Assembly: GCA_964450385.1 (NCBI GenBank)
Contig: CAYVEC010000004.1
Location: 22,148-86,147 of the forward strand
Direction: 5' to 3'
Source of the DNA: an uncultured Planctomycetales bacterium
GTDB taxonomy: Bacteria > Omnitrophota > Gorgyraeia > Zapsychrales > JANLHA01
Length of the DNA stretch: 64,000 bases
This document shows positions 1-64,000 of the stretch, piece by piece. Positions within the stretch are counted from its first letter, which is position 1, and the number at the start of each line of letters is the position of its first letter. The position numbers and the translations under genes were made by a program. The notes under the pieces were generated by a model. The model was given only the letters and a program-made list of their open reading frames with translations. It was not told the DNA's origin and ran no database searches.

Positions 1-2
1 AG

Positions 3-1232
3 GACATTGCCAACGCGATGTTGGGCTCCTGCGCCTGGACAGAGGGCGGAGACTACTGGATTTATGATGATGAAGGAAATATTGTTCGACTCGAGAGCGA
101 AGACAATGAAGAGTATCAGGCATGGCTCAAGGCCAATATCGCGGCCTTTGAGGTCTTCAGCGCAAAGCTGCAGGCTCGGAGGTCTTTTCTTGAAGAGTTT
201 GTCAATAAGGCGGAAACGGTCCGGCGCCAGCTTGCCGAGGCCGTGGACCGGATCTCGGAGTTTTTGGATAATGGAACGCCGATCGGTACCGCTGTTCGGG
301 ATGACGACCACAATACTGTCGCGGACGGCCCGGTGGTGCGAGGGTCGATCGACCACGACGGGTTTTTGACCGAGTCGCTCGGTCTTCCGTATAACCGCTT
401 TGTTCCCTTGTATGATGAGGACGGGCATGTCGCGGGGCCCTATGACACCACAGGGACAGATTCGCCGGCTGAGATGATCATCCGCACACGCCAGGGGCTG
501 AGAGGCGGGGCGACGTCGAATTTTGCGATCTATGTCTGGCGCGGAGAATCGAGCGATCCCGACTGGTCTGACGGAAAGGTGACTCAGACGTCAGGGCTGC
601 TGCACGCGGTGAAGGTCGAGTCTCAGGTCCCGATGCGCTGCGCGAATTGCACCCTTAATGGTATGGGCGGCAAAAAATGGCCGTCGGTCGAGACATCATC
701 ATCGGGCTTTATGGACAGCGAGACCTGTTACTATCTGGTGAATCATTTTGGGATGACCAAGGCCCGGGTGATCCGGTTCGACCAGCGGCCGAACCTGCCG
801 AGCGCGGGGTCGCTGTTTAGCCGCATTCCTTTTTTCCGACCCACAGGCGCGCATCCCGACTTTAGCAGCCGCAACGTCACGGGCGGAGGCCTTTTTAATA
901 CTGTTAATAATCGATGCCTCGTTCACATTGATCCGATCTTGATAGACATGTCAGCAGCATTACCGGAGCAGAGTCCTCAGCTCCTTGAGGCCTTTATGAT
1001 CAATGAACCGCCTCGGCTGGATGATGGAACATTTGATAGAGATTTCACGACGGATGCGGGGCAGTGCTGGAACGATGTTCATGACTATATTTTGCGTTAC
1101 GGCATCCATTCCGAGAGTTGTGTTGGGTATTATTGGGGGAAGAAGAAGGGGGGCGCCTCCGCCGCCGGGGACGAGAGGGGCATGAGGATGCGGTTTACGA
1201 AGTGTGACCAAGCGTTTGCCGAGGGATGGTAG
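3..1232 (+). CDS. hypothetical protein, 5'-truncated at the window edge (open from position 3 in frame 3; first ATG at 18; stop TAG at 1230-1232)
   Basis: Continuous GC3-rich coding-like codon usage in + frame 3 from the window start; the ORF track gives 404 aa from the first ATG. No recognisable catalytic motifs; its position upstream of flp/tadBC suggests a pilus-locus accessory protein. It is not a CpaF/TadA ATPase because no Walker A motif is present. Confidence 0.5.
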   Translation, partial: DIANAMLGSCAWTEGGDYWIYDDEGNIVRLESEDNEEYQAWLKANIAAFEVFSAKLQARRSFLEEFVNKAETVRRQLAEAVDRISEFLDNGTPIGTAVRDDDHNTVADGPVVRGSIDHDGFLTESLGLPYNRFVPLYDEDGHVAGPYDTTGTDSPAEMIIRTRQGLRGGATSNFAIYVWRGESSDPDWSDGKVTQTSGLLHAVKVESQVPMRCANCTLNGMGGKKWPSVETSSSGFMDSETCYYLVNHFGMTKARVIRFDQRPNLPSAGSLFSRIPFFRPTGAHPDFSSRNVTGGGLFNTVNNRCLVHIDPILIDMSAALPEQSPQLLEAFMINEPPRLDDGTFDRDFTTDAGQCWNDVHDYILRYGIHSESCVGYYWGKKKGGASAAGDERGMRMRFTKCDQAFAEGW

Positions 1233-1243
1233 GAGCCGGAGAG

Positions 1244-1588
1244 ATGGATCAAAAAAGACAGAAAAACGGTTGCGGCGTGTCCACGGTTGAGTATATGATT
1301 CTTTTGGTCTTCTGTTTGGCGGCGCTCGTGCTCATGTCCGGGCCGGTCCAGCGGGCGATCCAGGGGCGCTGGAAGGCGACGGCCGACACCTTCGGCCAGG
1401 GCCGGCAATTCGAGCCGTCGAGCGGCGGGGCAGCGAAAAGGACGCGAGACTATTTTTTTGATGCCGATACACAGGACTGGATCAGCCAATATTGTTTTGA
1501 TCAGCGGTGTGATTGCAGTTTTGAAGAGATCGATCCTGCCTATGACGCACAGTGTGTTCGCTGCAAGGCTGGTTGTCGGGTCCCCTAG
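1244..1588 (+). CDS. flp: Flp/Fap-family (type IVb, Tad) prepilin-like protein with an unusual Cys-rich C-terminal extension
   Basis: N-terminus MDQKRQKNGCGVSTVEYMILLVFCLAALVLMSG fits the class-III prepilin motif G/xxxxEY followed by a hydrophobic helix, typical of Flp pilins. GGAGAG lies just upstream of ATG 1244 (the track's ATG 1226 overlaps the upstream stop). The roughly 60-aa C-terminal tail contains 6 Cys (CFDQRCDCSF...CVRCKAGC), unusual for Flp pilins. Confidence 0.55.
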   Translation: MDQKRQKNGCGVSTVEYMILLVFCLAALVLMSGPVQRAIQGRWKATADTFGQGRQFEPSSGGAAKRTRDYFFDADTQDWISQYCFDQRCDCSFEEIDPAYDAQCVRCKAGCRVP

Positions 1589-1624
1589 GTAGGGCGTAAC
1601 GGGGAAGCGGTCAACGGGGGGAGA

Positions 1625-2482
1625 ATGTTTCCATTGGCTTTATTCTTGGCGTTTCTGACGGCCGTGATCACGGGCTACTGGGTCCTCCCGGCGGTCTACG
1701 GTCAGGGCGTCGGGTTCCAGCAGCGGCGGGCGCAGCAGTTCACCTCGCGGCTTGAGCGCGTCGTCTCACGCCCGCAGGCCCAGCGGATCATCCAGCTCTA
1801 TCTTCTCGCTCCGTTGTTCCTCGCCGGCGTCATGTATTTCACGGCCCCGGCTCGGCTGCAGATCCTGGCCGGCGCGGCCGGACTCGCCCTGGGCCTTGTC
1901 GTCCCTACGTTCTACACACGGATCCTTGTCGCGGGCAATAAAAAGAAATTTGATGAACAGCTCATCGACACGCTCATGATCATGTCGAGCTCCTTCCGCG
2001 GGGGGCTGAGTCTCATGCAGTCGATCGAGGCGGTTGTTGAAGAGATGTCCGACCCGGCGGCCCAGGAGTTCGGGACCGTGCTCGGCGAGAACAAGATGGG
2101 CGTCTCGCTCGAGGAGTCGATGGAACACCTGTATAATCGTCAGCCGAGTCCGTCGCTGCAGCAGATGATCACCGCGATCCTCCTCGCGCGCGAGACCGGG
2201 GGGAACCTGCCGGCCATCTTTCAGCGGATCGTCGACGTGATCCGCCAGCGGCGCCGGATCCAGGGGCAGATTGACACCCTCACTCTTCAGGGGAAGATCC
2301 AGGGCGTCGTGATGTCGATCCTGCCGGTGGCCTTCTTTATGATCATCAGCTCGACGAACCCGGACCATTTTAAGGTGATGTTTGATACCGAGATCGGCCG
2401 CATTCTGCTTCTTGGTGCCCTGGTCGCGGAGATTATCGGCGCGTACATGATCTGGCAGATCAGCTCGTTGAAGGATTTTTGA
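1625..2482 (+). CDS. tadB: Tad pilus assembly inner-membrane protein TadB (type II secretion system F domain)
   Basis: 285 aa with an N-terminal TM helix and T2SS-F domain motifs (..LIDTLMIMSSSFRGGLSL.QSIE..; ARETGGNLPAIFQRIVDVIRQRRR; C-terminal TM helices), matching the TadB/GspF-like family pattern. Confidence 0.8.
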   Translation: MFPLALFLAFLTAVITGYWVLPAVYGQGVGFQQRRAQQFTSRLERVVSRPQAQRIIQLYLLAPLFLAGVMYFTAPARLQILAGAAGLALGLVVPTFYTRILVAGNKKKFDEQLIDTLMIMSSSFRGGLSLMQSIEAVVEEMSDPAAQEFGTVLGENKMGVSLEESMEHLYNRQPSPSLQQMITAILLARETGGNLPAIFQRIVDVIRQRRRIQGQIDTLTLQGKIQGVVMSILPVAFFMIISSTNPDHFKVMFDTEIGRILLLGALVAEIIGAYMIWQISSLKDF

Positions 2483-2503
2483 TATGAGACGGAGGCGTTA
2501 GAT

Positions 2504-3388
2504 ATGTTCCTCTTCTGTTTATTCCTGGCCTTTCTGTCGGCCTTCAGTTTTATCATGGGGATGTTCCCCGTCGATTGGGAATCCCGGCCGACGCTTGAGA
2601 CCTTCGGGTATGATGTGCGGATCAAAAAGCGGGGGGGCCGGCGGTTCTCGCTCCTCAGGATCGTTTCGCTTATCAACAAACCCCTCTGTGTGGGGGTCAT
2701 GGGTGCCCGTATCCGGAAAGACCTCGTCAAGGGGCGCGTGGCGATATCGCCTGAGGAATTTTTTCTGCTCAAAGAGATCAGCGTGATCCTCATCTCGATC
2801 GCGGCGGTGATGCTTATTCCCAAAGACATGCTCTCCCTCGGCCTCCTCATCGGCGTCATGGTGGGGTATCTCCTGCCCGAGTATTGGTTAAAGGGCAAGA
2901 TCAAACAGGTCCGCCAGACGATCCTGAAGGAACTCCCCGACGCGGTTGACCTCCTCGGGCTCTGCGTTAATGCCGGGCTGGATTTCATGCTTGCCCTCAA
3001 ATGGGTCGTCGAGAAATCCCCGCCGTCGGTGATGATCAATGAGCTCAACATCCTGCTTCAGGAGATCAACGTCGGGAAAACCCGCCGGGACGCGCTCAAA
3101 TCTCTCGCGCAGAAATATGATCTCCCCGATCTCTCGACGTTCACTCGGACGCTCATCCAGGCCGACAAGATGGGGACCTCGGTCGCCGAGGCCCTTAATA
3201 TTCTTTCGGAAGACATGCGGCTCGCCCGCTTCCGGCGCGGTGAGCAGCTCGCCATGAAGGCGCCGATCAAGCTCCTGGTCCCGCTCATGTGTTTTATCTT
3301 TCCGGTCGTGGGTATATTGGTCGCAGGCCCAATCTTTATTCAATTTATGACCGATAATCCGCTGAGCAAGATCGGCGGCAAGAAGTAA
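2504..3388 (+). CDS. tadC: Tad pilus assembly inner-membrane protein TadC (type II secretion system F domain)
   Basis: 294 aa with an N-terminal TM segment and T2SS-F domain (LPDAVDLLGLCVNAGLDFMLALKWVVEKSP...; LIQADKMGTSVAEALNILSEDMRLARFRRGEQLAMKAPIKLLVPLMCFIFPVV), classic TadC features. It sits 21 nt after the tadB stop. Confidence 0.8.
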   Translation: MFLFCLFLAFLSAFSFIMGMFPVDWESRPTLETFGYDVRIKKRGGRRFSLLRIVSLINKPLCVGVMGARIRKDLVKGRVAISPEEFFLLKEISVILISIAAVMLIPKDMLSLGLLIGVMVGYLLPEYWLKGKIKQVRQTILKELPDAVDLLGLCVNAGLDFMLALKWVVEKSPPSVMINELNILLQEINVGKTRRDALKSLAQKYDLPDLSTFTRTLIQADKMGTSVAEALNILSEDMRLARFRRGEQLAMKAPIKLLVPLMCFIFPVVGILVAGPIFIQFMTDNPLSKIGGKK

Positions 3389-3412
3389 CATAGAGTGACG
3401 CGTTGTGTGACA

Positions 3413-3442
3413 AGGGGACGATTATCGTCCCCTTTTGTATTT
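3413..3442 (+). terminator. Rho-independent terminator after tadC
   Basis: GGGGACGA-ttat-TCGTCCCC perfect 8-bp stem followed by TTTTGTATTT, 25 nt after the tadC stop codon. Confidence 0.6.
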
Positions 3443-3456
3443 AAAAAGGGAAAAAT

Positions 3457-3511
3457 AAATGTCCAATTTTAATGTCCAAAATGTGTCAAGAGGGGTTTTA
3501 ATGTCCAAAAC
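3457..3511 (+). promoter_or_regulatory. Cluster of direct repeats TTAATGTCCAAAA (operator-like); a fourth copy lies at 3955-3968 inside the start of the giant ORF
   Basis: Exact 13-mer TTAATGTCCAAAA at 3469-3481 and 3498-3510 with a near copy AAATGTCCAATTTT at 3457-3470; an identical TTAATGTCCAAAAT recurs at 3955-3968. Three exact copies of an AT-rich 13-mer within 500 bp of a GC-rich genome is non-random. Confidence 0.4.
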
Positions 3512-3674
3512 AGCGACGGATGCGGAAGAAAGCCCTTTCATTTTTTTGGGCGAAAAGGGTCATCCTGTCGGCTGCAAAGACCGAAAAAAATTTTTTATTT
3601 TTTTCTCGACAAAAATTTTTTTCCAATCACCAAAAGACGTTTGATTTTAAACGAGTTAAAGCATAAAAATTTTT

Positions 3675-3702
3675 TTGACCGATTTGCCCGCTCATATATA
3701 AC
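3675..3702 (+). promoter_or_regulatory. Candidate sigma70-type promoter for the giant gene (TTGACC-N16-TATAAC)
   Basis: TTGACC at 3675-3680 and TATAAC at 3697-3702 with 16-nt spacing, about 170 nt upstream of ATG 3871. It is flanked by A/T homopolymer tracts (3581-3630, 3664-3674) that could act as an UP element or bent DNA. Confidence 0.35.
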
Positions 3703-3870
3703 ATGATATACTCTTAGCGCACTAGCCCGGAGGAAAAAAGAACAGCCGTATCGCAGTTGTCAAGAACATAATTGTCCAATCACAAAAGTCGCCTGAACCG
3801 GCGACTTTCTTGTTTTATAAAAACCCCGGGCGTTTTCATAATGTACAGTCTGTAAATATAGGATTCTTTT

Positions 3871-6800
3871 ATGGACGACAGAATGGACATAAAAACGAGC
3901 GCCGAAACTGTATCCGCGTGCCATGAGCAGGCGGGTGAGGGAACGGTGCGTCTTAATGTCCAAAATACCGGGATCCTCCATGCCCCGGAAGCCGGGCATG
4001 GGTTCCAGAGCCGTTTTAAGGCCTGGATCCGGGTTGTCGCGGCCCTGATCGTCTTTGTCTTTGTGCCGGAACAGGTGAGCTGGGCCATGAGCTATAATCC
4101 GGCCGTGCTCTGGAGCCCCCAGCCGATCCCGCTCGCGGTCGGGGCCCCGGTTTCTGGACCGGACCTTGTCCCAGCTGCGCCTGAGCTTGAATTGCCCCAG
4201 GCCGAGGCTGCGGCCATGCTCGCCTCGAATATCGAGTCCCTCATGGGCCGGATCGCGCAGATGAATGCCCGGCAGATTGATCTTGAGATCGCGTCCGCTG
4301 ATCAAAAACGGTTCGCGGATATCAAGAACCTCCGTCTTTCGACCCGTAAAAGGATCGCGGCCGCGGATATCCAGGCGGCCGTGTCGTGGCTGAAACAGCC
4401 CGAGATCCATCCGCTCAACTGCGGTGTTTTTGCCGCCTATGACTTTTTAAAGCACTACAATCAGCCGGTCTCGATCGAGCAGGTCTCGCTCGCGACGCTC
4501 TCGGTGGACCTGCTGTCTGACATTATTAGGCCCGGCGACCCGACGCTGAAGACGTCACTGTTCGCGATCAACCGGGTGCTCTCCCTGTATCCCGTTAAGC
4601 ACGCGGTGATTAAGATGCATCCTGAGGCGATGCTGCGCCTCGCCCCGCCGTTTATCGCGAATTTCCAGAGCGAACACTTTGTCCTCGTGACCGGCGTCTC
4701 CGGTGAGACGCTGACGGTCCAGGATACGGGCCGCGTGCGCGAGGTCCCGATCCCAGACTTTTTGGCCCAGGCCTCGCCGTTCGTCGTGATCGCCGAGAGC
4801 GGGATCCCGGAGGGTGTTGAATATACTGAGGCTGGCGCGGCCGAGCAGGCTTATATCTGGGGTGACAAGTGGGTGGACCGGTCGGATGAACTGCCGGGTC
4901 TCATGGGCGATGTCAGCGATGTGATCCAGGACGTCTTGGTCGAAGTCGCGATCATTGTTGTATTGGCAATCATTCAGGTCCAGATGGCGCAGTGGATCCA
5001 GCGGGCGGCGGAGGGGGCCCAGCAAGCTGGCGAGGCCGCCTCGATGCTCCAAAAGCTTGCCGCCCAGATGAATAAATTAGATTATGTGAAAAATTCTGCC
5101 GACTTGGGCAAGGCGCTCGGGACGGCGATGGCAATGGTCGGGGTCAGTGATTTTGCGAATACGCTCAATCAGGTTGCAGTCCTTCAAGGCTGGTGGGATG
5201 AGGATCTGGGTTTTGTGATGAGTACGGCGATGTCCACGGTCTTGGCCGGGGCCGTCGTGGGGCCTGGAATCGATGGCGTAGTCACAGCGGCGGAGGGCCT
5301 CCCACAGAATGCTACGGGGTCTGTCATCTTGAGCGAGACAGCCAGGGGTTTTGCGAGCGGGGTCAGGTCTTCCTTCACGGCCTCTCGGATGGCCACGATC
5401 TTAGGCACGGCCGTGGTGTCGACGTCATCCAAGGTCGCCCTTCACAAGGCCCTTCCGGAGGGCATGAATCCGATCATGCGGAATTTTTTGATGGGCCTCG
5501 GCTCGAGCCTGATGACCCAGGCGGTCCTCGCGGCTGGAACCATGGCTTTTTCATCCATGAAGCAGGAGATCGGCGCCGGTAATACGGTTAAGGATCAGCT
5601 TGATCAAAAGTTGGCGGAGTGGCAAAAAAATAATCCCGGGAAGATCATGACCCCGGCCGAGAGGGAGGTCTTGGTCAACGAAGTACGCGCGGGCTTGATC
5701 GCTGGTATTAATAATGGTTCGATCGATCCAGAGTCGGCGCGAGAGGCCTTTGCCAGGGCCGAGGAGCGGGGCTACCTTGAAGAGAACGTCCCGCAGGAGG
5801 TGCGTGCTCAAATCGAGGCGGATTTTAAAGCATACGCGGCAACCCCTGCTTTTAATGAAGCGATGAATGCGTATGTTGCGAAAGCGCAAGCAAATGCTTC
5901 TTCTGGTTCGACAAACGACTTAAAAAACCTATATATTGAACAGCAACGGGGCGTCTTTACTTCTAATAAGATAGATGGGTACATCGCGTCACAGCTTGCC
6001 CTGAGCGACCGTTTTGTGAGTAAGGCGATGCAGGACAAGCGCGCGGGATGGCGGAATGAATTTGATGACAAGATAAAAGACATCGGCGTGTTGAAGGAGA
6101 TGGTCAGCCGCGGCTATTTTGATCGAACCTTTGTTCCCTTTAATACTCAAGAGACCTGGTCGTGGCTGGGGCGCAGCATGCTTTCGCAGACGATCGGGAT
6201 GAGCTTTGCCGCCGGGATCAAACTCCTCCTCGAAAAAGTTGATGAGGACACCTTCGGCCCTGAGACGGCCGTGGCCCAGGCCCTGGCCGGATTCGGGCAG
6301 ATGATGGGCGAGGTGGTGGCCCAGGGCTTTTTAACAGGCTGGAAGGCGCCGGGCGAGATCGCATCGGGCGGTGTCGAGTTTGAGCATGTGACCCAGGTCG
6401 ACGGGAAGGACATGGCGGTTGAATTGAGGGACAATGGCCAGTGGTATCGTGTGGCCGATGCGGGGAAACCTGTCGAGACGTTAACGCCGGTCGCGGTCGA
6501 ACAGATCGTCTCGCGTCCTATCGTGTATACACAATCAGGCGAAAAGGTCTATTTGACGTTTAATCCGGCAGGCGCTGTTGTTGCCCATCGTGGGTCTTCC
6601 GACGGAGAAGAGGTTGCGCTTTCCTGGAATGATCAGGGTGAGATCCTCGCAGGCCCTATAAATGGAAATGATGACGGATGGCAGAGGATGCAGGCAAAGC
6701 TGCGCCTTGCGCCATCAGTCGGCATGAACGGCCAGATCTCAGGGACGCTCGTTCAGGATCGCACCTGGGGGAAATTCCTTACGGCGAATCTTGTGCAGGC

Positions 6801-9800
6801 CGCGGTCGGTGGGGCGATCGGGTTCGGGATCGATCAATTGGAAGGGCTGTGGATTGATAAGGAAGACACAAGTTTGGACAATAAACGCAAGACCCTGCTC
6901 GTGAGGTCGCTCGTATTTACCGGGATGCTCGGCCTTGTCGAGGCCACGGGTGCCATGAAACGCTCGAAGCTCGCGGGGACGGCCGAGCCGTCGCCTGAGA
7001 GCGCCTTTGGGTATCTGTTCCTGAAGGGCGGGACCACCTTCCTTATGAATACGGCCATGGCCTTGGGGACGTTTAACGGCACGATGCCGGGTTCGGATGG
7101 GTTCAGGTCGCCGCAGCAGGCGGTCCAGTTCGCTGAGGCGGTCTCGGATCGTGTCGGGTTCGGCACGAGCACGTATCTCGCGATGTCGGGCATGCGTGAG
7201 GATATCGATAAGAGCGAGATGTCCGCTGCCCAGAAAGAGTATCAATTGAAGACCGGGATGATGACGGTTCTCGACGACGCGCACCGGGGCTGGATCTATG
7301 ACCAGCTTAACACCCAGCTCTCGGGCGGGTTCATGGGGTCGGATATCTTTGTCGAGGGAGGGATCGTCACCGCTGGCAAGACGGCCCTATCCATGCTTTT
7401 GTCCGGAGAGAACAATGCCTCGCGCGTCCGCGACCTCCTCGGGTTCACGTATTATCGGTGGGTCGTTCAGCCCGTGATCACTGCTGAGGCCCGCACATCT
7501 GAGCCGGCGGCTCTGACTGCCGCGCCGGGCACGACGCCCGCTACGCCGGCCGAGAGGCCTGAGGGCGACGCTGATCGCGCGGAGGAGCCCCCGGCCGAAA
7601 ACATTAAGAGAACGAATCTTTACGCCCTCGGCGCGTCATCCGCGGCTGATCCCTATCGGGAGACCTTTGACCTGCCGTCGCTCGGGGTGGCGCTTGGCCG
7701 CGGGGCCATTGTTAAGGATTGGGGCCGCGGATATCAGGAGATCACCCTTGCGCTGGGCAAGGACCTTCAGGAACGCTGGGGGATCAGCGCCGAGGATCTC
7801 CGACTCGGTCCGGTCGGCGGGGATTCGCTCCTTGGGGAAACGCCTGAAGAGATCGCCGAAAAGCAGAATCCGGCGCGGAGGGAGTTTATCCGGACGGCCG
7901 CCGGTAACAGCGCGGTCGGGCTGCGGGGCTTTATGTCGGATTTTCTCACCGAGCCGGGGCTGCGGACAGAGGGATTTGTCATCCTTGAGGACGATCTCGG
8001 CAAGGATCGTCAGGGCGTCTCTGCGCTCGTCTATCGGATCGATCCGGGCGCGCGCACGGCCACGAACGGCAGATGGGAAGGCGACCTGATCCGCGTTTTA
8101 GGCGACAACATGGAGCTGTTCGATGGGCATGTCATGAGCCATGTCGGACTTTCCGGAGAGGTTGCGCCAATCCATCCCGACGTGCTCCTGGCTCAAAAGG
8201 CTGAACGGATCGCAGATCTAACAGCGAGGATGGAACAACTTGAAGACGAGATGGTGGATTTAGAAATTCAGAAATTTTTTAATCCTGGATATGATGCGGA
8301 GTATTTATATCATCTGGTCAAGAATGAAGAGCATCAGGAAAGGCTTCAAGTTGAAATAGCAGCTTTAGCAAAGGAGATAAGTCAGAGTTCAGATCCCGGT
8401 CAGGTGGCGGATTTGGAAGCCCTCATTAGGGAGAAAGAGAATGAATCCACGAGGGTAGCGTTAGATGACCAGTTGTTGTCTAGGTCAGGCTGGAGTGACG
8501 ACACAAATTCAAATATCCTAATTAATAATAAACAGAAAGAGGGACTAGACATTGAGAAGTCTCTTGATAATCTTAAGGCCCTGAATCTCGACGCCGGGCT
8601 AAGCACGCGCGTTGAGACCGTTGCGCTCGGCCTCAAGGGCGAGGAAGGGAGCAAGTATGTGACCCTGAGCCGCAGCTCCCTGGACCGCCGGCAGTATTTT
8701 GAAAAGACAAAGACAGAGGCGTTCGCCCCCGTGGTTTATCGCCCGATCCCGTCGGACAAGAATCCGTTTGATCAGCAGGAGCCGGAGCGGCATGCCCTTT
8801 TCGGGGTGAGCGAGGATGCGCACACCTTGAGGGTTGTGCAGGCCCTGCGGGCTTCTGGATTTAACGATACGTTTATTTCGCGGCTGCAGAACGGCACGTT
8901 GACTGATGCGGAACAGAAAGACGCGATCAGGGTGCTTCAGGAACAGGGCGTGGTCGGTCAGGAGACAACGGGCCGGGCGCTCTTCGACCGCGTCCGCGGG
9001 CTCGCGCAGTCCACGTCGGGTATGAATGAGTTCTTTGACGTGTCGCTCCGGGATTCGTTGGGTAAGGCCGACAGCGTTGAGGCGGGTTTCTTTAGCGGAT
9101 ATCTCGAGGATGCGAACGGACCGAAGGGCCTGATCCGGCTCGCGGCTGCCCGGCTCACGCCCAAGGGGAATGATTGGCGCATGAACATGGCCTATCATGT
9201 CGTTGGCAATCGCTTTGTGGGGATGGATCCCCAGAATCTTTCGATCGATGAGACGGACCTTAACGGCCTTGCCCTTGTTGACGTGCGGACGAAAGGGATC
9301 TCGGCCCTGGATGTCTTTGACGGAAAGACGCGGCTTGATGACGGGATTCTCGGCGGGGTCGCGGGGCAGAGCGGTGTCGCGATGCGCCAGCGCGAGGCGG
9401 CGTTGAGGAGATCAACGGCCTCGACGGATCTTATCACGTTAGTGCAGGCCATTAACGTGGTGTCGTATGCGGAGGCTCAGACCAGGCTTTTTAAAGAGGC
9501 CACAGAAACGATAAACAAATTTTTTGCGAAAGAATTCCCTGCTGAGACGGTGCCGGAGGATATTGCTGGCAAGATCGGTCTTTTGAAGGCAAAAGTCGAT
9601 GAGAAGAAAGAGGACCTTAGAGCAGGGACACTCACTGTTGTGGGAGAGGGATTGTCTGCTCAGCCCAAGGAAGAGGCGATTGCCGCTTTGACGAAAAAAG
9701 TCAAAGACCTTGAACAAGTCGCTAAGTTTATTGAATCTCGGGAGCTCGGTGAGATGAACGTTGCGCAGACTCGGGCTGCCCTTCAAGAACAGATTGGTCG

Positions 9801-12800
9801 TCTTAATGAAGAGATTGAAGGTGTTTATTTTTCATCGGAAGACAGTGGTCCCGATGCTGTTGTAGAAGACTCTGTCGCCTGGGATAGGATTGAAAACCTT
9901 TCGAAAAATAGGGATGCCCTCCAGGGGCTGTTAAGCTTTTTCCCAGAAGGAGATGGTGATTTAATAAGCTTGAGTCAAAAAGGAGAGAGTGTTGAACAAA
10001 AGATTAATAAGTCAAAAGACGAAAGGGATAAGTTACAAGAAGCCTATGCCGCTTTCCGCTCAGGGATCGACACTCTTTTAACAGCAAACGCCCACACCCT
10101 GATCGCGATCGGAAGATATGAGCATCTGATCGGCGAGCTCGAGAAGGTCCAAAAGGGCCCGGTCAAGGTCCCCGAGGTCGAGGTGGCCGTCAGCAGCGAC
10201 GGGTCCAACCAGCTTTTTACTGCTGTAGGCACGATGAATGACGCGCTCGGCCTTGCCCCGGGCGAGACGCGGTTCTTGATCGTCCGTGAATTTTTGCCGG
10301 GCGAGGGCGGAAAACATCCTTTTGCCATGACGGCCTCGGCCTTTGCCCAGGGCGGTGTCACGTCGATCGGCGGGGCGTTCGACGCGCTCGCCGGCCGCGA
10401 CGCCTCGAAGGCCCGCGCCTTTATCGAACTGGTGCGTTTTCAGCAGAGCGGATATACGAATTTTTCTGGCCTCTGGAGACATACATTAAGCAAGGATGAC
10501 TTAGAGAAAATCAAAGCACAGCTTATCGCCTCAAACGGGAATATCAGCGCGGCGATGGCTGCGTTATTCGAAGGGAGCCCGGAGGTGATGGCCCGGCTTT
10601 CCGGCGGGGCCGCGAGGGAGAGTCCGGCTCAGGCCGTGCGCGCGGATGCTCTGTTAACATGGGCGCGTCCCGGCAGTTCAACGGTCGCGGATATTGAGGG
10701 GCTGAGCCAGCCGTTTGGCCGCCGGCCTTCGATGTATCTGGCCCGCGAGACAGTTGATGGGGGCGACGTTTCCTTAAATAATGGGTGGCTTGGATACCGG
10801 ACGCGCGGGATCGGCTCGATCGTTGATGTCCAGGGCGACCAGGCGGCTCTCTATACAGCGAAGAAGGATGATGTCATTAACGGCCACCAGGCGACCATCG
10901 TCTCGACGGAAAAAGGTGTCGAGGCGGGAGCCGGCACGATCCTACGTTTTGGGGAGGCCGGCGGCTGGGCCCCAGGCATGGCCGACACCTGGCTTCAACA
11001 TGCGGTCGTGGCGCAGGACGGGCTGACGACGGTATTTAGTCCGCTCATGGGTCAGAAGATCAGCCTTCTCCATGCCGGGATCTTTGACTGGGAGTATACG
11101 AGGACGGGGAAGGATGCGAATGGTAAGCAGCTCGCTCATAGGGCCACGGGCAAGGTCTTTGAGATCGCGGAGCGTGAGGCCTCAGGGCCGTTCGCTTTTT
11201 CGACCGAGATTTATACAGATAAAGAAGGGAATATCCGCACTCGCTCGACGTCGGATTTTGATCAGGCAGGGATCTCCCTTGTTCCAGGCCGGCAGGCCGC
11301 CTTCGGCTTTGATGGAGAGATCGTCTCCACATTTACGGGCGAGGACGCATTGCCTAAGGAACAAACGTATCGCCTGGAATCATTTGTTGGGTATGATCCG
11401 AAGGGGGCGCTGCGGGCGGGGCTGTTTAATGCTCAAGGCGAGTTTTTGCGCCATAGTGAGAAGGCAGATTCTCCGAAAGCGGCGAAGGAACAGGCCTCGC
11501 GTGAGTTTCTGGTTCCGGTCGAGACCACGTTCGGGCGGCCAACCGGGGTCTCTCAAGAGACAGCGAGTTTGATCTTTAACGCGTTACCGACCGGGATCAC
11601 GGGGGCACGCACGGTTGTTGTTCGCGCGGCAGGCAAGGATCGTCTGCTCGGCCAGGACGTTCTGCTCGTTGACGAGGGGTCTGGTCAGGTAGCGATGCTT
11701 GTCGATCAGGAGAAGCTCGGCCAGCCGGATCTTTTGGTAGCGGCTGCCCGCAGTAATACAAGGATTTTATCCGTTGCGGAGTATGAACAATCCGTCCCGC
11801 GTCAATCGCCCGGAGCTGCGGCTGAGGCGGCAGGGCCGGATCCGAGCGCGCCTACTCCACAGCAGGTTGTGGTTGTGACCGGTCCCGCGGCCGGGACCGC
11901 AACGATCGAGACGCCCGACGGGACCGTCACGCGCGATCTGGCGATGGTGGATCTCGCCCGAGGAGGGGCGACGTATGAGTTAATCGTGTCTGGAAAAAAT
12001 CAAGAAGATTCAAGCAGCTATCTCACGACAAATCTCACGCCCACCATGCTCGTGTATGCTATGAGCCCCGTTGAAGCAGGGTTCCATTCCGTGCAGGCCC
12101 AGTTCGAGATGAATAATAGCCGATATATTTATCTTCCAGAGGCGGTGGATCGGTTGACGGCGTCTGGGTGGCGTTTGTCGAACAACATCGAGCCGGTCCG
12201 TTCGCCGCTCGATCCTTTGAACGAGTCCCTTGCAAATTCCCAGAGCCAATCTCTCCTGAGCGGGATCATCGATCTGCGCGACGGTCAAACGCGGCTGGCC
12301 CCAGGGTCGCTCGTCCTTAATGAGAACGTCACGGTGAAGATGAACCAACGAGAGGGTTGGCCTTTAGGGAATTGGTTGACATTTGCGGAGCAACAAGGGC
12401 AGACGATTACGACGCGTGAGTATATCGGTCCGAGCGGCAGGCCGGAATTTATTCTTTCCCTTGACGCAAAGACAACGAGTGTTGAAAAGAGTATCTCTGA
12501 TTGGTGGACGGGTCCGACGGAGCCGATGATCGACAAACATGTTTCGCTCGTTTCAGAGAGGGACGTGATGCTGCGTGACGGCGATGGTGACATCGCGATT
12601 AACGGCGCGATTGTTAGCGGCACGGTCCATCGTTTTATCCATCCGGATCAGGCCCTTGCTGATGGCGCGAGCCGAGATTTTGTTTTCATCAGCGGGGGGC
12701 CGGGGTATCGCCACCGCCTGGCCGAGGCAACCGTGCCGTTAGACTGGGCGTATATTCGTAACGTGGCGAATCCCGGGGAAGGTTCGGACGCGCCGGAGGC

Positions 12801-15800
12801 CAAGAAGCTGGCCGAGAAGCCGTGGTCGTTGCGTCCCTTGTTCGGCGGCGCTCCGGATGTGGCGGATATCACCCGCTACGATGAGACGGCAAAGACCGTT
12901 GACCTCACGGGTCAGGTCGGTTTCGGGTTTGGTCAGCGCGTGGAAGGCGACCAGATCGCCCTCACCTTTGATCCCGGGCCTCGGCCGTTTGAGGTGCCGG
13001 GGTCAGCCTACACCGTGAAGGTCGGCGAGGCGGCCTTTATCAAAAACGAAGTAAAGATTATTCGAAATCCGAATGGGACCGAGGATTATGTCAATCAGTT
13101 AAGGGAGGCAGGAGATCAGGATCCGACGCGAATGGTTCGCGATGTCACCGGCGGGGTTCCGATTGCCGGGATGAGGGTTGTTGACGCGAGTAAGGTCCTT
13201 GGTCAGGGCGCGAGCGTGATCGACGTGAATCACCTCGGCCGGGTCGAGGTCCGTGACGGGAGTGTCGGGTATTTTCTGCCGCTCGGCGTTGATCAGGTGA
13301 AGATCGCGGGGACCATCGAGAATCAGCGGATCGATCGGGCGTTCTTGCTGACTCGTCCATTAAATATTGAAGCGATGCCGGTCACGAATAGTTTCTTGGT
13401 GCCGGTTCATGAATTTTTAAACGATGACACGATGGCGATGCGGGTTCGGGATCTTGCCGGCCGGATTGATCCATATCGTATTCGACATGACGATAAGGGA
13501 CTTGTCGCGCTGGTATATTCAGACCCGGAGATCACGAATAGCGATGAGCGCGTGGTTCGGAACCGCTTGTCCGCTGGTTGGGCGGGAGAGCCCGGCGACT
13601 GGATCGGCGGCGGCGTGTATGAGGCCCTGATCGACATTGAGCCGAGCGCCTCGCTCGGCGGCGGCCGTGTTGACCGCATCGCGGATATGCCGCTTAAGGT
13701 TCAGGCGATTGATGCAGCTAAGGTCACAGCGTATCAGCAGAAACCCGCGGGCGATGGCCCTGCGCCGCAATCAACAGATCTTGAGACCCTGGCCGTGATC
13801 GGCACTCTGACCGACGAGCAGAAGGCCCAGGTCGAGGACCAGCTTTATAAGAACTTGCGGGCTGCTGCTATCGCGAAGCGGGTGGATGCGGCACTAGCAA
13901 CAATCAAGGATCCCACGGACGCCGAGAAGAAAAGTATTCTTGAAAAAGAGACGGCCAACGTTCAGAACGATTCGACATTGATCGCTGAGTTAAAGAGCCA
14001 GGCTGACGCCGAGGCCGCACGATATAGCGCGATCCGGGCAACGCCGGGGAGCGCGGTCACGCTCCAGACGGCTTATGGTACAGGCAGTATCCTAGAGGGC
14101 GCGATGATCAATCTGTTCGCCCGGTATAGTGTGCCAGAGCTTGTTGAAAAAACAGGCATGTCAGCTAATGTGGCTGCGCAGCTCAAGGCGCATCTCAATG
14201 AGGTTGTCAAGAAGAACGGACAGATCAGTCAGTATGCGACATTTAAAGATTTTGCTGATGAGGTGCTTGGTCGAGGCCGGGATGCCGGGCTGGGCGAGAG
14301 CCGCTTGCTGGACGATCAGGTCGCGCGAATCCAGGCAGCGACGCGCGAGCTTATTCCGTCAGAGGCCGGGGTGGTTCTCCTGCCGGCGGCGGACACCCAG
14401 GAGGGATCGGCGTTTGAGGGCCGCACGAATCCGTTTGGCCCGATGGTCATGTCCGAGCCGGAGGGAAGCCTTCTTTTGTTGGGCAGGGACGTTGCCGGCG
14501 TTGATAGCGGGGTCCAGTCGGCATGGACACACGGCACAGGGGACACAAAATTTGAGATCGCGTCGAGCACCTTCCGCGGCTCCGACGGCGCGGCAACGGG
14601 TCTGTATTACTATACAGAGGAAGGCCAGAAGGCGCCGAGCGCGCATATTTTTAATAACACGAATCAATTTGTCTGGTTTTATAACGCGAAGGGCGAGGGG
14701 ATTCCGGCCCGGGTCAAGGCCATGGACCGGCCGGATATGAAGATGACGGTGCAGGATGCGGTGCTCACGATCTTGGCCGGGCAGGACAGCGGTTATGATG
14801 ATCCTTCGAAGGGCATGAGGCTCGGCGATGAGCGGCAGCGCGGATGGCTCATCCAACTCCTTCCGGAAATTTTCGCTCGGTATTCAAGCGACAATGAATT
14901 TATAACGGCGATGAAAAAACTGGGGATCGCTCAGGATGCCGCCGGAGATTTGTGGAAGGTCCGTTCTGCTGTTTCAGCCGCAACCAGCGGACCAGATGAC
15001 GCCGGGACATTTGTGTGGATATCCGACACTCAAGCGCCAATTATAGCGACCACCCATGTGGATCGGACCATTGAGGCCCGGAAGATCTTTGACGGATTGG
15101 ATCCGAATCAGCAGAGGGCCCTTGTTGATGCCCTTATTCCTGTTTATGCCCGTTATCTGGCACCCGGGAAAGGGCTTGATGAGACGTTCGATCCGGTCGC
15201 GGTTCTGTCAGGGGAGAATCCGGATGAGATCGGGAGCCTGGGGCTTGCGCAGTTCACAGGATTAGGCCGCGCCCGGCCGAACGCCATGATCACCGACGGC
15301 ATCAGCCATGTCATGCCGATCGTCGAGGGCGGGACGCTCTCGGGCATTCAGACACCGTTTGATCGTTTTGCCGTTGATGCCACGATCCGAACTGGGGACG
15401 GTTCGTTGGCGGCCCGCGCAAGGGAGATTAAGGTTTTTGAGGATGGCAGATGGGGGCTGACCTTCCGCGCAGGGGTCGATGGGAAGCCTGCCCAGATCCA
15501 GGTCCCGGTGAATAACGCGATACGAGCCGCGATGCTTGATCCTTTGATGCTGGTTGCCGATAGTTCAGATTATTTTACCGAAGACGGCCCCGGCGGTGCT
15601 TCGAGGAGTGGGTTTGTTGAATCAACGGCCAGACCGTATGAAATTTTAAATAATGGTCAGGGTCCGTGGCGTCTTGAGCTGGGCAGGGCCCATGGTGTGG
15701 TTTCGGAACTGACGCTGTTGTTCGGCGGGATCGGCGCGAATGGCGAGGTGACGTTGTCCTCAACGCTCGGCATGGTCGGCCGGCATTGGGTTCATGTGGA

Positions 15801-18800
15801 GGGTCAAAAAACGGCCCAGGCCCGAGCCGCAGAGACATTGCTCAATTATATGCAAGCGGTTGGCGCCTTTGGAAAGTATCGCGAAAACGGTCAGACGGCG
15901 TGGTTTGTCGGCAACCTTCCGGATACAGCGCGCATGGTTGAGCAGCTGCGCGGGGGGGAGAGCGTCAGAGGCAGTGACGGCAGATCGATCGATCCGTCTA
16001 AAAATGAGACGTTTGTCGCCGGGCCAGGGGGCGTTTTTTATCTCATGGATCCGCGCTCCGCTGAAAAGGGCGCGAAGGGATATGATCCTAAAAAGCATCT
16101 TGTCTTTGGCGACCGGTATGTGGATTTCAATGTTGACGGGAAACCCGGCCGGATCCTTTTGTCAGATCTTGGCCGCGGAGAGACAGACAAGGCCGAGGTG
16201 AAGGTCGTCCTCCGCTCGGGCCAGGGAGAGGCGGTCGGTTTTGTGCCGTTAAAGCGCTTTAATTTGATGAGCCGGTCGTTGGATGATTTTTTTAGTTTCA
16301 GCATGTTTTTTACTCCGGCCTTAGTATGGAGGTCCACCAAATCCGCCCTTCGTTCGTTTAGTCGGATTTCGTCGACAGCAGTGAACGAACATGGGGTTCC
16401 GGTCTTTGAGGCAAAAAGCGTTCTGGGGCATGAATTTTTTGTGGGCGGGAAGAAAGAATTGCTCCGCGGGGATTTTAAGGAAACGGCCTTAACCACAGGG
16501 GCTTCGTTTGCTCAGACATCCGCGGGCAAGGTGGTTGGGCTTGACGCGATTGATGTCTTGTTCGCCGAACCGATTTCGGCAAGGGATTTTGCGAATGCTT
16601 CTGACAAGCTGGGATTTTTTAGCAAGATCGGGCGCTTTGTCACCGGTCGTCAGGAGTCATCGGTCATGATGCAGAATTCTGACGGATCGGTATCATTCTA
16701 TAGGGCGGGGCATCAGACGAGCCGGATCGGAAGGGAACCCGAGGCGGGAGAATTTTTTAGCGATGCGGGTTTGTATCACGGCGACATTAAGAGACGGACG
16801 AATTATAATTTGGGTCTGTTAACCGGGATCGTTGACGGATTTGACGGGAACCAACGGACCGATGACGTCATTGTGGCAAGTGGTGGGTGGATCCGTCAGA
16901 TCGATTTTGATCCGGATCAGATGGGCGCCCTGTTTACGCGCGGGAAGACCGATGCGGAGGGCCGCGTTGTTGTGCCGCGCGGGCTGTGGGCCTCGGCCAA
17001 TTCGTGGGCGGCGACTGGCCGGACCCTGAATACCTTTAGCTATGTTCAGGGGGCAGGCGATGCGGTTAGTTGGGCGCTGATTGTTACGGGAATCGGCGCG
17101 GCCGTTGTTAAAGGGGTGGTCAAGGCAGGGGCGCATGCGGGTTCCAAAGTGATCATTAAAGAGATTACCAAGCAGTGGGTCTCGTATTATGGCCGGGAGA
17201 CCTTGCGGCAGCGTGCGGTTTTGACCGGGATCAATGTTGCCTTGACTGGATTTATGTCAGGCGGACAAGCTGATCTTTCAGATTATGCCGAGGCGGCATT
17301 TTTTACCGCCGCGGTGCCGTATAATTTTGTGCGGTCGGATAGTATTTCAGCGTTGATGTCCAGGGCGAAGTCTGCGCTGCGGTCGGTTCCTCTTCGGGTT
17401 GGCCCGACCACGGCAAAAGTGATTGGCGGCGTCGGAGCGGCTGCGGGCCTCGGTGTCGGCGCGTATATGTTGAAGGACGGGGTTCAGGGATGGGCTTGGC
17501 AGAGGGAAGGGGATGGTTCGGCGGGTCGTGGCTTATTGGGCTGGTATGACGGGAATAAGAAATGGATTGTTCCGGTCGCCTTTGGGCTGACCGCCTTCGT
17601 CGGCGTTAAAGGCGTTCAGTCGGCGATAGCGTCTGGGGCCTCTGGTCGTCAGACGGCTCTTCTTCTTTTGGGGTCGGCGGCTGCGGCAGGGATCGCCCTT
17701 CACCAGATGCGTAACGATTCCATGATCCAGATGTCCTCTTCGGGGGCCATGGTGGCTGCCCTTGTGATGGCAGCAGGGGGTCCCTTGTGGAAGGGTGTTG
17801 CGGGTTTTGCGGGCAGAGCGGCTCAAGCGGCGACAACAACGGCGGGCAGGAGAGCTGCGGTGGGGATCGGTGTTGGTCTTGCGGGGACTGGGGCTGCTGG
17901 TGTTTTGATTAATAGATACAATGATCGGCCCTGGTATGACGGTGATGGATTGGCCTGGGGGGTTGTCGGAACGGTCGGAGCCGCGTCGCTGATCGGGTTG
18001 TCCGTTCTTGCGGGCGCGGGGGGCCGGACAGCTCCGCGGTCGTTGCTGGCCATGGCCCGCCGGACAACGACGCTGGGGCGTGTCTTGGCGGTGGGCGGCG
18101 GAGTGGGCGGCACAGCGGTTCTCGTGAATAAACTTCAAGGCCGTTCAGCCTTTGATGTTGCCGGACTTAAGATGGCGGGCGGCGCTGCCATCGCTGGGAT
18201 CATGATTGGGGCGACGCATCGTTTCGCCCCGATGGCCTATCGCCAGTTAACGAGGCCGGGGATTCTGCTTCCCCTGACTCAGATGTCGGTCTTCCAAAAT
18301 ACAATTGATGCCCATTATGGCCTGGATCCCGAGAGCGCCTCATGGACGAGGAACGTGTTCCGGACGATTTTTTTGGCCCCTGGCCGCGGGTACATCAATG
18401 CGGTATCGTTCCATCATTATAAAGACGATGTTCGAAACTTTTTCGCCGGCCGCACCGCGGGTGAGCAGCGGATGATTATCTCGCAGGCTGAAGATCGTTT
18501 TGGCCGGTTATTAGCTAGCGGCGTTGTGTATCCGATCGCTTATGGGCGCGCGATGGTGAGCGCCCTCACAGGTTCATGGCAGGCGGACACGATCCTTTCT
18601 CCGTGGAACACAGTGAAGGCGGTGCTCGATCCGTTGCGTATCCCTGAAAAGGGGGCCAAGGCGCAGATGGATCAGGACGAATCGTTCACCTTGGCGCATG
18701 GCACATGGCTGATCGCGAGTCTGCTCGGGGCCAGGGCTGGTTTTCGAGGATTTAAATCGGGGTCAGGCGCCACGGCTGATCCAGGGTTTTGGGCAAGGAC

Positions 18801-21800
18801 TCAGTCCGGAGCGTCGACGATGATGTGGAATACGGCGCTTAATATTGCTGGGCCAAGCCTTTTTGGAGGCAACAATTCTGAATCGGTGCTCGACCGCGTT
18901 AAGGCCTCTTCGTATCAGGTTGATACGATCGCCCGCGGGGCGTTCCTCATGAGCATGACCGCAGGCCTGATGAGGGGAGCGATGAAAAAAGTTCACCTCG
19001 AGATGGCTCCTGCTCACCAGACACGGGTAGGCATCGGCCTAGTATTAGGCGGCCCAGCAGCACATGTGGCAGGTGCGGCGTGGAGCGAGGGCCTTGATGC
19101 CGAGAGTAATCCCCGGATGAAGATCGTCGCAAATACGGTGTCAAATTTGGGGACCTTAGCCTTTGGTCTGGGCGCCCTTGTTCTCCTCAAACGGTTCAAC
19201 CCCGAGGGATGGGTCAAGGCATACAACGCGCATACAGTGTCCGCTCGCTGGGATGCGTACGGAACATTAAAGGCCGACTTGGTGATGGCCTTTGGGGTGA
19301 AGCCGGCGGCCGCGATCGTGGGCAACGGGCTGGGGATGTTGGGCGCGGGCTCACTTGTCTATGGGGGCAAACGGCTCTTCGGGGATCTTGTTTTGAACGA
19401 ACTCGATGCGTACCGGGACCGTACGCAACGGACATTGCAGGATAGGGTCCGGGACACCACGCCGTATTTATTATTTCCGCGGAGTCTGCCAGACGGTCGT
19501 CAGATTGAGATCCGTTCTCTGGCCGGACGGTTAAAAGAACGGGATCCTTTACTTACCCAATTAAACGGAAGAGAACTGTCGGAATTTTCTGAGGACGATC
19601 AGGACATGGATCAATTGCGCCAGGAGGCTCGCAAGGCCCTTGGTGATGCAGTGTCAAAATATAATATTAGCGAGATCGAGCATGATGGTTTGATCGAACT
19701 GATCTTGACCCGACGGGTGGATGCTTTTATTGAGAAGCACGGCGTTAACGGCGAGTATCTCGTGAGCGGGCCGGACGATTCATATATCGTGGCACGCGAT
19801 CCAAAGACAGAAAGCTATTACCGAGCTGAAGAATATGCCGCCACTGATCGCGCGAATTTTGTTCTTAATGCGGCGCTGGTGGCCTCTCTCTTTAAGATGG
19901 CGCATCATGCGAGACAGCAGATGGCTGTTTTAAATGCGAATCCTAATGCTGCTGTGGGGGCGGGCAAGACGCTGCTTAAGACCTTGGGGCAATCTATTGA
20001 CGGAATGGGCGCGACTTATGAATCGGCTAAGGCGAATCCAGCGTTAATGAGCTTAAAATGGGCGGCGGCAGGCACCGCGGCCGCGGGATTAGGTTATGCG
20101 GTTGACGCGTGGGATCAACGCGATGGGACGACGAGCCAGACAGCGCAGAGATGGGCCGATGCCTTAAAAACAGGCGGGCTTGGTATGGTTGCCATTGGCG
20201 GGGGTGTTGCGGCAGGAGGGCTTGTTGATTCTTGGATGAAGCCCGGGACCTTAAGCGTTGCAGGGATCCTGCACGCGCTGCCTGTAGCCACAGGACGGAT
20301 GGCCGCGAGCTCGGTCAGCAATATTTTCTTTGTTATGACCCCGCTCTCCGGCGCCCTGGAGGTTGTCTCGATGGCGGCCAAGGTAGGGGCTCGTACCGGC
20401 GGGTCATCACTTGAGAGGAATTTTCATAATGCGACCACCGCCGCGTTTTGGGATAACACTCAGGTCTGGAGTGATGTCTCGCAAAAGATGGTTGATATGT
20501 CTGCCTTAAAGTATCAGGGGGCGAAGAGTTCTCTCGAGGTTGTTCTCCGTTCGTTTTCGAACGGGCTTTTTGGTGTTTATGAAAACGGGCCGCGGCGCGG
20601 GCAATTGAAGGTAACATCTTGGGCTGAGATGCCGAAGACCCTTCAGGAATTTCTGCCGTTACCGGCGTGGCTCGGCGGGGCGAAGTCTGAAGACTATAAA
20701 GGGATTCAGGGGCAGATGATCGGATTTTCTGTGTCGTTGGCCCTCTTGCGTGGCGCCACTCCGGTCCTGCAGAATATCAAGGCCGGTAATTTCGGCCGGT
20801 GGTTCCAGTCGATGAACCATGCCTTTGATAAGACATTTGAACTTGATCTTTTTAGACTCCCGGTCCGGCCGAACGCTTCGATATGGAGGAAAAGCGCATC
20901 GGAGGTAACAGGGTGGACCTATCGGATGCTTAGCGGGTCCATTGAGGAGATTGGAGAGCAATTCGCTCAGGTTGGGTTGATGCTGACGCCGATCGGTTAT
21001 GTGAGCCCGATCCTTCAGCAGTTTGGAGTTTCGGCCCCGAGTGCACGCGCCTTTGCGGAGCAATTTAATGAGGTCGTGCAGGAGATCGTTTTGAGCGGGA
21101 ACGCCATGGGGATTCGAAACGCCCGGTACAATATCGTGCCGGTGCTTGATGAGATGTTGAAGCCGGGGGCTACTGAGCCGACAATTCGGAAGAGCCTTGA
21201 GGGGTTAATTCCGCAGGCCCAGGCCGCCGGAGGTTCGTCCGGCGCAGCGGCGCCCGGGAGCTCACCCGGAGGCCAGGGCGCTTCGCCATCTCCTGTGGCA
21301 CCTCAAGAAACAGCGAGCGCCACTGGCCCATCCGTGGCAGGCGGCACAGCGCCGATCACGGCCGAGGACGTGCCGTTTATTCTTCAGGCGTACGAGGACG
21401 CTGGATTTTTAACTAAGGACGGGCTGACCGTCGAGGGGCGGGTGATCTTAACAGCGGCTCGGCAGATCGCGCAGAGAGCAGAAGGTTCATCTGATGGCGC
21501 TGTAAGCGGTCAGGAGTCTGCGGTGCGGGAGGTCTTGACGGCTGCAAAAGCAGCAGCGGCAGAGGACCGAGAGGAAACCCTTAAAAAATTGAAGGCAGTA
21601 GCAGCCTTTTTTTCAAACAGCGCTTCTCAGCTCAAGCGGATAAAGGCGAAGATCAAGGATGTGGAGAAGGCCAAGGTCGATGAAGATCGGCGTTTTGATG
21701 AGCTGATCAAGAATGCGGACGATATGATGATTACTGAGGCCGCGTCGCTGATCCTTCAATGGGGCGCCGGTCGCGGCCGAGATTCATCGATGGCCCGGTT

Positions 21801-24800
21801 GTCACAGGGCCTCCTCACCCGAGGCGGATTGTCATCGGGCTCGTTTATCGGGATGCCTTTTGGTTATATGGCAGCCATGATCAGAGAAGGAGCGTTCGGT
21901 AAAGGGCTTAAGACGGCGGAGCTTGAAGGCACGATGTCAGATAGCGGCACGAGGCGGCGATTTGGACAGCTACGGCCGGCAGGTCAATCTTGGTTGGCGG
22001 AACATTTCTTAAATCCTGATCGGACCAGGTCTGAGGAGGATACGCTTGACATGCAGATTGTTGATTTGGCCGGGCGAGATCGAGACGCTAAAGCAGTGTC
22101 GGCCACGGCTGCGGCAGCGCCGGCGGCGTCTAATCCGTTTGACGCTGTTGATGGCGTGGCGTTTTCGGGAGGCCATCAGGATTCTGTTGCGGCCCGGCAG
22201 GGCTTTGATTATGTGCGAGCCCATCATCAGGAGGCCGTGGAGGTCGGGGCTTATTATCAAGATCGAGGCGCCACACATCAGGCGACGGTTGATAGCAAGA
22301 GCGGGCGTTTTATCGGTGTTGACGGGCAGGTCCTGGATCCGGCACGAGTGACGGTTATTTATACGCTTGGCGGAATGCGTGAGGAGATGCGTGGTGATGA
22401 GGGCACGTCGGAGACAGTGGGACTGGGCGTTGGAGGGATCGATCGGGAGACGGGGCACATGGTGGTTGTTCTTGACCGGTCCGTTGCTTTTGATACGCAG
22501 AATCCGTTTGATAACAGCGTCGTCAATCAGGTGGTTCGTCATGAGCGGAATGAGATTGCTCGTATCCGTCGGGCAGAACAGCGGGTGGGGCACGCTGAGG
22601 CCGGGACGCCTGCGGCTCAACTGGCCCATGAGAATGCTGTCCCGCTTGATGGGCAGGCTGTTGCTGCGATTCAGGCCAGAACAATTGCGGCGTCGGAGCC
22701 GGAGCTCGGCGCGGCCCAGATCGCATTGCGCCTGATGAAGACGTCCGGGATATCGTTTGGGGAGGCGCTGGGGCATGCTCAAAGCGCTAAGGGCAGCGTC
22801 GGAGGCCGGCCTTTAATGGGCAGCGAGGCCTCTGGCGGTGAGACGCAGGGCGCAGCGGTATCGGGAGAGGCCAGGGAACAGGTTTCATCCGTTGGTTTGG
22901 GTAATGTCACCTTGGTTGCTGCGTCAGGCGGGCAAAAGGGCGCAGGCTCTTCGGGGGAATCGGCGTCGCAGGGGAGTCGACAGTTAAGTGAAGACCTTGC
23001 CAGGGTAAAAGAGAATCTTCGTGTGTCTCGGCAAGAGTTGCGCCGAGTTCCTTTTGCACATATCAAAGAGATTGTAACATTGAAAGGCCTGCGGAACATG
23101 AGGGCCGATAAGGCTCGTTGGAAGCGTGTGATAGCCCAGCTTGAGCGCGAGGCGCAACGATTACAAACCCCGGTGGAGACGAAGGCTGAAATGCCTCCTA
23201 CACCGGCTGTGCCGTCTGAAATGAAGACTGTTGAAGTGCCTGCCCCGGCCGAGGCGAAGGTTCCGGCCCCGGCGGCCCAAGCTCCGTCGCTGAGCACAGC
23301 CCTGTCACTTGAAGACTACTTGACCTTGGATCGATCAGGATCCTTAGGCCCCCAGACGGCCGCTTCCTTAAAGATTTTAGGCAAGGATCCAACATTGGTA
23401 GGTAGGACGATAAGGCACAAGGTTGAACGAGGAGATTCTGTTCATGACATCATGGATTCGCTGAATCGAATCACCGAAGGACTGTTGCTTCAGTCAGAAA
23501 TCGATCATATTCGAGCATATGTCCAGAATCTCGTGGCGCTTCAAACGAAGGGAAGGCAATCTACGTCGGCTTCTTCAACTGAAGCTGTTTCTGTCGCTGT
23601 TGAGAAGGCTCAGCCTGAGGTGGGACACGTTGCGGTGGCCCCTGCCGATGTGAAGGTTCAGGTTCCGGCGACGGAGGCTCCAGCTCCTGTTGAAGCGGCT
23701 CCAGCGCCTGTTGTTCCACAATCACCGGCACCTGTGGGTTCGGGTCGAACGGCTGTTCAGGCTTCTCAAGGAGAGGAACGATCGAAAAGGTCTGCAGCCG
23801 TTGAAAAGTATTTTGATCCGGGCGTTGTAAAGGAGGTTTCATCTGCACAGAAGGATGTTTTGACGCGCGCGAGAGCGGATTTGGATGCCTGGGAGTCGGG
23901 CCAAGCGGGCAAGGATCCTCAAGAGGCGTACTCGGTGCTGATGAATCTGCCACAAGAAGAGATCTCGGACTCTTCATGGAATATCGCCTTGGATTCGGCG
24001 CGTACACGCGCGAGGCGTTTGAGTGAAATGGATTTTGTTACTCATGGGGTTCGTGAGGTGACGGTTAAGGTCAAGGTTCAGCCAACAAAACCGGGCCAGG
24101 AAGCGAGCCACCAACCGCGCACGGTCATTATTAATAATAATGATCAAGAGCAGGAGATTTCAATCGGCAATGATCGACATATCGTGCTTCGCGCCAATGA
24201 GGCGATCCTTTTAGATGCCGATCGTCGAGGCGGATTGGTGTTTGCGTTTGATCGAAAAGATCGTGGGAAGATAGAGACGCGGATTCTTGATATTGCGAAT
24301 CGGACTTCAGATGGAGTCGTGGCCCGATTGGATTGGTCTGAGACGGACCAGGCGGCACAGCGGGCTGAGGTCACAGGTGGCAGCTGGACGAGACAGGTCT
24401 CGGCAGGATGGACGATAGAAAAAGATGCAAATGATCAGGTCACCGATGTTCGCGATGTGGTGTTGAGGCGAACGGTTTCCGTATCCCAAGGCGCGCGCGC
24501 AGAAACGATAGAGACGGGCGATGTGAACGGGTTTGCTCAATTATGGCGGTTCCTTAGGATCATGGCTGCGCCGTCGAGTTTGCAACCAGCACAGGCAGAG
24601 AAGCGCGACCGCGTGCTGAATTGGCTTGCGGAGGATGCGGCGCGCGCCGAGGCGTGGGTGCGAAGAACCGTACCGGCCGCGGTCGGGGATTATTTAGAGA
24701 TGGAGTATGGCAGTACCTGGGCGAGAGATGTTGGGCGTGTCCATGATCATCAGACAGCAACGAGGCTTTTTGCTGCGCTGAATGAGGCCTTGGCTAAGGC

Positions 24801-27800
24801 TCAGCGCGACCAGAACGTTCCTTCTCCGGCGGAGATCCGCGGGTCAACGGTTTTGGACACAGGCGCCGTCGTTGGAGTCGATCAACGGGTGATCGGATTT
24901 GTGAGCGATGATGGGCGGACGTTCTGGCGGGGAGAGGACTCAGACGACGTCGGGTCTGTCGGGGCTGAGGGGCTGGGTGATGCTGTTAATAGCGTCTTGA
25001 GGGGGCTCAGGGAAAAGACGGATGAGCCAAGATCTGTTGCTGTCTCGTCGCAAGGACTTATTGTGTCGGGAGAGAACGGTTCGACAGGATCGATGGAGCG
25101 AGCTTTTGTTATGGCCCGGGATCCTGAGACAGGGAAAATGGAGCACGTTGGATATGCCCTAAGGGATACCGGAGACGTAAATAAGACACAGGAGTATGTA
25201 AGTCGATTAACTGAGAGCCGGGATTATTCTTGGGACGCGACTGCTTCGGGATGGGCATTTTTTACCAAGGAGCAATATCGCAAGATTAAATTTGAAGGTT
25301 TTGAAGAGTTGTTGGCGCAGCCTCAGAACTGGCGATTAGAGGATGCGTATGATGAAGGCCGGGTGACGGAGATTAGCGGAACGACGGCTGCTAAAAAGCC
25401 CCATGAGAAGGCGGCGCAGGAGGGGTTGAAGCAGGCCGTGGCTGAGGCGGAGGGATTGCGTGATGTGGTTATTAGCGTAGAAGGCGCGGCACAGCCAAAC
25501 GTTGATATCGAAGAGAAACTTTTCGGCCGGTTACAAGCAGCGCATGACAGCTCCCTGCAGGGTGGGCAGCGGCGGCGGATCGTTTTGGAGCATATTGGTG
25601 AGGAGGGGATGAAAGAAAAATATTCGGCGTTTTTTGACCGCGTCATTGATTTTGAGGATACGGTCGGTGCTTCGAGCGTGAACGACTATACTGATTCTCA
25701 ATTAAGAGACTTATATTTTAAGAAAAAAGATATTTCTGCGCCGACAGCGCACCAGAAGAATGAAGCGCTTCATTTGGCTAGGGCCCTTAGAGAAATTTTT
25801 GGAAAAAACATGTCAGCCCGGGCGTTCGCGTTTGGGATGATGCAGACCATAAAGGACAAGCTCCTTTCAGCCCATTCTGGTCGGCATAGCCCTGACAAAA
25901 CCCCCACATGGACGGTGTATTTGTCTGAGATCACGAATATTTCTCCGTTCCGACAGGCGATCGAAGCGCCGCGGCTTCAGCCGGACCCCGAGATGATCGA
26001 TGATTATAAAGAGCTCATCATGCACGAGATGCTCGATGGCCTGACCCATTGGCAGGCTGTGGAATTCCGGCGCCTGATGCTCCTCGCGCCTCAGGTGCTT
26101 GAAATCAAGGCCGAGCATGTCCGTCATGATTTTAGGGATGGATCCGGATATGAGATCCTTGAGGTGACCGATACCAACGGGGGGAAGAAGACGATCCGTT
26201 CGGTCTTGACGGTGGTCGAACAGGGCGAGCGCAGGTTGCGTCATTTGGAGCATGGGAGGCTGAAGGCAGGAGAGGTGTATCAAGCGGGCAGTCTCAAGCC
26301 AGTTCCGAGGGCTCAGGCAGAGTCAATGATTAAGGCGTATGCACAGGTCCCGGTCATGCCTAGTCAGGACGAGGAGGCCGAATACGGCGCCTCTGTGGGG
26401 CGCTTGACAAATGATGTCAGGGAGCGGATCGAGCGCGGCTTTGCACAAGAGGACACGAACGATGGTTCGCTGCAGCTTTATTCATTCGATACCTCCGACG
26501 GGATTACCGTTAGGGTTTTCCGGGTCCCGGAACTCGCGCGGACCGAAGAGGGCCGCCCGGTGACCGGGTATATTCCCGAGGGCAAAAACGAGATCTGGCT
26601 CGCGGATATTGAGTGGACGGCCAAGACGCTTGCTGAGGCGGCGGGCTATGATCCTGACAGTACGAAAAAACTCATCACCGAGTCCCGGCTAGAGATTTTG
26701 ACCCATGAGCTCGCCGAGATCCGCGCCGGACGCGACCATAAGGCCGGGATGGGGGCGACCGGCGATTTTCGTGCCGAGGCCGCAGTCCGCTGGCAGATGT
26801 CGGAGCCTGAGCATCGTGCGGCGGCTTTCCGCGCGGGCGGCGTCGAGGAGGCTGCCTCGCCGTTTGCTGATCGCCCGGTCATCGATCCCGCTGCCGTGCT
26901 TCCCGCTGCACCGGCCGTGACCCCAGCGATCGGGGCTGAGGCTCTGCCGATCCTGACGCCGGTCGGTCCTGTTTCCCCTGTGCTACGGGGGCTGCCGCAG
27001 GCTCGTGATGGTCTGCCGCAGGATATTGAGGTTGTCAAGGCCGACGATGTCCCTCAGGCCGTTCAGCAGTATATCAATTCAGAAAATGATGTCTATATTT
27101 TGCACGAAGGCGGTCTCGAGCCGGTTCGGGTTAACGGTCAGGGTCGGGTTACGGTTGTCGCGAACACATTCCCTCCGTCATCGCCGATCGCCCGACGTCT
27201 TGTGGCCGAAGGCGCGGTGATCGATCCTCGGTTCCTTGACGGCGTGACTGACGTTGAGGGTGAGGCCGCATCGTTTGTTCGTCTCGCTGTCCCGGCATTA
27301 AAGGGCGGGTCAGCGGTTGATGCGGGCGCCCCGGTTTATGTGGACGCGCGCACGACGGCAGATTCTCCGGCGGGGGTTGGCGAGGGGCTGGTCCGTGTGA
27401 TCGCGGAGATCGAAGATCAGGCCGGGCGTCGGCCGGATGTGGTGCGGTTGACCGATGCCGGGGCCGTGGCAGATGTTGTATTGACGGAAACGCGAGACGG
27501 GCTGATCATCGCGGATGTCAGCCGCCGTGTTTTGGGCCGAGAGGACCGCGGGATCGTGGGCGCGATCGGCGCGGCGGCAAAAGAAGACGCGGGCCGTTCG
27601 ACGGTCGCTGGGCTGATCGCGAAGGCCACGGCCTGGACAGGGGCCTTGAGCATTGCGAGGGAGCGCGGTGCGGCCGCGAAAGATTTCTTATTTAGAGGGA
27701 TGAGCGAGCCGGAGATCCGCCGGATCGCTCCGCGTGAGTTGAGCGAACGGGTTCTTGGCGCTGGGCGCGGCGTTGGTGATGTGGATGTGAGGAAGGCTTT

Positions 27801-30800
27801 GGTCGGAAGGGCCGCAACAGCGGCGGCGAGCGGTATTCGTGATGACGCCGCGACAGGGCAGGCCTTGAAGGCGCACTTAATGGCGCAGACTACGGCGCTC
27901 AAGGATGCGCACACCTATTTCGCGGACGTTGTGCGAACGGTCGAGAGCGGGGCGCCGGTCAGTGATGTTCAGATTAAGACGTGGCTCGAACACGGGCAAG
28001 CGATTGTCAACGGGATTCGCTCCTTAGCGCAATCGAGTGATCCGCTCGCCCAGGCCATGGCGCAGAGTCTGACCGCGGGCGGTGAGTTGGCGCGATGGGA
28101 TTTGGCCGCAGCCATGACGACGATCACGACACTGATGCAGGTTTTGAATGATCCTGCTATTGAGCGGGCATCTATTTTACCCTCTATGAAGGAGGGGGTT
28201 GAGCGGATCGGCACGATTCTAGACAAGGTGGCGCGGACGGCCGCGGCTGATGCGGTGAGGATCGGCAGGACCGCTGATAATCGGCGGTTTGTTCATCTGG
28301 ACGATCACCTGGTCACAGACGCGGTTCCGGTCGCCACGATCCGCCTCGCGGAGAGCGCCGCGCGTCCGGCCGCGGTAGCGATCGGTAGCGAGAAAAAGCC
28401 TGCGCTCGTGACGCGTCCGGCGGTGCCGGGGTCGGTCTTTGTGGCCCAGGCCTCGACCGAGAACGCGGATCCGGCCATGCTCGCCCTCGATGACGGTGTC
28501 TGGTTTAAATATTATACGGATAAACTTTTGGCGAACGATGTTGATGTCTTTGATAAAGTCGTTGTCGCCTTGGCCAGCGATTCTGAATTGAGCGCGGAGA
28601 CGCGGCGCCGTTTTGCCGAGGCGAACGGGGATCCGGCGGCGTTTGAGCAGATTTTAGGCGAGATGATCGAAGGCTCTGATTTGACGGCGCGCCTGAGCGA
28701 GGTGGCGGCGGTCTGGACGAAGGCCTGGGAGGCTGCGCTCAAGTTGAGGCGTGAGCGTGAGGCTGTGGCCGTAACGACAATAGATGGAACGCAAACTATT
28801 GATATTGACGGTGACGGCGGCGCGGCATCTGTGCCTGTGCTCGAGCCGATGCCGTTCACACCGACACTTGTTCCGTTACCGATTCCGGCTCCGGCGTTTA
28901 TTTTAGGGAAGGCGGATGCGGGCGGCCGGTCACGGATCCCGCTTGGCCAAGATGACGCGGCGAATCAGCGGTCGCAGGCGGTCCTTCCGAATGCCGCGCA
29001 GCTGCCGTTACCGAGCGAGACAGACGCTGGCGGCGGGTCACCGGTCCCGGCTGGATCGGGACGGCACGCGGGGAATGCGCCGTTCGTTCAATTAGCCAGG
29101 GCGATCCACCCGTCGGCCGCGGACGCGGTTCGGGCCGGGACGAGTCCCGCACGCACAAGCGACGGCACACGGGCGACCTATATTGATTATTCGCAGGATA
29201 CACGGATGAATTTCGGTTCAACCGGTCTTAGCCCAACGGCGAAGGCCTCTGTCGCCCTTTCCACAAAGGGTCAGACAGACAAGCGGCAAGAGTGGAACGG
29301 ACTTGAAGAAGGTGCTGTAGATGTAGCTGTAGATGGTATTGAAAAGGTGGTTGTGGCTTGTGGGTTAAGCACCGGCGTAAGTGGTGTGACGCTTGGTGAG
29401 GGAGAAACGACGGCGTGGACAGACACGCAAGTAGTAGCTGTAGATGTAGATGTGGTTGTAGAAGTGGCTGTATCTGTACCTGAAGTGGTTGGTGCAGTGG
29501 CGGGGGCTGTTGACTCAGGGATGCTGAGCAGCGGTAACGCGACTGATGAGGGGGTGACCGCGCAGAAAGATGCGCATGTTGATGGTGCTGTAGCTGTACG
29601 TATTGAGAAGGGTGTACGAAGTAGCCGTAGACGTACGCTGTATCGTTCTTTGGATCGGTCGAATGGCGCTGTGCGCGGCCTTGCCGTGATCCTGCCGGTG
29701 GCGTTTGTGAAGGCAGGGGATCGCCTGGTCCGGGTGATCGGTGCTGTTGGGGACCGTATCCAGACGAAGTTGGTTGTTCTTGGTCGTCAACGAGGTGCAG
29801 AAGGTGTTCTGTCGGGCGTGAAGGGTGTGCCGGCTGTCTATGCGGCGGATCCTGTGGAAGTGCCGGCAGATTCCGGGCATCGATTCGTGGGCCGAAATGG
29901 GTCTGCGAACAGGGTTGTAGAGAGCCTGGAAGGTCGTAATCGCTCTGTTATCGGGTCTAGGGGTGCGCGCAGGGAAGATGTGCCTGCTCGCCGCGCTGTT
30001 GTGAACCATGCTGCTGTCTCTGGGCATCGTTCAGCGGCGCCTAGGATCGGTAGAGGTGCTTATAGAGGAAATCGTCACGCTGTCCGCAATGTAGGAACTG
30101 TTATCGGAAGGCGTGTTGTTGATAAGAGAGAGGTGCGTGGACCATTCGGCGGATCGAACGGGATGCCGAGTGGGGTGCGCATGAACGGTCCTGAAGGATC
30201 ACGAGGCTCAACGAAGAGCGCCTCCGATATTCAGGGAGACCGTATTTCTAGTGTCCGTACGATCGTGCGGACTTCTCGCGGGGCACGGGGCCAAGAGGCG
30301 GCCTCGATGTTCCATCAGTTTGTTCTGAGCCGGATTCGCTATACGATCCAACCACGATCAGCGAATATCGCAGAGGCCCTGCGTGTCGCTGGTTCCGCTG
30401 TTGTTTTCTTCTCCGGTTCTCTGCAGGCGGCAGAGGCCGGAACATCCTCTATTCTACCCACACTAGTTATTGCTCATCCTGTGATCATGGTCTTGGCCGT
30501 TTTGGCCGGGATCGCGGCGGTCATGATTCTCTATAATATCAGGTCTAACAAAGGAGGCCGAACATGGTACTCGTCAATACACAACCGGATATTGAATTCA
30601 AGTACTTCATCGACATCCCGAGCAGTCAATGCACGTTCTGCTCAGGAAGGGAATGCGGCACAGGCCGGATCCGGCTCTACCTGGTCTCGCACGAGCGCGG
30701 ACGCATCTATGTCCGACGCGGGCTCGCCGGTGTCTGGGACGAACTCAGTCCAGCTCACCGGGTCAGAATTGAGCGAGCCATTGCGGCAGCGTTTCGCGAT

Positions 30801-33800
30801 CCCCGCATCCCGCGCTACAGCAGCACCGTTAAAGTCTAATGAATTCGTCGAGGTTGGACGTAACCGTCAGGACAGCATCCGGGCGGCTCAGAGGCTCTGG
30901 ATGATGCTCCCGGGCCTGCTGGGGGCGGTTGTCGCGGGCGTGGTTGCGATCTTCTATGTGCCTGGTGTTGCCGCTATGGCGATCGCAATGGTTGTCTTCG
31001 GATCGTTAACCCTGTATAGCATGGTGAAGGTGAAGCGCGACGTCCTGGCGACACAGTATGTCCTTTATATCTCGCCGGTGACAAAGCGCTTGTTTGGGGT
31101 TGTCGCGCTGGCGGGCGCTCTGGTCATGTCCGCGGGCACGGCGCGCGCTGCGGTTGACGACTATGCCGCTGACGGGGCGCGCGAGGTCGAGGCCTTTGTG
31201 CAGAGCTTAAGAGAAGGGGCAGATTCTCGAAAGGCGCAGAATGAGGCAGCCCTTCGGGTGTGGCTCGAGGAACAGCGCCTGAAATTGGCTCAAGATGAGG
31301 CGTCTTCGCCGGCCGCTACTGATGGCGGGGCGGCAGATGAAGAAGCGGTGGGCGCGGAAACCGGATCGCCCGAAGCAACAACCGCGGTCGCGGCCGGGGC
31401 TCCGGCTGAGCCTGCCGCAGCACGAGATGTTGTCCCGGCCCCGGATGCCGTAGTTCCCCAGGAAACAACGCCCGCTGACAATGCACCTGCGGCGGAGGCA
31501 GCAGCCGTTCCTGTGACGATCAGCGATGTGGTCACGCCGCTCCAGGGTGTTCAGCCGCAGGCGGATCCGGTCAGGGTTGAATTGGATGTTGTGACGAGCA
31601 TGCCGAGCTATTTCTTCAGGCTTGATGAATTCTATCGTCATTTTGATTCGGTCAATCATGCCCAGAAGGTGATGATGGCTATGGCGAACGCGGCAAGCGG
31701 CATGCGGACATATTTTATGGATGAGGAGGCTGGGCGGAGAGGATTGTTTGGGCTGAGCGAGTGCGAGTGGAACGAGGCGGTGGGCTCCATGGAACACAGG
31801 GGCCTTGTTGATCGCGGCATGAGTTATGCGATGGTCTTTGATCAAAAGCAGAGCGCCAAGGTTGCTGCCTATCGTCTTCGATCGCTGCTGGACGAGGTGG
31901 CAGCGAGGGATCAGTTTAAGAACCTGCCGAAGGAGGCGATCTTAAGACAGGCCTTGATCGAGTATCGTGCGAATGATGCTGCCGCCGAGCCGTTTGCTGA
32001 TCAGGTCATCGAGGACAGCATCCGCATGCTTAAGGAATATGGTTATCGTCAATATTTTGAGAAAGACGATCCGCTGAATAACGTCGTGTCGAGCCAGGCC
32101 GCAGCGCAGATGATGGCTCCGGTGAACCCGGATGCCCGGATCGATACCGTGACGGACGCGCTGACCGGCGCAACACCCACGAAGACGGACGTTCTTCATG
32201 TTGTCGCGATCATCGAGAAGCCCGAACCCGCTCTCCCGAATGAAAAGGGTGCCGATCAACCGCATCTCCAGGTTGAATGGCCGGAAGGGTTAACAGCGGT
32301 CACGCTCGATCAGCCGCTTCAGGCTGCCTGGATCAATGAAGATGGAACGATCTCTGTGGTCAAGGGACGCGCGGCCGCGGTTGAAAGTCATGACGAGACG
32401 CTGAACGCGGCAGTCCGTGCGGCCCTGGGGGCCCGCCGAGGCCGCCAGCAGGGGATTGTGAAGATTATTCCGCCGACGTTCTGGCAGCTGAATGAGGGTG
32501 AGCGTGACGTGCGCCGCCTCGCCTTGATGGAGGGGCTTGGGGTCCGAGAGAATCGAGTCGTCGGCAGCGCCCCGATCGTGTATTTCTTGGATGAGGACGC
32601 GGAAGTCGCCGCGCGTGGGGTTGATATCGATAAGACACGTTTTGAAAAAACGATCCTCACCGGCAGAACCCAGCGTCTGCCTGGCGAGAAGATCGAGATC
32701 GCGCCGATCCATCTCATGACCCGGCCGAATGCGACTCAGCCGGAGGCGGTTCACGCGGGATGGGCGTATCGGGTGACGACACCGTTCTTGGCCCCGGCAC
32801 GGACCCTGATCGCTGGGACGGTCGAAGAGATCAAGCATGACGGGTACGGGTTTGCGGTCCTGGTTCGAGAGGAGAACGACGGGCGGTGGCAGGTCCTCAC
32901 CCATTTGTCAGGGCTGACGGTCCGTCGTGGTGACACGGTCCAGGCCGGACATCCCGTCGGCGTCGCCGGCAAGTCAGGGAAGGAATGGTATTACATGATG
33001 CGGTTTATCAATCCGGACGGCAGGGCTGATGTCGATAATATTATGGTGGATGCCGGGACCGGTACGGATCTTGGAACATTATTTAATGAGAATGTCACGA
33101 AAGATGTGGCGGCCCAGGTCGAGGGTGTTGTGATCGGGGCGCCAATGACCGCGCTCGCTCAGTTTGATGAGGCGGCGGCACAGAAGGCGGATCACGAGAC
33201 GGCGATCGAAGAGGGTAAGACGGAAATCGAGAGGATGAAACGATTGGCTGCGTTGCCAACTCCAGAAGAGCGGGCAAGGAAGGAAAAGGCGGCTGCGGAA
33301 GGGGCTATTCAAGGGTTGAGCCAGGTGCACACGTTCACGCCAGAGGCGCGGCGGGCAGCGGCTTTAAAGACGATCCGCGAGCTCATGGCGGCTGGCGAAC
33401 AGAGGTCGAAGACCTTCCTCTGGCTGTCATGGGGTTCGTTGATGGCAGGATTCCCTGGTTCCGTGGCCACGGATATCGGGCCGTTGAGTGTGGGGGCCGG
33501 GGTGTCTAATTCCGGGATCCCGATTATGGAGATGTTCAGCCGAGTCGTTGGCCTGACCGAGGCCATGTCGTTCGGAGGCCAAGAGGTCCTTAACGCGGTG
33601 GGTACGGGCGTGGAAGTCGCTAACGCGACCGTGCGAGGGTATCATGATCCTGAGCGCCGCCGCGGCAGCGTGACAACATTTGATCATGCGATCAATACAT
33701 GGTTATTTGAGATCCACACGGTCTTTGTCGGGTCACGTCCCGACGGGAAGGGCGGATGGATCAATGATGAGACCTATCCGCAGATCGGTCTGCCGTGGTA

Positions 33801-36800
33801 TGAGGCCTTAGGCCTGCCGACACGGCTTCTTCAGCATTCCTGGGAACGCGGGGCGTCATGGCTGTCAGGTACGCCGATGCCGAAGGACCCGAACCTCTGG
33901 CGTCCGTTCGTCGGCCGTCCGTTTGAAGGCGTCTGGCAGGCATCAGAAGATGAGCGGCGGATCGTGGCCCTGGCCTGGAATGATCCGGATGTGAAGAAGC
34001 TCTGGGCCGTGGTGCGCGAGGGCGAGTATGTCATGTATGTGAGCTATTCGAATGAGAACGGAGCGGTGACACGCACCGAGCATCTTCGGATCCGGCCGTT
34101 TGTGAGTAAGCAGGGATCGGGCGAGGTGTATGCAGGGAAATTCTTAGAGGATAGCAAGCACCCGTTCCGTGATCTTCAAGACAATACAGTGATGCCGTTG
34201 CCGAATCGTTATCGTCTTGAGCAGCTGCCTGACCTTCGAGAGCCCATGGTCGGGGGGCAGCCGGTGATTGCATGGCAGTCTGATCCTGCCGGCACGACCT
34301 GGACCCCGATCTTTGCCTCTGAGGGGATGCCGATGGTGGCTGACGGGCAAGTCCCGGCGTATGAGAAGGGCGCTTATCACAAGGGGACCCAGACCGCGCC
34401 GGTCAATATTATTCAGGGAATGGCGAACGGGGCCGGCCGGCCTGCGGCCCTGGCGACACGGCCGGCGGTGCTTCAGAATTTCTGGTTTGATGTGAAATAT
34501 AATGATGGCGAGACAGGTGCGTTTGTTGTGCTCAATGCCGACGGGACCTTTAAAGAGATCAAACGATATACCGGGGATGGCAGCGGGCTCCGCCAGACAG
34601 GATTCGCGGTCCGCCGTGACATGAAGGGGGTCCATGACGCGGTTCTCGGCGGAAAATATGGACGGATCGAACTCGCTGATGGATTCCCGCTCGTGGTCGA
34701 CGGTATCGAGCTCAATAATAAGCAGATCTCAGCCGAGGACGCCAAGGCGGCCGAGTCACCGCGCTTCTGGGCGCTCAAGGACGGCCGTTATATCGACGGA
34801 GAGGTCGCGGTCTTTGTGCCGGCCCTGCCGCGAGCCGAGATCCCGATCGCCCGCCGGAACGTGAATGGACGGATCACGTATCTCTATTCTGTCGGAGAAT
34901 TTAACAGCATGCGGGTCCGTTCGAATGAAAAGGCCTGGGGCCTGAGGATTCGGGTGGTTGATCCTGCAGGGAATGTCACCCACGATGAGGCGATCACCCA
35001 AGAGGGAGAATTCCAGCGCTTAGTTGGTGTCGGATTCAACGACGTGTTTACGACCTTTGACCTCGGCGCGAATTTCCCGAATGAATTTAAGATGCTGTTG
35101 GCCGAAGGGGTGCAGGGGAGCGAGGCTACGGCCGAAGGGTATGACATTTTTAGGGCTGATGACGCGCCGCCCACCAGAACGGTTCATGCCCGCGCGGTAA
35201 CGGTTGCGGCGCCGAAATCGATCGCTCGGCCCGTGACGCTTGAGGGGTATCTGGCGGGCCTGAGGGAGAAGACGGGCGGTTCTCTGGCCACGGCCCTTGT
35301 CAGCGAGGCCGAACGCTTTATCACCGCGCGCGCGGAGTTGGATAAGAAGCGCGGGGCCTATGAAGGCGCCATCGCCTCGCTCAGGAAGGCGCGTGAGGCG
35401 AAGGGCGCCGCGAGTGCGGAGGCCCGATCCAAGGCCACGAACGCGATCGAACGGGCCAGCGTCAACGAGAGTGAGAAGATGACCTCGGAAGATGCCCTCC
35501 GGCTGGTTTTGCATAAGATCGCGATCGCGAATGCCGATCATATGACGGTGGATGAATTTTTTGCTCAGCTGGATCGTGATGCTGAGCGTCATGGGTTTGA
35601 GGCCGCGGTCCGCCGTGTCCTGAGGCAGCATTTTAATCAACTGTCGATCTCGCTGATCGGCAGTGATGTCGGTTGGGTTAATGACGAGCTGTCTCGTCTC
35701 GCGGAGGCCGAGCGGCTTAACCGTGAGCTCTATGCGAGCCAGAATTTTATTACCGCCAATGAGGCCTATGAACTTGAAGCGGATCAAGAGGCGTTTGATT
35801 ATATTACAAGCGAGATTGAAGCCTTGAACGAGGCGATCACCGAGCTGACGGATGATATTGAAGATCGGAATTATGATGAGATTTATTTCCAATATCCTGA
35901 CGAGATTATCCGCGGCATCCGGTTCCGCGCTCAAGAAATTCAAGAGGTGATTAACGAGCGCATCCCGTATTGGACGGAACAGGCTCAGATTGCCGCGAAT
36001 TTGGCCGAGCAGAATGAGGTGTATCAGTCGTGGGCGAATTGGACCGCCGCGATGCTTAACTTAACCATGGATCATCTTGAGATCGCGCAGACGGCCCTCG
36101 ACATCCTGCAGTATCATGAAAACGTCTATCTGCGGCCCACATCGGTCTTCTATCCGCCCGGATACGTTCTTGGTCAGCGTCTGGAATTGGCCGAAATGAG
36201 TCTTGATGCTTACACGGAGCAACAGCGGCTGTTAACCGAGTCGTTACAGCCGATCGTCCCGGATTTCTCACGGCTCAATTTGATCCCGCTTCGGCGGATC
36301 TATCCTGAGAACGCGACGCCTGAAGAACGGGCCGCGATCGATGCCGTTCCGACCATTGCCGAGACGCGCGCCTGGATGAGAGGGCGTCTCGACGCGATCA
36401 GTCAGGGGATCGATTATTATAACGAAGGGTTGGCGTACAGCCGCGGGTCCGAAGGGATCTATTCGAACACAACATTGCAGATCATCGATGAGTTCATTGA
36501 TAATCTTGAGCGTGAGGCTGCGTTATATAACAACACCGAATATGGGCTGACAGGTCAGCTTGCCGCGGATCAGGCTCTTCAGCAGGGGAACTCTGAGGAG
36601 ACCCCGCTTGACGTGCTCGAGCGTCAATATCAGTATCAGCAGGCCTTGAGCGAGATTTATGCCGAGCGGGCGGGGCTGATGGCCCAGATGAACGCCCTTA
36701 TTGAGGAGGGTGGGTACTTTAGGCAGGATTTGGAGCGGCGGCTAAAGACGATCCTCCGGCGTGAGCGTGAGTTTGCCTTTAATGCGCATGAGACGGTCTC

Positions 36801-39800
36801 CCGGTTCTCGGGCGCCGGCCGGAATCCGCTCATGGAGATGCTCAAGGCGATGTCGGCCTTGAATGATGCGGCCGTGATCGAGTTCGAGGAAAAGGAGGCC
36901 CTCCATAAGGCAGAGGAGGCCGCCTCAGCCGGCCAGAATGATTTTGTCGCGGCCTTGAATCATGCTGCCTATGAACTTGAAAAGCTGAACCGCGCGCTGG
37001 ATGCGAGCCGTGATGAGGCGATCGCGCGGATCAAGACGCTTCCTATTTCGGAGAGCGAGCGCGAGGAGAGGATCTTCTGGGTCGAGGCCTACCGCGCACA
37101 TCTCTCGACCCTTCCTGAGTACAGCCTGCCGGGGATGGTGATTTTGCCGAACGGCGAAGTGTTCATCCATACGACCGGGGTCAGGGCTGAGATCCCGATG
37201 TCTGACCCGACGCGCGATTTCAGCGAGGCGATGTTCTTCCGCGGCGGCGGCGGGTATCAGCAATTCTACACGTCAACGGAATATGGAAATCTGGATTTTG
37301 CGATCGGTCAGATGGAGGCGGCGGTTCCGGGAGCGGCCCAGCATCAGAGCGCGATGGTGATGGTCAACCTGACGCCTGAGCAGTCGCGGCTGATCCTCCG
37401 GTCGGGGGTTGGGATGAGCGAACAATATCGGTATATCGACAGCGCGGATCCGAAAAAGGACGGCGAGGATCAGACGGAGCGGGCGATCCTCTTCCTTCAG
37501 ACCGTGGGCGCCGAAAGTGCTGACGGCAAATTACGGATGGTCGTGACGGGCTTTGCCCGGGTGAAGACACGGGGCGATCATGAGGTGATCGGCGGGGCTC
37601 AGGGCGGCGTGTATTATGACATCAATCCGGCGAATCAGGTGAAGTTCGAATTCGGGTCTGCCGGGGCTGACAGCCGTTCAGCCGGCAGGATCCTGATCGA
37701 GGATCCGTTCACCGGACGAAAGGTTGTTGACGAGAAGGTCTCGGTCGAGAACAAGGACCGTGTTAATTATCAACAGATGACATTTACCCATGCGCTTAAT
37801 GACAAGACAAAGGTGCGGATTTCGCTTCATCGTGAATTTGAGTCCGCGACCATGGGGCTTGGGTCTGACCGCGTTGACTATTTTGGTATGGTCGGGATGG
37901 AACGGCAATTTAAGGTCGGGGCCCAGACCCTGACCCTGTCGGGCGATGTCTCGCCTGATCTGAACAGGGCTGAGGCCGCGGCTCGGCTCGGACGATTCTA
38001 TGCGAGCGTCGGCATGGTCGAGGAGGCGCGGTATTACCGCCTTGCCGCGAAGATCACCGAGACGCTCACGGCCCAATTCGGCGAGTCTGCTGCGGGCGAG
38101 ATGGCCTACGGTCTTATGTATGGGAAGGGCGGGGTTGACTGGGTCGCGGGGATCAGCGGTGATGCCCCGGCGGCCGGGGTTCGGTTTGATGTAGAGGTCT
38201 TGGGGCATCTTCTCGCGAAATTGCACGGGGAAAATCCCGAGGCGGCGAAGACATTGTGGGAAGTGAACCGGCAGGATATTTCTCAATTGTCCGAGACGGA
38301 ACAGCAGGTCTTCGGCAGCCTCGGCGCAAAGATCGTTGATCAAGCCGTCGACATGCGCAAGCCCGATGAACACCGACGGTCGATGGAGACGTTCTTAGGG
38401 CTTTTTGTGAATGCTGCTACGGGCAACCGTATCCAGCGCAGCCCGCAGGCCATTCAGGAATATCTTGATGCTTTACAATATCCTGCGCCGCGGATGGTCG
38501 CCCAGCTCGTTTATGGATCGGGTCATTCTGATATCGCCGGAACATTCATGCTGACACCTGAGGACGTGGGGTTGGCCTATCAGGTGAAAAAGGTTTATGA
38601 GTCAAATGAGTACCGCGAGCGATATCACCTCGAACGCGATCCGATCGACGCGACGCGTTACACCATGCGCGGCATCTGGACGTCGCCTGAGGGGGAGGTC
38701 CTGCCGTTCACGGTTTCTCTTGGCGAGCGACAGCTCGTCATCCTGCCGGAGCATTTTGACCGGTTGTCCACCATGAAGGGGCTGTCTCACCAGTATCCGA
38801 TGGTTGCGATCGCCGCGAATCAGGCATGGCTCACACAGGAACAGACGAATGTTTACGGCTATGCGTATCATTGGGGCGAGACAAGGGTCTCGATCACGGA
38901 TAACAATTTTGACGCCTGGCTTGACGCGGTTTTCGCCAATGGGACGATCGAGACGATCACCTTGAAGCAGATCGATCGGGCGACAGGGTTGCAGGCGGAG
39001 CGTTTTGTGATGAGGGACGGCCAGGGTCGTCTCTGGGATCTTGAGCTTACGGCCGAAGGGATCAGCCGGATCGCGGATCGGACGCGTGAGATGTTTGCGA
39101 TCGTGACCGAGCATGGGACTGTCTATGTGCCGTCTGAGGATGAGGAAAAAGCTCAGCCGGCATACAGCATGTATTATCGCCGCGATCCCCAGATTGGAAA
39201 ATATATCTATTCTGTTCCTGCGCCGGAGAGGATGAGAGGCTCCGGAAAGACGTTTATCGGCGGGGAAGACGGCAGGGAATATATCGGGGTTAAGGTGCCG
39301 GCCAGCCAGGCGGCTCGTGAGAAGGCCCTTGACGAGAAGTGGAATGCCGAGGAGCCTGATTCAGTTCCGACTCCGGCGGCACAGGAGCAGGGCGGGGCAG
39401 CGACTGAGAAGGCGGCTCCGGCGGATTCTGATAGCGATGAGAAGACGTTAGATGAGTTGAAAAAGGAGCGGGACGCGATCATGAAGTCGATCATGGAGAA
39501 GCCCGCTGCTCAGCCGGCCGTTCCGAACGCGGGTCTTGAGGGGGCGGTGCTTCCGGTTGTACCGGCGGCCCTTCCGGTCATGGCCCCGGCCGTTTTGCCT
39601 GCGCCGATGGGATTATTCGCGCGGTGTTGGGAAGGCGTGGTTCTCGGGATCGAGGGGGTCTTTGGTGTGACCTCGGCGAGCGCTGATGAGACCCCGATGC
39701 CGGCAGGCGCTGATATTAGAGGATGGACGTTCTCTGATGTGGCAACCGGCAAGGGACTTCTGGATGGTCCGGCCTGGAACACAGCGCATCTTACCCCGAT

Positions 39801-42800
39801 AAAGGAGGCCGGTGCGAGCGTCGTTCGAACCTATACACCGCCGTCAGCGGCGTTTATCACGGCGGCCCAGGCCCAGGGCCTTCAGTTGATCGTTGGTATC
39901 CCGTGGCAGTCGCCTGTCCAGGGCGGGGTGGACATTAAGAGCGGCAATTATAAAGACTATATCGCGGCGTGGAAAGATTCAGGCGCTATTCGGTATTGGG
40001 AGCTTGGCAATGAATACAATTATCTCTTTAACAATCATCCGTCGCTGAGCCCGGACGGTCAAGGGGCTGATTCCTGGTACGCTGAATTAGAGAAGGCCGC
40101 TCAGGCGATTCGAGCGATTGATCCCAAGCACAGCGTGGCCACGGCTCATGGCGAGATCCCGAGCGCGGATGTTGTCAAGCGCGTGCCGAGCGTTCAGGTG
40201 TGGGGGATGAATATTTATCGTGATGATAACCCCGGGAGCGTGGTTGGCGAATGCGCTGAGCTTCGCGCCCAGTTCCCTGATCGCGACCTGAGGTTCTATA
40301 TTTCAGAGATGGGGGCAGATGCCTATGACGGCCGCGCGGCCCGCGAGGATGAGGAGGCCCAGGCCCGTATTGAAGCCGGCCTTTGGCGCGATCTCATGTT
40401 GGCGGTCTCGGCTGAGAAGGCCACGGCATGGTTCCACGGCGCGACGATGATGACATGGGTGGATGAGTATTGGAAGGATGCTACTGAAAATAATCCGGAG
40501 CAGCAGAGTGTCGGTTCCACCGGGGCGATCAATAATGCCGGCGACCGTCAGTCTCACGAGGAGTGGTATGGCGCGGTACGTGCGGATGGTACACCGAGGG
40601 CCGTCTATCGGCGGCTGCAGTCGATATGGGGGGGCCAGGGCGACATCGTGATCGTTGTTCAGAACGATGAGCGCTGGCAGCGGAAGGCCCAGTTGTCCCG
40701 CCTGGCAGCGATTGACCGCCGCATCAGGGCCATTGAGGCGAAGAAGGCGGTTGTAGCGGCCGCGGCGGCAAAGACGCCTGTGGATGCTGTTGCGAAGACC
40801 ACGAAGCCTGATGGCGAGGTCGTTTATCTGACAGCAGAACAGGTTAATAGTAACGACATGAAGGTCTCCTTCGTTCATTTAAAAGATCCGCTGAGGGGTG
40901 GGTATCTTTATTTCAATGATACGAACGAGAACGGCGAGATGGATAAGAATGAAGAGACGGTTGTTGAGCCCCAGCCTGATCAATCGACGCGCGGGGCTCG
41001 TTGGCTGCCCGTCTTGACCCCGGTCGTCGAGGCGCAGGGCCGGCAGGCCGTGGTTCAATTTAAAGCGAGCGCGCCGTACGTCCGCGAATTCCGCGCGCTT
41101 CATCAGGGGCGCCTCTACCTCTCCGAGGATGGCAAGACATTAAATATTGGAACCGAAGGGACCGTTGATCAATGGGTCATGGGCCGTATCGGGGTTTATG
41201 ATACCGAGGCGCAGCGTTTCTGGATCCCGTTGACGGTTCGGGGATGGCGCCGGCTCAATGACGCGGATCCGACGAACGGGTACATCACAGGGGTTGAGAT
41301 TGGCAAGGATGCTGCGAATGATCCGGTCTATAAACTCTATGCGCATCAGTTTACGACACAGGCCGGACAAACCGTCGAAGGGGCGGTTATCGAGCTTTCA
41401 CGGCTCGGGCGCACGTATGCCGAAAGTGAGGAGATGCGGCTCATGCGCGCGTTCGGGGTTGCTCAGACGGAAAATTTTGGGTCCGTTCCGTTCTCGCAGG
41501 GCGGCGTGATCCAGGGCATGCTCCGCGATGAGATGTATTTTACAGGCACGCCGGTTGAGGGGAAGACGGATCCGAAGGGGCGGTCGGTTTATCGGAACGA
41601 GGTCAATAACTTTACGGTTCAGGGGCCGGAAAGTCAGCCGATGCCGGCGGGGACAACGGTTTTGAAGATCGGCCGAGAGAGCGAATTCAACGAGACTGAA
41701 CTCCGCAGCCTGAGATCCGGCTATGGCTTCCTCGATCATCCGGTGCACGGTCGGTTCTATATTAACCGGGCCCTCTGGGAACAGTTGTCAGCCGACGGCG
41801 GTATTGAGGTTGAACAGGCCGCAGGCACAGACGGCACCCACAGAGAGGATTTTATCCTCAGGGCCGGTGCCAATGTCCAATATCAGAATATGGATCTTTC
41901 CGGCGCGGTCATGAAGCCGGGCAAACGCGCCCAGCCGTATCTCTATAAGGGGTATGCTGAGAAGGTTTTTGCTGGACATGATATTGTCCTGTTCCGTGAG
42001 GGGCAGGTCGACAAGATCTATCCATCTCTTGATGAATTAACACAATTGTGGCACGAGGACACAGGGCTTCTTGAGATATACGGTGAAGAGGTGATTGATG
42101 AGTTCGAAGAGGCGCAGACGGTGATGCGGATCGCGCGAGATGTCGGGCCGATGAAGAGGGGCGACGTCCTTGAGGTGAGAAAAGGGTCCGCTGCCGCGGC
42201 CTGGTTGGACAGCATCCGCAATAGATATTTTGGAGAAGACGTTCTCGGCGCTTATCACACACCGCAGGGAACGATCCTCATTAGTGAGGAGAGCGAGATT
42301 GCTTCGTTGATCGATCGGGAGGTCGGCAAGTCAGGGAAGATCAATCTCAGAGGCGTTCCGGTTCCTGGCAAAGATGCTCTGACCCTTCATGTGACGCGAG
42401 ATTTTGAAGTCAGAGGGATGGCGGTGGCAAAGGGCTCGGTCTTGGAATTCCATCCGAAGTCCCGGACAGCGGAAAAGATAGAGCTGGCGAAGGAGTCGTG
42501 GGAACTTGGCTCGGTTGATACATTCATGGGTTCATTTGAGTTAAGCGCGGACATGTTGTTGGATGTATTGATCAAAGCGAACGGCCGGATGGTGGTCACG
42601 CCGGCAGTCGACGCCTTCCATGATGTCGCGTATGTCTGGGAAGGACGCGATGTTGAGATCGCTGGCGTGCTCTATGACGAGGCTGTTTCTAATATGAAAG
42701 AGGAGGCCTTTGTCCATGTCAAACAAAGTATAGATGAACTTGCACAGGGCATGGATCTGGTCAGCGGCCGCGACGAGGTGCTCACTCACATCACCCTGCC

Positions 42801-45800
42801 TGATGGCGGTCAGATCCCGTTAACGATCGGGATGCTGTCAGATCTTATGCTCAGGCAGAACGGCGGCGCGAAGGGGGCTCTCGGGATCCTCTCACATCGC
42901 GATGAACGCGGCATCCGTCACGCTCAATGGGTGATCTTTGGTTATGTGCATCATGACGCGTCCGAGACTCGCGTGATCGACAGTGCACCGGTGGAGATGA
43001 CGCTCAAGATGATGGCTGCTATGAAGAGATTGTCTGCGGGCCGGTATGTGGTGACCGAAACAAACGGCACAGCCTACTACATGGATACGATCAATCTTGG
43101 TGAGATGTTGAGCCCGAAGAACGCGGGACGGTATAAGCAGGTTGCCTGGAATGGTGAGGATGGCGAGCCGGTGCGCCGCTACTACCTCGGTGATTCCCTT
43201 GAGACCACCCTGGTCGAGAGCATCGCGGTTTCGGATAGCAAGAATGCCGAGAGACCGATATATCGGGTGATGAGCGATGGGACATTGGGCGAGCAGATCG
43301 CCACGGCTAGATGGATGCGGGAGGTTGATCAAGAATTTGAGATCGACGGGGCACCTGAACGCATTCAGGCTCAGGTTTATGAAAAACGATCCTATCCGTC
43401 AGGGCTTTATGAGGACGCCCTTGGCGTTGCCCGTGACGGGAAGACGGTCCTTGAATTTTATCGGCGGCCGATCATTCTGGCCAATGGGAAATCGGTGGAA
43501 GGCAAGGTCATTGTCGGGTTCCGCAGCCGCGAGGATCGTCCAGTCTATTATTACAACACGAGTTATGAGCTTCTTGACCGCGAGGGGAATCCTCTCCGTG
43601 AGAGCACAAAGGATTGTGTTGTCGGCCGCGCGGTCAGGACCGGGGATCGGTTGGCCGAGCTTCCTGAAGGCCTGCCAGAGGCGTTCCGTAAGGCCTATGC
43701 CCGCGCCGAGGTTGTGGGCGGGATTTCGATCGCGGAGGAGAGGGATTTCAATGATAATTTCGTCCGCGGGTATCTCATCCAGATCGGCGGCAGGGATGAG
43801 ATCATAGGGCGTATTCAACAGTCTTTTGAAGGCACGGAAAGGAATCGTTTTTCGATTGAATTTTCCTTCAAGATAGACGGCAGAGAACAGCTTGTTAAAT
43901 ATGACGCGCACAAGAACGGCACCTTGTACACGACGGATGATGGGCCTCGTTCCGTGTTCTCTGTGGCAGCGGTGGATGCGACGAGCGGCAAGAAGGCGCT
44001 TGCCTATAGCTTTAAGGTAGAGAATCCTACCGAGGGCCTTGGAAAGCTTCTCCGAGTTGGCGCCACGAGTGAAGAGATCCTGCAGGGCCTTGCCGAAGCT
44101 GCTCAAGCCGGGATCCTTCAAGAGGCAACGATCCTTGAGTACCAGGGGGTTCCTGGGGCGCTGGGCCTTGCCAACCAATCAACAACGTATCGTTGGAATG
44201 AAGGATGGGAGGAGATAGACAGAAGCCGGTTGACGTATACCGATGGAAGCCTTATTGAGGACATTAACAATGCCGATGTGAGGCGGCTGCGCGATGGCAT
44301 GGATCGGATCTATTTCAGAGGCCAGAAGTCGTTTAGGCACGACGGCCTTCGTATGACAACTGAGTATGCGGAAAGCAAGACGATCTCGGGGGATATGGTA
44401 GCAACGGCTACGGGCAAGACAGGGGAAAATGGGGACTTCATCCCGAATTCTAAGATCTATAGTTTTTATTCACATGGCGAGCAGCTCAGCGGGGTTTATG
44501 ATGTGGCCTCTAAAACGGTGCGCACGATCTTTGATGAGAACGGACAGGAGAGGATCGACGGATATTCTAACAATACGGCCGTGAAGGACGGGAAGGTTTA
44601 TTACAAGACAAAGCAGGGTCAGGTGACCGATGAGGTGGCCCAGAAGTTTGCCGCAAGCGAGGACAAGTATGATTTTCTGGCAACACATTTGGCTAAGCAT
44701 CATGACATTTCGTTTAAACACATTAAATTGGTTCGAGAAGAAGTGCAGACTATCAATGGCCAATTAGTTGCCGTGATGAGCGGGCATCAGCAGCGCCAGG
44801 AAGACAACCGCCTGCCAGTTTCAGGAACAGCCAGATATATGATGACATTTGAGTATCCGACCCATGGAGAGCGGCGCTTTGCTAATGAGGTCGTGATGTA
44901 TGCGGTGAATCATGGCGACCTGAAGAATCCAGAGGTTTATGGGGAGAAACGCGAGATCAGCTGGTCAAAGAACCCGCGCTTTATGGTGGCGAAAGATGTT
45001 TCTGGTCAACCGGTTGCAGTCGTTGTTTATGACACAGAGGAAACCCGCAAGTCGAAACAAAGTCTGGCTGGCCGCGCGTTACGGTTAGATAACGGCAACA
45101 TCTTCGCAGAATACCAGCAAGGGAGATTTTTATCCACCAGAGATGCGGCGACCTTCTATTCAGAGCAGGGATTCCCTGTTCAGACGGATCGAGTGGCGAA
45201 TGGGTTTGACGCGGCTCTTGGTAATAGCGGCTTCAGGCGGCCGTTCCAGCGCCATTACATTGTTCAGGTCAATCCTGAGGATATGAGCTCTGAGGTCTCC
45301 AAGTTGGAGCGGAAGAACGGTCCTGTTAACGGATACTTCTTTATTTTCAATGAGGATGTCAGGTCAGGGCGCAGCGGCAGGGAGGTCTGCCTGGACATCG
45401 TTTCGTTTAACGATGCCTTCTTTAATAATAATTTATTGGGTGGTCTGCAGATGACAGAAGAGGTCTGGAACAGATATTTCGGTCCGCAGAGTGCCGGCCG
45501 GATTTTTGCGAATGTCGGGATCGGGGGCTATTCGAGCACGCGTGATCTGGTCCAACGCGGTGTTGCTTTATATCACGAAGACGACATGATTTATGAGAAG
45601 CCCAGCCTGATGAGCCCGGAGCGGTGGATGGATTATGAGGGCCGCGGGTTTAAGGAATATTTTGAGATTCATGACCGGCACAATGTGAAGAATTCCTGGA
45701 TCGGCAACGCCGGCAAATTACTTACAAACGAGTGCCTGTATCCGGTTGTCTTTGTAACAACCATCGCGTTTGTGCTCGTGTCGTTGATTACGGTTTTTGG

Positions 45801-48800
45801 TCTGATGAACACTACGGGATTGATTTCAGTGCTTCATTTTAGCGGACTTGGGAAGACCGAGTGGGGCCGCCGGCTGAACGAGGCATCGCAGAGTCTCGGC
45901 GTGAGAATAGCCGAGGCATGGTTGAAAAAGGTGTTTGGGTGGATCGTGGGTGCCGGCGTGATGTTTATGATCGGACTCATCGGGTCTAATATCGTGACCG
46001 GCGGGGAGCTGATCTTTTCGTCGTTCGGGCTTTCGATGGGGTATTGGATGATGGGGATCTGGCTTGGCATTATTTTTATTAAGCACGCCTTCATCCCCTT
46101 GGCCGGCTGGCTGCTCGCCAAGCGGGTGACGCCTAAAACACTGCCGAAACAATATCATCCGATGCGTTTTGATATATGGAAGCGTGTTCGCGCCGGCTTT
46201 ATTGATCGTCATTTGAATCTGGCGGGCGCGTTTTTTGAATATGAAATGATGCTCTATGATCAGGATTTGACACGGCTTATGGATCATTTTTATCCTGATC
46301 AGGGGGGCAATAAACGGATAATGGACTATCGCGTGGAGATTAGCAAAGACATTGAAACCTATAATCGCATGCAAGATGGTGATCCGCAAAAAGAAATACG
46401 GCGTCGTTCGATTATTGAGCGATGGTTTTTAAACCCGATCTTCCAGTTCTGGCTTATGGTCGAAACGGATCAGCACAAGAAGTCCGAAAATTATAATAAA
46501 GGGAAAAAGCCCCTTAAGTTGCTCGGGGTGTACGAGCGTCGCGGATTGGAGTACTTTGTCCTGAGCGACCGGGACCTCAGGCGGTTCTTTGAGGATTTCC
46601 TGAGCGAGGTTAAAAGAAATCCGGACGATTTTCTTAACGAAAAGAAGGAGCCGATGGCGAAATTTAATCTCCTTGAATATCTGATCAGGAAAGAATTGGC
46701 TACAGGGAAGGCCGATGATATCTACATTGCGGCTAAGGGCAGCAAACCTGACAAGGATTTTGATGTGATCGACGAGGCGTTCTTATTTGAGATTAAGAAG
46801 GCATTGAAAGAGAAATATAACGAGGTCGGGCTGAAACAGCCGTCGTTCCCGATTAAATTAAATAAGTGGTGGCACGTGATCTTTGTGTCTGCCGAGGCCA
46901 TCTTGTTTGTGTTAAGCGCCGTTATCCTTATTTCACCGATCTTGGCATGGATCGGCGTTCCTGGCATATCGGTTTTGATCGTGTCGTTGAGGGGCGCCTT
47001 GTTCTATGGCCTGGTCTTAGTCTGGTTTGGACGCATCATTGTGAAGTATCAGAAACATATTGTTTTCCATTTGACGGATTGGCCCAGGGCCTTGTTGAGG
47101 ATATTTGCGACGAAAAATGCTTATTATTATGATAAGGTCCGGACAGAGGATCTTACGGAGATTGTCGGACCCAGGGCGCCAGGATTATTTGATCGTCTTC
47201 TTGAACTTGGATATATCCGCCGGGATCGGGTGAATGCCTCCCGCGGCATTGTTCAAGATCTGAGTAGAGAGGTTACGTCTGAGCAGTTATTCGAAGCTAT
47301 CGGTGAGAGCGGATACACCGAGCAAGAGATCAAGGATGTACATCGTTTGTTGGTCAACCGCCTGAGACGGGCGGACCAGATCGCGGTTAAAGTTCATTTC
47401 TTCAAGGCGTATTGGACATGGCTCTTTTATTCGAATGCCGTTATCTGGTTGGGCGGGTGGTATTTCTTTAGCCTTGTCGCGCCTGGCGCATGGGCATGGG
47501 TTCCGGCGACATTCTTGCTGATCCTGATCTCGCGCGAGTCGATGAGAGGGTGGTGGTACCTCTTTGTTGAAGCGGCCATGCGGAGCATTGAGAAGAATCA
47601 GCGGTGGCATACATATAAATCCTACAAGCAGATTGACTGGGAGGGGATCGGTCTTGTCCGAGGCAATCCGCTGTTAAAAGAATTTTATAAAGAGGTTTTG
47701 GTGAACACGACCTTAAAGAAGATGTATCTTGTCGGGTCGGCCCACGCCGGAGCCCTCCTGCGCTTTATTGACGGGACCAGCGAGAGCATTGCGTCAGAGG
47801 TGCCCGGCATTGGGGCAGAGGCCCAGGAGGAGATCGTCAAATTCTTTAATCAGGTCATTATGGTGACGACCATCGCCGGCAGTGAAGAGAAGTTGATGCA
47901 GCAGATCGATGGGTGGGCATTACAGATGCTTTTACCGGCGGTCTTTAAGGGAACAGGGAAGAAGCGCATTCTGCCGTCTGTGGATTTCCTTGACGGGGAA
48001 GAGCTTGACGGCGAGAAATATAAGCAAAACAATCAGCTGATCAAGTCCGGGTTCTATATGTTAAAACACGCGAAGCATCAGTCGTGGAGGATCTTTATTG
48101 ATGAGGGCTTCCGGAAGGTCTTGGGCATTGAACTTGAACAGCGCGGGATGAAGGGGGTTCGGTTAACAGCCGATCAATGGAACGGGATGGTGGGGCAGCT
48201 CTTGGATTCTGACACGACCCTTCGACGATCGATCGACCTGGTTGCCGATTGCTTGTTGACCAATAAGCCTGGATTGGACAAAAAGAAGGTGCCTGAGGCT
48301 GTGGAGAGGGCGTTTATCACGGGGTGGATCATGTACCGTGCTGATGGGTATCTGAAGACACTGATCTTGAGTGAGATCGCGGCTGAGGCCGTTTATAAAG
48401 TATTTTTACGGTATCGGTATATGAAGATGCATCCGGATGCGGCCAGTCACTCCGAGAGCCAGGTGTGGCAGGGGATCTTCAGAGATGCGGTAACGGCTCG
48501 CTTGGCGCGGGTTGCCAGGCGGGATGGCCTGAGGGATCCGGAGTCAAATGATGTTGAGACCTTGATGAGCGGCCTCAGGAGTGACCTTGAGCGCCGCATG
48601 GGGGCGAAGCTTAGAAGGGATCTCGCGATCGAACTTGATAAGAAGGCCGCCGAGCTTACCGATGAGGAGTATGAGACGTACGTCTATAAAAAGCTTGCGT
48701 TGGCAGAATATCTTCAATTCGTTCATATCCATGAGGACATTGATCCGAATCTAAAAACAGCGGAGCAAAAAGAGGATCCGAAGGCGATCCGTGAGATCCT

Positions 48801-51800
48801 GGTGGATAACGGCGAATATGCCTTGAATAAGTACAACAATAAGACGATCGTCTCGACCATCGATCCTAAAAAGGGCGACCGCATTGCTGAGGAAGATTTG
48901 TCATTCGATTACGAAGCCGGGGCGAGTTGGGTTCCTAAAACGTCAAAGTGGGCGAATGCCACGCGATTTATCGAGAAGTTTTTAATGGATCGAGGACATG
49001 ATGACGCCATGGTCTTTAACCTTGACCGCGATCAGTTCTTCTCTCCGGCAGACTGGTTCTTGTTGCCCTTGGTGAACATCCAGTTTTCAGAGGATCCCAC
49101 GAAGGGCGCGGTCATGACGCGGATGGAAGATAAGGTGAGCTTTGTCGGTGACGTGGCCGCAGATCATAAGGTCGCGGAGGATGTCTGGAACCTCCGCGTC
49201 TTAGGAGCAGAGAGCCACATCGGGACACATTCGTTTTATGGTCCCGGGATCGTCCGTTGGAGGGTCATGGGGCAGTGGGGCGCGTATTTTACGAATATCG
49301 AGGATACCGGTGCCGCGCACGAGGCCCAGATGCTCGGCTATCGGATGGAATTCTGTCCGGAGATCCTGTTCGGGCGTCCGCGCGAGATGGTCCAGTCGTC
49401 GATCCTTGCCTTCCAGATGAGATTCGGCGGCCTGGTGCTCGACGAATTTTTGAGCACGCACAATCAGCGCTATATGTTATCTGATCAGCTTCATTGGACA
49501 GAAAAGCTCACGATCTTCCAGAATTTCGATTTCTATTTTAACAAACCCATGGTCACGATTTTCAATGTGTTGATTTTTATCTTTTCCATGTTTTTGCCTC
49601 TGGCCCCGTTTGCCTATTTTGCTCTTCCGCTGTTCTTTGTCATGATCCAGTATGTTATGGCAGAGGCGATCACGGCAGGTGGCGTGCGGCTCTTTACGAG
49701 CAAGTATGGGCTGGTCAAGGGGATCCTGAAGTATCTGGGCCGTATGTGGAGCATTGTCTTTACCTTTGGCGTCCTGGTTCCGCTTCATGATGAAAAGACC
49801 CGCGGGGCCCATGAGGGGACGGCCGGGTTGTTCAGCGGCGGCGTTAAAGACATTATTTATCCGCTCGCGACGTTTGAGGAATTGTACAACAAATATCGAA
49901 CGTCTATCCGCGTCGGCATGATGCTCTTGGCGATCATTGGGTTCGCGCCGGCGCATCCTTTGGCCATGGCGACGCAATGGTTTTTCTATCTTTTGCCGAT
50001 CGTCTTTATCTATGGCGGATTCATGAAGAACGGTTATAAGAGACGGGGCGTAACGGTCAGCATGGTCTCGTCCTTGGCGATTTATCTTGTTTTAGGCGGG
50101 GTGTCTGTGTTCGGCGTTATGGCGATCCCCGGGATCGTGATCGGCGCGGCCATGATGATTCCGTGGCTGGTCGTTCTTGTGTCTCAATTCATGAAGAATA
50201 AAGGGAATGTTAAGGCCACGTTCGAATATTTCTCGAGAGATCAAAAGATCCGCGGGATCGCCCACGGGACCATGGCAGCGCTTCTGATGGCAGTTGAGAT
50301 CTCCTTACAGCTTGTCTTTGCGGTCGCGGCCTTTGTAGACGCCGTTGGAACCATTCTCCTCAGCGCCGCGTTCTGGAAGGGGCAGATGGGGATCAAGGGG
50401 GTCATAAAAAATGGCAACGAGAGGTTTAGAAAGCATAATATTTTTGAAGATGTTTTTGCCTGGATATCATTAACGGTCAAGAGCAGCAAGATCGAAAAAG
50501 AGAAGGCGGCTCACTCAGCGTTGTCGATCATGGACTTTTATTTGGGGGCGGATCCTGGGGTGCTTGATACAGCGGTGAAGGGGCTGTGGTTTAATGCAGG
50601 GGCCAAACATGACAATGCGGTCAAATGGAACCGTCGTTATTCGGCTGGCTTCTGGGTGGCTGGGGCTGTTATCGTGGCCGGCCTCATATTCGATGCGGCC
50701 GCCGTGGCCTGGTTAGCCGGAGGGATGTTCGGAGCGATTGTTCTTCTCTACGCCGGGGCGAATATGAAACGCTTCGCATCAGGCAAACGTCCTGAGGCCA
50801 TCTATGGGAAGACCGTCGAGGATACAACAGCGATCAAGGCTGTTAAATTGGCGCTTGTCTATAGTTTAGTCGTGCCGTTCTATTGGCTCAACGAGGCCAT
50901 GAAGTGGCAGATCGCTGGAAAATCGTTGATACACATCATCAACGATCCTTCGGTGGATCAATACGATCGATTAGACGCGGTTAAGGCCTTAGGATCACCG
51001 CTTCTTGGACTTAAGGGCAACCCGATCGTGTTCGAGAAATTTATAACGATCGCTCGAGACGGGAAGGATCTGTATCGTGGGTATCGAGCAGAGACGGTTG
51101 AAAAGATCCGTGTCGCTGCGATCGAGGGGTTGGCCGCGCTTAAATATAAGGACGCTGTTCCTTTGCTTAACCAGTTGGCTGGTTTGAACGAATCTGAAGG
51201 TATACGTGAAGCGGCTGTCAAGGCCCTTCTCGCGTTGAAGGCCTCCCAGGAGCTTCTGATCTCGGTGTTAGAGCATGCTATATCTGATCAGGATGTGAAG
51301 AGTTTGACCAAAAGCAAGGCGCGTGATTTCTTGGCCTGCTTGGATCGGACAGATCCGGTCACGGATGCAGAGTTGTTTGAGGTGGTTTTGGATGAGGAGG
51401 AAGATGCTGCCGCTGCGCCTGAGCAGGGGGCACAGACCGCGGTATCGGCAGAAACAGATGCCAATCGTTCGCAGGCGCCGCCAGCCGGTGAGAATCCTGA
51501 AACGCAGGCTGCGGCCCGGCCCGATACGACCACCGACACGAATCGTTCACAGGGCCCGCCGGCAGACCGTGCGATGATCGTTAAGCACGCTGATCAGGTA
51601 ACGGAAGAGGAGTGGGCGCGCGTTCGTGAGATCAGAGTCTTCACTGAATTTGAAGAACAGACATACCGTTTTCTCCATCCGGATGTTCTTTCCGCTCGAA
51701 AAGGACCGACTTTTATCGTTGAGCGGATCCACAATAAATATAATCAGGGTCTCGATTTAAAAGAGGTAGAGTCAAAGCTTTCCTCTGGATATCCTTTTGT

Positions 51801-54800
51801 CTCGATCCTTGAAGGAGACCAGGTCTGGTTTGATGCCTTGCGTAATGCCGTTCGGTCTGAGGGCAATCCGTCAGGACTTCTGGATGCGGAGGTAACAAGT
51901 ATTTTTGTTGCGCCGCTGGATATCGCTGAAGCCCCTGCCCAGGTGGCGGCGCAGAAGGAGGAGACTTTTGAGGCCGAGGTAAGAAGGGCCAATGAGGACC
52001 GGATCGCGTATGTCTCTGATCAAGAAACAATGGCGATGTTATGGGAAATTCGTATTGTCGGATTTGTGAAGGCCTTTACGAAATTTGATGCTGTCAGGAT
52101 TCAGTCCTTTATTAAACATATTGACTCTGATGCGGTCTCTTCATGCACGATCACTGATGAGGAGCGACGGCACATCTCAGCAGAGATCAGCCGCGTTATC
52201 AGCGAGGATGAGACGATCGCGGATAAAAGGTCTGCTAATCGGACGGCTCAGGATGTCCTTTCCGCGTTGAGCGGCCATGAAATTAAAGTCCTCTTGTTCT
52301 TCCAGCAGGTTCTTTTCACACAGATGCTTCAGCGGTTGGCCCTTCGATCAATGAAGAACAACAAGCCGCTTCCGATGAATCGCCGGACTCCGGACGGAAA
52401 AAAGGCCGATACGATCACGCGCGTCGCCAATTCCTTAAAAGAGATGATCGGCGCGGCGGACTATAAATATACCATTATCAATTCCTATGATCCCACTCTT
52501 CAAAAACTTGAACGGGCCAAGCGGCAATTCTTCGTTTATGTCTTTTCAGACCTGTTGCGGGCTGCTGAGCAGCGCGGGAATCTCCCGGCCGGCAATAGTA
52601 TCGCAGCCCTTCTTGGGCGAATGGCGAATGTTGATGATGAAGAGGCTTGTTGGGCCGCTTTGGATGAGGCGGCACGTCTTCTCGAAGCGGCTGTGAAGAA
52701 CGGATTAGCAGGGTCATCAAAATTGAGCATCTTTTCGGGCCCGTCTGCCGGCGGCAAGGGCGAGATGTGGAGCGCCTGCTGCAGCCGGTATCCGAAGCTG
52801 TTTAGAAAATTAATGCTGTATGCTGATCATGATCGGGAGCCCGATGGCAAGGGACGCCGTTTTGCTTCGGTGACGAAGAACGATGGCGTCCTGTTTGAGG
52901 ATCTTATTGAGTATCTTCGGGCGCCGCAGAACGCGAAACCGAACATCACGGCTTGGGGTCATAAAAAGGTCATTATTGCCGCGGCATCTGTTTTGAAGGG
53001 ACAGCAGTTCATTCGTATTTACACGGCCCTGATGCGGATCTTGTCTAATAAGAAGATGGATCCAAAGGTACTGGCTGGGGTGAAAAAGGCTGTTCCGGTT
53101 TTGATTGCTGCGCTCGCCATTCCTGATCTCACCGGCGTCGTTAAGGACCTTTCCGATAAGTATCAGGGCATCAAGACCACGGCAAAGCTAATCATCTATT
53201 CCGGCCCGCCCGGTGGAGGCAAGAGCCTGGTCTGGGATGGTTTTCAAGCGGGCATGAAAGAACTTTTTGATCGAGGGCTTGTTGATAAGTTTATTTTATT
53301 CCACACGCGAGGTATTCGCCAAGGCGAAACGCAAGGCAAAGAGTATCATTTCCGCACGGAGGCGCATCTAAAGGAATTGGAGAGAAGAGGGCTCATTATT
53401 ACGGCGGTCGTTAATGACCAGCTGCAGGGCTTAGCTTTGGTAGATTTTGAGGATGAATTTGACGATCCTACTCAGGGCGGGGTGACGAATAAAGCGCAGA
53501 TCGCGGGCTTGGCATCAAAACTCATTCAGGATAAGATCACCATCCTCGAGGGCGGATTGGGGTGGTTTGATCAATTAAATGTGTTTTTTGCGGATCGGAT
53601 GGCTTCCCGGAGCGAGTTTGCGGGTGTCAATAATGATGGATTGATGAGCATTTTTGTCTCGCCTTTTACAGAAGACAGGATTAAGGAGATTGAAAAGGCG
53701 CACGCGGATGAGATCGTGAAGATGCAGCGAGGATATGAGCGGGGGATCGCGTTGCACGAAGAGGAGTATCAGGCCGCGGTGGCCAGGCAGGCTATCCTGA
53801 AACCGGAAATTGAATCGTTGATCGCTCAGGGCAGAGAGGCATTAGCAGCAGCGTGGCCGAATTTAAAAACACGGATGTTTGATATGATGGGTCACGCCGC
53901 CTTTGATGAGGATGTTCAGGCGGCCAGTAAATCGGCGACGGGCAAGGACGAGAGCGCAACGAAAGAGGGCGCTCTACGCATGGCGTCACAGCGTGAAACC
54001 GTTATTCGTATTCATAAGAGAGAAACGGGTGAGGCTAAAAAAGTCATTGACACTGTCGAGCAGATGATTAAAAACGGTGAACTCGACAAGATACAGGGGT
54101 TATTGGGAAAGACAGACACTATTCGCAAGGTTCTGTATACGCCGATCAAGGAAAAGGAATTAAGAGATCGTGCCGCTGAGGCCGGAACGCAGGTTATTCG
54201 GCGCGGTGATTATCATACCCGTCTTTATAATATCTTTAAAAAGACGGACGACGAAGTTAAGAAATTAAAGCTCGAGCTGGGTACTGATTTTGCGATTGCC
54301 GCCCTCGTGAATTTATATCAAAAAATGGAAGCCCTAAAGGCCCGTCGTCAAAATACCCCTGACCAGCATGCAGAGGCCCGTCAACAGACGGTTGCCAACA
54401 ATCCTGATGTTCACGCTCCTCCGGCGCAGGCCCAGGGCGCAGAGCGCGCACCTCAGCCCCGCTCGCAGGACAGGGGCATGCTGGGCAGGGCGGATCGGCG
54501 CGAGAATCGCTCAGACGCTGCTCGGCCGATTCCTAATCGGTCGATGCCGCAGGCAGAGGTTGTGACCGCCGAGATCGCACGACATGATTTAAACACATTT
54601 ATTGCCTTAGGGCCGAATAACGCGATGGTCAAGTTAGCCATGTCGATGCTCCGTGCGGTCGGCAAGGGCGAGAAGGCGGATAAGCTCGAATGGATGTCGA
54701 GGGCCGGATTGGTCCGGGCGGGCCCGGTTGAAGGGATCCTGGCCACAACAGCGGCCATTAATGGCTTAGAGGCGATTGTCCTTTCGAATGCGTATCCGGC

Positions 54801-57800
54801 ATACAACACAATTATTGAGCATGCTTTAAGTCTTGTCCACGAGATCGGGGCCGTTGCGCCATTTTATGTTGATCACGCCGGTAATGAGCTGCGCGAATTT
54901 ACCGCCCGCAGTTGGTTGCATCGAGATGAAAATGGGCGGAAGGCGGCAGAAGCGGCCATGCAGGATCCGGCGTTTTCTGCTTTTGTTGGGCTTGAGATCG
55001 CCAAGAGGATTCACAGCCGCGAGGTAAAGGAGGCGGATAAGGTCGCGACGCGATCACGAGAGAATCAGGCGGCGGGCAAGAAGGCGCAGAAATTTTATGT
55101 TCCGACGCCTCAAAAAGAGTTTGTCAAACGTATCAGTGAGGCCGTTGTGCAGGTTGCTCGGCGGCACGAATATAAGAAGGTCTTGGTGAACACGTGGGCT
55201 AACAGCGAGGCTGAATATGAGGAGCTGATCGAGCGGCTGACCGAGGAGTTCGCGCTGACGATTTTCCGCAACATCGCCCGTGCTGTCGGGATGACAGGGA
55301 TCGATCATTTATCGGCAAAGGACCTGGCAGACAGGATCCGCGTGATCGATCTGAGTCAATATGATACGATCGCAAAATTTGTGATTTACAGCGGTCCGCC
55401 TGGCGGCGGCAAGGGGGCAGTATGGGATCGGTTTGAAGAGTTATATGGCGATATGATCAGTAAGTTTGTCTTGTTCCATACGCGCAATATTCGCGACGGC
55501 GAGCAGATGGGCAGGAATTATCATTATCGTAATGAGCAGGCACTTGATGATCTGGCCGTCCAAGGAAAGATCATCACCGCTTTAATTAATGGACAAAAAC
55601 AAGGGATGGCGATCAAAAGTTTTTCTGATCAATATTCATACATTGATCCGCAAACGAAAAAACAATATGACGGGACGGCAGACGTCTTCGGGCTGGAAGG
55701 GGTCTTTAAAGGAAATAAAATTGTGGTGTTGGAATGCGGACTGGCGTGGTTCGAAGCGCTTTATAAGCAGTACGATGACGAATTGACGAGCATTTTTATC
55801 TCGCCGTTCAGCGATCGGGAGATCGAGGATGCGGTGAATGATATGGAGAAAAGCAGGGCCGCCTTTATTGGTCTAGAGATTGCAAAACGCATTCACAGCA
55901 GGGAGGTCAAGGAGGCAGAGGTGGTGGCGAAAGAGAACGCCCTCAAACAGGAGAAAGACGAGGCGATCTCGAAATTCTATCTGCCTACCCCGCAGAAGGA
56001 ATTTGTTAATCGGATCATTGAGGCCTCGGTCCAGGTGGCCCGCCGTCATGAATATCAGGAGGCCCTTGTTAATACGTGGGCCCATAGCGAGGCAGAATAT
56101 GTGGCTATGATCGAGCGATTGACGGAGCAATTCGCCGTAACTATTTTCCGAAAGATCGCGGATGCGGTCGGGATTCCGTACACACCATCGACAACGGCCC
56201 ACGAGCTCGCCGAGCGGATCCGAGCCGTCGATCTAAGCCAGTATGACACGATCGCGAAATTCGCGATCTATAGCGGACCGCCCGGCGGAGGGAAGGGCGC
56301 GGTCTGGGATCGGTTCAAAGAGCTTTATGGTGACATGGTGGATAAATTTGTTCTCTTCCATACACGGAACATCCGCAAGGGTGAAAAGATGGGCGTGAAT
56401 TATCATTATCGCAATCCAGGCCCATTAAAGTCGTTGGAGCAAGAGGGCGGGGTGATCACGGCGTTAGTGAATGGGCAATTACAGGGTTTGGCGGTTGAGA
56501 GCTTCCAAGACAAGTATGGGTATGTTGATCCCCAGTCTGGCGAGAGACATGAGGGTGAGACGTTCATCTCCGGGCTCGATCGAGTCTTTGCCGGAAAGAA
56601 GATCGTCATTCTTGAGTGCGGGCTGGCCTGGTTTGAATCCCTTCACCAGAAGTATGGCGACGCGCTGACGAGTATTTTTATTTCGCCGTTCAGCGATAGC
56701 GAGCTCGCGTGGGCAGAGGAGAGCCTTGTTGATCAACAGAGCCTCCTGACCACGGAAGAGGCTCGAGAGCTGGTTGGATATTTCCATGGTCAAGGCGCAG
56801 AGCTTATTGCCCAGTTGTTCCGGTGGCAGGTTGAGTATTATTTTAAATTAGGAAAGAGCTTAACGCTTGTGCAGATGCTTCAACAGGAGTATTTCGAGCT
56901 CTTGGATGAGAACGGGAACATGACGGGAACTGTCAAGCCGCGCGGGCTGGTCCATTATGACGGCGATTGGCACCGTGATATCCGTGTCATCATGGTGAAT
57001 CATCGCGGTGAAATGCTTATTCAAAAACGTGGGAATCAAAAGGATATTGAGCCTGGTCTTTTTGCAGAGTCAGTAGGGGGGCACACCAAATTAGGCGAGA
57101 GCTATGATCAGAATGTTCATCGTGAGATACGTGAAGAGATCGGCGTTGATCAGATTGATGAACGGCGGCTGGAACGGCTAGGCGTCTTTAAGGACAAAGT
57201 GTTCGGGGCCAGGCACGCGATTAACCGGTCTCACTATGCCGCATATGTGTATGTCATGAACCCGGAGGAAGAGGCGAGGATTGTTATTGATTACGCCGAT
57301 GGGATCGCCGCTGCGTTCTGGGTGCCGATGGCAGAATTGAGGGCCCAGATCCTGGCCGCCCCTGAGGCGTATACAAAATCATTGGTCAATGCGTTCACGG
57401 ATGGTGAGAGTTTTGAAAAACTGTCCGGGTTCGTCGCCCAGGCCGTACATGGCAGGGATTCGGGGATGATCGGCGCCGAGGATGATCAGAGGTCATCGGC
57501 TGTGTCAGGAGGCGGGAAAAAGCTCATTATTTATTCGGGCCCATCCGCTGTCGGCAAGAGCCCGCTTTGGGAGCAGGTCGCGAGGCGGTATCCGGGGGTT
57601 TTTGAACGGGTCGTTCTCTATCATTCACGACTGCCCCGGGCCGGAGAGATCGATGGTGTTCATTATAAATTTACGACGCCCGAGCACATTCGCGATGTTT
57701 TGATACGGACGCCTACCTTTATTGATATTGAGCTCAATGGAGAGCTACACGGCCTGGATATCCGAGATGTCGATGCGGCGATCGCCGGGAACAAGATCGG

Positions 57801-60800
57801 CGTGGCCGAGACGTGTGTCGCATTAGCGCAAAAACTCAAAGAGCGGTATCCCGCGATCGTGTTTACGATCTTTATTTCTCCGTTAACGGATGAGGAGATC
57901 GAACGCCGGAAGGCCGAGGGGGGCAAGACAGAGGAAGAGGTGATTTATGAGGAGATGCGGCGGCGGCAAGAAGAGCGGAACCGGGAGATCCCGATCGAAG
58001 AGAAAAAGCGGGAGGCGCGGGCCCGAACGGCTGTGACAGAAATGGCGCGTCGGCATGATTATGATGCGATGATCGTCATCTCGGATCTGCGTGATATTAA
58101 GGCTCATGCGGATCGCTGGCAGGGAGAAGAGGGGTCGGCCCTCGTTGAGCATTTTATGGGATTGGTCAGAACCGCGGCAGGGATCACCGTCGGTGGGGCA
58201 GGGGAGGCGGAGACAGATCAGGGGATGATATCAGAAGGGGATCAGGCGCTCGTTGAGGATATAGTGACGGTTCTTTCTTGGAGTGCGGAACGACAAACAA
58301 TTCCAAACGGATTTGATCTTTTGTGGATTATGGGCTCACCGAATCGCAGGACCCCAGGGACAGCGATCCAAATTTTAAAGCATCACCCTGAGGCCAAAGT
58401 CCTTATTACGGGCGGTACAGGGAAGAATAATATGCAGACGCCGGAGTGGTTCCTTGCGGGAAGACCTCTTTTTGCAAAGGCGGCTCAATATCTTGATCAG
58501 GCCTTGGATGCCCTGGATAAAATGAGGTCCACAGACGAGGAATTATTCTGGAACATAATGAAAGAGCGTTTTGGCATTTCCCGCGGTGCGGGTTCGGCCA
58601 AAGACCATTCTAATGAGCGATATCGATGGGATATTATTGTGGGACTCAAAGGATATCAGTGCCTCTCTCGATTAAGAAACACAACGATCGAGGAGGCGGT
58701 TTTAGATGACCTGCTTAATAGAGAGACTCGTCCCCATACATTTGTTCCTGAGGCGATGCTCTATTACGCCGTTTTAGCAGCAGAAGGGGTTCCGGAAGAG
58801 AACATGGTCATGGAGTGCCAATCGACGTCTTCGCTTGAGAATATTGAATTTGGCGCCACGTCATTAAAGGTAAACAACATTAGCCCGCGAGATATTGTTC
58901 TGATCCAGCAGGGATATAATCAGCGTCGAGGCAGATTGACGTTTCAAAAGAACTTTCCGAAATTTTTCCCGAATTGGCAAGGGACCGTGACAAGCTGGGC
59001 TGGTCATTTATTTGATGGCAGCGATGGAGCCGATGAATTCGATCTCCATCAAATACGAGATCCAGAGCAATTAGAGTATTGGCGCCAAAGAGCAGTCCGC
59101 GAGGTTGAAAGGATTTTAAATTATGCGGGCCAACATGATGAAAATATTATTGTAAAGGAGCCGGTCCCTGCACAAGTATTTGATGCGGCAAAACGTCTTG
59201 TTGCGGGTAGGGAGAATGAAGGGTGGCACAACGCAGAGCGCGAGTATCGATCATCTAATAATGGGCCCAATAAAGATGAAGGCATGCTGGCCGCTGACGA
59301 TGCAAGAAGAGATGATGGGCTGAAAGGCTTTGGATCGAGCTCTGTCCAGATGCAAACATATTCAGACTTGGCCGGGACATTTGAGGATGATATCACGCTT
59401 GGTGTTCGGGTCGATCAAAAAGGCCCGATCAAGGTAACGGTGCCGGTCCTTAAAGAGAGGCGAAACCCTGTTCGCGAAAAACGAGTTCAGGAGATCGCGG
59501 CGTTATTTAATGAGGCGTTTGTCTTATTAGAGGAGACCGTTTCAACAATAGGGGCGGAAGAGCTGAAGGTGCATTATAGCGGATTATTGGCTCATCCGCA
59601 GAACAAGAGCCCGCCAGCCGATAAGCCTCAGAACATCGTTCGCTTTAGCAGGGAATTGCGTCGCGATTCGGCGCGTTATTTTAATAAGAATGCCCACCGG
59701 GTTGAGTTTATTTTTAATGTGGACTTTATCGATCAATTATTGAGCGGGCATGCGGATCATTCTAAACCCGTTCAGTATATTCTGGCCCAGCGCCTGTTCC
59801 ATGAGATCGGGCACAATAACGACAAAACGAATTTATATGGTCAGGTCCGGGAAGAGTTCGAAATGGTCATCTGGGACCTCAAGCTGTTCGAGCTCTATGA
59901 ACGGATTGGGGCTACCGCAGGGATTAGTGCGTATTATATGCAAGAATTTCCGAACGGCACGGGATTTATCAATCGGACATTTAGGGAATTAGCCAAGACG
60001 AATAGCGACCTGAGGGATCAGGCTCAGCCGCTTTATAAAGCGGTGAAATCGGCCCTAACAGAGATGAATGCGATTGAAGAATTACCGGAGAAAGAGGTAG
60101 GGGCTTTTGTTCAAGAGTTCAGGACCAAATATCCCGCCGTGTATGAAGAGATGGGAGAGGCGGCACGAGTCACCTTTGTCAACATCTTAGAGTGCGTGCG
60201 GCGAGAGACCATTCCTTATGAGGGGGGATACATACGGACCATTATCAAGCTTTCGCGGATGATGAAGGCTAAGCCGGAGCTTTTGCTTCAGTTGAGGGAT
60301 AAGATCGATGAGCTTGAAAGGGTCGAGAATGAGGCGTTGGTGGATTATGTTAAAAATACTCGATCCGTTCATGGGGCCTATGATTTGGCAAATGACGAGG
60401 CTCTGAGGGACAGGGTTCGGGGGCGGGTTGATTATGTACGGGGCAGTTTAATGCCGGCGTTCCAAATACAGTTGCCGGCTGCGCGGCCGTATACATTCTT
60501 GCAGGATTATATGAGCCAGTTAAACATCCGCGCTAATATTGTTGCTGCCGAGAATCTGTTTTATTTGACCGGGACGCAGCAGGTCAGCGTGGTCCCCTGG
60601 CGGCATATTAATCTTCTCAATTTCCGCGGAAATGGCGATGGGACGATTCGTCAATATTTGAATTTCGCGATGAATTGGAGCCAGGCTCTTGGATTCGGGA
60701 TGACACGGGCGGAGAATAATATCGGAGGCCGACAGCGGCCGCACACGCATCCTAATGTCGAGCGCACCCTTTCTCTTTCGGATGATACCTTTGTTGTGAA

Positions 60801-63800
60801 CTATGCCAGGATCATGCAGGATGTGATCCTTGAGTTACAAGAAAAGGCCGGCATCTTAAAAGGCGAGGCCCAGGGGGGCGCGCTTTATAGAGCGATTACG
60901 GCAGCCTTGGCCGCTGATGTGATCGAACGCTTTGGTTCCGGACTGGCAGCGGCCAAGTTTTTGACGGAAGTTGCGTCAGAGAAACCTCACAAAGACTTTG
61001 TTGCTGTAATGAAGGCATGCGAGCGGTTAAGTGATTTAGAAAAAATGGAATTTTCAAGGGCCATAGAGTATATATCGGCACATGTTGCCAAAAGATTGCC
61101 GGAGCTTGAGGCCAAACACGGATTCTCATTAAAGTTCGCCCATATTAGTTATATTCCGCCAGAGGTCTCTCATTATATTAAGAACTCCAGCGGTTCGGTG
61201 CCTAGTGCTGACTGCACCATGAAGGACCTCTTTTTGCAGTTGTATAAGATTGTCGGGACTCCGGGGACGCAGGCGAGCGTTGAAAGTCTTCCGCCGAGGA
61301 CAGAATCACGGCACGACTGGGGCGAGGTTTTTGAACAGGTCCTGACAGAGGTCACGTCAAAAGTAGCGACCGATCCTAACGGAGAAATATACTTTGCTTA
61401 TGATGCGCGCGGGCGATACAACCCGATTTCAGTCGAAAGGGTGGCGCTGCGGGAGACGCTGATTACGGTCAGACCGGGCCAGCAGACAATGACTTTCGAT
61501 ATGGCACGTTATTTTGGCAAGCCGATTGGAGATGGAGTTTATATCGTCGCTCTTCAGCCGTGGCCGAAGGTTGTGCCCGAGCATTGGATGTTTGTTGATC
61601 CTGCAAAAGGGAACGCTCCCGTAGATCCGAAACGCCTCGTGTGTCAGATAGAGCTCTTTACCTCAGGAAGTTTAACACCGGTAGATGTTAAGACGCTGCG
61701 CGGCGGTGAACAGTTGGTGATTAACAATCGCGAGTCGCGCGAAAAAATTACACACATGAGGATTCGAAATGACTCAGAAAATATTAATAGCCATGAAGAC
61801 GCTTCAACGATCGTCATTTTAATTCCAGGTATTGAGGAGGACAATCCATTAAAGTGTTTTGGCGGACAGTCCTTTGTTGGGGCTGATTATGGGATGACGG
61901 GCGATGCGTTTGAGCAGGATTCGCGATTCATCGAGATGGCCGAGACATATTTCACAGGCGACAGGGACGCGACTAGGAAGGCGCTCATTTCTTGGCAAGA
62001 GGGATTTAAGAGCCGTTTAAATAAGGACGTCTCGATCGAACAATTGTTAAACGTGAAGATCGCGGAAGACCAGAAAGGGGCCACGGAATATTTTTATGTT
62101 CTTAATGCTGATGGGACAAGGACCGGACAGATCAAGCCGCGTCACCTTGTTCATCGAGACGGAGACTGGCACGCGTCTGTTTATGTGATGCTTTTTGACA
62201 AAGAAGGGAATGTTATTCTTCAGCGTCGATCCAAGAATCGGCAGACGGATCCTTTCAGGCTTGATGGCGCGGCCTGTGGCCATACCGCTCTTGAGCTTGA
62301 TTATCGAAAAGCGGCGGCCAAGGAGGCGAATGAGGAATTAGGGCTTGAGATCGAGCCACAGGACCTTATTTTAATCGGCCGAGAGAATCAGTATCTTGAT
62401 GTTTTTGATATGGTGGATAGGGATGGAAATGAGCTCCACAACAGAGGCATGACAACGGTTTTTGCCTACGTGCTTCCTGACGGCATAACATCGCAGGACC
62501 TGCGTTTTAGCAGGGAAGAGGTCGACAGCCTGGAAAGCCGGCCGTTTGCTGACGAAGTGTGGCGCGTTCAGCAACTGCCGGGCGACTATGCGACAGTTAA
62601 GAATTTCCTTCAGCCGGGGTCTGAGGTCGTCCGGCTCCTTGGGGAAGCGTTTGAGAACGAGGTGCGCCAGCGTCTTGAGGCTCCTGGAATCTTCATCAGT
62701 GATAAAGATGGTACGATCGTAGAGGCCAGCGAGGCGATCGATCCGGAGATGCTGCAGCAGTTGATGGTGCTGCTCGGTTTGAATATGCACGTGATGATCC
62801 TGACCGGTGCTATTTTTGAACATGGGCTTGCGACGGTGATCGACCCGATCGAGGCCGAGGCCCGGCGCCGTGGCCTGGCAGATCGTCTGCCGAACATCCG
62901 GTATTACTTTATCAGCGGCAATGGATGGATGACATGGGATCAGGAAGGCCGGCGCGCGATCCGTTATATTGAGCAGAGGTTCTCTGACGATGAGCTTTGT
63001 ATCATGGCCGTGAGTTTGGCGTCCTCGTTTATGGATGGCGTTGGGGAGAGGGCCGGCGGCGAGATCATTCTTGAGCCGTATCGCTCTCGGATTGACGCCG
63101 TGCGGTCGATCACGGAAGCGCAGCAGGTCTTCGGGGAATTCATTGAAAGGAATATTGAGACGACCGGTTTTGTCCGGATCGATAATGGCGATGATCGCAT
63201 GGTCATTCTCGAATTAAAGGCCTCACAGCACCGGCTTGCCCGGCCGGCATGGCGTCGAGATGATTTTGTGAGGGTTGTGTATGAGCGCGCATTGTCGCGC
63301 CTCACGGAGCGTGGGGTTACGGTGCCGGTCCATCATTATGGCGCGACGTTCATTGATTTCAACCAGCGCAACAAGAAAGAAACGTTCCGCAGGATCATGG
63401 ACGAGCCGGCCTTCCGGAGGTCTCCGGTCTATGCCTTTGGAGATGGGGCCAATGACTACGAGTTTTTGAATGATCCGGTATCTTATGGCCGAAAGAAGGC
63501 CTTCCTTGTTCGGGCGCCGCAGAGCGGATCCGAGGAACGATTAAAGAATGTCACGATCTGGAGAGCAGAAGGACCCGCAGGCACGAAGGAGATCATTAAG
63601 TCTATTGTTTTTCCTGAAATGATCGGACGAAGGTGGGGCATGGGTGTTGGTAAGGATATCGCGGAGATGATGTCGTTCTTCGGCGGCGACATCGAAAGGG
63701 CCCGCGGGGCCTTGATCGGGTGGCAGCGTGAGTTGAAGGAAAAGATCGGTCAGGACAAGAGCCTCGAGCAGATGACGACCTTTAAGGATGACGCGCATTC

Positions 63801-64000: not shown

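What the first reader, a model, noticed from the sequence alone, without database searches (positions are those of the whole stretch)
39700..40640. GH clan-A-like glycosidase module (WELGNE...ISEMG) within the giant protein
Two glutamates in the sequence contexts typical of the retaining (beta/alpha)8 glycosidase acid/base and nucleophile, about 98 residues apart. The module is flanked by Pro/Ala-rich linkers (39340-39620). It may hydrolyse polysaccharide of a host, prey or biofilm matrix.
Basis: partly seen in the sequence, partly recalled or inferred. Interest (0 to 1): 0.55.

Follow-up and report, generated by a model that had tools for sequence, protein, structure and literature searches.

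The report
Glycosidase domain inside giant Omnitrophota protein
The flagged stretch really is a sugar-cutting (clan GH-A, TIM-barrel) enzyme domain with both catalytic glutamates intact, embedded in a >20,000-residue membrane protein of an Omnitrophota bacterium; this is a sound but fairly ordinary addition to what is already reported for such giant proteins.

Summary
Observation confirmed. WELGNE (nt 39997-40014) and ISEMG (nt 40300-40314) lie 98 residues apart in one open frame of at least 20,046 codons (nt 3862 to past 64000). They belong to a ~320-residue domain (nt 39709-40665).

[quoted passage not shown] They are kept in about 98% of 164 related domain copies.

The closest relatives sit inside long proteins. 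The four traceable to named genomes are Omnitrophota. More distant ~330-residue secreted relatives sit in marine Bacteroidota laminarin-utilisation clusters with GH17, GH30 and GH16 genes.

My reading is a catalytically competent retaining beta-glycanase, GH158-related and probably beta-glucan-directed. It lies in a predicted extracytoplasmic 4,867-residue stretch of an "Archaeovorin"-like giant protein. Substrate and target are inferred, not shown.

Novelty: a new member of a known kind.

The parts
3871..63999 (+). Giant ORF (at least 20,043 codons from the first ATG; continues past the window end) that hosts the module
   Evidence: Single stop-free frame nt 3862-63999. First ATG codons are at 3871 and 3883. 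Pfam domains along it: M23, HEAT_2, NUDIX x2, guanylate kinase, DUF218.
31087..31143 (+). Signal-anchor-like hydrophobic segment (aa 9076-9094, KRLFGVVALAGALVMSAGTARA|AVDDY). It opens the TM-free stretch that holds the GH module.
   Evidence: Kyte-Doolittle scan. The sequence has basic residues before and acidic residues after the segment. The N-in/C-out orientation is inferred from the positive-inside rule.
39340..39620 (+). Pro/Ala-rich linker upstream of the module (aa 11827-11920)
   Evidence: 21% Ala and 14% Pro. Its hydrophobic part, AVLPVVPAALPVMAPAVLPAP, is proline-rich and so is unlikely to be a TM helix. A similar stretch precedes the module in the closest homolog, P0028.
39709..40665 (+). 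Clan GH-A (beta/alpha)8 glycosidase domain (aa 11950-12268 of the open frame)
39997..40014 (+). WELGNE motif just after strand beta4; Glu codon 40012-40014 is the predicted general acid/base (aa 12051)
   Evidence: Aligned to WALGNE of GH158(Pro), whose Glu143 is the reported acid/base. Glu is present in 155 of 158 related domain copies.
40300..40314 (+). ISEMG motif on strand beta7; Glu codon 40306-40308 is the predicted nucleophile (aa 12149)
   Evidence: The family SE(a)G motif aligns to TEFG of GH158(Pro) at chain index 221, which is Glu229, the reported nucleophile. It is invariant in A1 and A2. Glu is present in 156 of 157 copies.
40666..40776 (+). Arg/Ala-rich helical linker after the module. 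No Ig-like domain follows.
   Evidence: Sequence. The AF2 model puts a helix at residues 344-359 of the query.
45745..45801 (+). Next strong transmembrane segment (aa 13962-13980), closing the 4,867-residue TM-free stretch
   Evidence: Kyte-Doolittle mean 2.56. Basic residues follow it (GKTEWGRR).
32788..32982 (+). M23/LytM-like domain in the same TM-free stretch (probably non-catalytic)
   Evidence: Pfam Peptidase_M23, E 2e-7, 31.4 bits against a cut-off of 28.7. The LytM alignment lacks the HxxxD Asp and the HxH motif.

Best explanation
The region encodes one catalytically competent, retaining clan GH-A (beta/alpha)8 glycoside hydrolase domain. Glu12051 (WELGNE) is the general acid/base and Glu12149 (ISEMG) is the nucleophile, working by the standard double-displacement mechanism. 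The domain is most closely related to the endo-beta-1,3-glucanase family GH158 but lacks that family's C-terminal Ig-like domain. It is a recurrent building block, present in 1-3 copies, of very long proteins; those traceable to named genomes are Omnitrophota. Here it lies in a 4,867-residue stretch without transmembrane helices, between a signal-anchor-like segment and the next membrane helix. It is therefore most likely displayed outside the cytoplasmic membrane, together with a LytM-like domain. Shown: fold, homology, conservation of catalytic residues, embedding in long proteins, Omnitrophota origin of the window. Inferred: it cleaves a beta-linked glycan, most plausibly a beta-glucan with beta-1,3 linkages. 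Inferred: the glycan is on a host or prey surface or in a matrix, consistent with the cell-envelope-attacking role proposed for 'Archaeovorin'-type giant proteins.

For: Sequence: phmmer to GH158(Pro) gives E 8.4e-7, aligning WELGNE with WALGNE. The profile of giant-embedded modules against PDB gives GH158(Pro) 2.1e-21, BuGH158 2.2e-11 and GH2 about 2e-11.

Catalytic residues: N-E and E are invariant or nearly so in A1 and A2. Across 164 copies the counts are 155/158 and 156/157, with the beta2 Arg, beta6 Asn/Tyr and beta8 Trp also conserved. The glutamates map to Glu143 and Glu229 of GH158(Pro).

Context: the closest relatives (up to 46% identity) are embedded in proteins of up to 5,805 aa. 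The best genome hits are Omnitrophota MAGs with long open frames. The upstream TadB-like protein has Omnitrophota-named homologs at 69% identity.

Substrate hint: stand-alone relatives sit beside GH17 (57/80), GH30 (44/80), an MFS transporter (64/80) and GH16 (25/80). This matches published laminarin PULs that contain GH158.

Location: KD profile and charge distribution. Stand-alone relatives have signal or lipoprotein leaders. Several long homologs have internal signal, lipobox or TAT-like segments just before the module.

Literature: giant Omnitrophota proteins are reported to carry glycosyl hydrolases, peptidases, NUDIX and HEAT repeats, with mostly extracellular domains.
Against: The module itself reaches no Pfam or NCBIfam threshold. 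The only hit is a sub-threshold GH44 match, 19.1 bits against a cut-off of 25.1. Similarity to GH158 covers mainly beta2-beta6, and the C-terminal third is divergent and poorly modelled (pLDDT below 50 for residues 275-308). The four Omnitrophota loci have none of the laminarin-PUL neighbours, so the beta-1,3-glucan guess rests on distant relatives (31-37% identity). Topology comes from a hydropathy scan and the positive-inside rule, not a dedicated predictor, and published TM predictions for such proteins are called unreliable. No activity, expression or processing data exist for this protein.
Confidence: 0.72

Rival explanations
1. The domain is mainly a transglycosylase that remodels a beta-glucan made by the bacterium itself (capsule or matrix), like GH17 or GH72 glucanosyltransferases. 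It would not be a degradative hydrolase aimed at another cell.
For: Relatives have weak Pfam hits to GH72 (Glucanosyltransferase): P0009 at 26.6 bits against a cut-off of 25.9, and P0004 just below it. Profile A2 hits the fungal 1,3-beta-glucanosyltransferases Gel4 and Gas2 at E 1.5e-7 to 9e-7, and a GH17 protein at 1e-5. Retaining GH-A enzymes can transglycosylate by the same two-glutamate chemistry (established knowledge).
Against: GH158, GH2 and GH157 hydrolases score much better than GH72 or GH17. No glycosyltransferase or synthase domain was detected in the visible 20,046 residues. A suspected GT48-like region gave no hit.
Confidence: 0.12
2. It is an exo-acting GH2-like beta-galactosidase, beta-glucuronidase or beta-mannosidase catalytic barrel that trims terminal sugars from glycoconjugates.
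For: Relatives pass the Pfam Glyco_hydro_2_C threshold. GH2 TIM domains are among the best fold matches. GH2-annotated genes are reported as frequent flanks of giant Omnitrophota genes.
Against: The domain stands alone as a barrel, without the N-terminal sugar-binding and Ig-like domains that complete GH2 active sites. GH158 scores about 10 orders of magnitude better than any GH2 in the profile search. All NCBIfam GH2 equivalog scores for the relative P0011 are far below their cut-offs.
Confidence: 0.08
3. It is a catalytically dead glycan-binding module (pseudo-glycosidase) used only for adhesion.
For: The neighbouring M23-like domain appears to have lost its metal ligands, so degenerate enzyme folds do occur in this protein. 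One relative, P0035, has GND instead of GNE.
Against: In this module all clan GH-A signature residues are intact: Arg on beta2, Asn-Glu on beta4, Asn/Tyr on beta6, Glu on beta7 and Trp on beta8. They are conserved in about 98% of relatives.
Confidence: 0.04

Closest known systems
GH158 endo-beta-1,3-glucanases (BuGH158, PDB 6PAL; GH158(Pro), PDB 9ORO/9P25)
   Different: Only 18-22% identity. The HMM match covers about beta2-beta6 only. There is no C-terminal Ig-like domain: a helical Ala/Arg linker follows instead. The spacing between the glutamates is 98 residues rather than 86. The domain is embedded in a protein of more than 20,000 residues rather than a ~400-residue lipoprotein. Activity is untested.
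Uncharacterised ~330-residue secreted GH-A proteins of marine Bacteroidota and Kiritimatiellales laminarin-PUL-like clusters (P0001-P0024)
   Same: 31-37% identity over the whole barrel, with all catalytic motifs shared: WELGNEYNY, ATAHGE, VWGxNxYR, SEaGAD, DxWWK, NEEYWG.
   Different: These are stand-alone proteins with N-terminal signal or lipobox leaders, and they sit next to GH17, GH30, GH16 and MFS genes. The window's module has none of these neighbours and is part of a giant ORF.
'Archaeovorin'-type giant proteins of Omnitrophota (West-Roberts et al. 2023, bioRxiv 10.1101/2023.11.21.568195; type: the 39,678-aa protein of Velamenicoccus archaeovorus)
   Same: Omnitrophota origin. Giant single ORF. 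Glycosyl hydrolase, peptidase, NUDIX and HEAT_2 content. A weak N-terminal C39 hit. Many hydrophobic helices. Tad/T2SS-F genes next door.
   Different: The protein is incomplete in the window. No glycosyltransferase, methyltransferase or SecA-like domains were detected in the visible part. The papers read here do not name the GH family of this particular module. The one GH fold they illustrate is GH76.
GH2 TIM-barrel catalytic domains and GH157 endo-beta-1,3-glucanase (PDB 9FZ9)
   Different: Profile E-values are about 10 orders of magnitude weaker than for GH158. The accessory domains of GH2 are absent.

Membership tests
Clan GH-A | (beta/alpha)8 TIM-barrel catalytic fold | tested here: met
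Clan GH-A | General acid/base Glu in an Asn-Glu pair at the C-terminal end of strand beta4 | tested here: met
   N124-E125 (WELGNE) directly follows strand 117-122. The pair is invariant in A1. Glu is present in 155 of 158 copies. It aligns to Glu143 of GH158(Pro).
Clan GH-A | Nucleophile Glu at the C-terminal end of strand beta7 | tested here: met
   E223 (ISEMG) lies in strand 218-224. It is invariant in A1 and A2. Glu is present in 156 of 157 copies. It aligns to Glu229 of GH158(Pro) through the family profile.
Clan GH-A | Retaining (double-displacement) stereochemistry | not testable with these tools
   This needs NMR or HPLC analysis of the product anomer.
GH158 | Significant sequence similarity to characterised GH158 members / CAZy assignment | tested here: inconclusive
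   phmmer gives E 8.4e-7. Profile A2 gives E 2.1e-21, but only over profile positions 44-185 of 325. Identity is 18-22%. The dbCAN/CAZy HMM was not available.
GH158 | Two-domain architecture: barrel plus C-terminal eight-stranded Ig-like domain | tested here: not met
   GH158(Pro) and BuGH158 have the Ig-like domain. Here the barrel is followed by an Arg/Ala-rich helical linker. The ~330-residue stand-alone relatives also lack the Ig-like domain.
GH158 | Endo-beta-1,3-glucanase activity with a strict beta-1,3 requirement between subsites -2 and -1 | not testable with these tools
   There is only indirect support: more distant stand-alone relatives co-localise with GH17, GH30 and GH16 genes.
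GH44 (the only Pfam hit of the module) | Score above the Pfam gathering threshold | tested here: not met
   19.1 bits against a cut-off of 25.1, with only 56 residues around the NE motif matched.
GH2 | Glyco_hydro_2_C barrel preceded by sugar-binding and Ig-like domains | tested here: not met
   The module itself has no GH2_C hit. Relatives do have one, but no GH2_N or GH2 Ig domain was found anywhere in the giant protein.
Archaeovorin-type giant Omnitrophota protein | Omnitrophota genome; single giant ORF with glycosyl hydrolase, peptidase, NUDIX and HEAT domains and many TM helices | tested here: met
   with the definition taken. Glycosyltransferase and methyltransferase domains, which are also listed for the class, were not detected in the visible 20,046 residues.

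The most novel reading that the evidence does not exclude
The module represents an Ig-domain-less sister branch of GH158. It was captured repeatedly as a whole secreted-protein gene, leader peptide included, into Omnitrophota giant ORFs. The internal lipobox, TAT or signal-like segments that precede it in several long homologs would then be functional. They would mean that giant proteins act as polyproteins whose extracytoplasmic enzymes are individually anchored or released. A beta-1,3-type glucan on the partner cell or in its matrix would be a specific target of these bacteria.
Probability: 0.15. Interest if true: 0.6.

Novelty: new member of a known kind. Interest (0 to 1): 0.38.

Why it matters
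Giant Omnitrophota proteins are proposed to be weapons for attaching to and digesting other cells, but most of their length has no assigned function. This work pins one ~320-residue block to a specific enzyme clan with intact catalytic residues. It also gives that block a nearest characterised family (GH158 beta-1,3-glucanases) and a probable outside-the-membrane location. That makes a concrete, expressible fragment whose substrate could reveal what surface polymer these bacteria attack or remodel. The same domain family is shared with secreted enzymes in marine laminarin-utilisation loci, which suggests how giant genes grow, by in-frame capture of ordinary secreted enzymes. None of this overturns current views; it refines them.

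Tried and rejected
1. GT48/FKS-like beta-1,3-glucan synthase downstream (aa ~14450-15700). This was suspected from memory while reading homolog P0041. phmmer against PDB found nothing, and Pfam at E<=1 found nothing in the window region, in P0041 or in the P0036 C-terminal segment. Rejected as unsupported.

2. Conserved 620-residue block upstream of the module (aa 11281-11900, collinear with P0030). I looked for a carbohydrate-binding module there. The search for homologous proteins returned no hit and Pfam, NCBIfam and PDB found nothing. It remains unassigned.

3. Source contig. Exact look-ups of the two upstream Tad proteins failed. The cluster look-up gave no accession. Only homolog names point to Omnitrophota.

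4. NCBIfam gave no family for the module.

5. The afdb50 fold library was unavailable.

6. Minus-strand ORFs that overlap the module (40303-40878 and 38602-39114) have no Pfam hits and lie inside the giant ORF. I treat them as spurious.

7. A second copy of the module elsewhere in the giant protein: none found.

8. Conserved pairing of the M23 domain with the GH module in other long proteins: not seen in 20 homologs.
Full report
**1. The observation**

Translating nt 39700-40641 in frame 1 gives an uninterrupted peptide that contains ...AIRYWELGNEYNYLF... and ...LRFYISEMGADAYDG.... The other two frames are full of stops.

WELGNE is at nt 39997-40014 and ISEMG at nt 40300-40314. The two glutamates (codons 40012-40014 and 40306-40308) are 98 residues apart. 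The upstream stretch nt 39340-39620 is 21% Ala and 14% Pro.

The frame belongs to one stop-free stretch, nt 3862-63999 (20,046 codons), that runs off the window. The first ATG codons are at 3871 and 3883. The ORF listing does not list it because it runs off the end. The short motifs alone are not rare: GNE occurs four times in this protein. The case therefore rests on the whole domain.

**2. What it is**

*Homology.*
- phmmer of the module against 1.84 billion representative proteins gave 932 hits at E<=1e-3 and 45 at E<=1e-30. The best was 6.3e-68.
- A word-indexed search found 26 further relatives, mostly ~330-residue proteins with precomputed GH2_C and GH72 Pfam hits.
- On its own the module reaches no Pfam or NCBIfam threshold. 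The only hit is a sub-threshold GH44 match of 19.1 bits.
- Relatives do pass the Glyco_hydro_2_C cut-off.

*Fold.*
- An AlphaFold2 model built on alignment A1 (pTM 0.75, mean pLDDT 71, core blocks mostly 80-97) has eight strands alternating with helices.
- Foldseek against the PDB returned only clan GH-A enzymes: GH158 first (E 1.5e-12), then GH2, GH79, GH157 and GH5.

*Active site.*
- N124-E125 follows strand beta4 (117-122), and E223 lies at the end of strand beta7 (218-224).
- Both are invariant in the alignment with stand-alone relatives. E223 is also invariant among giant-embedded relatives, with E125 nearly so.
- Over 164 domain copies from 150 representative proteins, the acid/base position is Glu in 155 of 158 and the nucleophile position is Glu in 156 of 157.
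- The beta2 Arg, beta4 Asn, beta6 Asn and Tyr, and beta8 Trp are also conserved.
- WELGNE aligns directly with WALGNE of GH158(Pro).
- Through the family profile, the SE(a)G motif aligns with TEFG. [quoted passage not shown]

*Family placement.*
- Profile A1 hits GH158(Pro) at 2.7e-37. A1 includes two GH158-like sequences, so this value is inflated.
- A cleaner profile of the window module plus 19 giant-embedded modules (A2) gives these E-values:
  - GH158(Pro): 2.1e-21, covering profile positions 44-185 only
  - BuGH158: 2.2e-11
  - GH2 enzymes: about 2e-11
  - GH157: 3e-9
  - GH72: about 1e-7
  - GH17: 1e-5
  - GH5: 6e-5
- The nearest known family is therefore GH158. However, the C-terminal third diverges and the Ig-like domain of GH158 is absent.
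- GH5, GH26 and GH113 are not the closest families.

**3. Surroundings**

*Organism.*
- The upstream TadB-like protein is 100% identical to an NCBI protein on a 98,661-bp contig. Its next relatives, at 69% identity and below, are named Candidatus Omnitrophota.
- The three best genomic matches to the module are also Omnitrophota MAGs.
- In those MAGs the module lies in long open frames: at least 2,890 aa in one, and at least 6,433 aa in another where the whole locus is open.

*Host protein.*
- Pfam finds an M23 domain, HEAT_2, two NUDIX domains, a guanylate kinase, DUF218, a HAD-like stretch and a weak N-terminal C39 hit.
- Two T2SS-F/TadB-C genes lie just upstream.
- This matches published descriptions of Omnitrophota giant proteins. 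Those report glycosyl hydrolases, peptidases, NUDIX and HEAT repeats, an N-terminal C39 domain, and Tad/T2SS flanks.

*Recurrence.*
- The closest relatives of the module (34-46% identity) are embedded in proteins of up to 5,805 aa.
- 49 of the 150 representatives are at least 1,000 aa long, and ten carry two or three copies.
- Several share further collinear blocks with the window protein: aa 11281-12197, and blocks between aa 13418 and 15397.

*Location.*
- Hydropathy shows strong helices at aa 8873 and 9027 and a signal-anchor-like segment at 9076-9094. Basic residues precede that segment and acidic residues follow it.
- No further convincing TM segment appears until aa 13962, which is followed by basic residues.
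- By the positive-inside rule, the 4,867-residue stretch holding the M23-like domain and the GH module is extracytoplasmic. This is an inference.
- Two observations support it. Stand-alone relatives have signal or lipoprotein leaders. Several long homologs have internal lipobox, TAT or signal-like segments just before the module.

*Substrate hint.*
- The ~330-residue relative P0011 sits between a GH17-like gene and a GH30 gene. GH16 genes, a 1,150-residue protein and an MFS transporter are nearby.
- Across 80 genome loci, relatives are accompanied by GH17 in 57, GH30 in 44, MFS in 64 and GH16 in 25. The four Omnitrophota loci have none of these.
- Published laminarin PULs have the same composition, including GH158 or an unclassified 'GH0'.
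- This points to beta-1,3-glucan chemistry for the family. It says less about the Omnitrophota branch.

**4. Mechanism**

Shown: a clan GH-A barrel with a complete catalytic apparatus.

Inferred from established GH-A chemistry: retaining double displacement. Glu12149 attacks the anomeric carbon and Glu12051 acts as the general acid/base.

Inferred from relatives and location: endo-type cleavage of a beta-linked glucan outside the cytoplasmic membrane. The target would be a partner-cell envelope or a matrix polymer.

Rivals are self-directed transglycosylation, GH2-like exo-glycosidase activity, and a dead binding module. They are ranked lower for the reasons given in their entries.

**5. Novelty and verdict**

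Glycosyl hydrolase domains in Omnitrophota giant proteins are already reported in general terms. This is therefore a new member of a known kind.

Two things are added here:
- The family-level placement: GH158-related, without the Ig-like domain.
- The link to stand-alone enzymes in laminarin PULs.

Interest is moderate to low (0.38). The main open points are the real substrate and whether the giant protein is processed.

Noticed in passing
window 3862-63999 (+): A single stop-free frame of 20,046 codons runs off the 3' end of the window, so the protein is even longer than what is visible. GC skew is positive throughout (0.03-0.25).
   Followed up: partly
window ~43000-44000: GC content drops from about 0.58 to about 0.51 within the same giant ORF and stays low to the window end. 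This could reflect mosaic origin or the TM-rich composition of the later part.
   Followed up: no
window 32788-32982 (+): The M23/LytM-like domain passes the Pfam threshold. In the alignment to LytM, however, the Asp of HxxxD is not conserved and the HxH motif is replaced by YYM. It is probably a non-catalytic dLytM-type domain, like EnvC or NlpD.
   Followed up: partly
window 51100-51294, 56971-57348, 57517-57975, 58744-58983, 62170-62550, 63361-63471 (+): The C-terminal part of the giant protein carries HEAT_2, NUDIX, a strong guanylate kinase hit (E 1e-27), DUF218, a second NUDIX and a HAD-like stretch. These are nucleotide-handling, cytoplasm-type domains in the same polypeptide as envelope-type domains.
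   Followed up: no
window 4552-4731 (+): There is a weak, sub-threshold Peptidase_C39 hit (17.3 bits against a cut-off of 22) near the N-terminus. This matches the C39 domain reported at the N-termini of Omnitrophota giant proteins.
   Followed up: no
window 18-1232, 1625-2482, 2504-3388 (+): Two T2SS-F (TadB/TadC-like) genes lie directly upstream of the giant ORF. The 404-residue ORF before them has no Pfam hit.
   Followed up: partly
proteins P0041, P0054, P0062, P0063, P0065, P0037, P0102, P0059, P0133, P0147 (homologs, not the window): Internal signal-peptide-like segments sit immediately upstream of the GH module, hundreds to more than 1,700 residues into long proteins. Examples are lipoboxes (FLSGC, LLLSAC), a TAT-like SRRDFI...AFA motif, and AxA sites. 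They look like retained leaders of captured secreted-protein genes.
   Followed up: partly
window aa 13418-15397 of the open frame (nt ~44113-50052): Blocks here are conserved and collinear with other long proteins (P0036, P0044, P0049; up to 38% identity over 360 residues), and part of the region is TM-rich. No Pfam or PDB match was found. A suspected GT48-like similarity was not supported.
   Followed up: partly
L001 (TARA contig) 2237-14699, and 76 further non-Omnitrophota genome loci among L007-L083: The stand-alone ~330-residue relatives form a widespread family. The genome scan confirmed 353 relatives, mostly marine Bacteroidota, and they sit inside laminarin-PUL-like clusters. They may correspond to the gene labelled 'GH0', GH2 or GH158 in published PUL maps.
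   Followed up: partly
proteins P0027, P0036, P0038, P0064, P0083, P0084, P0089, P0107, P0147, P0156: Ten representative proteins carry two or three copies of the module. The window protein has one copy in its visible part.
   Followed up: yes

What the first reader, a model, noticed from the sequence alone, without database searches (positions are those of the whole stretch)
52720..64000. C-terminal array of phospho-metabolite enzyme modules: GK-like x4 (+1 degenerate), Nudix x3, DUF218, HAD-IIB, HEIGH
Within about 11 kb the ORF encodes four guanylate-kinase-fold domains (one near-canonical), three paralogous Nudix modules (one canonical, one with catalytic substitutions, one truncated by the window) and a Cof-type HAD phosphatase, all fused in one polypeptide. 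Concatenating nucleoside-monophosphate kinase, pyrophosphohydrolase and phosphatase folds inside a giant membrane protein is unusual. It suggests a scavenging or signalling hub for nucleotides or sugar-phosphates, or a scaffold of pseudo-enzymes (GK-like domains often become protein-binding modules). The modular pattern [linker-Nudix-(HAD)] appears to continue beyond the window.
Basis: partly seen in the sequence, partly recalled or inferred. Interest (0 to 1): 0.85.

Follow-up and report, generated by a model that had tools for sequence, protein, structure and literature searches.

The report
Enzyme-module array in Omnitrophota giant protein
The kinase-like, Nudix, phosphatase and related modules are really there, fused in one open reading frame of more than 20,000 codons, but they are the start of the enzyme-rich part of an Omnitrophota "giant gene", a recently described kind of protein, so this is a new example with some new detail and not a new kind of system.

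Summary
Nt 3862-63999 is one uninterrupted frame of at least 20,046 aa that runs off the window. From aa 16,286 it encodes guanylate-kinase (GK)-like units, three IDI/YfcD-like Nudix modules, a DUF218, a Cof-type HAD-IIB phosphatase and a conserved HExxH module.

Profile, structure and paralogy tests confirm each one. The HExxH module's fold is only weakly zincin-like.

Context identifies an Omnitrophota multi-enzyme giant protein ("Archaeovorin"-like). It has two gspF/T2SSF genes upstream, an N-terminal C39-like peptidase and many membrane segments. All close relatives lie in Omnitrophota giant ORFs. NUDIX and HAD domains in such proteins are already published; GK-like arrays are not mentioned in the searched library.

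New detail:
- The GK-like units keep the P-loop lysine and phosphate-binding Arg/Tyr but have replaced every guanine-recognition residue.
- They occur as phase-shifted C-half/N-half arrays, and a relative carries a lone circularly permuted unit.
- GK→Nudix and Nudix→HAD are conserved cassettes that also exist as stand-alone proteins with Sec signal peptides.

Most likely these are active phosphotransfer and hydrolase modules for nucleotide-linked, probably NDP-sugar, substrates. Substrate and compartment remain inferred.

Interest is moderate.

The parts
3862..63999 (+). Single open frame of at least 20,046 aa (first ATG at 3871), running off the 3' end of the window: the giant gene
   Evidence: Only this frame is open.
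1625..3388 (+). Two T2SSF (gspF/tadBC-like) genes, 1625-2482 and 2504-3388, immediately upstream of the giant gene
   Evidence: Pfam T2SSF 1.1e-18 and 1.2e-13. This matches the conserved upstream secretion locus described.
52717..52869 (+). Degenerate GK remnant (aa 16286-16336): P-loop GPSAGGKG kept, NMP-binding motif lost
   Evidence: No Pfam hit. The surrounding module aa 16007-16361 is 37% conserved in L007.
53176..54327 (+). GK-A1: N-half aa 16439-16643 and C-half aa 16701-16822 in standard order, with an insertion in the LID region
   Evidence: Pfam 20.1 bits.
54508..54918 (+). 'HEIGA' module (aa 16883-17019), a conserved inter-module domain of unknown fold
   Evidence: No Pfam or PDB match.
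54961..56715 (+). GK-A array in the order C-half (aa 17034-17144), full unit (aa 17169-17438), N-half (aa 17463-17618). This equals two GK folds if read as circularly permuted units
   Evidence: AF2 model of the full unit has pLDDT 79.8 and pTM 0.74. Foldseek top 50 hits are all guanylate kinases. pN 0.22 and pS 0.75 between repeat units.
56836..57438 (+). Nudix1 (aa 17659-17859), canonical Nudix box GHTKLGESYDQNVHREIREEIGV, IDI/YfcD-like subfamily
57520..58083 (+). GK-B (aa 17887-18074), near-canonical complete GK domain
   Evidence: The only non-window homologue recovered is fused to GDPGP1_C and PfkB in P0008.
58216..59061 (+). DUF218 module (aa 18119-18400)
   Evidence: 34.7 bits against a gathering score of 27.6. 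Orthologous module is 34% identical in L009.
59311..60132 (+). HExxH ('HEIGH') module (aa 18484-18757, motif at aa 18647), possibly zincin-like
60133..61881 (+). Unannotated stretch (aa 18758-19340)
   Evidence: No Pfam hit and no PDB sequence match.
62005..62631 (+). Nudix2 (aa 19382-19590): box GHTALELDYRKAAAKEANEELGL, with the first Glu replaced by Leu, Arg by Lys, and the E..EE core kept
   Evidence: Orthologous modules are 57-60% identical in L009, L010 and L012.
62668..63645 (+). HAD-IIB (Cof-type) phosphatase module (aa 19603-19928): DKDGT, TG, K, GDGAND
63736..63999 (+). Nudix3 (aa 19959-20046), truncated by the window end before its Nudix box
   Evidence: Orthologous modules are 55% identical in L004 and L005.

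Best explanation
The 11-kb stretch is the first enzyme-rich section of an Omnitrophota giant gene, of the membrane-anchored multi-enzyme, 'Archaeovorin'-like class.

It is assembled from a phylum-specific pool of shuffled cassettes:
- GK-like phosphotransferase units, in standard or circularly permuted order, placed ahead of an IDI/YfcD-like Nudix hydrolase.
- A second and a third Nudix type, placed ahead of a Cof-type HAD-IIB phosphatase.
- One near-canonical GK, a DUF218 domain, an HExxH (probably zincin-like) module and a 'HEIGA' spacer domain.

Shown here: the folds, the intact catalytic motifs, the remodelled but conserved base pocket of the GK-like units, purifying selection, the conserved cassette order, and the Omnitrophota giant-gene context.

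Inferred: the modules are active enzymes that work side by side on nucleotide-diphosphate-linked compounds, most likely NDP-sugars. Nudix would split NDP-X into NMP and X-phosphate. The HAD-IIB would remove the phosphate from the sugar phosphate. The GK-like units would use ATP to re-phosphorylate a phosphomonoester that is not GMP, either another NMP or a similar compound. Tethering them in one chain would keep a salvage or conversion line at the membrane of a small predatory or epibiotic cell.
For: **Identity**
- Single ORF of at least 20,046 aa.
- T2SSF genes upstream and an N-terminal C39-like peptidase, as described for these proteins.
- All relatives at 45-68% identity lie in fully open Omnitrophota loci.

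**Folds**
- Pfam, NCBIfam and PDB sequence matches.
- The AF2 model of GK-A2 matches only guanylate kinases, TM-score up to 0.81.
- The HAD profile hits Cof-type HAD-IIB structures, 1.4e-8.

**Activity**
- P-loop Lys and the equivalents of Arg38/Glu44/Tyr50 are at least 95% conserved (Arg41 at least 80%) in 28 units with 47% mean identity.
- Nudix1 has a canonical box.
- The HAD motifs DKDxT, TG, K and GDxxxD are invariant in all 12 family members aligned.
- pN 0.22 against saturated pS between tandem units.

**Substrate theme**
- GK→Nudix and Nudix→HAD order recurs across genomes and in stand-alone proteins.
- Neighbours or fusion partners are UDPGP, Glyco_transf_5, PGM_PMM, GDPGP1_C, PfkB and SIS.
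- Sugar-metabolism modules dominate such giants in the literature.
Against: - No substrate was tested. The guanine-binding residues are gone, so the acceptor of the GK-like units is unknown.
- Nudix2 and the Nudix3 type have altered boxes.
- GK-A3 and the orphan C-half are only half domains unless they complement each other.
- Stand-alone homologues of the same cassettes carry Sec signal peptides. This implies an ATP-poor extracytoplasmic location, which is awkward for a kinase.
- The membrane side of this segment could not be determined.
- The nearest solved relatives of the Nudix modules are IPP isomerase and the CDP/CTP-preferring DR_0079, not NDP-sugar hydrolases.
Confidence: 0.55

Rival explanations
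1. The chemistry is the same, but the modules act outside the producer's cytoplasm. They would sit on the cell surface, in the periplasm or inside attached prey, as prey-directed effectors that drain or rewire the prey's nucleotide and NDP-sugar pools, possibly after proteolytic release from the giant precursor.
For: - Stand-alone GK-A+Nudix, Nudix+HAD and HAD-only homologues start with classical Sec signal peptides.
- The gene lies behind a T2SS/Tad-like locus and carries an N-terminal C39-like peptidase.
- HExxH and HEIGA modules sit at cassette boundaries.
- The literature proposes cleavage and predation roles for these proteins.
Against: - Kinases need ATP.
- Related giants also carry strictly cytoplasmic chemistries, such as radical SAM, response regulators and GGDEF.
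- The 2026 survey argues that the bulk of such proteins faces the cytoplasm.
- No cleavage site was identified.
Confidence: 0.25
2. The modules are pseudo-enzymes. GK-like and Nudix folds would be kept as ligand- or protein-binding scaffolds, as in MAGUK GK domains, to organise the giant protein.
For: - Guanine-specific residues are lost in all GK units.
- There is one P-loop-only remnant, one N-half without LID or C-terminus, and one orphan C-half.
- Nudix2 lacks the first box Glu, and some Nudix3-type orthologues have lost the EE pair.
- Most GK units fall below the Pfam threshold.
Against: - MAGUK-type domains lose the P-loop. Here G-K is at least 95% conserved, together with the phosphate-binding Arg/Glu/Tyr.
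- The replaced pocket residues are themselves conserved, which points to a new ligand and not to decay.
- Nudix1 and the HAD are fully canonical.
Confidence: 0.13
3. The substrates are isoprenoid or polyprenyl (di)phosphates instead of nucleotides. IDI-like Nudix modules would hydrolyse prenyl diphosphates, GK-like units would phosphorylate prenyl monophosphates, and the DUF218 would relate to undecaprenyl-phosphate or envelope metabolism. This would suit a cell that feeds on archaea with isoprenoid lipids.
For: - The best solved relative of Nudix1 is E. coli IPP isomerase over its full length, 5.6e-10.
- The three IDI metal-site His are kept in all three types, and the Glu114/Glu116 equivalents are kept in Nudix3-type orthologues.
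- NCBIfam's Nud_hyd_Meth model hits at 54.8 bits.
- From my own knowledge, not checked here: an IDI-like Nudix of Methanosarcina is reported to hydrolyse IPP/DMAPP, and the E. coli DUF218 proteins ElyC and SanA affect envelope and Und-P-linked processes.
Against: - No isoprenoid enzyme is fused to or neighbours any relative examined. All contextual enzymes are sugar or nucleotide-sugar enzymes.
- The IDI catalytic pair Cys67/Glu116 is absent.
- Scores are far below the IDI cutoffs.
Confidence: 0.06
4. Artefact: a mis-assembled or decaying pseudogene region in which domain hits are chance or chimeric.
For: The source contig was not found in either public collection scanned.
Against: - 60 kb without a stop codon in one frame only.
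- Module order and sequences are conserved at 45-68% identity in several independent Omnitrophota assemblies.
- Purifying selection between repeats.
Confidence: 0.01

Closest known systems
Omnitrophota giant proteins ('Archaeovorins' of West-Roberts et al. 2023, bioRxiv 10.1101/2023.11.21.568195; 'multi-enzyme metabolic cluster' class of bioRxiv 10.64898/2026.06.07.730766)
   Same: - ORF of tens of thousands of codons with several membrane-segment clusters.
- N-terminal C39-like peptidase and a T2SS-like locus upstream.
- Long unannotated stretches, HEAT repeats, and NUDIX and HAD modules.
- Old, diverged internal duplications.
   Different: - This protein is not in the collections searched.
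- GK-like arrays, the IDI-like nature of the Nudix modules, the DUF218 and the HEIGA/HExxH boundary modules are not mentioned in the texts read.
- The first 20 kaa lack the glycosyltransferase and methyltransferase content typical of the type protein.
Guanylate kinase (Gmk; PF00625, TIGR03263)
   Same: - Full GK fold for GK-A2 and for GK-B.
- P-loop Lys and GMP-phosphate ligands Arg38, Arg41, Glu44 and Tyr50 (yeast numbering) are conserved.
   Different: - Guanine ligands Ser34, Glu69, Ser80 and Asp100 are all replaced by Leu, Thr/Asp, Met/Leu and Gly/Cys.
- The P-loop is adenylate-kinase-like, GPPGGGKG.
- A roughly 25-aa beta-hairpin is inserted in the NMP-binding part, and the LID is enlarged.
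- Some units are halves or circularly permuted.
- Scores are far below the equivalog cutoff.
Type 1 IPP isomerase / YfcD / DR_0079 branch of the Nudix clan
   Same: - Full-length similarity, including the N-terminal extension with two His and the GH of the metal site.
- Nudix1 has a complete Nudix box, as the hydrolases of this branch do.
   Different: - IDI catalytic Cys67 and Glu116 are never present together.
- Scores of 69 and 55 bits against a cutoff of 127.
- Substrate unknown.
Cof-type HAD-IIB sugar-phosphate phosphatases (PfHAD1 4qjb, TM0651 1nf2, YidA 1rkq; eukaryotic-type PMM2)
   Same: - Motifs I-IV are intact, with a large cap insert between motifs II and III.
- All best profile hits are to this group.
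   Different: - Very divergent and rare. Only 14 cluster representatives among 1.84 billion proteins.
- Below the TIGR01484 cutoff.
- Usually fused to a Nudix or to HEIGA, or exported.
MAGUK GK-like protein-binding domains
   Same: GK fold with lost guanine specificity.
   Different: MAGUK domains have lost the P-loop. Here it is strictly conserved.
Minigluzincins and other zincin metallopeptidases (selecase 4qhf, projannalysin 4jix, 3e11)
   Same: - HExxH is invariant on a helix that follows a small beta-sheet.
   Different: - The model has low confidence.
- There is no significant Foldseek, Pfam or sequence-profile match.
- The third zinc ligand was not identified.

Membership tests
Guanylate kinase (PF00625 / TIGR03263) | GK fold: P-loop core, NMP-binding subdomain, LID and C-terminal helix | tested here: met
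   The GK-A2 AF2 model has pLDDT 79.8. Its top 50 Foldseek PDB hits are all guanylate kinases, TMt up to 0.81. GK-B aligns to GK structures over 8-152 at 1e-12.
Guanylate kinase (PF00625 / TIGR03263) | Walker A lysine and GMP-phosphate ligands (Arg38, Arg41, Glu44, Tyr50; yeast numbering) | tested here: met
   Alignment with E. coli and yeast GK. The P-loop Lys and the Arg38/Glu44/Tyr50 equivalents are at least 95% conserved and the Arg41 equivalent at least 80% conserved in 28 units.
Guanylate kinase (PF00625 / TIGR03263) | Guanine-recognition residues Ser34, Glu69, Ser80, Asp100 | tested here: not met
   Replaced in GK-A by Leu, Thr, Met/Leu and Gly, and in GK-B by Leu, Asp, Leu and Cys.
Guanylate kinase (PF00625 / TIGR03263) | Curated score thresholds | tested here: inconclusive
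   Pfam gathering score 25.2: GK-B 57.1 and GK-A2 28.9 pass; GK-A1 20.1 and GK-A3 21.8 fail; the remnant has no hit. TIGR03263 equivalog cutoff 160: best score is 72.5.
Nudix hydrolase (PF00293) | Nudix fold above threshold, and Nudix box GX5EX7REUXEEXGU | tested here: met
   Nudix1 scores 55.9 bits and has a canonical box. Nudix2 scores 36.8 bits with E→L and R→K changes but keeps E..EE. Nudix3 is cut before its box, and its orthologues read HETEEEV.
Type 1 isopentenyl-diphosphate isomerase | Catalytic Cys67 plus Glu116, and the curated cutoff (127 bits) | tested here: not met
   Nudix1: Cys→Gly, Glu114→Asn and Glu116→Ser. Nudix2 keeps the Cys, but Glu114→Asn and Glu116→Gly. Nudix3-type orthologues keep the acidic pair but have no Cys. 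Scores are 69 and 54.7 bits.
HAD-IIB, Cof-type | Motifs I (DxDxT), II (T/S-G), III (K), IV (GDxxxD), with a large C2 cap between II and III | tested here: met
   DKDGT, TG, K239 and GDGAND are invariant in the 12 family members aligned, and about 190 aa separate motifs II and III. Profile against PDB: PfHAD1 1.4e-8, followed by other Cof-type enzymes and PMM2. Pfam Hydrolase_3 scores 22.6 against a gathering score of 20.9. TIGR01484 scores 31.5, below its cutoff of 41.8.
DUF218 (PF02698) | Match above the gathering score | tested here: met
   34.7 bits against 27.6, covering profile positions 40-110 of 133. No PDB sequence match. Fold not modelled.
Zincin metallopeptidase | HExxH on the active-site helix, a third zinc ligand, and the zincin fold | tested here: inconclusive
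Omnitrophota giant multi-enzyme protein ('Archaeovorin'-like) | ORF above 10 kaa with several TM clusters, N-terminal C39 peptidase, and an upstream T2SS-like locus | tested here: met
   At least 20,046 aa. Hydrophobic clusters extend up to aa 15,615. C39 scores 22.7 bits against a gathering score of 22, and there are two T2SSF genes upstream. Description.
Omnitrophota giant multi-enzyme protein ('Archaeovorin'-like) | Omnitrophota origin | tested here: met
   The eight loci with the closest Nudix1-, Nudix2- or Nudix3-type modules (up to 68% identity to the module they resemble) are from Omnitrophota MAGs or SAGs, and seven of them are open in one frame from end to end. There is no phylogenetic marker in the window, so assignment is by relatives only.
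Omnitrophota giant multi-enzyme protein ('Archaeovorin'-like) | Downstream pilZ genes; glycosyltransferase and methyltransferase content | not testable with these tools
   The gene runs off the window and its source contig was not found. A relative (L001) shows giant ORF, then PilZ, then a GK-A+Nudix protein.
MAGUK-type GK pseudo-kinase | Loss of the ATP-binding P-loop | tested here: not met
   The P-loop GxxGxGK is kept in all five units and in 28 related units.

The most novel reading that the evidence does not exclude
The GK-like units are a previously undescribed GK-derived phosphotransferase family with a rebuilt, non-guanine acceptor pocket. The family has been caught at every stage of 'permutation by duplication': standard N-C units, tandem N-C-N-C, and the lone C-N permuted unit seen in relatives (L004, P0010). 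Together with an IDI-like Nudix it forms an exported two-enzyme cassette. The HEIGA and HExxH modules at cassette boundaries would be the long-sought processing or docking elements that cut or organise Omnitrophota giant polyproteins into working enzyme sets used on prey.
Probability: 0.15. Interest if true: 0.75.

Novelty: new member of a known kind. Interest (0 to 1): 0.5.

Why it matters
Giant genes of Omnitrophota are among the largest known in any organism, and their function is essentially untested. This window gives a clean, module-by-module parts list for one enzyme-rich section. It also shows that the same cassettes recur in other giants and as small, signal-peptide-bearing proteins.

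Those small proteins are tractable. They could be expressed and assayed to learn what the giants do. The GK-like units offer a natural series of circular-permutation intermediates. The recurrent HEIGA and HExxH boundary modules are concrete candidates for the unknown processing sites of these polyproteins.

None of this changes the basic picture already published, namely multi-enzyme giant proteins linked to a predatory or epibiotic lifestyle.

Tried and rejected
- **Looking for the source contig or its continuation.** Peptide-pattern scans of genome contigs and metagenome contigs with the last 467 aa found nothing. What lies beyond nt 64000 is therefore unknown.
- **Third word-index protein search** (aa 18,485-20,046) returned no hit. 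The second search added no new proteins.
The 4-sequence model is weak.
- **Single-sequence PDB searches** for the DUF218, the unannotated 600 aa and the HEIGA profile gave nothing useful.
- **Topology.** I tried to infer which side of the membrane the segment lies on from hydrophobic segments. I rejected this because several candidates are ambiguous and the parity cannot be trusted.
- **IPP isomerase** was considered for the Nudix modules and rejected on catalytic residues.
- **A transmembrane helix at aa 16403-16421** was considered and rejected. The hydrophobic run is only about 12 residues.
- **The motifs 'LRPxSL' and 'GGIDLNP'** seen in stand-alone homologues were searched for in the giant protein. 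They are absent.
Full report
**What is in the sequence**

The window holds a single reading frame that stays open from nt 3862 to the last full codon at 63999. That is 20,046 codons, with the first ATG at 3871. No other frame has more than 409 open codons. The finding covers aa 16,287-20,046 of this protein, where aa i corresponds to nt 3862+3(i-1).

Whole-region profile scans recover Guanylate_kin (1.8e-28), NUDIX (7.3e-24), DUF218 (2.4e-6) and HAD-IIB/Hydrolase_3. Self-comparison and custom HMMs resolve the following order:
- a P-loop-only GK remnant (aa 16286-16336)
- GK-A1 (N-half aa 16439-16643, insert, C-half aa 16701-16822)
- a 137-aa 'HEIGA' module (aa 16883-17019)
- a GK-A C-half (aa 17034-17144), a full GK-A unit (aa 17169-17438) and a GK-A N-half (aa 17463-17618)
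- Nudix1 (aa 17659-17859)
- GK-B (aa 17887-18074)
- DUF218 (aa 18119-18400)
- an HExxH module (aa 18484-18757)
- about 580 unannotated residues
- Nudix2 (aa 19382-19590)
- a HAD (aa 19603-19928)
- Nudix3 (aa 19959 to the window end)

None of these module types occurs in the first 16,285 aa. That part has almost no Pfam content: a C39-like peptidase at the N-terminus, an M23 peptidase near aa 9640, and HEAT repeats near aa 15,750. The array is therefore not C-terminal. It is where the enzyme-rich part begins, and the window cuts it.

**Module by module**

*GK-like units.*
- GK-B is a complete, near-canonical GK domain: Pfam 57.1 bits, and 1e-12 to M. tuberculosis and other GK structures.
- Only GK-A2 of the GK-A units passes the Pfam threshold, at 28.9 bits. 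GK-A1 (20.1) and GK-A3 (21.8) do not.
- An AlphaFold model of GK-A2, built on eight family sequences, has pLDDT 79.8 and pTM 0.74. Its 50 best Foldseek matches in the PDB are all guanylate kinases over their full length, with TM-score up to 0.81 to yeast GK.
  - All units keep the P-loop lysine and the GMP-phosphate ligands Arg38, Arg41, Glu44 and Tyr50.
  - Every residue that reads the guanine base (Ser34, Glu69, Ser80, Asp100) is replaced.
- The replacements are themselves conserved. In 28 GK-A N-halves from the window, Omnitrophota loci and database proteins (mean identity 47%), the P-loop G-K and the Arg38, Glu44 and Tyr50 equivalents are at least 95% conserved. So are the new Leu and Gly at the former Ser34 and Asp100 positions. 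The Arg41 equivalent is at least 80% conserved.
- The GK-A P-loop, GPPGGGKG, resembles that of adenylate kinases (my own knowledge).
- The two tandem repeat units in the window are 66% identical in protein, with pS 0.75 (saturated) and pN 0.22. This is an old duplication kept under purifying selection.

*Nudix modules.*
- All three belong to the IPP-isomerase/YfcD/DR_0079 branch.
  - The best solved relative of Nudix1 is E. coli IDI over its full length (5.6e-10), followed by DR_0079 and YfcD.
  - NCBIfam gives 69 and 55 bits to the IDI model, far below its cutoff of 127.
- I aligned the window modules with their orthologues in other genomes.
  - Nudix1-type modules have a perfect Nudix box.
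  - Nudix2-type modules consistently lack the first box Glu and often carry Cys-Gly-His, but keep (K/R)E..EE.
  - Nudix3-type modules read HETEEEV and keep the acidic pair that corresponds to IDI Glu114/Glu116.
  - The three IDI metal-site histidines are kept in every complete module of all three types (the window's truncated Nudix3 shows only the first two).
  - The IDI catalytic pair Cys67+Glu116 is never present together.
- They are therefore hydrolase-type, or in part non-canonical, Nudix modules and not isomerases.
- DR_0079, a solved relative, prefers CDP/CTP (cited in PMC5389931).

*HAD module.*
- It is very divergent. A single-sequence PDB search gives only E 0.25.
- An exhaustive HMMER scan of 1.84 billion cluster representatives finds just 14 relatives.
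- In the 12 relatives aligned, DKDxT, T-G, K and GDxxxD are invariant.
- The family profile hits Cof-type HAD-IIB sugar phosphatases and PMM2, led by PfHAD1 at 1.4e-8.
- About 190 residues lie between motifs II and III, which fits a C2 cap.

*DUF218.* It passes the Pfam threshold (34.7 against 27.6) over part of the profile.

*HExxH module.*
- The motif is invariant in eight homologues.
- The module has no Pfam, PDB-sequence or Foldseek match.
- A zincin-like fold is plausible but not shown.

**What the surroundings and relatives say**

Two T2SSF (gspF/tadBC-like) genes lie directly upstream. The giant protein starts with a C39-like peptidase between two hydrophobic segments. More hydrophobic clusters follow, up to aa 15,615.

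This is the published signature of Omnitrophota giant genes: a T2SS-like locus upstream, an N-terminal C39 domain, many TM segments, and NUDIX and HAD among the frequent domains. A 2026 survey adds a 'multi-enzyme metabolic cluster' class and shows that internal repeats are ancient.

The source contig itself is not in the two collections scanned. A scan with the Nudix alignment found eight loci with the closest relatives of the window's three Nudix types (up to 68% identity). All eight come from Omnitrophota MAGs or SAGs, and seven of them are open in one frame from end to end.

Mapping my module HMMs on those loci shows the same building blocks in varying order and number. Two rules are strongly recurrent:
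- GK-A units precede a Nudix1-type module.
- Nudix2- or Nudix3-type modules precede a HAD or a HEIGA module.

In L004 the Nudix3-type module is followed by a HAD.

The same cassettes exist as separate proteins with classical Sec signal peptides:
- signal peptide + N-domain + GK-A + Nudix (P0005, P0006, P0013)
- signal peptide + Nudix + HAD (P0026)
- signal peptide + HAD (P0020, P0018)

P0013 lies just after a giant ORF of at least 6,094 aa and a pilZ gene. It is followed by large UDPGP- and Glyco_transf_5-containing proteins. The only non-window homologue of GK-B recovered (P0008) is fused to a GDP-hexose-phosphorylase-like domain and a PfkB sugar kinase, next to a PGM/PMM gene. One HAD relative is fused to SIS domains.

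**Phase-shifted and permuted GK units**

In the window and in at least six places in L005 and L010, GK-A arrays begin with a C-half (HMM positions 159-266) and end with an N-half (positions 1-152). A constant linker of about 25 aa joins each C-half to the next N-half.

In L004 a lone C-half+linker+N-half sits between a HEIGA module and a Nudix. P0010 shows the same arrangement, although its C-half match is weak (19.8 bits). That is a single circularly permuted GK.

Standard N-C units (P0001, P0004-6, P0013, L006) and tandem N-C-N-C arrays (P0003) also exist. Read this way, the window segment aa 17034-17618 encodes two complete GK folds, not one and two halves.

I could not test the fold of the permuted order because the structure jobs were exhausted. 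This part is inference from HMM coordinates.

**How it most likely works**

*Shown:* real folds, intact catalytic motifs in Nudix1, the HAD and the GK P-loop and phosphate site, a conserved new acceptor pocket, purifying selection, conserved cassette order, and an Omnitrophota giant-gene context rich in sugar and nucleotide-sugar enzymes.

*Inferred:* the modules are active and process nucleotide-diphosphate-linked compounds, probably NDP-sugars.
- Nudix gives NMP plus sugar-1-phosphate.
- The HAD-IIB removes the phosphate from the sugar phosphate.
- The GK-like units re-phosphorylate a non-GMP phosphomonoester with ATP.

I put about 0.9 on the identity (a section of an Omnitrophota giant multi-enzyme protein) and about 0.4 on this chemistry, for a combined 0.55.

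*Main open conflict:* the compartment. Exported stand-alone homologues argue for an extracytoplasmic or prey-directed site of action. The need for ATP, and the cytoplasmic chemistries found in related giants, argue for the cytoplasmic face.

*Rivals:* prey-directed effectors (0.25), a pseudo-enzyme scaffold (0.13), isoprenoid-phosphate chemistry (0.06) and artefact (0.01).

**Novelty and verdict**

The general phenomenon is already published, so the finding is a new member of a known kind. No paper in the searchable library combines 'guanylate kinase' with Omnitroph*. The original description of the Velamenicoccus giant protein (Kizina et al. 2022) was not among the papers that a search of the library for the organism's name returned.

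The points below were not found in the two Omnitrophota giant-protein papers read:
- the remodelled and permuted GK-like family
- the three conserved Nudix types
- the rare HAD-IIB subfamily
- the exported stand-alone cassettes
- the HEIGA and HExxH boundary modules

They give concrete, testable handles on what these giant proteins do. Interest is moderate, 0.5.

Noticed in passing
window 54961-56715 (aa 17034-17618); L004 ORF aa 3017-3304; P0010 aa 110-471: GK-like arrays start with a C-half and end with an N-half. In L004, and probably in P0010 (its C-half match is weak), a lone C-half+25-aa linker+N-half forms what looks like a circularly permuted guanylate-kinase fold. Standard, tandem and permuted forms coexist in the family.
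   Followed up: partly
window 54508-54918 (aa 16883-17019); 6-8 copies each in L004, L005, L010: 'HEIGA' is a 137-aa module with invariant D..R, RAGP and SL.HEIG motifs and a conserved (K/R)xDPTRPLPGxPM leader. It sits at the boundaries between enzyme cassettes in related giant ORFs and at the N-terminus of the HAD protein P0014. It has no Pfam or PDB match. It is a candidate docking or processing domain.
   Followed up: partly
P0005, P0006, P0013, P0026, P0020, P0018, P0023 (database homologues): Stand-alone versions of the GK-A+Nudix, Nudix+HAD and HAD modules carry Sec signal peptides. Several GK-A+Nudix proteins (P0004, P0005, P0010, P0013) end in a conserved tail of about 60 aa, 'GG(I)DLNPASLNM...'. 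Three HAD proteins share 'LRPxSL' near the N-terminus, directly after the signal peptide in P0018 and P0020. Neither motif occurs in the window protein.
   Followed up: partly
window 1625-2482 and 2504-3388; window 3871-5400: Two T2SSF (gspF/tadBC-like) genes lie directly upstream of the giant gene. A Peptidase_C39-like domain (22.7 bits) lies at aa 227-287 between two N-terminal hydrophobic segments. The 404-aa ORF at 18-1232 has no Pfam match.
   Followed up: partly
window ~32790-32980 (aa ~9640) and ~51100-51300 (aa ~15750): A Peptidase_M23 domain (31.5 bits) and HEAT_2 repeats (29.6 bits) are almost the only other recognisable domains in the first 16,000 aa of the giant protein.
   Followed up: no
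window 1-44000 versus 44000-64000: G+C drops from about 0.58 to about 0.51 in the last third of the window. The drop is mostly at codon positions 1 and 2, and GC3 falls only slightly. This points to a change in amino-acid composition and not clearly to a foreign origin.
   Followed up: partly
window 62668-63645 (aa 19603-19928): The HAD module belongs to a very small family. Only 14 cluster representatives match among 1.84 billion proteins, and none bridges to ordinary HAD proteins by single-sequence search.
   Followed up: yes
window 60133-61881 (aa 18758-19340): About 580 residues between the HExxH module and Nudix2 have no Pfam or PDB sequence match. No homologue was found in the fetched loci.
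   Followed up: partly
L003 (ENA ERZ1286166 contig_3842, 444 kb): A run of same-strand ORFs (1062, 2072, 138, 597, 447, 794, 332 and 1172 aa and more) carries GK-A units, Glyco_transf_5 and ROK. It looks like a giant gene broken by frameshifts in a long-read assembly.
   Followed up: no

What the first reader, a model, noticed from the sequence alone, without database searches (positions are those of the whole stretch)
54950..56730. Diverged tandem duplication of a roughly 0.9-kb linker+GK-like unit inside the giant ORF
Two consecutive units share about 70% identity at DNA and protein level in the same order. This points to module amplification by unequal recombination as a growth mechanism for the giant gene. 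The divergence argues that the duplication is old and both copies are maintained in frame.
Basis: seen in the sequence. Interest (0 to 1): 0.5.

Follow-up and report, generated by a model that had tools for sequence, protein, structure and literature searches.

The report
Old tandem duplication of kinase module
Inside a giant (>20,000-codon) gene of an Omnitrophota-type bacterium, an 882-base module encoding a guanylate-kinase-like enzyme sits twice in a row; the duplication is real, ancient and kept by selection, an ordinary way for such genes to grow, and the supposed "linker" is really part of the kinase fold.

Summary
Confirmed. Window 54979-55860 and 55861-56742 are head-to-tail, in-frame copies, exactly 882 nt (294 codons) apart with no indels. 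DNA identity is 65.5% against 27.3±1.4% at other in-frame offsets; protein identity is 64-67% (blastp E 4e-126). Synonymous sites are randomised (87 same-codon matches vs 80.5 expected) and dN/dS is about 0.1-0.18, so the duplication is old and both copies are under purifying selection.

The ORF (3862 to beyond 63999) resembles the multi-enzyme "Archaeovorin" giant proteins of Omnitrophota: T2SS-F genes upstream, then C39-like, M23, HEAT, GK, NUDIX, DUF218 and HAD domains.

The pair belongs to a family of at least four full GK-like domains plus a fragment. The "linker" is not a linker. Its first ~100 residues carry the GK LID motif (RIHxRE = RLxxR) and the C-terminal strand and helix. AlphaFold of U1-core + U2-"linker" (pLDDT 83) matches whole guanylate kinases (TM 0.85). 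So the repeated unit is a GK fold in rotated order (tail-link-core).

Relatives show 1, 2 or ≥9 units. Two lineages have nearly identical pairs, so duplication or gene conversion recurs. Detectable repeats make up only ~9% of this ORF.

It is a new member of a known kind, of modest interest.

The parts
3862..63999 (+). Giant open reading frame. It is stop-free for 20,046 codons, the likely start is ATG 3871 or 3883, and it runs off the 3' end of the window.
   Evidence: single open frame; start codons. Pfam: C39-like, M23, HEAT, GK, NUDIX, DUF218, HAD.
54505..54918 (+). 'P' pre-domain (aa 16882-17019, motif SLVHEIGA) that precedes the unit pair. Together P+U1+U2 form a super-module.
   Evidence: Window aa 16873-17640 is collinear with three places in L002 (47-58% identity) and with L003. 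No Pfam family matches.
54979..55860 (+). Unit 1 (U1, aa 17040-17333). Tail 54979-55281 (LID motif RIHSRE, then RRHEYKKVLVNT strand and C-terminal helix); link 55282-55368; P-loop core 55369-55830; variable spacer 55831-55860.
   Evidence: Pfam Guanylate_kin 28.4 bits, above the 25.2 cutoff.
55861..56742 (+). Unit 2 (U2, aa 17334-17627). Tail 55861-56163; link 56164-56250; P-loop core 56251-56712; variable spacer 56713-56742.
   Evidence: Pfam Guanylate_kin 19.5 bits, below the cutoff.
55354..56196 (+). Natural segment U1-core + U2-tail, which forms a complete guanylate-kinase fold in canonical order.
   Evidence: AlphaFold2 pLDDT 83.3, pTM 0.75. In Foldseek against PDB all top hits are guanylate kinases; 1gky has TM 0.85 (target-normalised) and rmsd 3.2.
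53179..54321 (+). Older paralogue C1. Core is aa 16440-16610 (40-45% identical to U1/U2); a ~100-aa insertion follows, then the tail at aa 16712-16820. The order is canonical.
   Evidence: The orthologue in L004 is 46% identical and collinear.
52717..52839 (+). Degenerate GK P-loop fragment C0 (KLSIFSGPSAGGKGEMW).
   Evidence: Core-HMM hit covering HMM positions 2-43, iE 2.9e-9; sequence.
57517..58161 (+). Paralogue C4. Core aa 17886-18014 is followed directly by the tail aa 18012-18100. It is the most canonical GK copy.
   Evidence: Pfam Guanylate_kin 54-57 bits, profile positions 3-153 of 182.
56779..57348 (+). Pre-NUDIX + NUDIX module immediately after U2. No GK tail lies between the U2 core and this module.
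   Evidence: Pfam NUDIX 54 bits. The orthologous junction in L003 is shown. It is one of three such modules.
55792..55826 (+). Most conserved DNA stretch of the module (codes IFISPFSD). It recurs at 56674-56708 (86%) and 57868-57902 (77%) and is a plausible substrate for unequal pairing.
   Evidence: Repeat family D5. It lies in the window with the highest same-codon fraction, codons 256-285.

Best explanation
The finding is an ancient, in-frame tandem duplication of one complete enzymatic module (882 nt, 294 codons). It lies in the enzyme-rich part of a giant multi-enzyme protein of the Omnitrophota 'Archaeovorin-like' kind. The module is a P-loop kinase with the guanylate-kinase fold. The local array therefore reads P-domain, tail1, core1, tail2, core2, NUDIX. 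Core1 plus tail2 make a GK domain with normal connectivity. Tail1 and core2 must either fold with their own unit partners as circularly permuted domains or complement each other. This step is inferred. The duplication most likely arose by unequal homologous recombination or replication slippage between neighbouring GK modules (inferred). It is about as old as, or older than, the split from the closest available relatives. Both copies have since been kept by purifying selection with every phosphoryl-transfer residue intact. They probably act as two active kinase sites whose acceptor is not GMP, because the guanine-recognition residues are replaced by a family-specific ITAxVNGQLQGLA / ILECGLAWFE signature. 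The same module keeps being duplicated or homogenised in related genomes, so copy number is dynamic.
For: The repeat is real: exact 882-nt offset, 65.5% DNA identity vs a 27.3±1.4% background, blastp E 4e-126. It is old: NG86 dS 2.8, LWL85 dS 1.5, and 87 same-codon matches among 189 conserved residues vs 80.5 expected from codon usage alone, with no low-dS tract. It is selected: dN 0.26-0.28 and dN/dS 0.10-0.18; the tail half scores 0.12, and only the last 12 codons score ~1.1. It has a GK fold: Pfam Guanylate_kin; hhalign places the core on canonical GK positions 2-133 with probability 98.8%, and the tail's only hit is GK 142-167. MAFFT with canonical GKs aligns RIHSRE to the LID RLxxR motif and RRHEYxxxLVNT to RYKDFKYLVVND; the P-loop Lys, the NMP-site R/R/E/Y and the LID Arg residues are invariant. 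The AlphaFold model has pLDDT 83 and matches whole guanylate kinases with TM 0.85. Motifs are conserved in 11 units from 3 genomes. Element order: the window, L002 and L003 arrays start with a tail after P and end with a core. Single tail-core units flanked by other domains occur in L003, L002, P0024, P0025, P0040, P0054 and P0043. The junction is shared: W SDREIEDAVNDMEKSRA, L002 SDKELEEAVNDSQKVFD, L001 SDEYLKEAVKNKDI. Turnover is ongoing: the L002 pair is 831/832 nt identical and then unrelated, and P0005 has a 249-aa perfect pair in the other register. Context: T2SS-F genes lie upstream, the domain set is, and it matches the descriptions in bioRxiv 10.1101/2023.11.21.568195 and 10.64898/2026.06.07.730766.
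Against: No trace of the recombination event survives, so the mechanism is inferred. The neighbour-joining tree puts W_U1 with W_U2 and the two L002 units with each other. That topology could also mean independent duplications rather than one ancestral event followed by conversion. The AlphaFold run on a single native unit (tail-link-core) gave pLDDT 46 from a 3-row alignment, so the permuted fold is untested. The confident model used an alignment containing canonical GKs, which favours the canonical pairing. Pfam and PDB sequence searches align only the first ~65-80 residues of the GK fold, and re-permuting the unit did not extend the match. The residue after the P-loop Lys is Gly-Ala, not Ser/Thr, and the guanine-binding residues are replaced, so catalysis is not assured. 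Membrane topology, and therefore access to ATP, was not determined. The single copy in L003 comes from a short-read MAG and could be a collapsed near-identical pair.
Confidence: 0.8

Rival explanations
1. Recurrent independent duplications: the window lineage and the L002 lineage each duplicated a single ancestral unit separately at the same place, rather than inheriting one old duplication that was later homogenised in L002.
For: In the unit tree W_U1 is sister to W_U2 and L2_3334 is sister to L2_3628. Cross-genome identities (61-63%) are no higher than the within-window identity of 64%. L003 has one unit at the orthologous P...NUDIX position. Fresh duplications clearly occur in the family.
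Against: Both genomes have the same 294-codon period and the same unit boundaries. The copy1-to-copy2 junction peptide matches at 8 of 15 positions between the window and L002 and is also recognisable in L001, while it is unrelated to the end of copy 2. The L002 identity tract stops exactly before that junction, as expected for gene conversion between pre-existing copies. The L003 single copy may be an assembly collapse.
Confidence: 0.2
2. The units are catalytically dead scaffold or binding domains, like the GK domains of MAGUK proteins. They would be duplicated to add binding sites rather than enzyme activity.
For: The guanine-recognition residues of true guanylate kinases (E..GNxYGT and the Asp of the LDID/LEID strand) are replaced. 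The Walker-A position after Lys is Gly-Ala. The U2 Pfam score is below the gathering threshold. MAGUK GK chains appear among weak PDB sequence hits.
Against: MAGUK GK domains have lost the P-loop. Here GPPGGGK is kept in 10 of 11 units, together with HTRNIRxGExMGxNYHY, both LID arginines and the third Arg of the tail, all under dN/dS of about 0.1. Canonical GKs P0002-P0004 also have GKG after the loop, though followed by Thr. The neighbouring modules are nucleotide-metabolising enzymes (NUDIX, HAD).
Confidence: 0.2
3. Remnant model: the tail-first register is an accident of array decay. Only core1+tail2 is a working GK domain; tail1 and core2 are orphan remnants of flanking domains whose partners were deleted.
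For: Canonical core-to-tail order is the commoner form among relatives (P0005, P0008-P0011, P0017, P0021, P0026-P0029 and others). The only confident model is the canonical pairing.
Against: Tail1 and core2 are as conserved as tail2 and core1: dN/dS for codons 1-130 is 0.12, and the motifs are identical. The arrangement 'P, tail ... core, next domain' recurs in at least 7 arrays across 3 genomes and in several database proteins, including arrays with a single tail and a single core. Remnants would not stay intact with saturated dS.
Confidence: 0.15
4. The similarity reflects two separately acquired GK genes fused side by side, or an assembly artefact, rather than duplication in situ.
For: None specific. 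Giant multi-enzyme ORFs do accrete unrelated domains.
Against: Similarity covers the non-GK link and starts and ends at the same residues in both copies with no indel over 282 codons. Copies that differ by 35% cannot be confused by an assembler. The same two-unit structure is seen in independent assemblies L001 and L002.
Confidence: 0.02

Closest known systems
Multi-enzyme ('Archaeovorin'-type) giant proteins of Omnitrophota (West-Roberts et al. 2023, bioRxiv 10.1101/2023.11.21.568195; 2026 preprint 10.64898/2026.06.07.730766)
   Same: The ORF exceeds 20,000 codons. It is preceded by type II secretion genes (two T2SS-F). It has an N-terminal hydrophobic segment plus a C39-like region, HEAT repeats, and NUDIX and HAD modules. 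The nearest relatives are all Omnitrophota MAGs. The 2026 preprint already reports that 65% of long proteins repeat a Pfam domain and that nucleotide tandems have mostly dissolved through divergence. That is exactly the state seen here.
   Different: Neither paper mentions guanylate-kinase domains (0 occurrences). The unit-level anatomy, the rotated register and the conversion tracts in relatives are not described there. The window's own taxon was not determined directly.
Guanylate kinase (PF00625; e.g. yeast Guk1, PDB 1gky)
   Same: Same fold (TM 0.85 to 1gky). Shared features are the P-loop, the TTRxxRxGExxGxxYxF-type NMP-phosphate site, the LID RLxxR arginines, and the C-terminal strand and helix.
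   Different: The guanine-specifying residues are replaced. A ~25-aa insertion sits in the NMP-binding part and a ~30-aa insertion in the LID. Cys is conserved in ILECG. Gene order is tail before core. The domain is embedded in a giant polypeptide. The family is very rare: 154 hits in 1.84 billion representatives.
Circular permutation by duplication (classic model: tandem duplication of a domain, then loss of the outer N- and C-terminal pieces)
   Same: Tandem core-tail-core-tail arrays (P0005, P0014), tail-core single units (L003, P0024, P0025, P0040, P0054) and core-tail single units (P0008-P0011) coexist in one family. L003 even has P-core-tail next to P-tail-core. These are the stages the model predicts.
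   Different: No structure of the permuted unit was obtained. In two-unit arrays an ordinary domain (core1+tail2) is also possible. A search of the held library found no report of natural GK permutation, so there is no precedent to compare with.
Concerted evolution and unequal crossing-over in tandem intragenic repeats (for example bacterial surface-protein repeats)
   Same: The repeats are head-to-tail and in frame, copy number varies between relatives, and some lineages have near-identical pairs with sharp tract ends.
   Different: The unit is a whole ~290-aa enzyme domain rather than a short structural repeat. In this window the copies have escaped homogenisation for long enough to saturate dS.

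Membership tests
Tandem intragenic duplication | Two adjacent head-to-tail copies, collinear, with similarity far above chance | tested here: met
   Offset exactly 882 nt. DNA identity 65.5% vs 27.3±1.4% at other offsets. blastp E 4e-126.
Tandem intragenic duplication | Reading frame preserved and both copies under purifying selection | tested here: met
   882 = 3 x 294 with no indels or stops. dN/dS 0.10 (NG86) to 0.18 (LWL85), with dS saturated.
Guanylate kinase family (PF00625) | Pfam gathering score reached | tested here: inconclusive
   U1 scores 28.4 bits (cutoff 25.2) and U2 19.5 bits (below). C4 scores 54-57 bits and C1 23.8 bits. Only profile positions ~3-67 align for U1 and U2.
Guanylate kinase family (PF00625) | GK three-dimensional fold including the LID and the C-terminal strand and helix | tested here: met
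   The AlphaFold model of U1-core + U2-tail has pLDDT 83.3 and pTM 0.75. All 50 listed Foldseek PDB hits are guanylate kinases; 1gky gives TM 0.85 and rmsd 3.2. Caveat: the alignment included canonical GKs.
Guanylate kinase family (PF00625) | Phosphoryl-transfer residues: P-loop Lys, NMP-phosphate Arg/Arg/Tyr, LID arginines | tested here: met
   K20, R44, R47, E50, Y56, R179, R183 and R220 are invariant in alignment A4. They are conserved in 10-11 of 11 units.
Guanylate kinase family (PF00625) | Guanine-recognition residues (Glu of FLE, GNxYGT, Asp of LDID/LEID) | tested here: not met
   They are replaced by ITAxVNGQLQGLA and ILECGLAW in all units. These are therefore GK-fold kinases, not demonstrable guanylate kinases.
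Guanylate kinase family (PF00625) | Canonical sequence order: core, then LID, then C-terminal strand | tested here: not met
   In the window, L002 and L003 arrays the tail precedes the core. No core lies before tail1 and no tail after core2. C1 and C4 in the same protein do have canonical order.
MAGUK-type inactive GK domain | Degenerate P-loop with ATP binding lost | tested here: not met
   GPPGGGKG is intact in U1 and U2, and the Lys is kept in 10 of 11 units.
Omnitrophota multi-enzyme giant protein (Archaeovorin-like) | Giant ORF with an N-terminal C39-like peptidase, HEAT repeats, and NUDIX, HAD and other enzyme domains | tested here: met
   >20,046 codons. C39 scores 20.7 bits (just under the cutoff of 22). 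HEAT_2, two NUDIX hits, a HAD-type hydrolase, DUF218 and M23 are present.
Omnitrophota multi-enzyme giant protein (Archaeovorin-like) | Type II secretion-like locus immediately upstream | tested here: met
   Two T2SS-F (GspF-like) genes at 1625-2482 and 2504-3388.
Omnitrophota multi-enzyme giant protein (Archaeovorin-like) | Host belongs to phylum Omnitrophota | tested here: inconclusive
   All three genome relatives are Omnitrophota MAGs. No marker gene of the window's own genome was examined.
Natural circular permutant (permutation by duplication) | A single permuted unit occurs on its own between unrelated domains | tested here: met
   L003 has P-tail-core-NUDIX. L002 has such units at aa 2812 and 6302. 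P0024, P0025, P0040, P0054 and P0043 also show it. Caveat: L003 could be a collapsed pair.
Natural circular permutant (permutation by duplication) | The permuted unit folds into the same 3D structure as the canonical domain | tested here: inconclusive
   AlphaFold of native U2 with a 3-sequence alignment gave pLDDT 46 and pTM 0.44, which is uninformative. Both AlphaFold jobs are used.

The most novel reading that the evidence does not exclude
The duplicated unit is a naturally circularly permuted guanylate-kinase-fold enzyme. Its LID and C-terminal subdomain is encoded before the P-loop core, and the old termini are joined by a ~30-aa link. It belongs to a rare Omnitrophota-restricted kinase family with a non-guanine acceptor. 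Canonical, tandem and permuted forms coexist in the same giant proteins, which would capture 'permutation by duplication' in progress.
Probability: 0.5. Interest if true: 0.5.

Novelty: new member of a known kind. Interest (0 to 1): 0.33.

Why it matters
This is a clean, datable example of how the enzyme-rich part of bacterial giant genes changes. Whole enzyme modules are duplicated in tandem, homogenised by gene conversion in some lineages and left to diverge in others. Examples are the 100% identical pair in P0005, the 99.9% pair in L002 and the 65% pair here.

There is also a practical point for annotation. Domain libraries recognise only the first ~65 residues of these modules, and one copy falls below the Pfam threshold. 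A reader then takes the LID and C-terminal half for a "linker". The giant proteins probably contain more enzyme, and less spacer, than current annotations suggest.

If the rotated register is a true circular permutation, the family would be a natural series illustrating permutation by duplication in a P-loop kinase.

None of this changes the general picture already published for Omnitrophota giant proteins.

Tried and rejected
- Tandem Repeats Finder found nothing relevant; its longest period (500) is shorter than the 882-nt unit.
- The search for homologous proteins with U1, and then with a 9-unit alignment, returned only P0001 plus ordinary GKs. The family is almost absent from that index.
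The metagenome scan only re-found the L004 scaffold.
- Pfam on artificially re-permuted units (core then tail) and on natural core1+tail2 did not extend the GK match beyond profile position ~67. PDB phmmer likewise aligned only ~70 residues. The sequence-only test of 'tail = GK C-terminus' was therefore inconclusive.
- hhalign of the tail against three canonical GKs gave the expected position, but weakly (P = 0.02).
- AlphaFold of the native unit failed for lack of alignment depth.
- A first whole-protein self-BLAST returned nothing and was redone in chunks.
- A first period guess for P0005 (287) was wrong; the period is 288.
- I considered that the P domain is a degenerate HExxH (zincin-like) domain. 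hhalign supports only 15 columns at P = 0.03, so this is not claimed.
- I rejected the minus-strand ORFs inside the units (55873-56202, 56479-56793) as shadow ORFs of a G+C-rich coding frame. The plus frame shows homology, domains and a dN/dS well below 1.
- A library search for natural circular permutation of guanylate kinase found nothing relevant.
Full report
**Observation**

The window holds one stop-free frame from 3862 to its 3' end, 20,046 codons long. Inside it, direct-repeat search finds four collinear blocks of 70-221 nt at 74-76% identity. All have a start-to-start spacing of exactly 882 nt.

Taken as whole units, 54979-55860 (U1, aa 17040-17333 of the frame) and 55861-56742 (U2, aa 17334-17627) align without a single indel.
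- DNA identity is 65.5%. The mean for 199 other in-frame offsets is 27.3%, SD 1.4%.
- Identity by codon position is 70 / 82 / 45%.
- Protein identity is 64%, or 66.7% over 282 aa, with blastp E 4e-126.

In a chunked self-BLAST of the whole protein this pair is by far the strongest internal repeat.

**Age and selection**

Nei-Gojobori gives dN 0.28 and dS 2.8. LWL85 gives dS 1.5. The ML estimate of dS runs to the boundary.

A direct count makes the same point. Of 189 codon pairs that encode the same residue, 87 use the same codon. Codon usage of the ORF alone predicts 80.5, and no 30-codon window stands out as a recent conversion tract. Synonymous sites are thus essentially randomised while dN/dS is about 0.1-0.18.

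Only the last 12 codons behave neutrally (~1.1). The duplication is old and both copies are maintained.

**What the gene is**

Pfam finds the following:
- a weak C39 peptidase match near the N-terminus;
- an M23 peptidase near aa 9,650;
- nothing over most of aa 1-15,000;
- then HEAT repeats, four Guanylate_kin matches, two NUDIX hits, DUF218 and a HAD-type hydrolase.

Two T2SS-F genes lie just upstream. The only genome relatives found are three Omnitrophota MAGs. This matches the multi-enzyme "Archaeovorin" giant proteins, including their upstream type II secretion locus. It also matches the "multi-enzyme metabolic cluster" class of a 2026 preprint. That preprint reports that most long Omnitrophota proteins repeat a Pfam domain and that the underlying nucleotide tandems have largely dissolved by divergence. 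Neither paper mentions guanylate kinase.

**More than two copies**

HMMs built from the copies find GK "cores" (P-loop to FISPFSD) at aa 16440, 17170, 17464 and 17886, plus a P-loop fragment at 16286. They find a second element, the "tail", at aa 16712, 17040, 17334 and 18012.

**The "linker" is part of the kinase fold**

Several results agree.
- Copy C4 shows core followed directly by tail, as in ordinary guanylate kinases.
- hhalign places the core profile on canonical GK positions 2-133 (probability 98.8%). The tail's only hit is positions 142-167, just after that. This hit is weak (P = 0.02) but collinear.
- MAFFT with three canonical GKs aligns the tail's RIHSRE with the LID motif RLxxR and RRHEYxxxLVNT with RYKDFKYLVVND.
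- In that alignment the P-loop Lys, the NMP-phosphate site (R, R, E, Y), both LID arginines and a third Arg are invariant.
- AlphaFold2 of the natural segment U1-core + U2-tail (window 55354-56196) gives pLDDT 83.3 and pTM 0.75.
- In Foldseek against the PDB all 50 listed matches are guanylate kinases. Yeast 1gky scores TM 0.85 normalised to its 186 residues, over an alignment spanning 263 columns (the query is 281 aa).

Sequence-only searches (Pfam, PDB phmmer) see just the first 65-80 residues. That explains why the rest looked like a linker.

**Register of the unit**

Around the duplication the order is P-domain, tail1, core1, tail2, core2, pre-NUDIX/NUDIX. There is no core before tail1 and no tail after core2.

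The same tail-first register follows a P domain in every array of L002, which has nine units in 7,000 aa. L003 has P-tail-core-NUDIX and, next to it, P-core-tail.

An exhaustive HMMER search of 1.84 billion representatives finds only 154 relatives. Among them are:
- canonical single units (P0008-P0011, P0017 and others);
- tandem core-tail arrays (P0005, P0014);
- isolated tail-core units with nothing after the core (P0024, P0025, P0040, P0054, and P0043 with P-tail-core).

Tail1 and core2 are as conserved as their partners, and isolated tail-core units exist. I therefore infer that tail-link-core is a functional, circularly permuted form of the domain. In a pair, core1+tail2 can also form a normally connected domain. 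This step is not demonstrated. The AlphaFold run on native U2 had a three-row alignment and gave pLDDT 46.

**History**

Window aa 16873-17640 (P+U1+U2) is collinear with L002 aa 3177-3944 at 58% identity, and with two further L002 super-modules. In L003 the orthologous P...NUDIX interval holds one unit.

The copy1-to-copy2 junction peptide is shared: window SDREIEDAVNDMEKSRA, L002 SDKELEEAVNDSQKVFD, L001 SDEYLKEAVKNKDI. The ends of copy 2 differ. Together with the identical 294-codon period, this points to one ancestral duplication.

In L002 the two units are 831/832 nt identical up to FISPF and then unrelated. That fits recent gene conversion between pre-existing copies. In P0005 a 249-aa perfectly identical pair runs core to tail with a period of 288, an independent event in the other register.

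The unit tree groups the two window units together and the two L002 units together, with cross-genome identities of 61-63% against 64% within the window. The duplication is thus roughly as old as the split, and independent duplication cannot be excluded. I give that 0.2. The single copy in L003, a short-read MAG, could be a collapsed pair.

**Mechanism and function**

Unequal homologous recombination or slippage between neighbouring GK modules is the natural mechanism. The most conserved DNA stretch (IFISPFSD; 55792-55826, 56674-56708, 57868-57902) is a plausible pairing site. No footprint remains, so this is inference.

Functionally the units keep every phosphoryl-transfer residue. They replace the guanine-recognition residues with ITAxVNGQLQGLA and ILECGLAWFE. 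The Cys in the latter is conserved even though the protein has only 29 Cys in 20,046 residues. I therefore read them as active GK-fold kinases with an acceptor other than GMP, working next to NUDIX, HAD and DUF218 modules. A MAGUK-like dead-domain reading is less likely because the P-loop is intact.

Hydrophobic segments cluster at aa 13,962-15,615 and none occur between 15,616 and 19,633. Which side of the membrane this region faces was not determined.

Amplification of this module is real across the family. In this ORF, however, all detectable repeats (GK copies and three NUDIX modules) add up to about 1,800 of 20,046 residues, and the first ~16,000 residues show none. Duplication explains local growth of the enzyme-rich region, not the size of the gene.

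**Verdict**

As a duplication it is a new member of a known kind: intragenic module duplication in Omnitrophota giant proteins. Two points add to it: the "linker" is half of the kinase fold, and the family shows canonical, tandem and rotated registers side by side. Interest is modest (0.33). The permuted-kinase reading (probability about 0.5) would raise it to about 0.5.

Noticed in passing
window 42000-46000 (whole ORF profile 1-64000): G+C of the giant ORF drops from 0.57-0.62 (4-42 kb) to 0.49-0.54 (44-64 kb). The break coincides with a cluster of ~10 hydrophobic segments (aa 13,962-15,615) and with the start of the enzyme-rich part. This could mark a fusion of two regions with different histories.
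   Followed up: no
window 54505-54918; L002, L003, L004 (many places); P0024, P0043: A ~140-aa 'P' domain (motif RAGPxEGFLA...SLVHEIGA) has no Pfam match. It recurs about 19 times across L002, L003 and L004, often directly before an enzyme module such as GK. It occurs only once in the window part. Its resemblance to the HExxH domain (AERLFHELGH) that precedes GK modules in other relatives is weak (hhalign 15 columns, P = 0.03).
   Followed up: partly
window 56779-57348, ~61945-62350, ~63670-63999: Three copies of a pre-NUDIX + NUDIX module (aa 17640-17830, 19363-19500, 19938 to the window end) are 31-38% identical to one another. This is a second, older amplified module family in the same region.
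   Followed up: partly
L002:10001-11764: The syntenic unit pair in Omnitrophota MAG nDJH13bin20 is 831/832 nt identical over the first 832 nt and unrelated over the last ~50 nt. This is a sharp-edged recent gene-conversion or re-duplication tract.
   Followed up: yes
P0005 aa 2241-2777: A 4,709-aa fragment of another giant protein carries a tandem pair of GK modules with 249 consecutive identical residues (offset 288). The tract runs core to tail, the opposite register to L002.
   Followed up: yes
L003 protein aa 2793-3615 (L003 nt ~8378-10846): In one protein, P-core-tail (canonical order) and P-tail-core (rotated order) lie side by side.
   Followed up: partly
whole ORF; units at window 55732-55743 and 56614-56625 (LECG): The protein has only 29 Cys in 20,046 residues. 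Even so, every GK unit in three genomes keeps a Cys in ILECGLAWFE, at the position of the canonical LDID/LEID strand. This may be a catalytic or regulatory thiol.
   Followed up: no
window 52717-52839 and 54319-54500: A degenerate GK P-loop fragment (KLSIFSGPSAGGKGEMW), preceded by a tail-like AADYKYTIINSYD, looks like a decayed extra unit. A Pro/Gln/Arg-rich low-complexity stretch separates C1 from the P domain.
   Followed up: partly
window 18-3388 and 3862-5000; ~32790-32985: Upstream are an unannotated 404-aa ORF and two T2SS-F (GspF-like) genes. The giant ORF starts with a hydrophobic segment and a C39-like region (20.7 bits, just under the Pfam cutoff). An M23 peptidase domain sits near aa 9,650 in an otherwise unannotatable 15,000-aa stretch.
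   Followed up: partly
L001 (ENA ERZ2470813 NODE_38534, 3054 nt, coverage 1.4): This low-coverage contig has the same two-unit arrangement but many frameshifts. The gene caller therefore produced the 330-aa 'protein' P0001 (core-tail-link-start of core). It shows how fragments of giant genes enter protein databases as small ORFs.
   Followed up: partly
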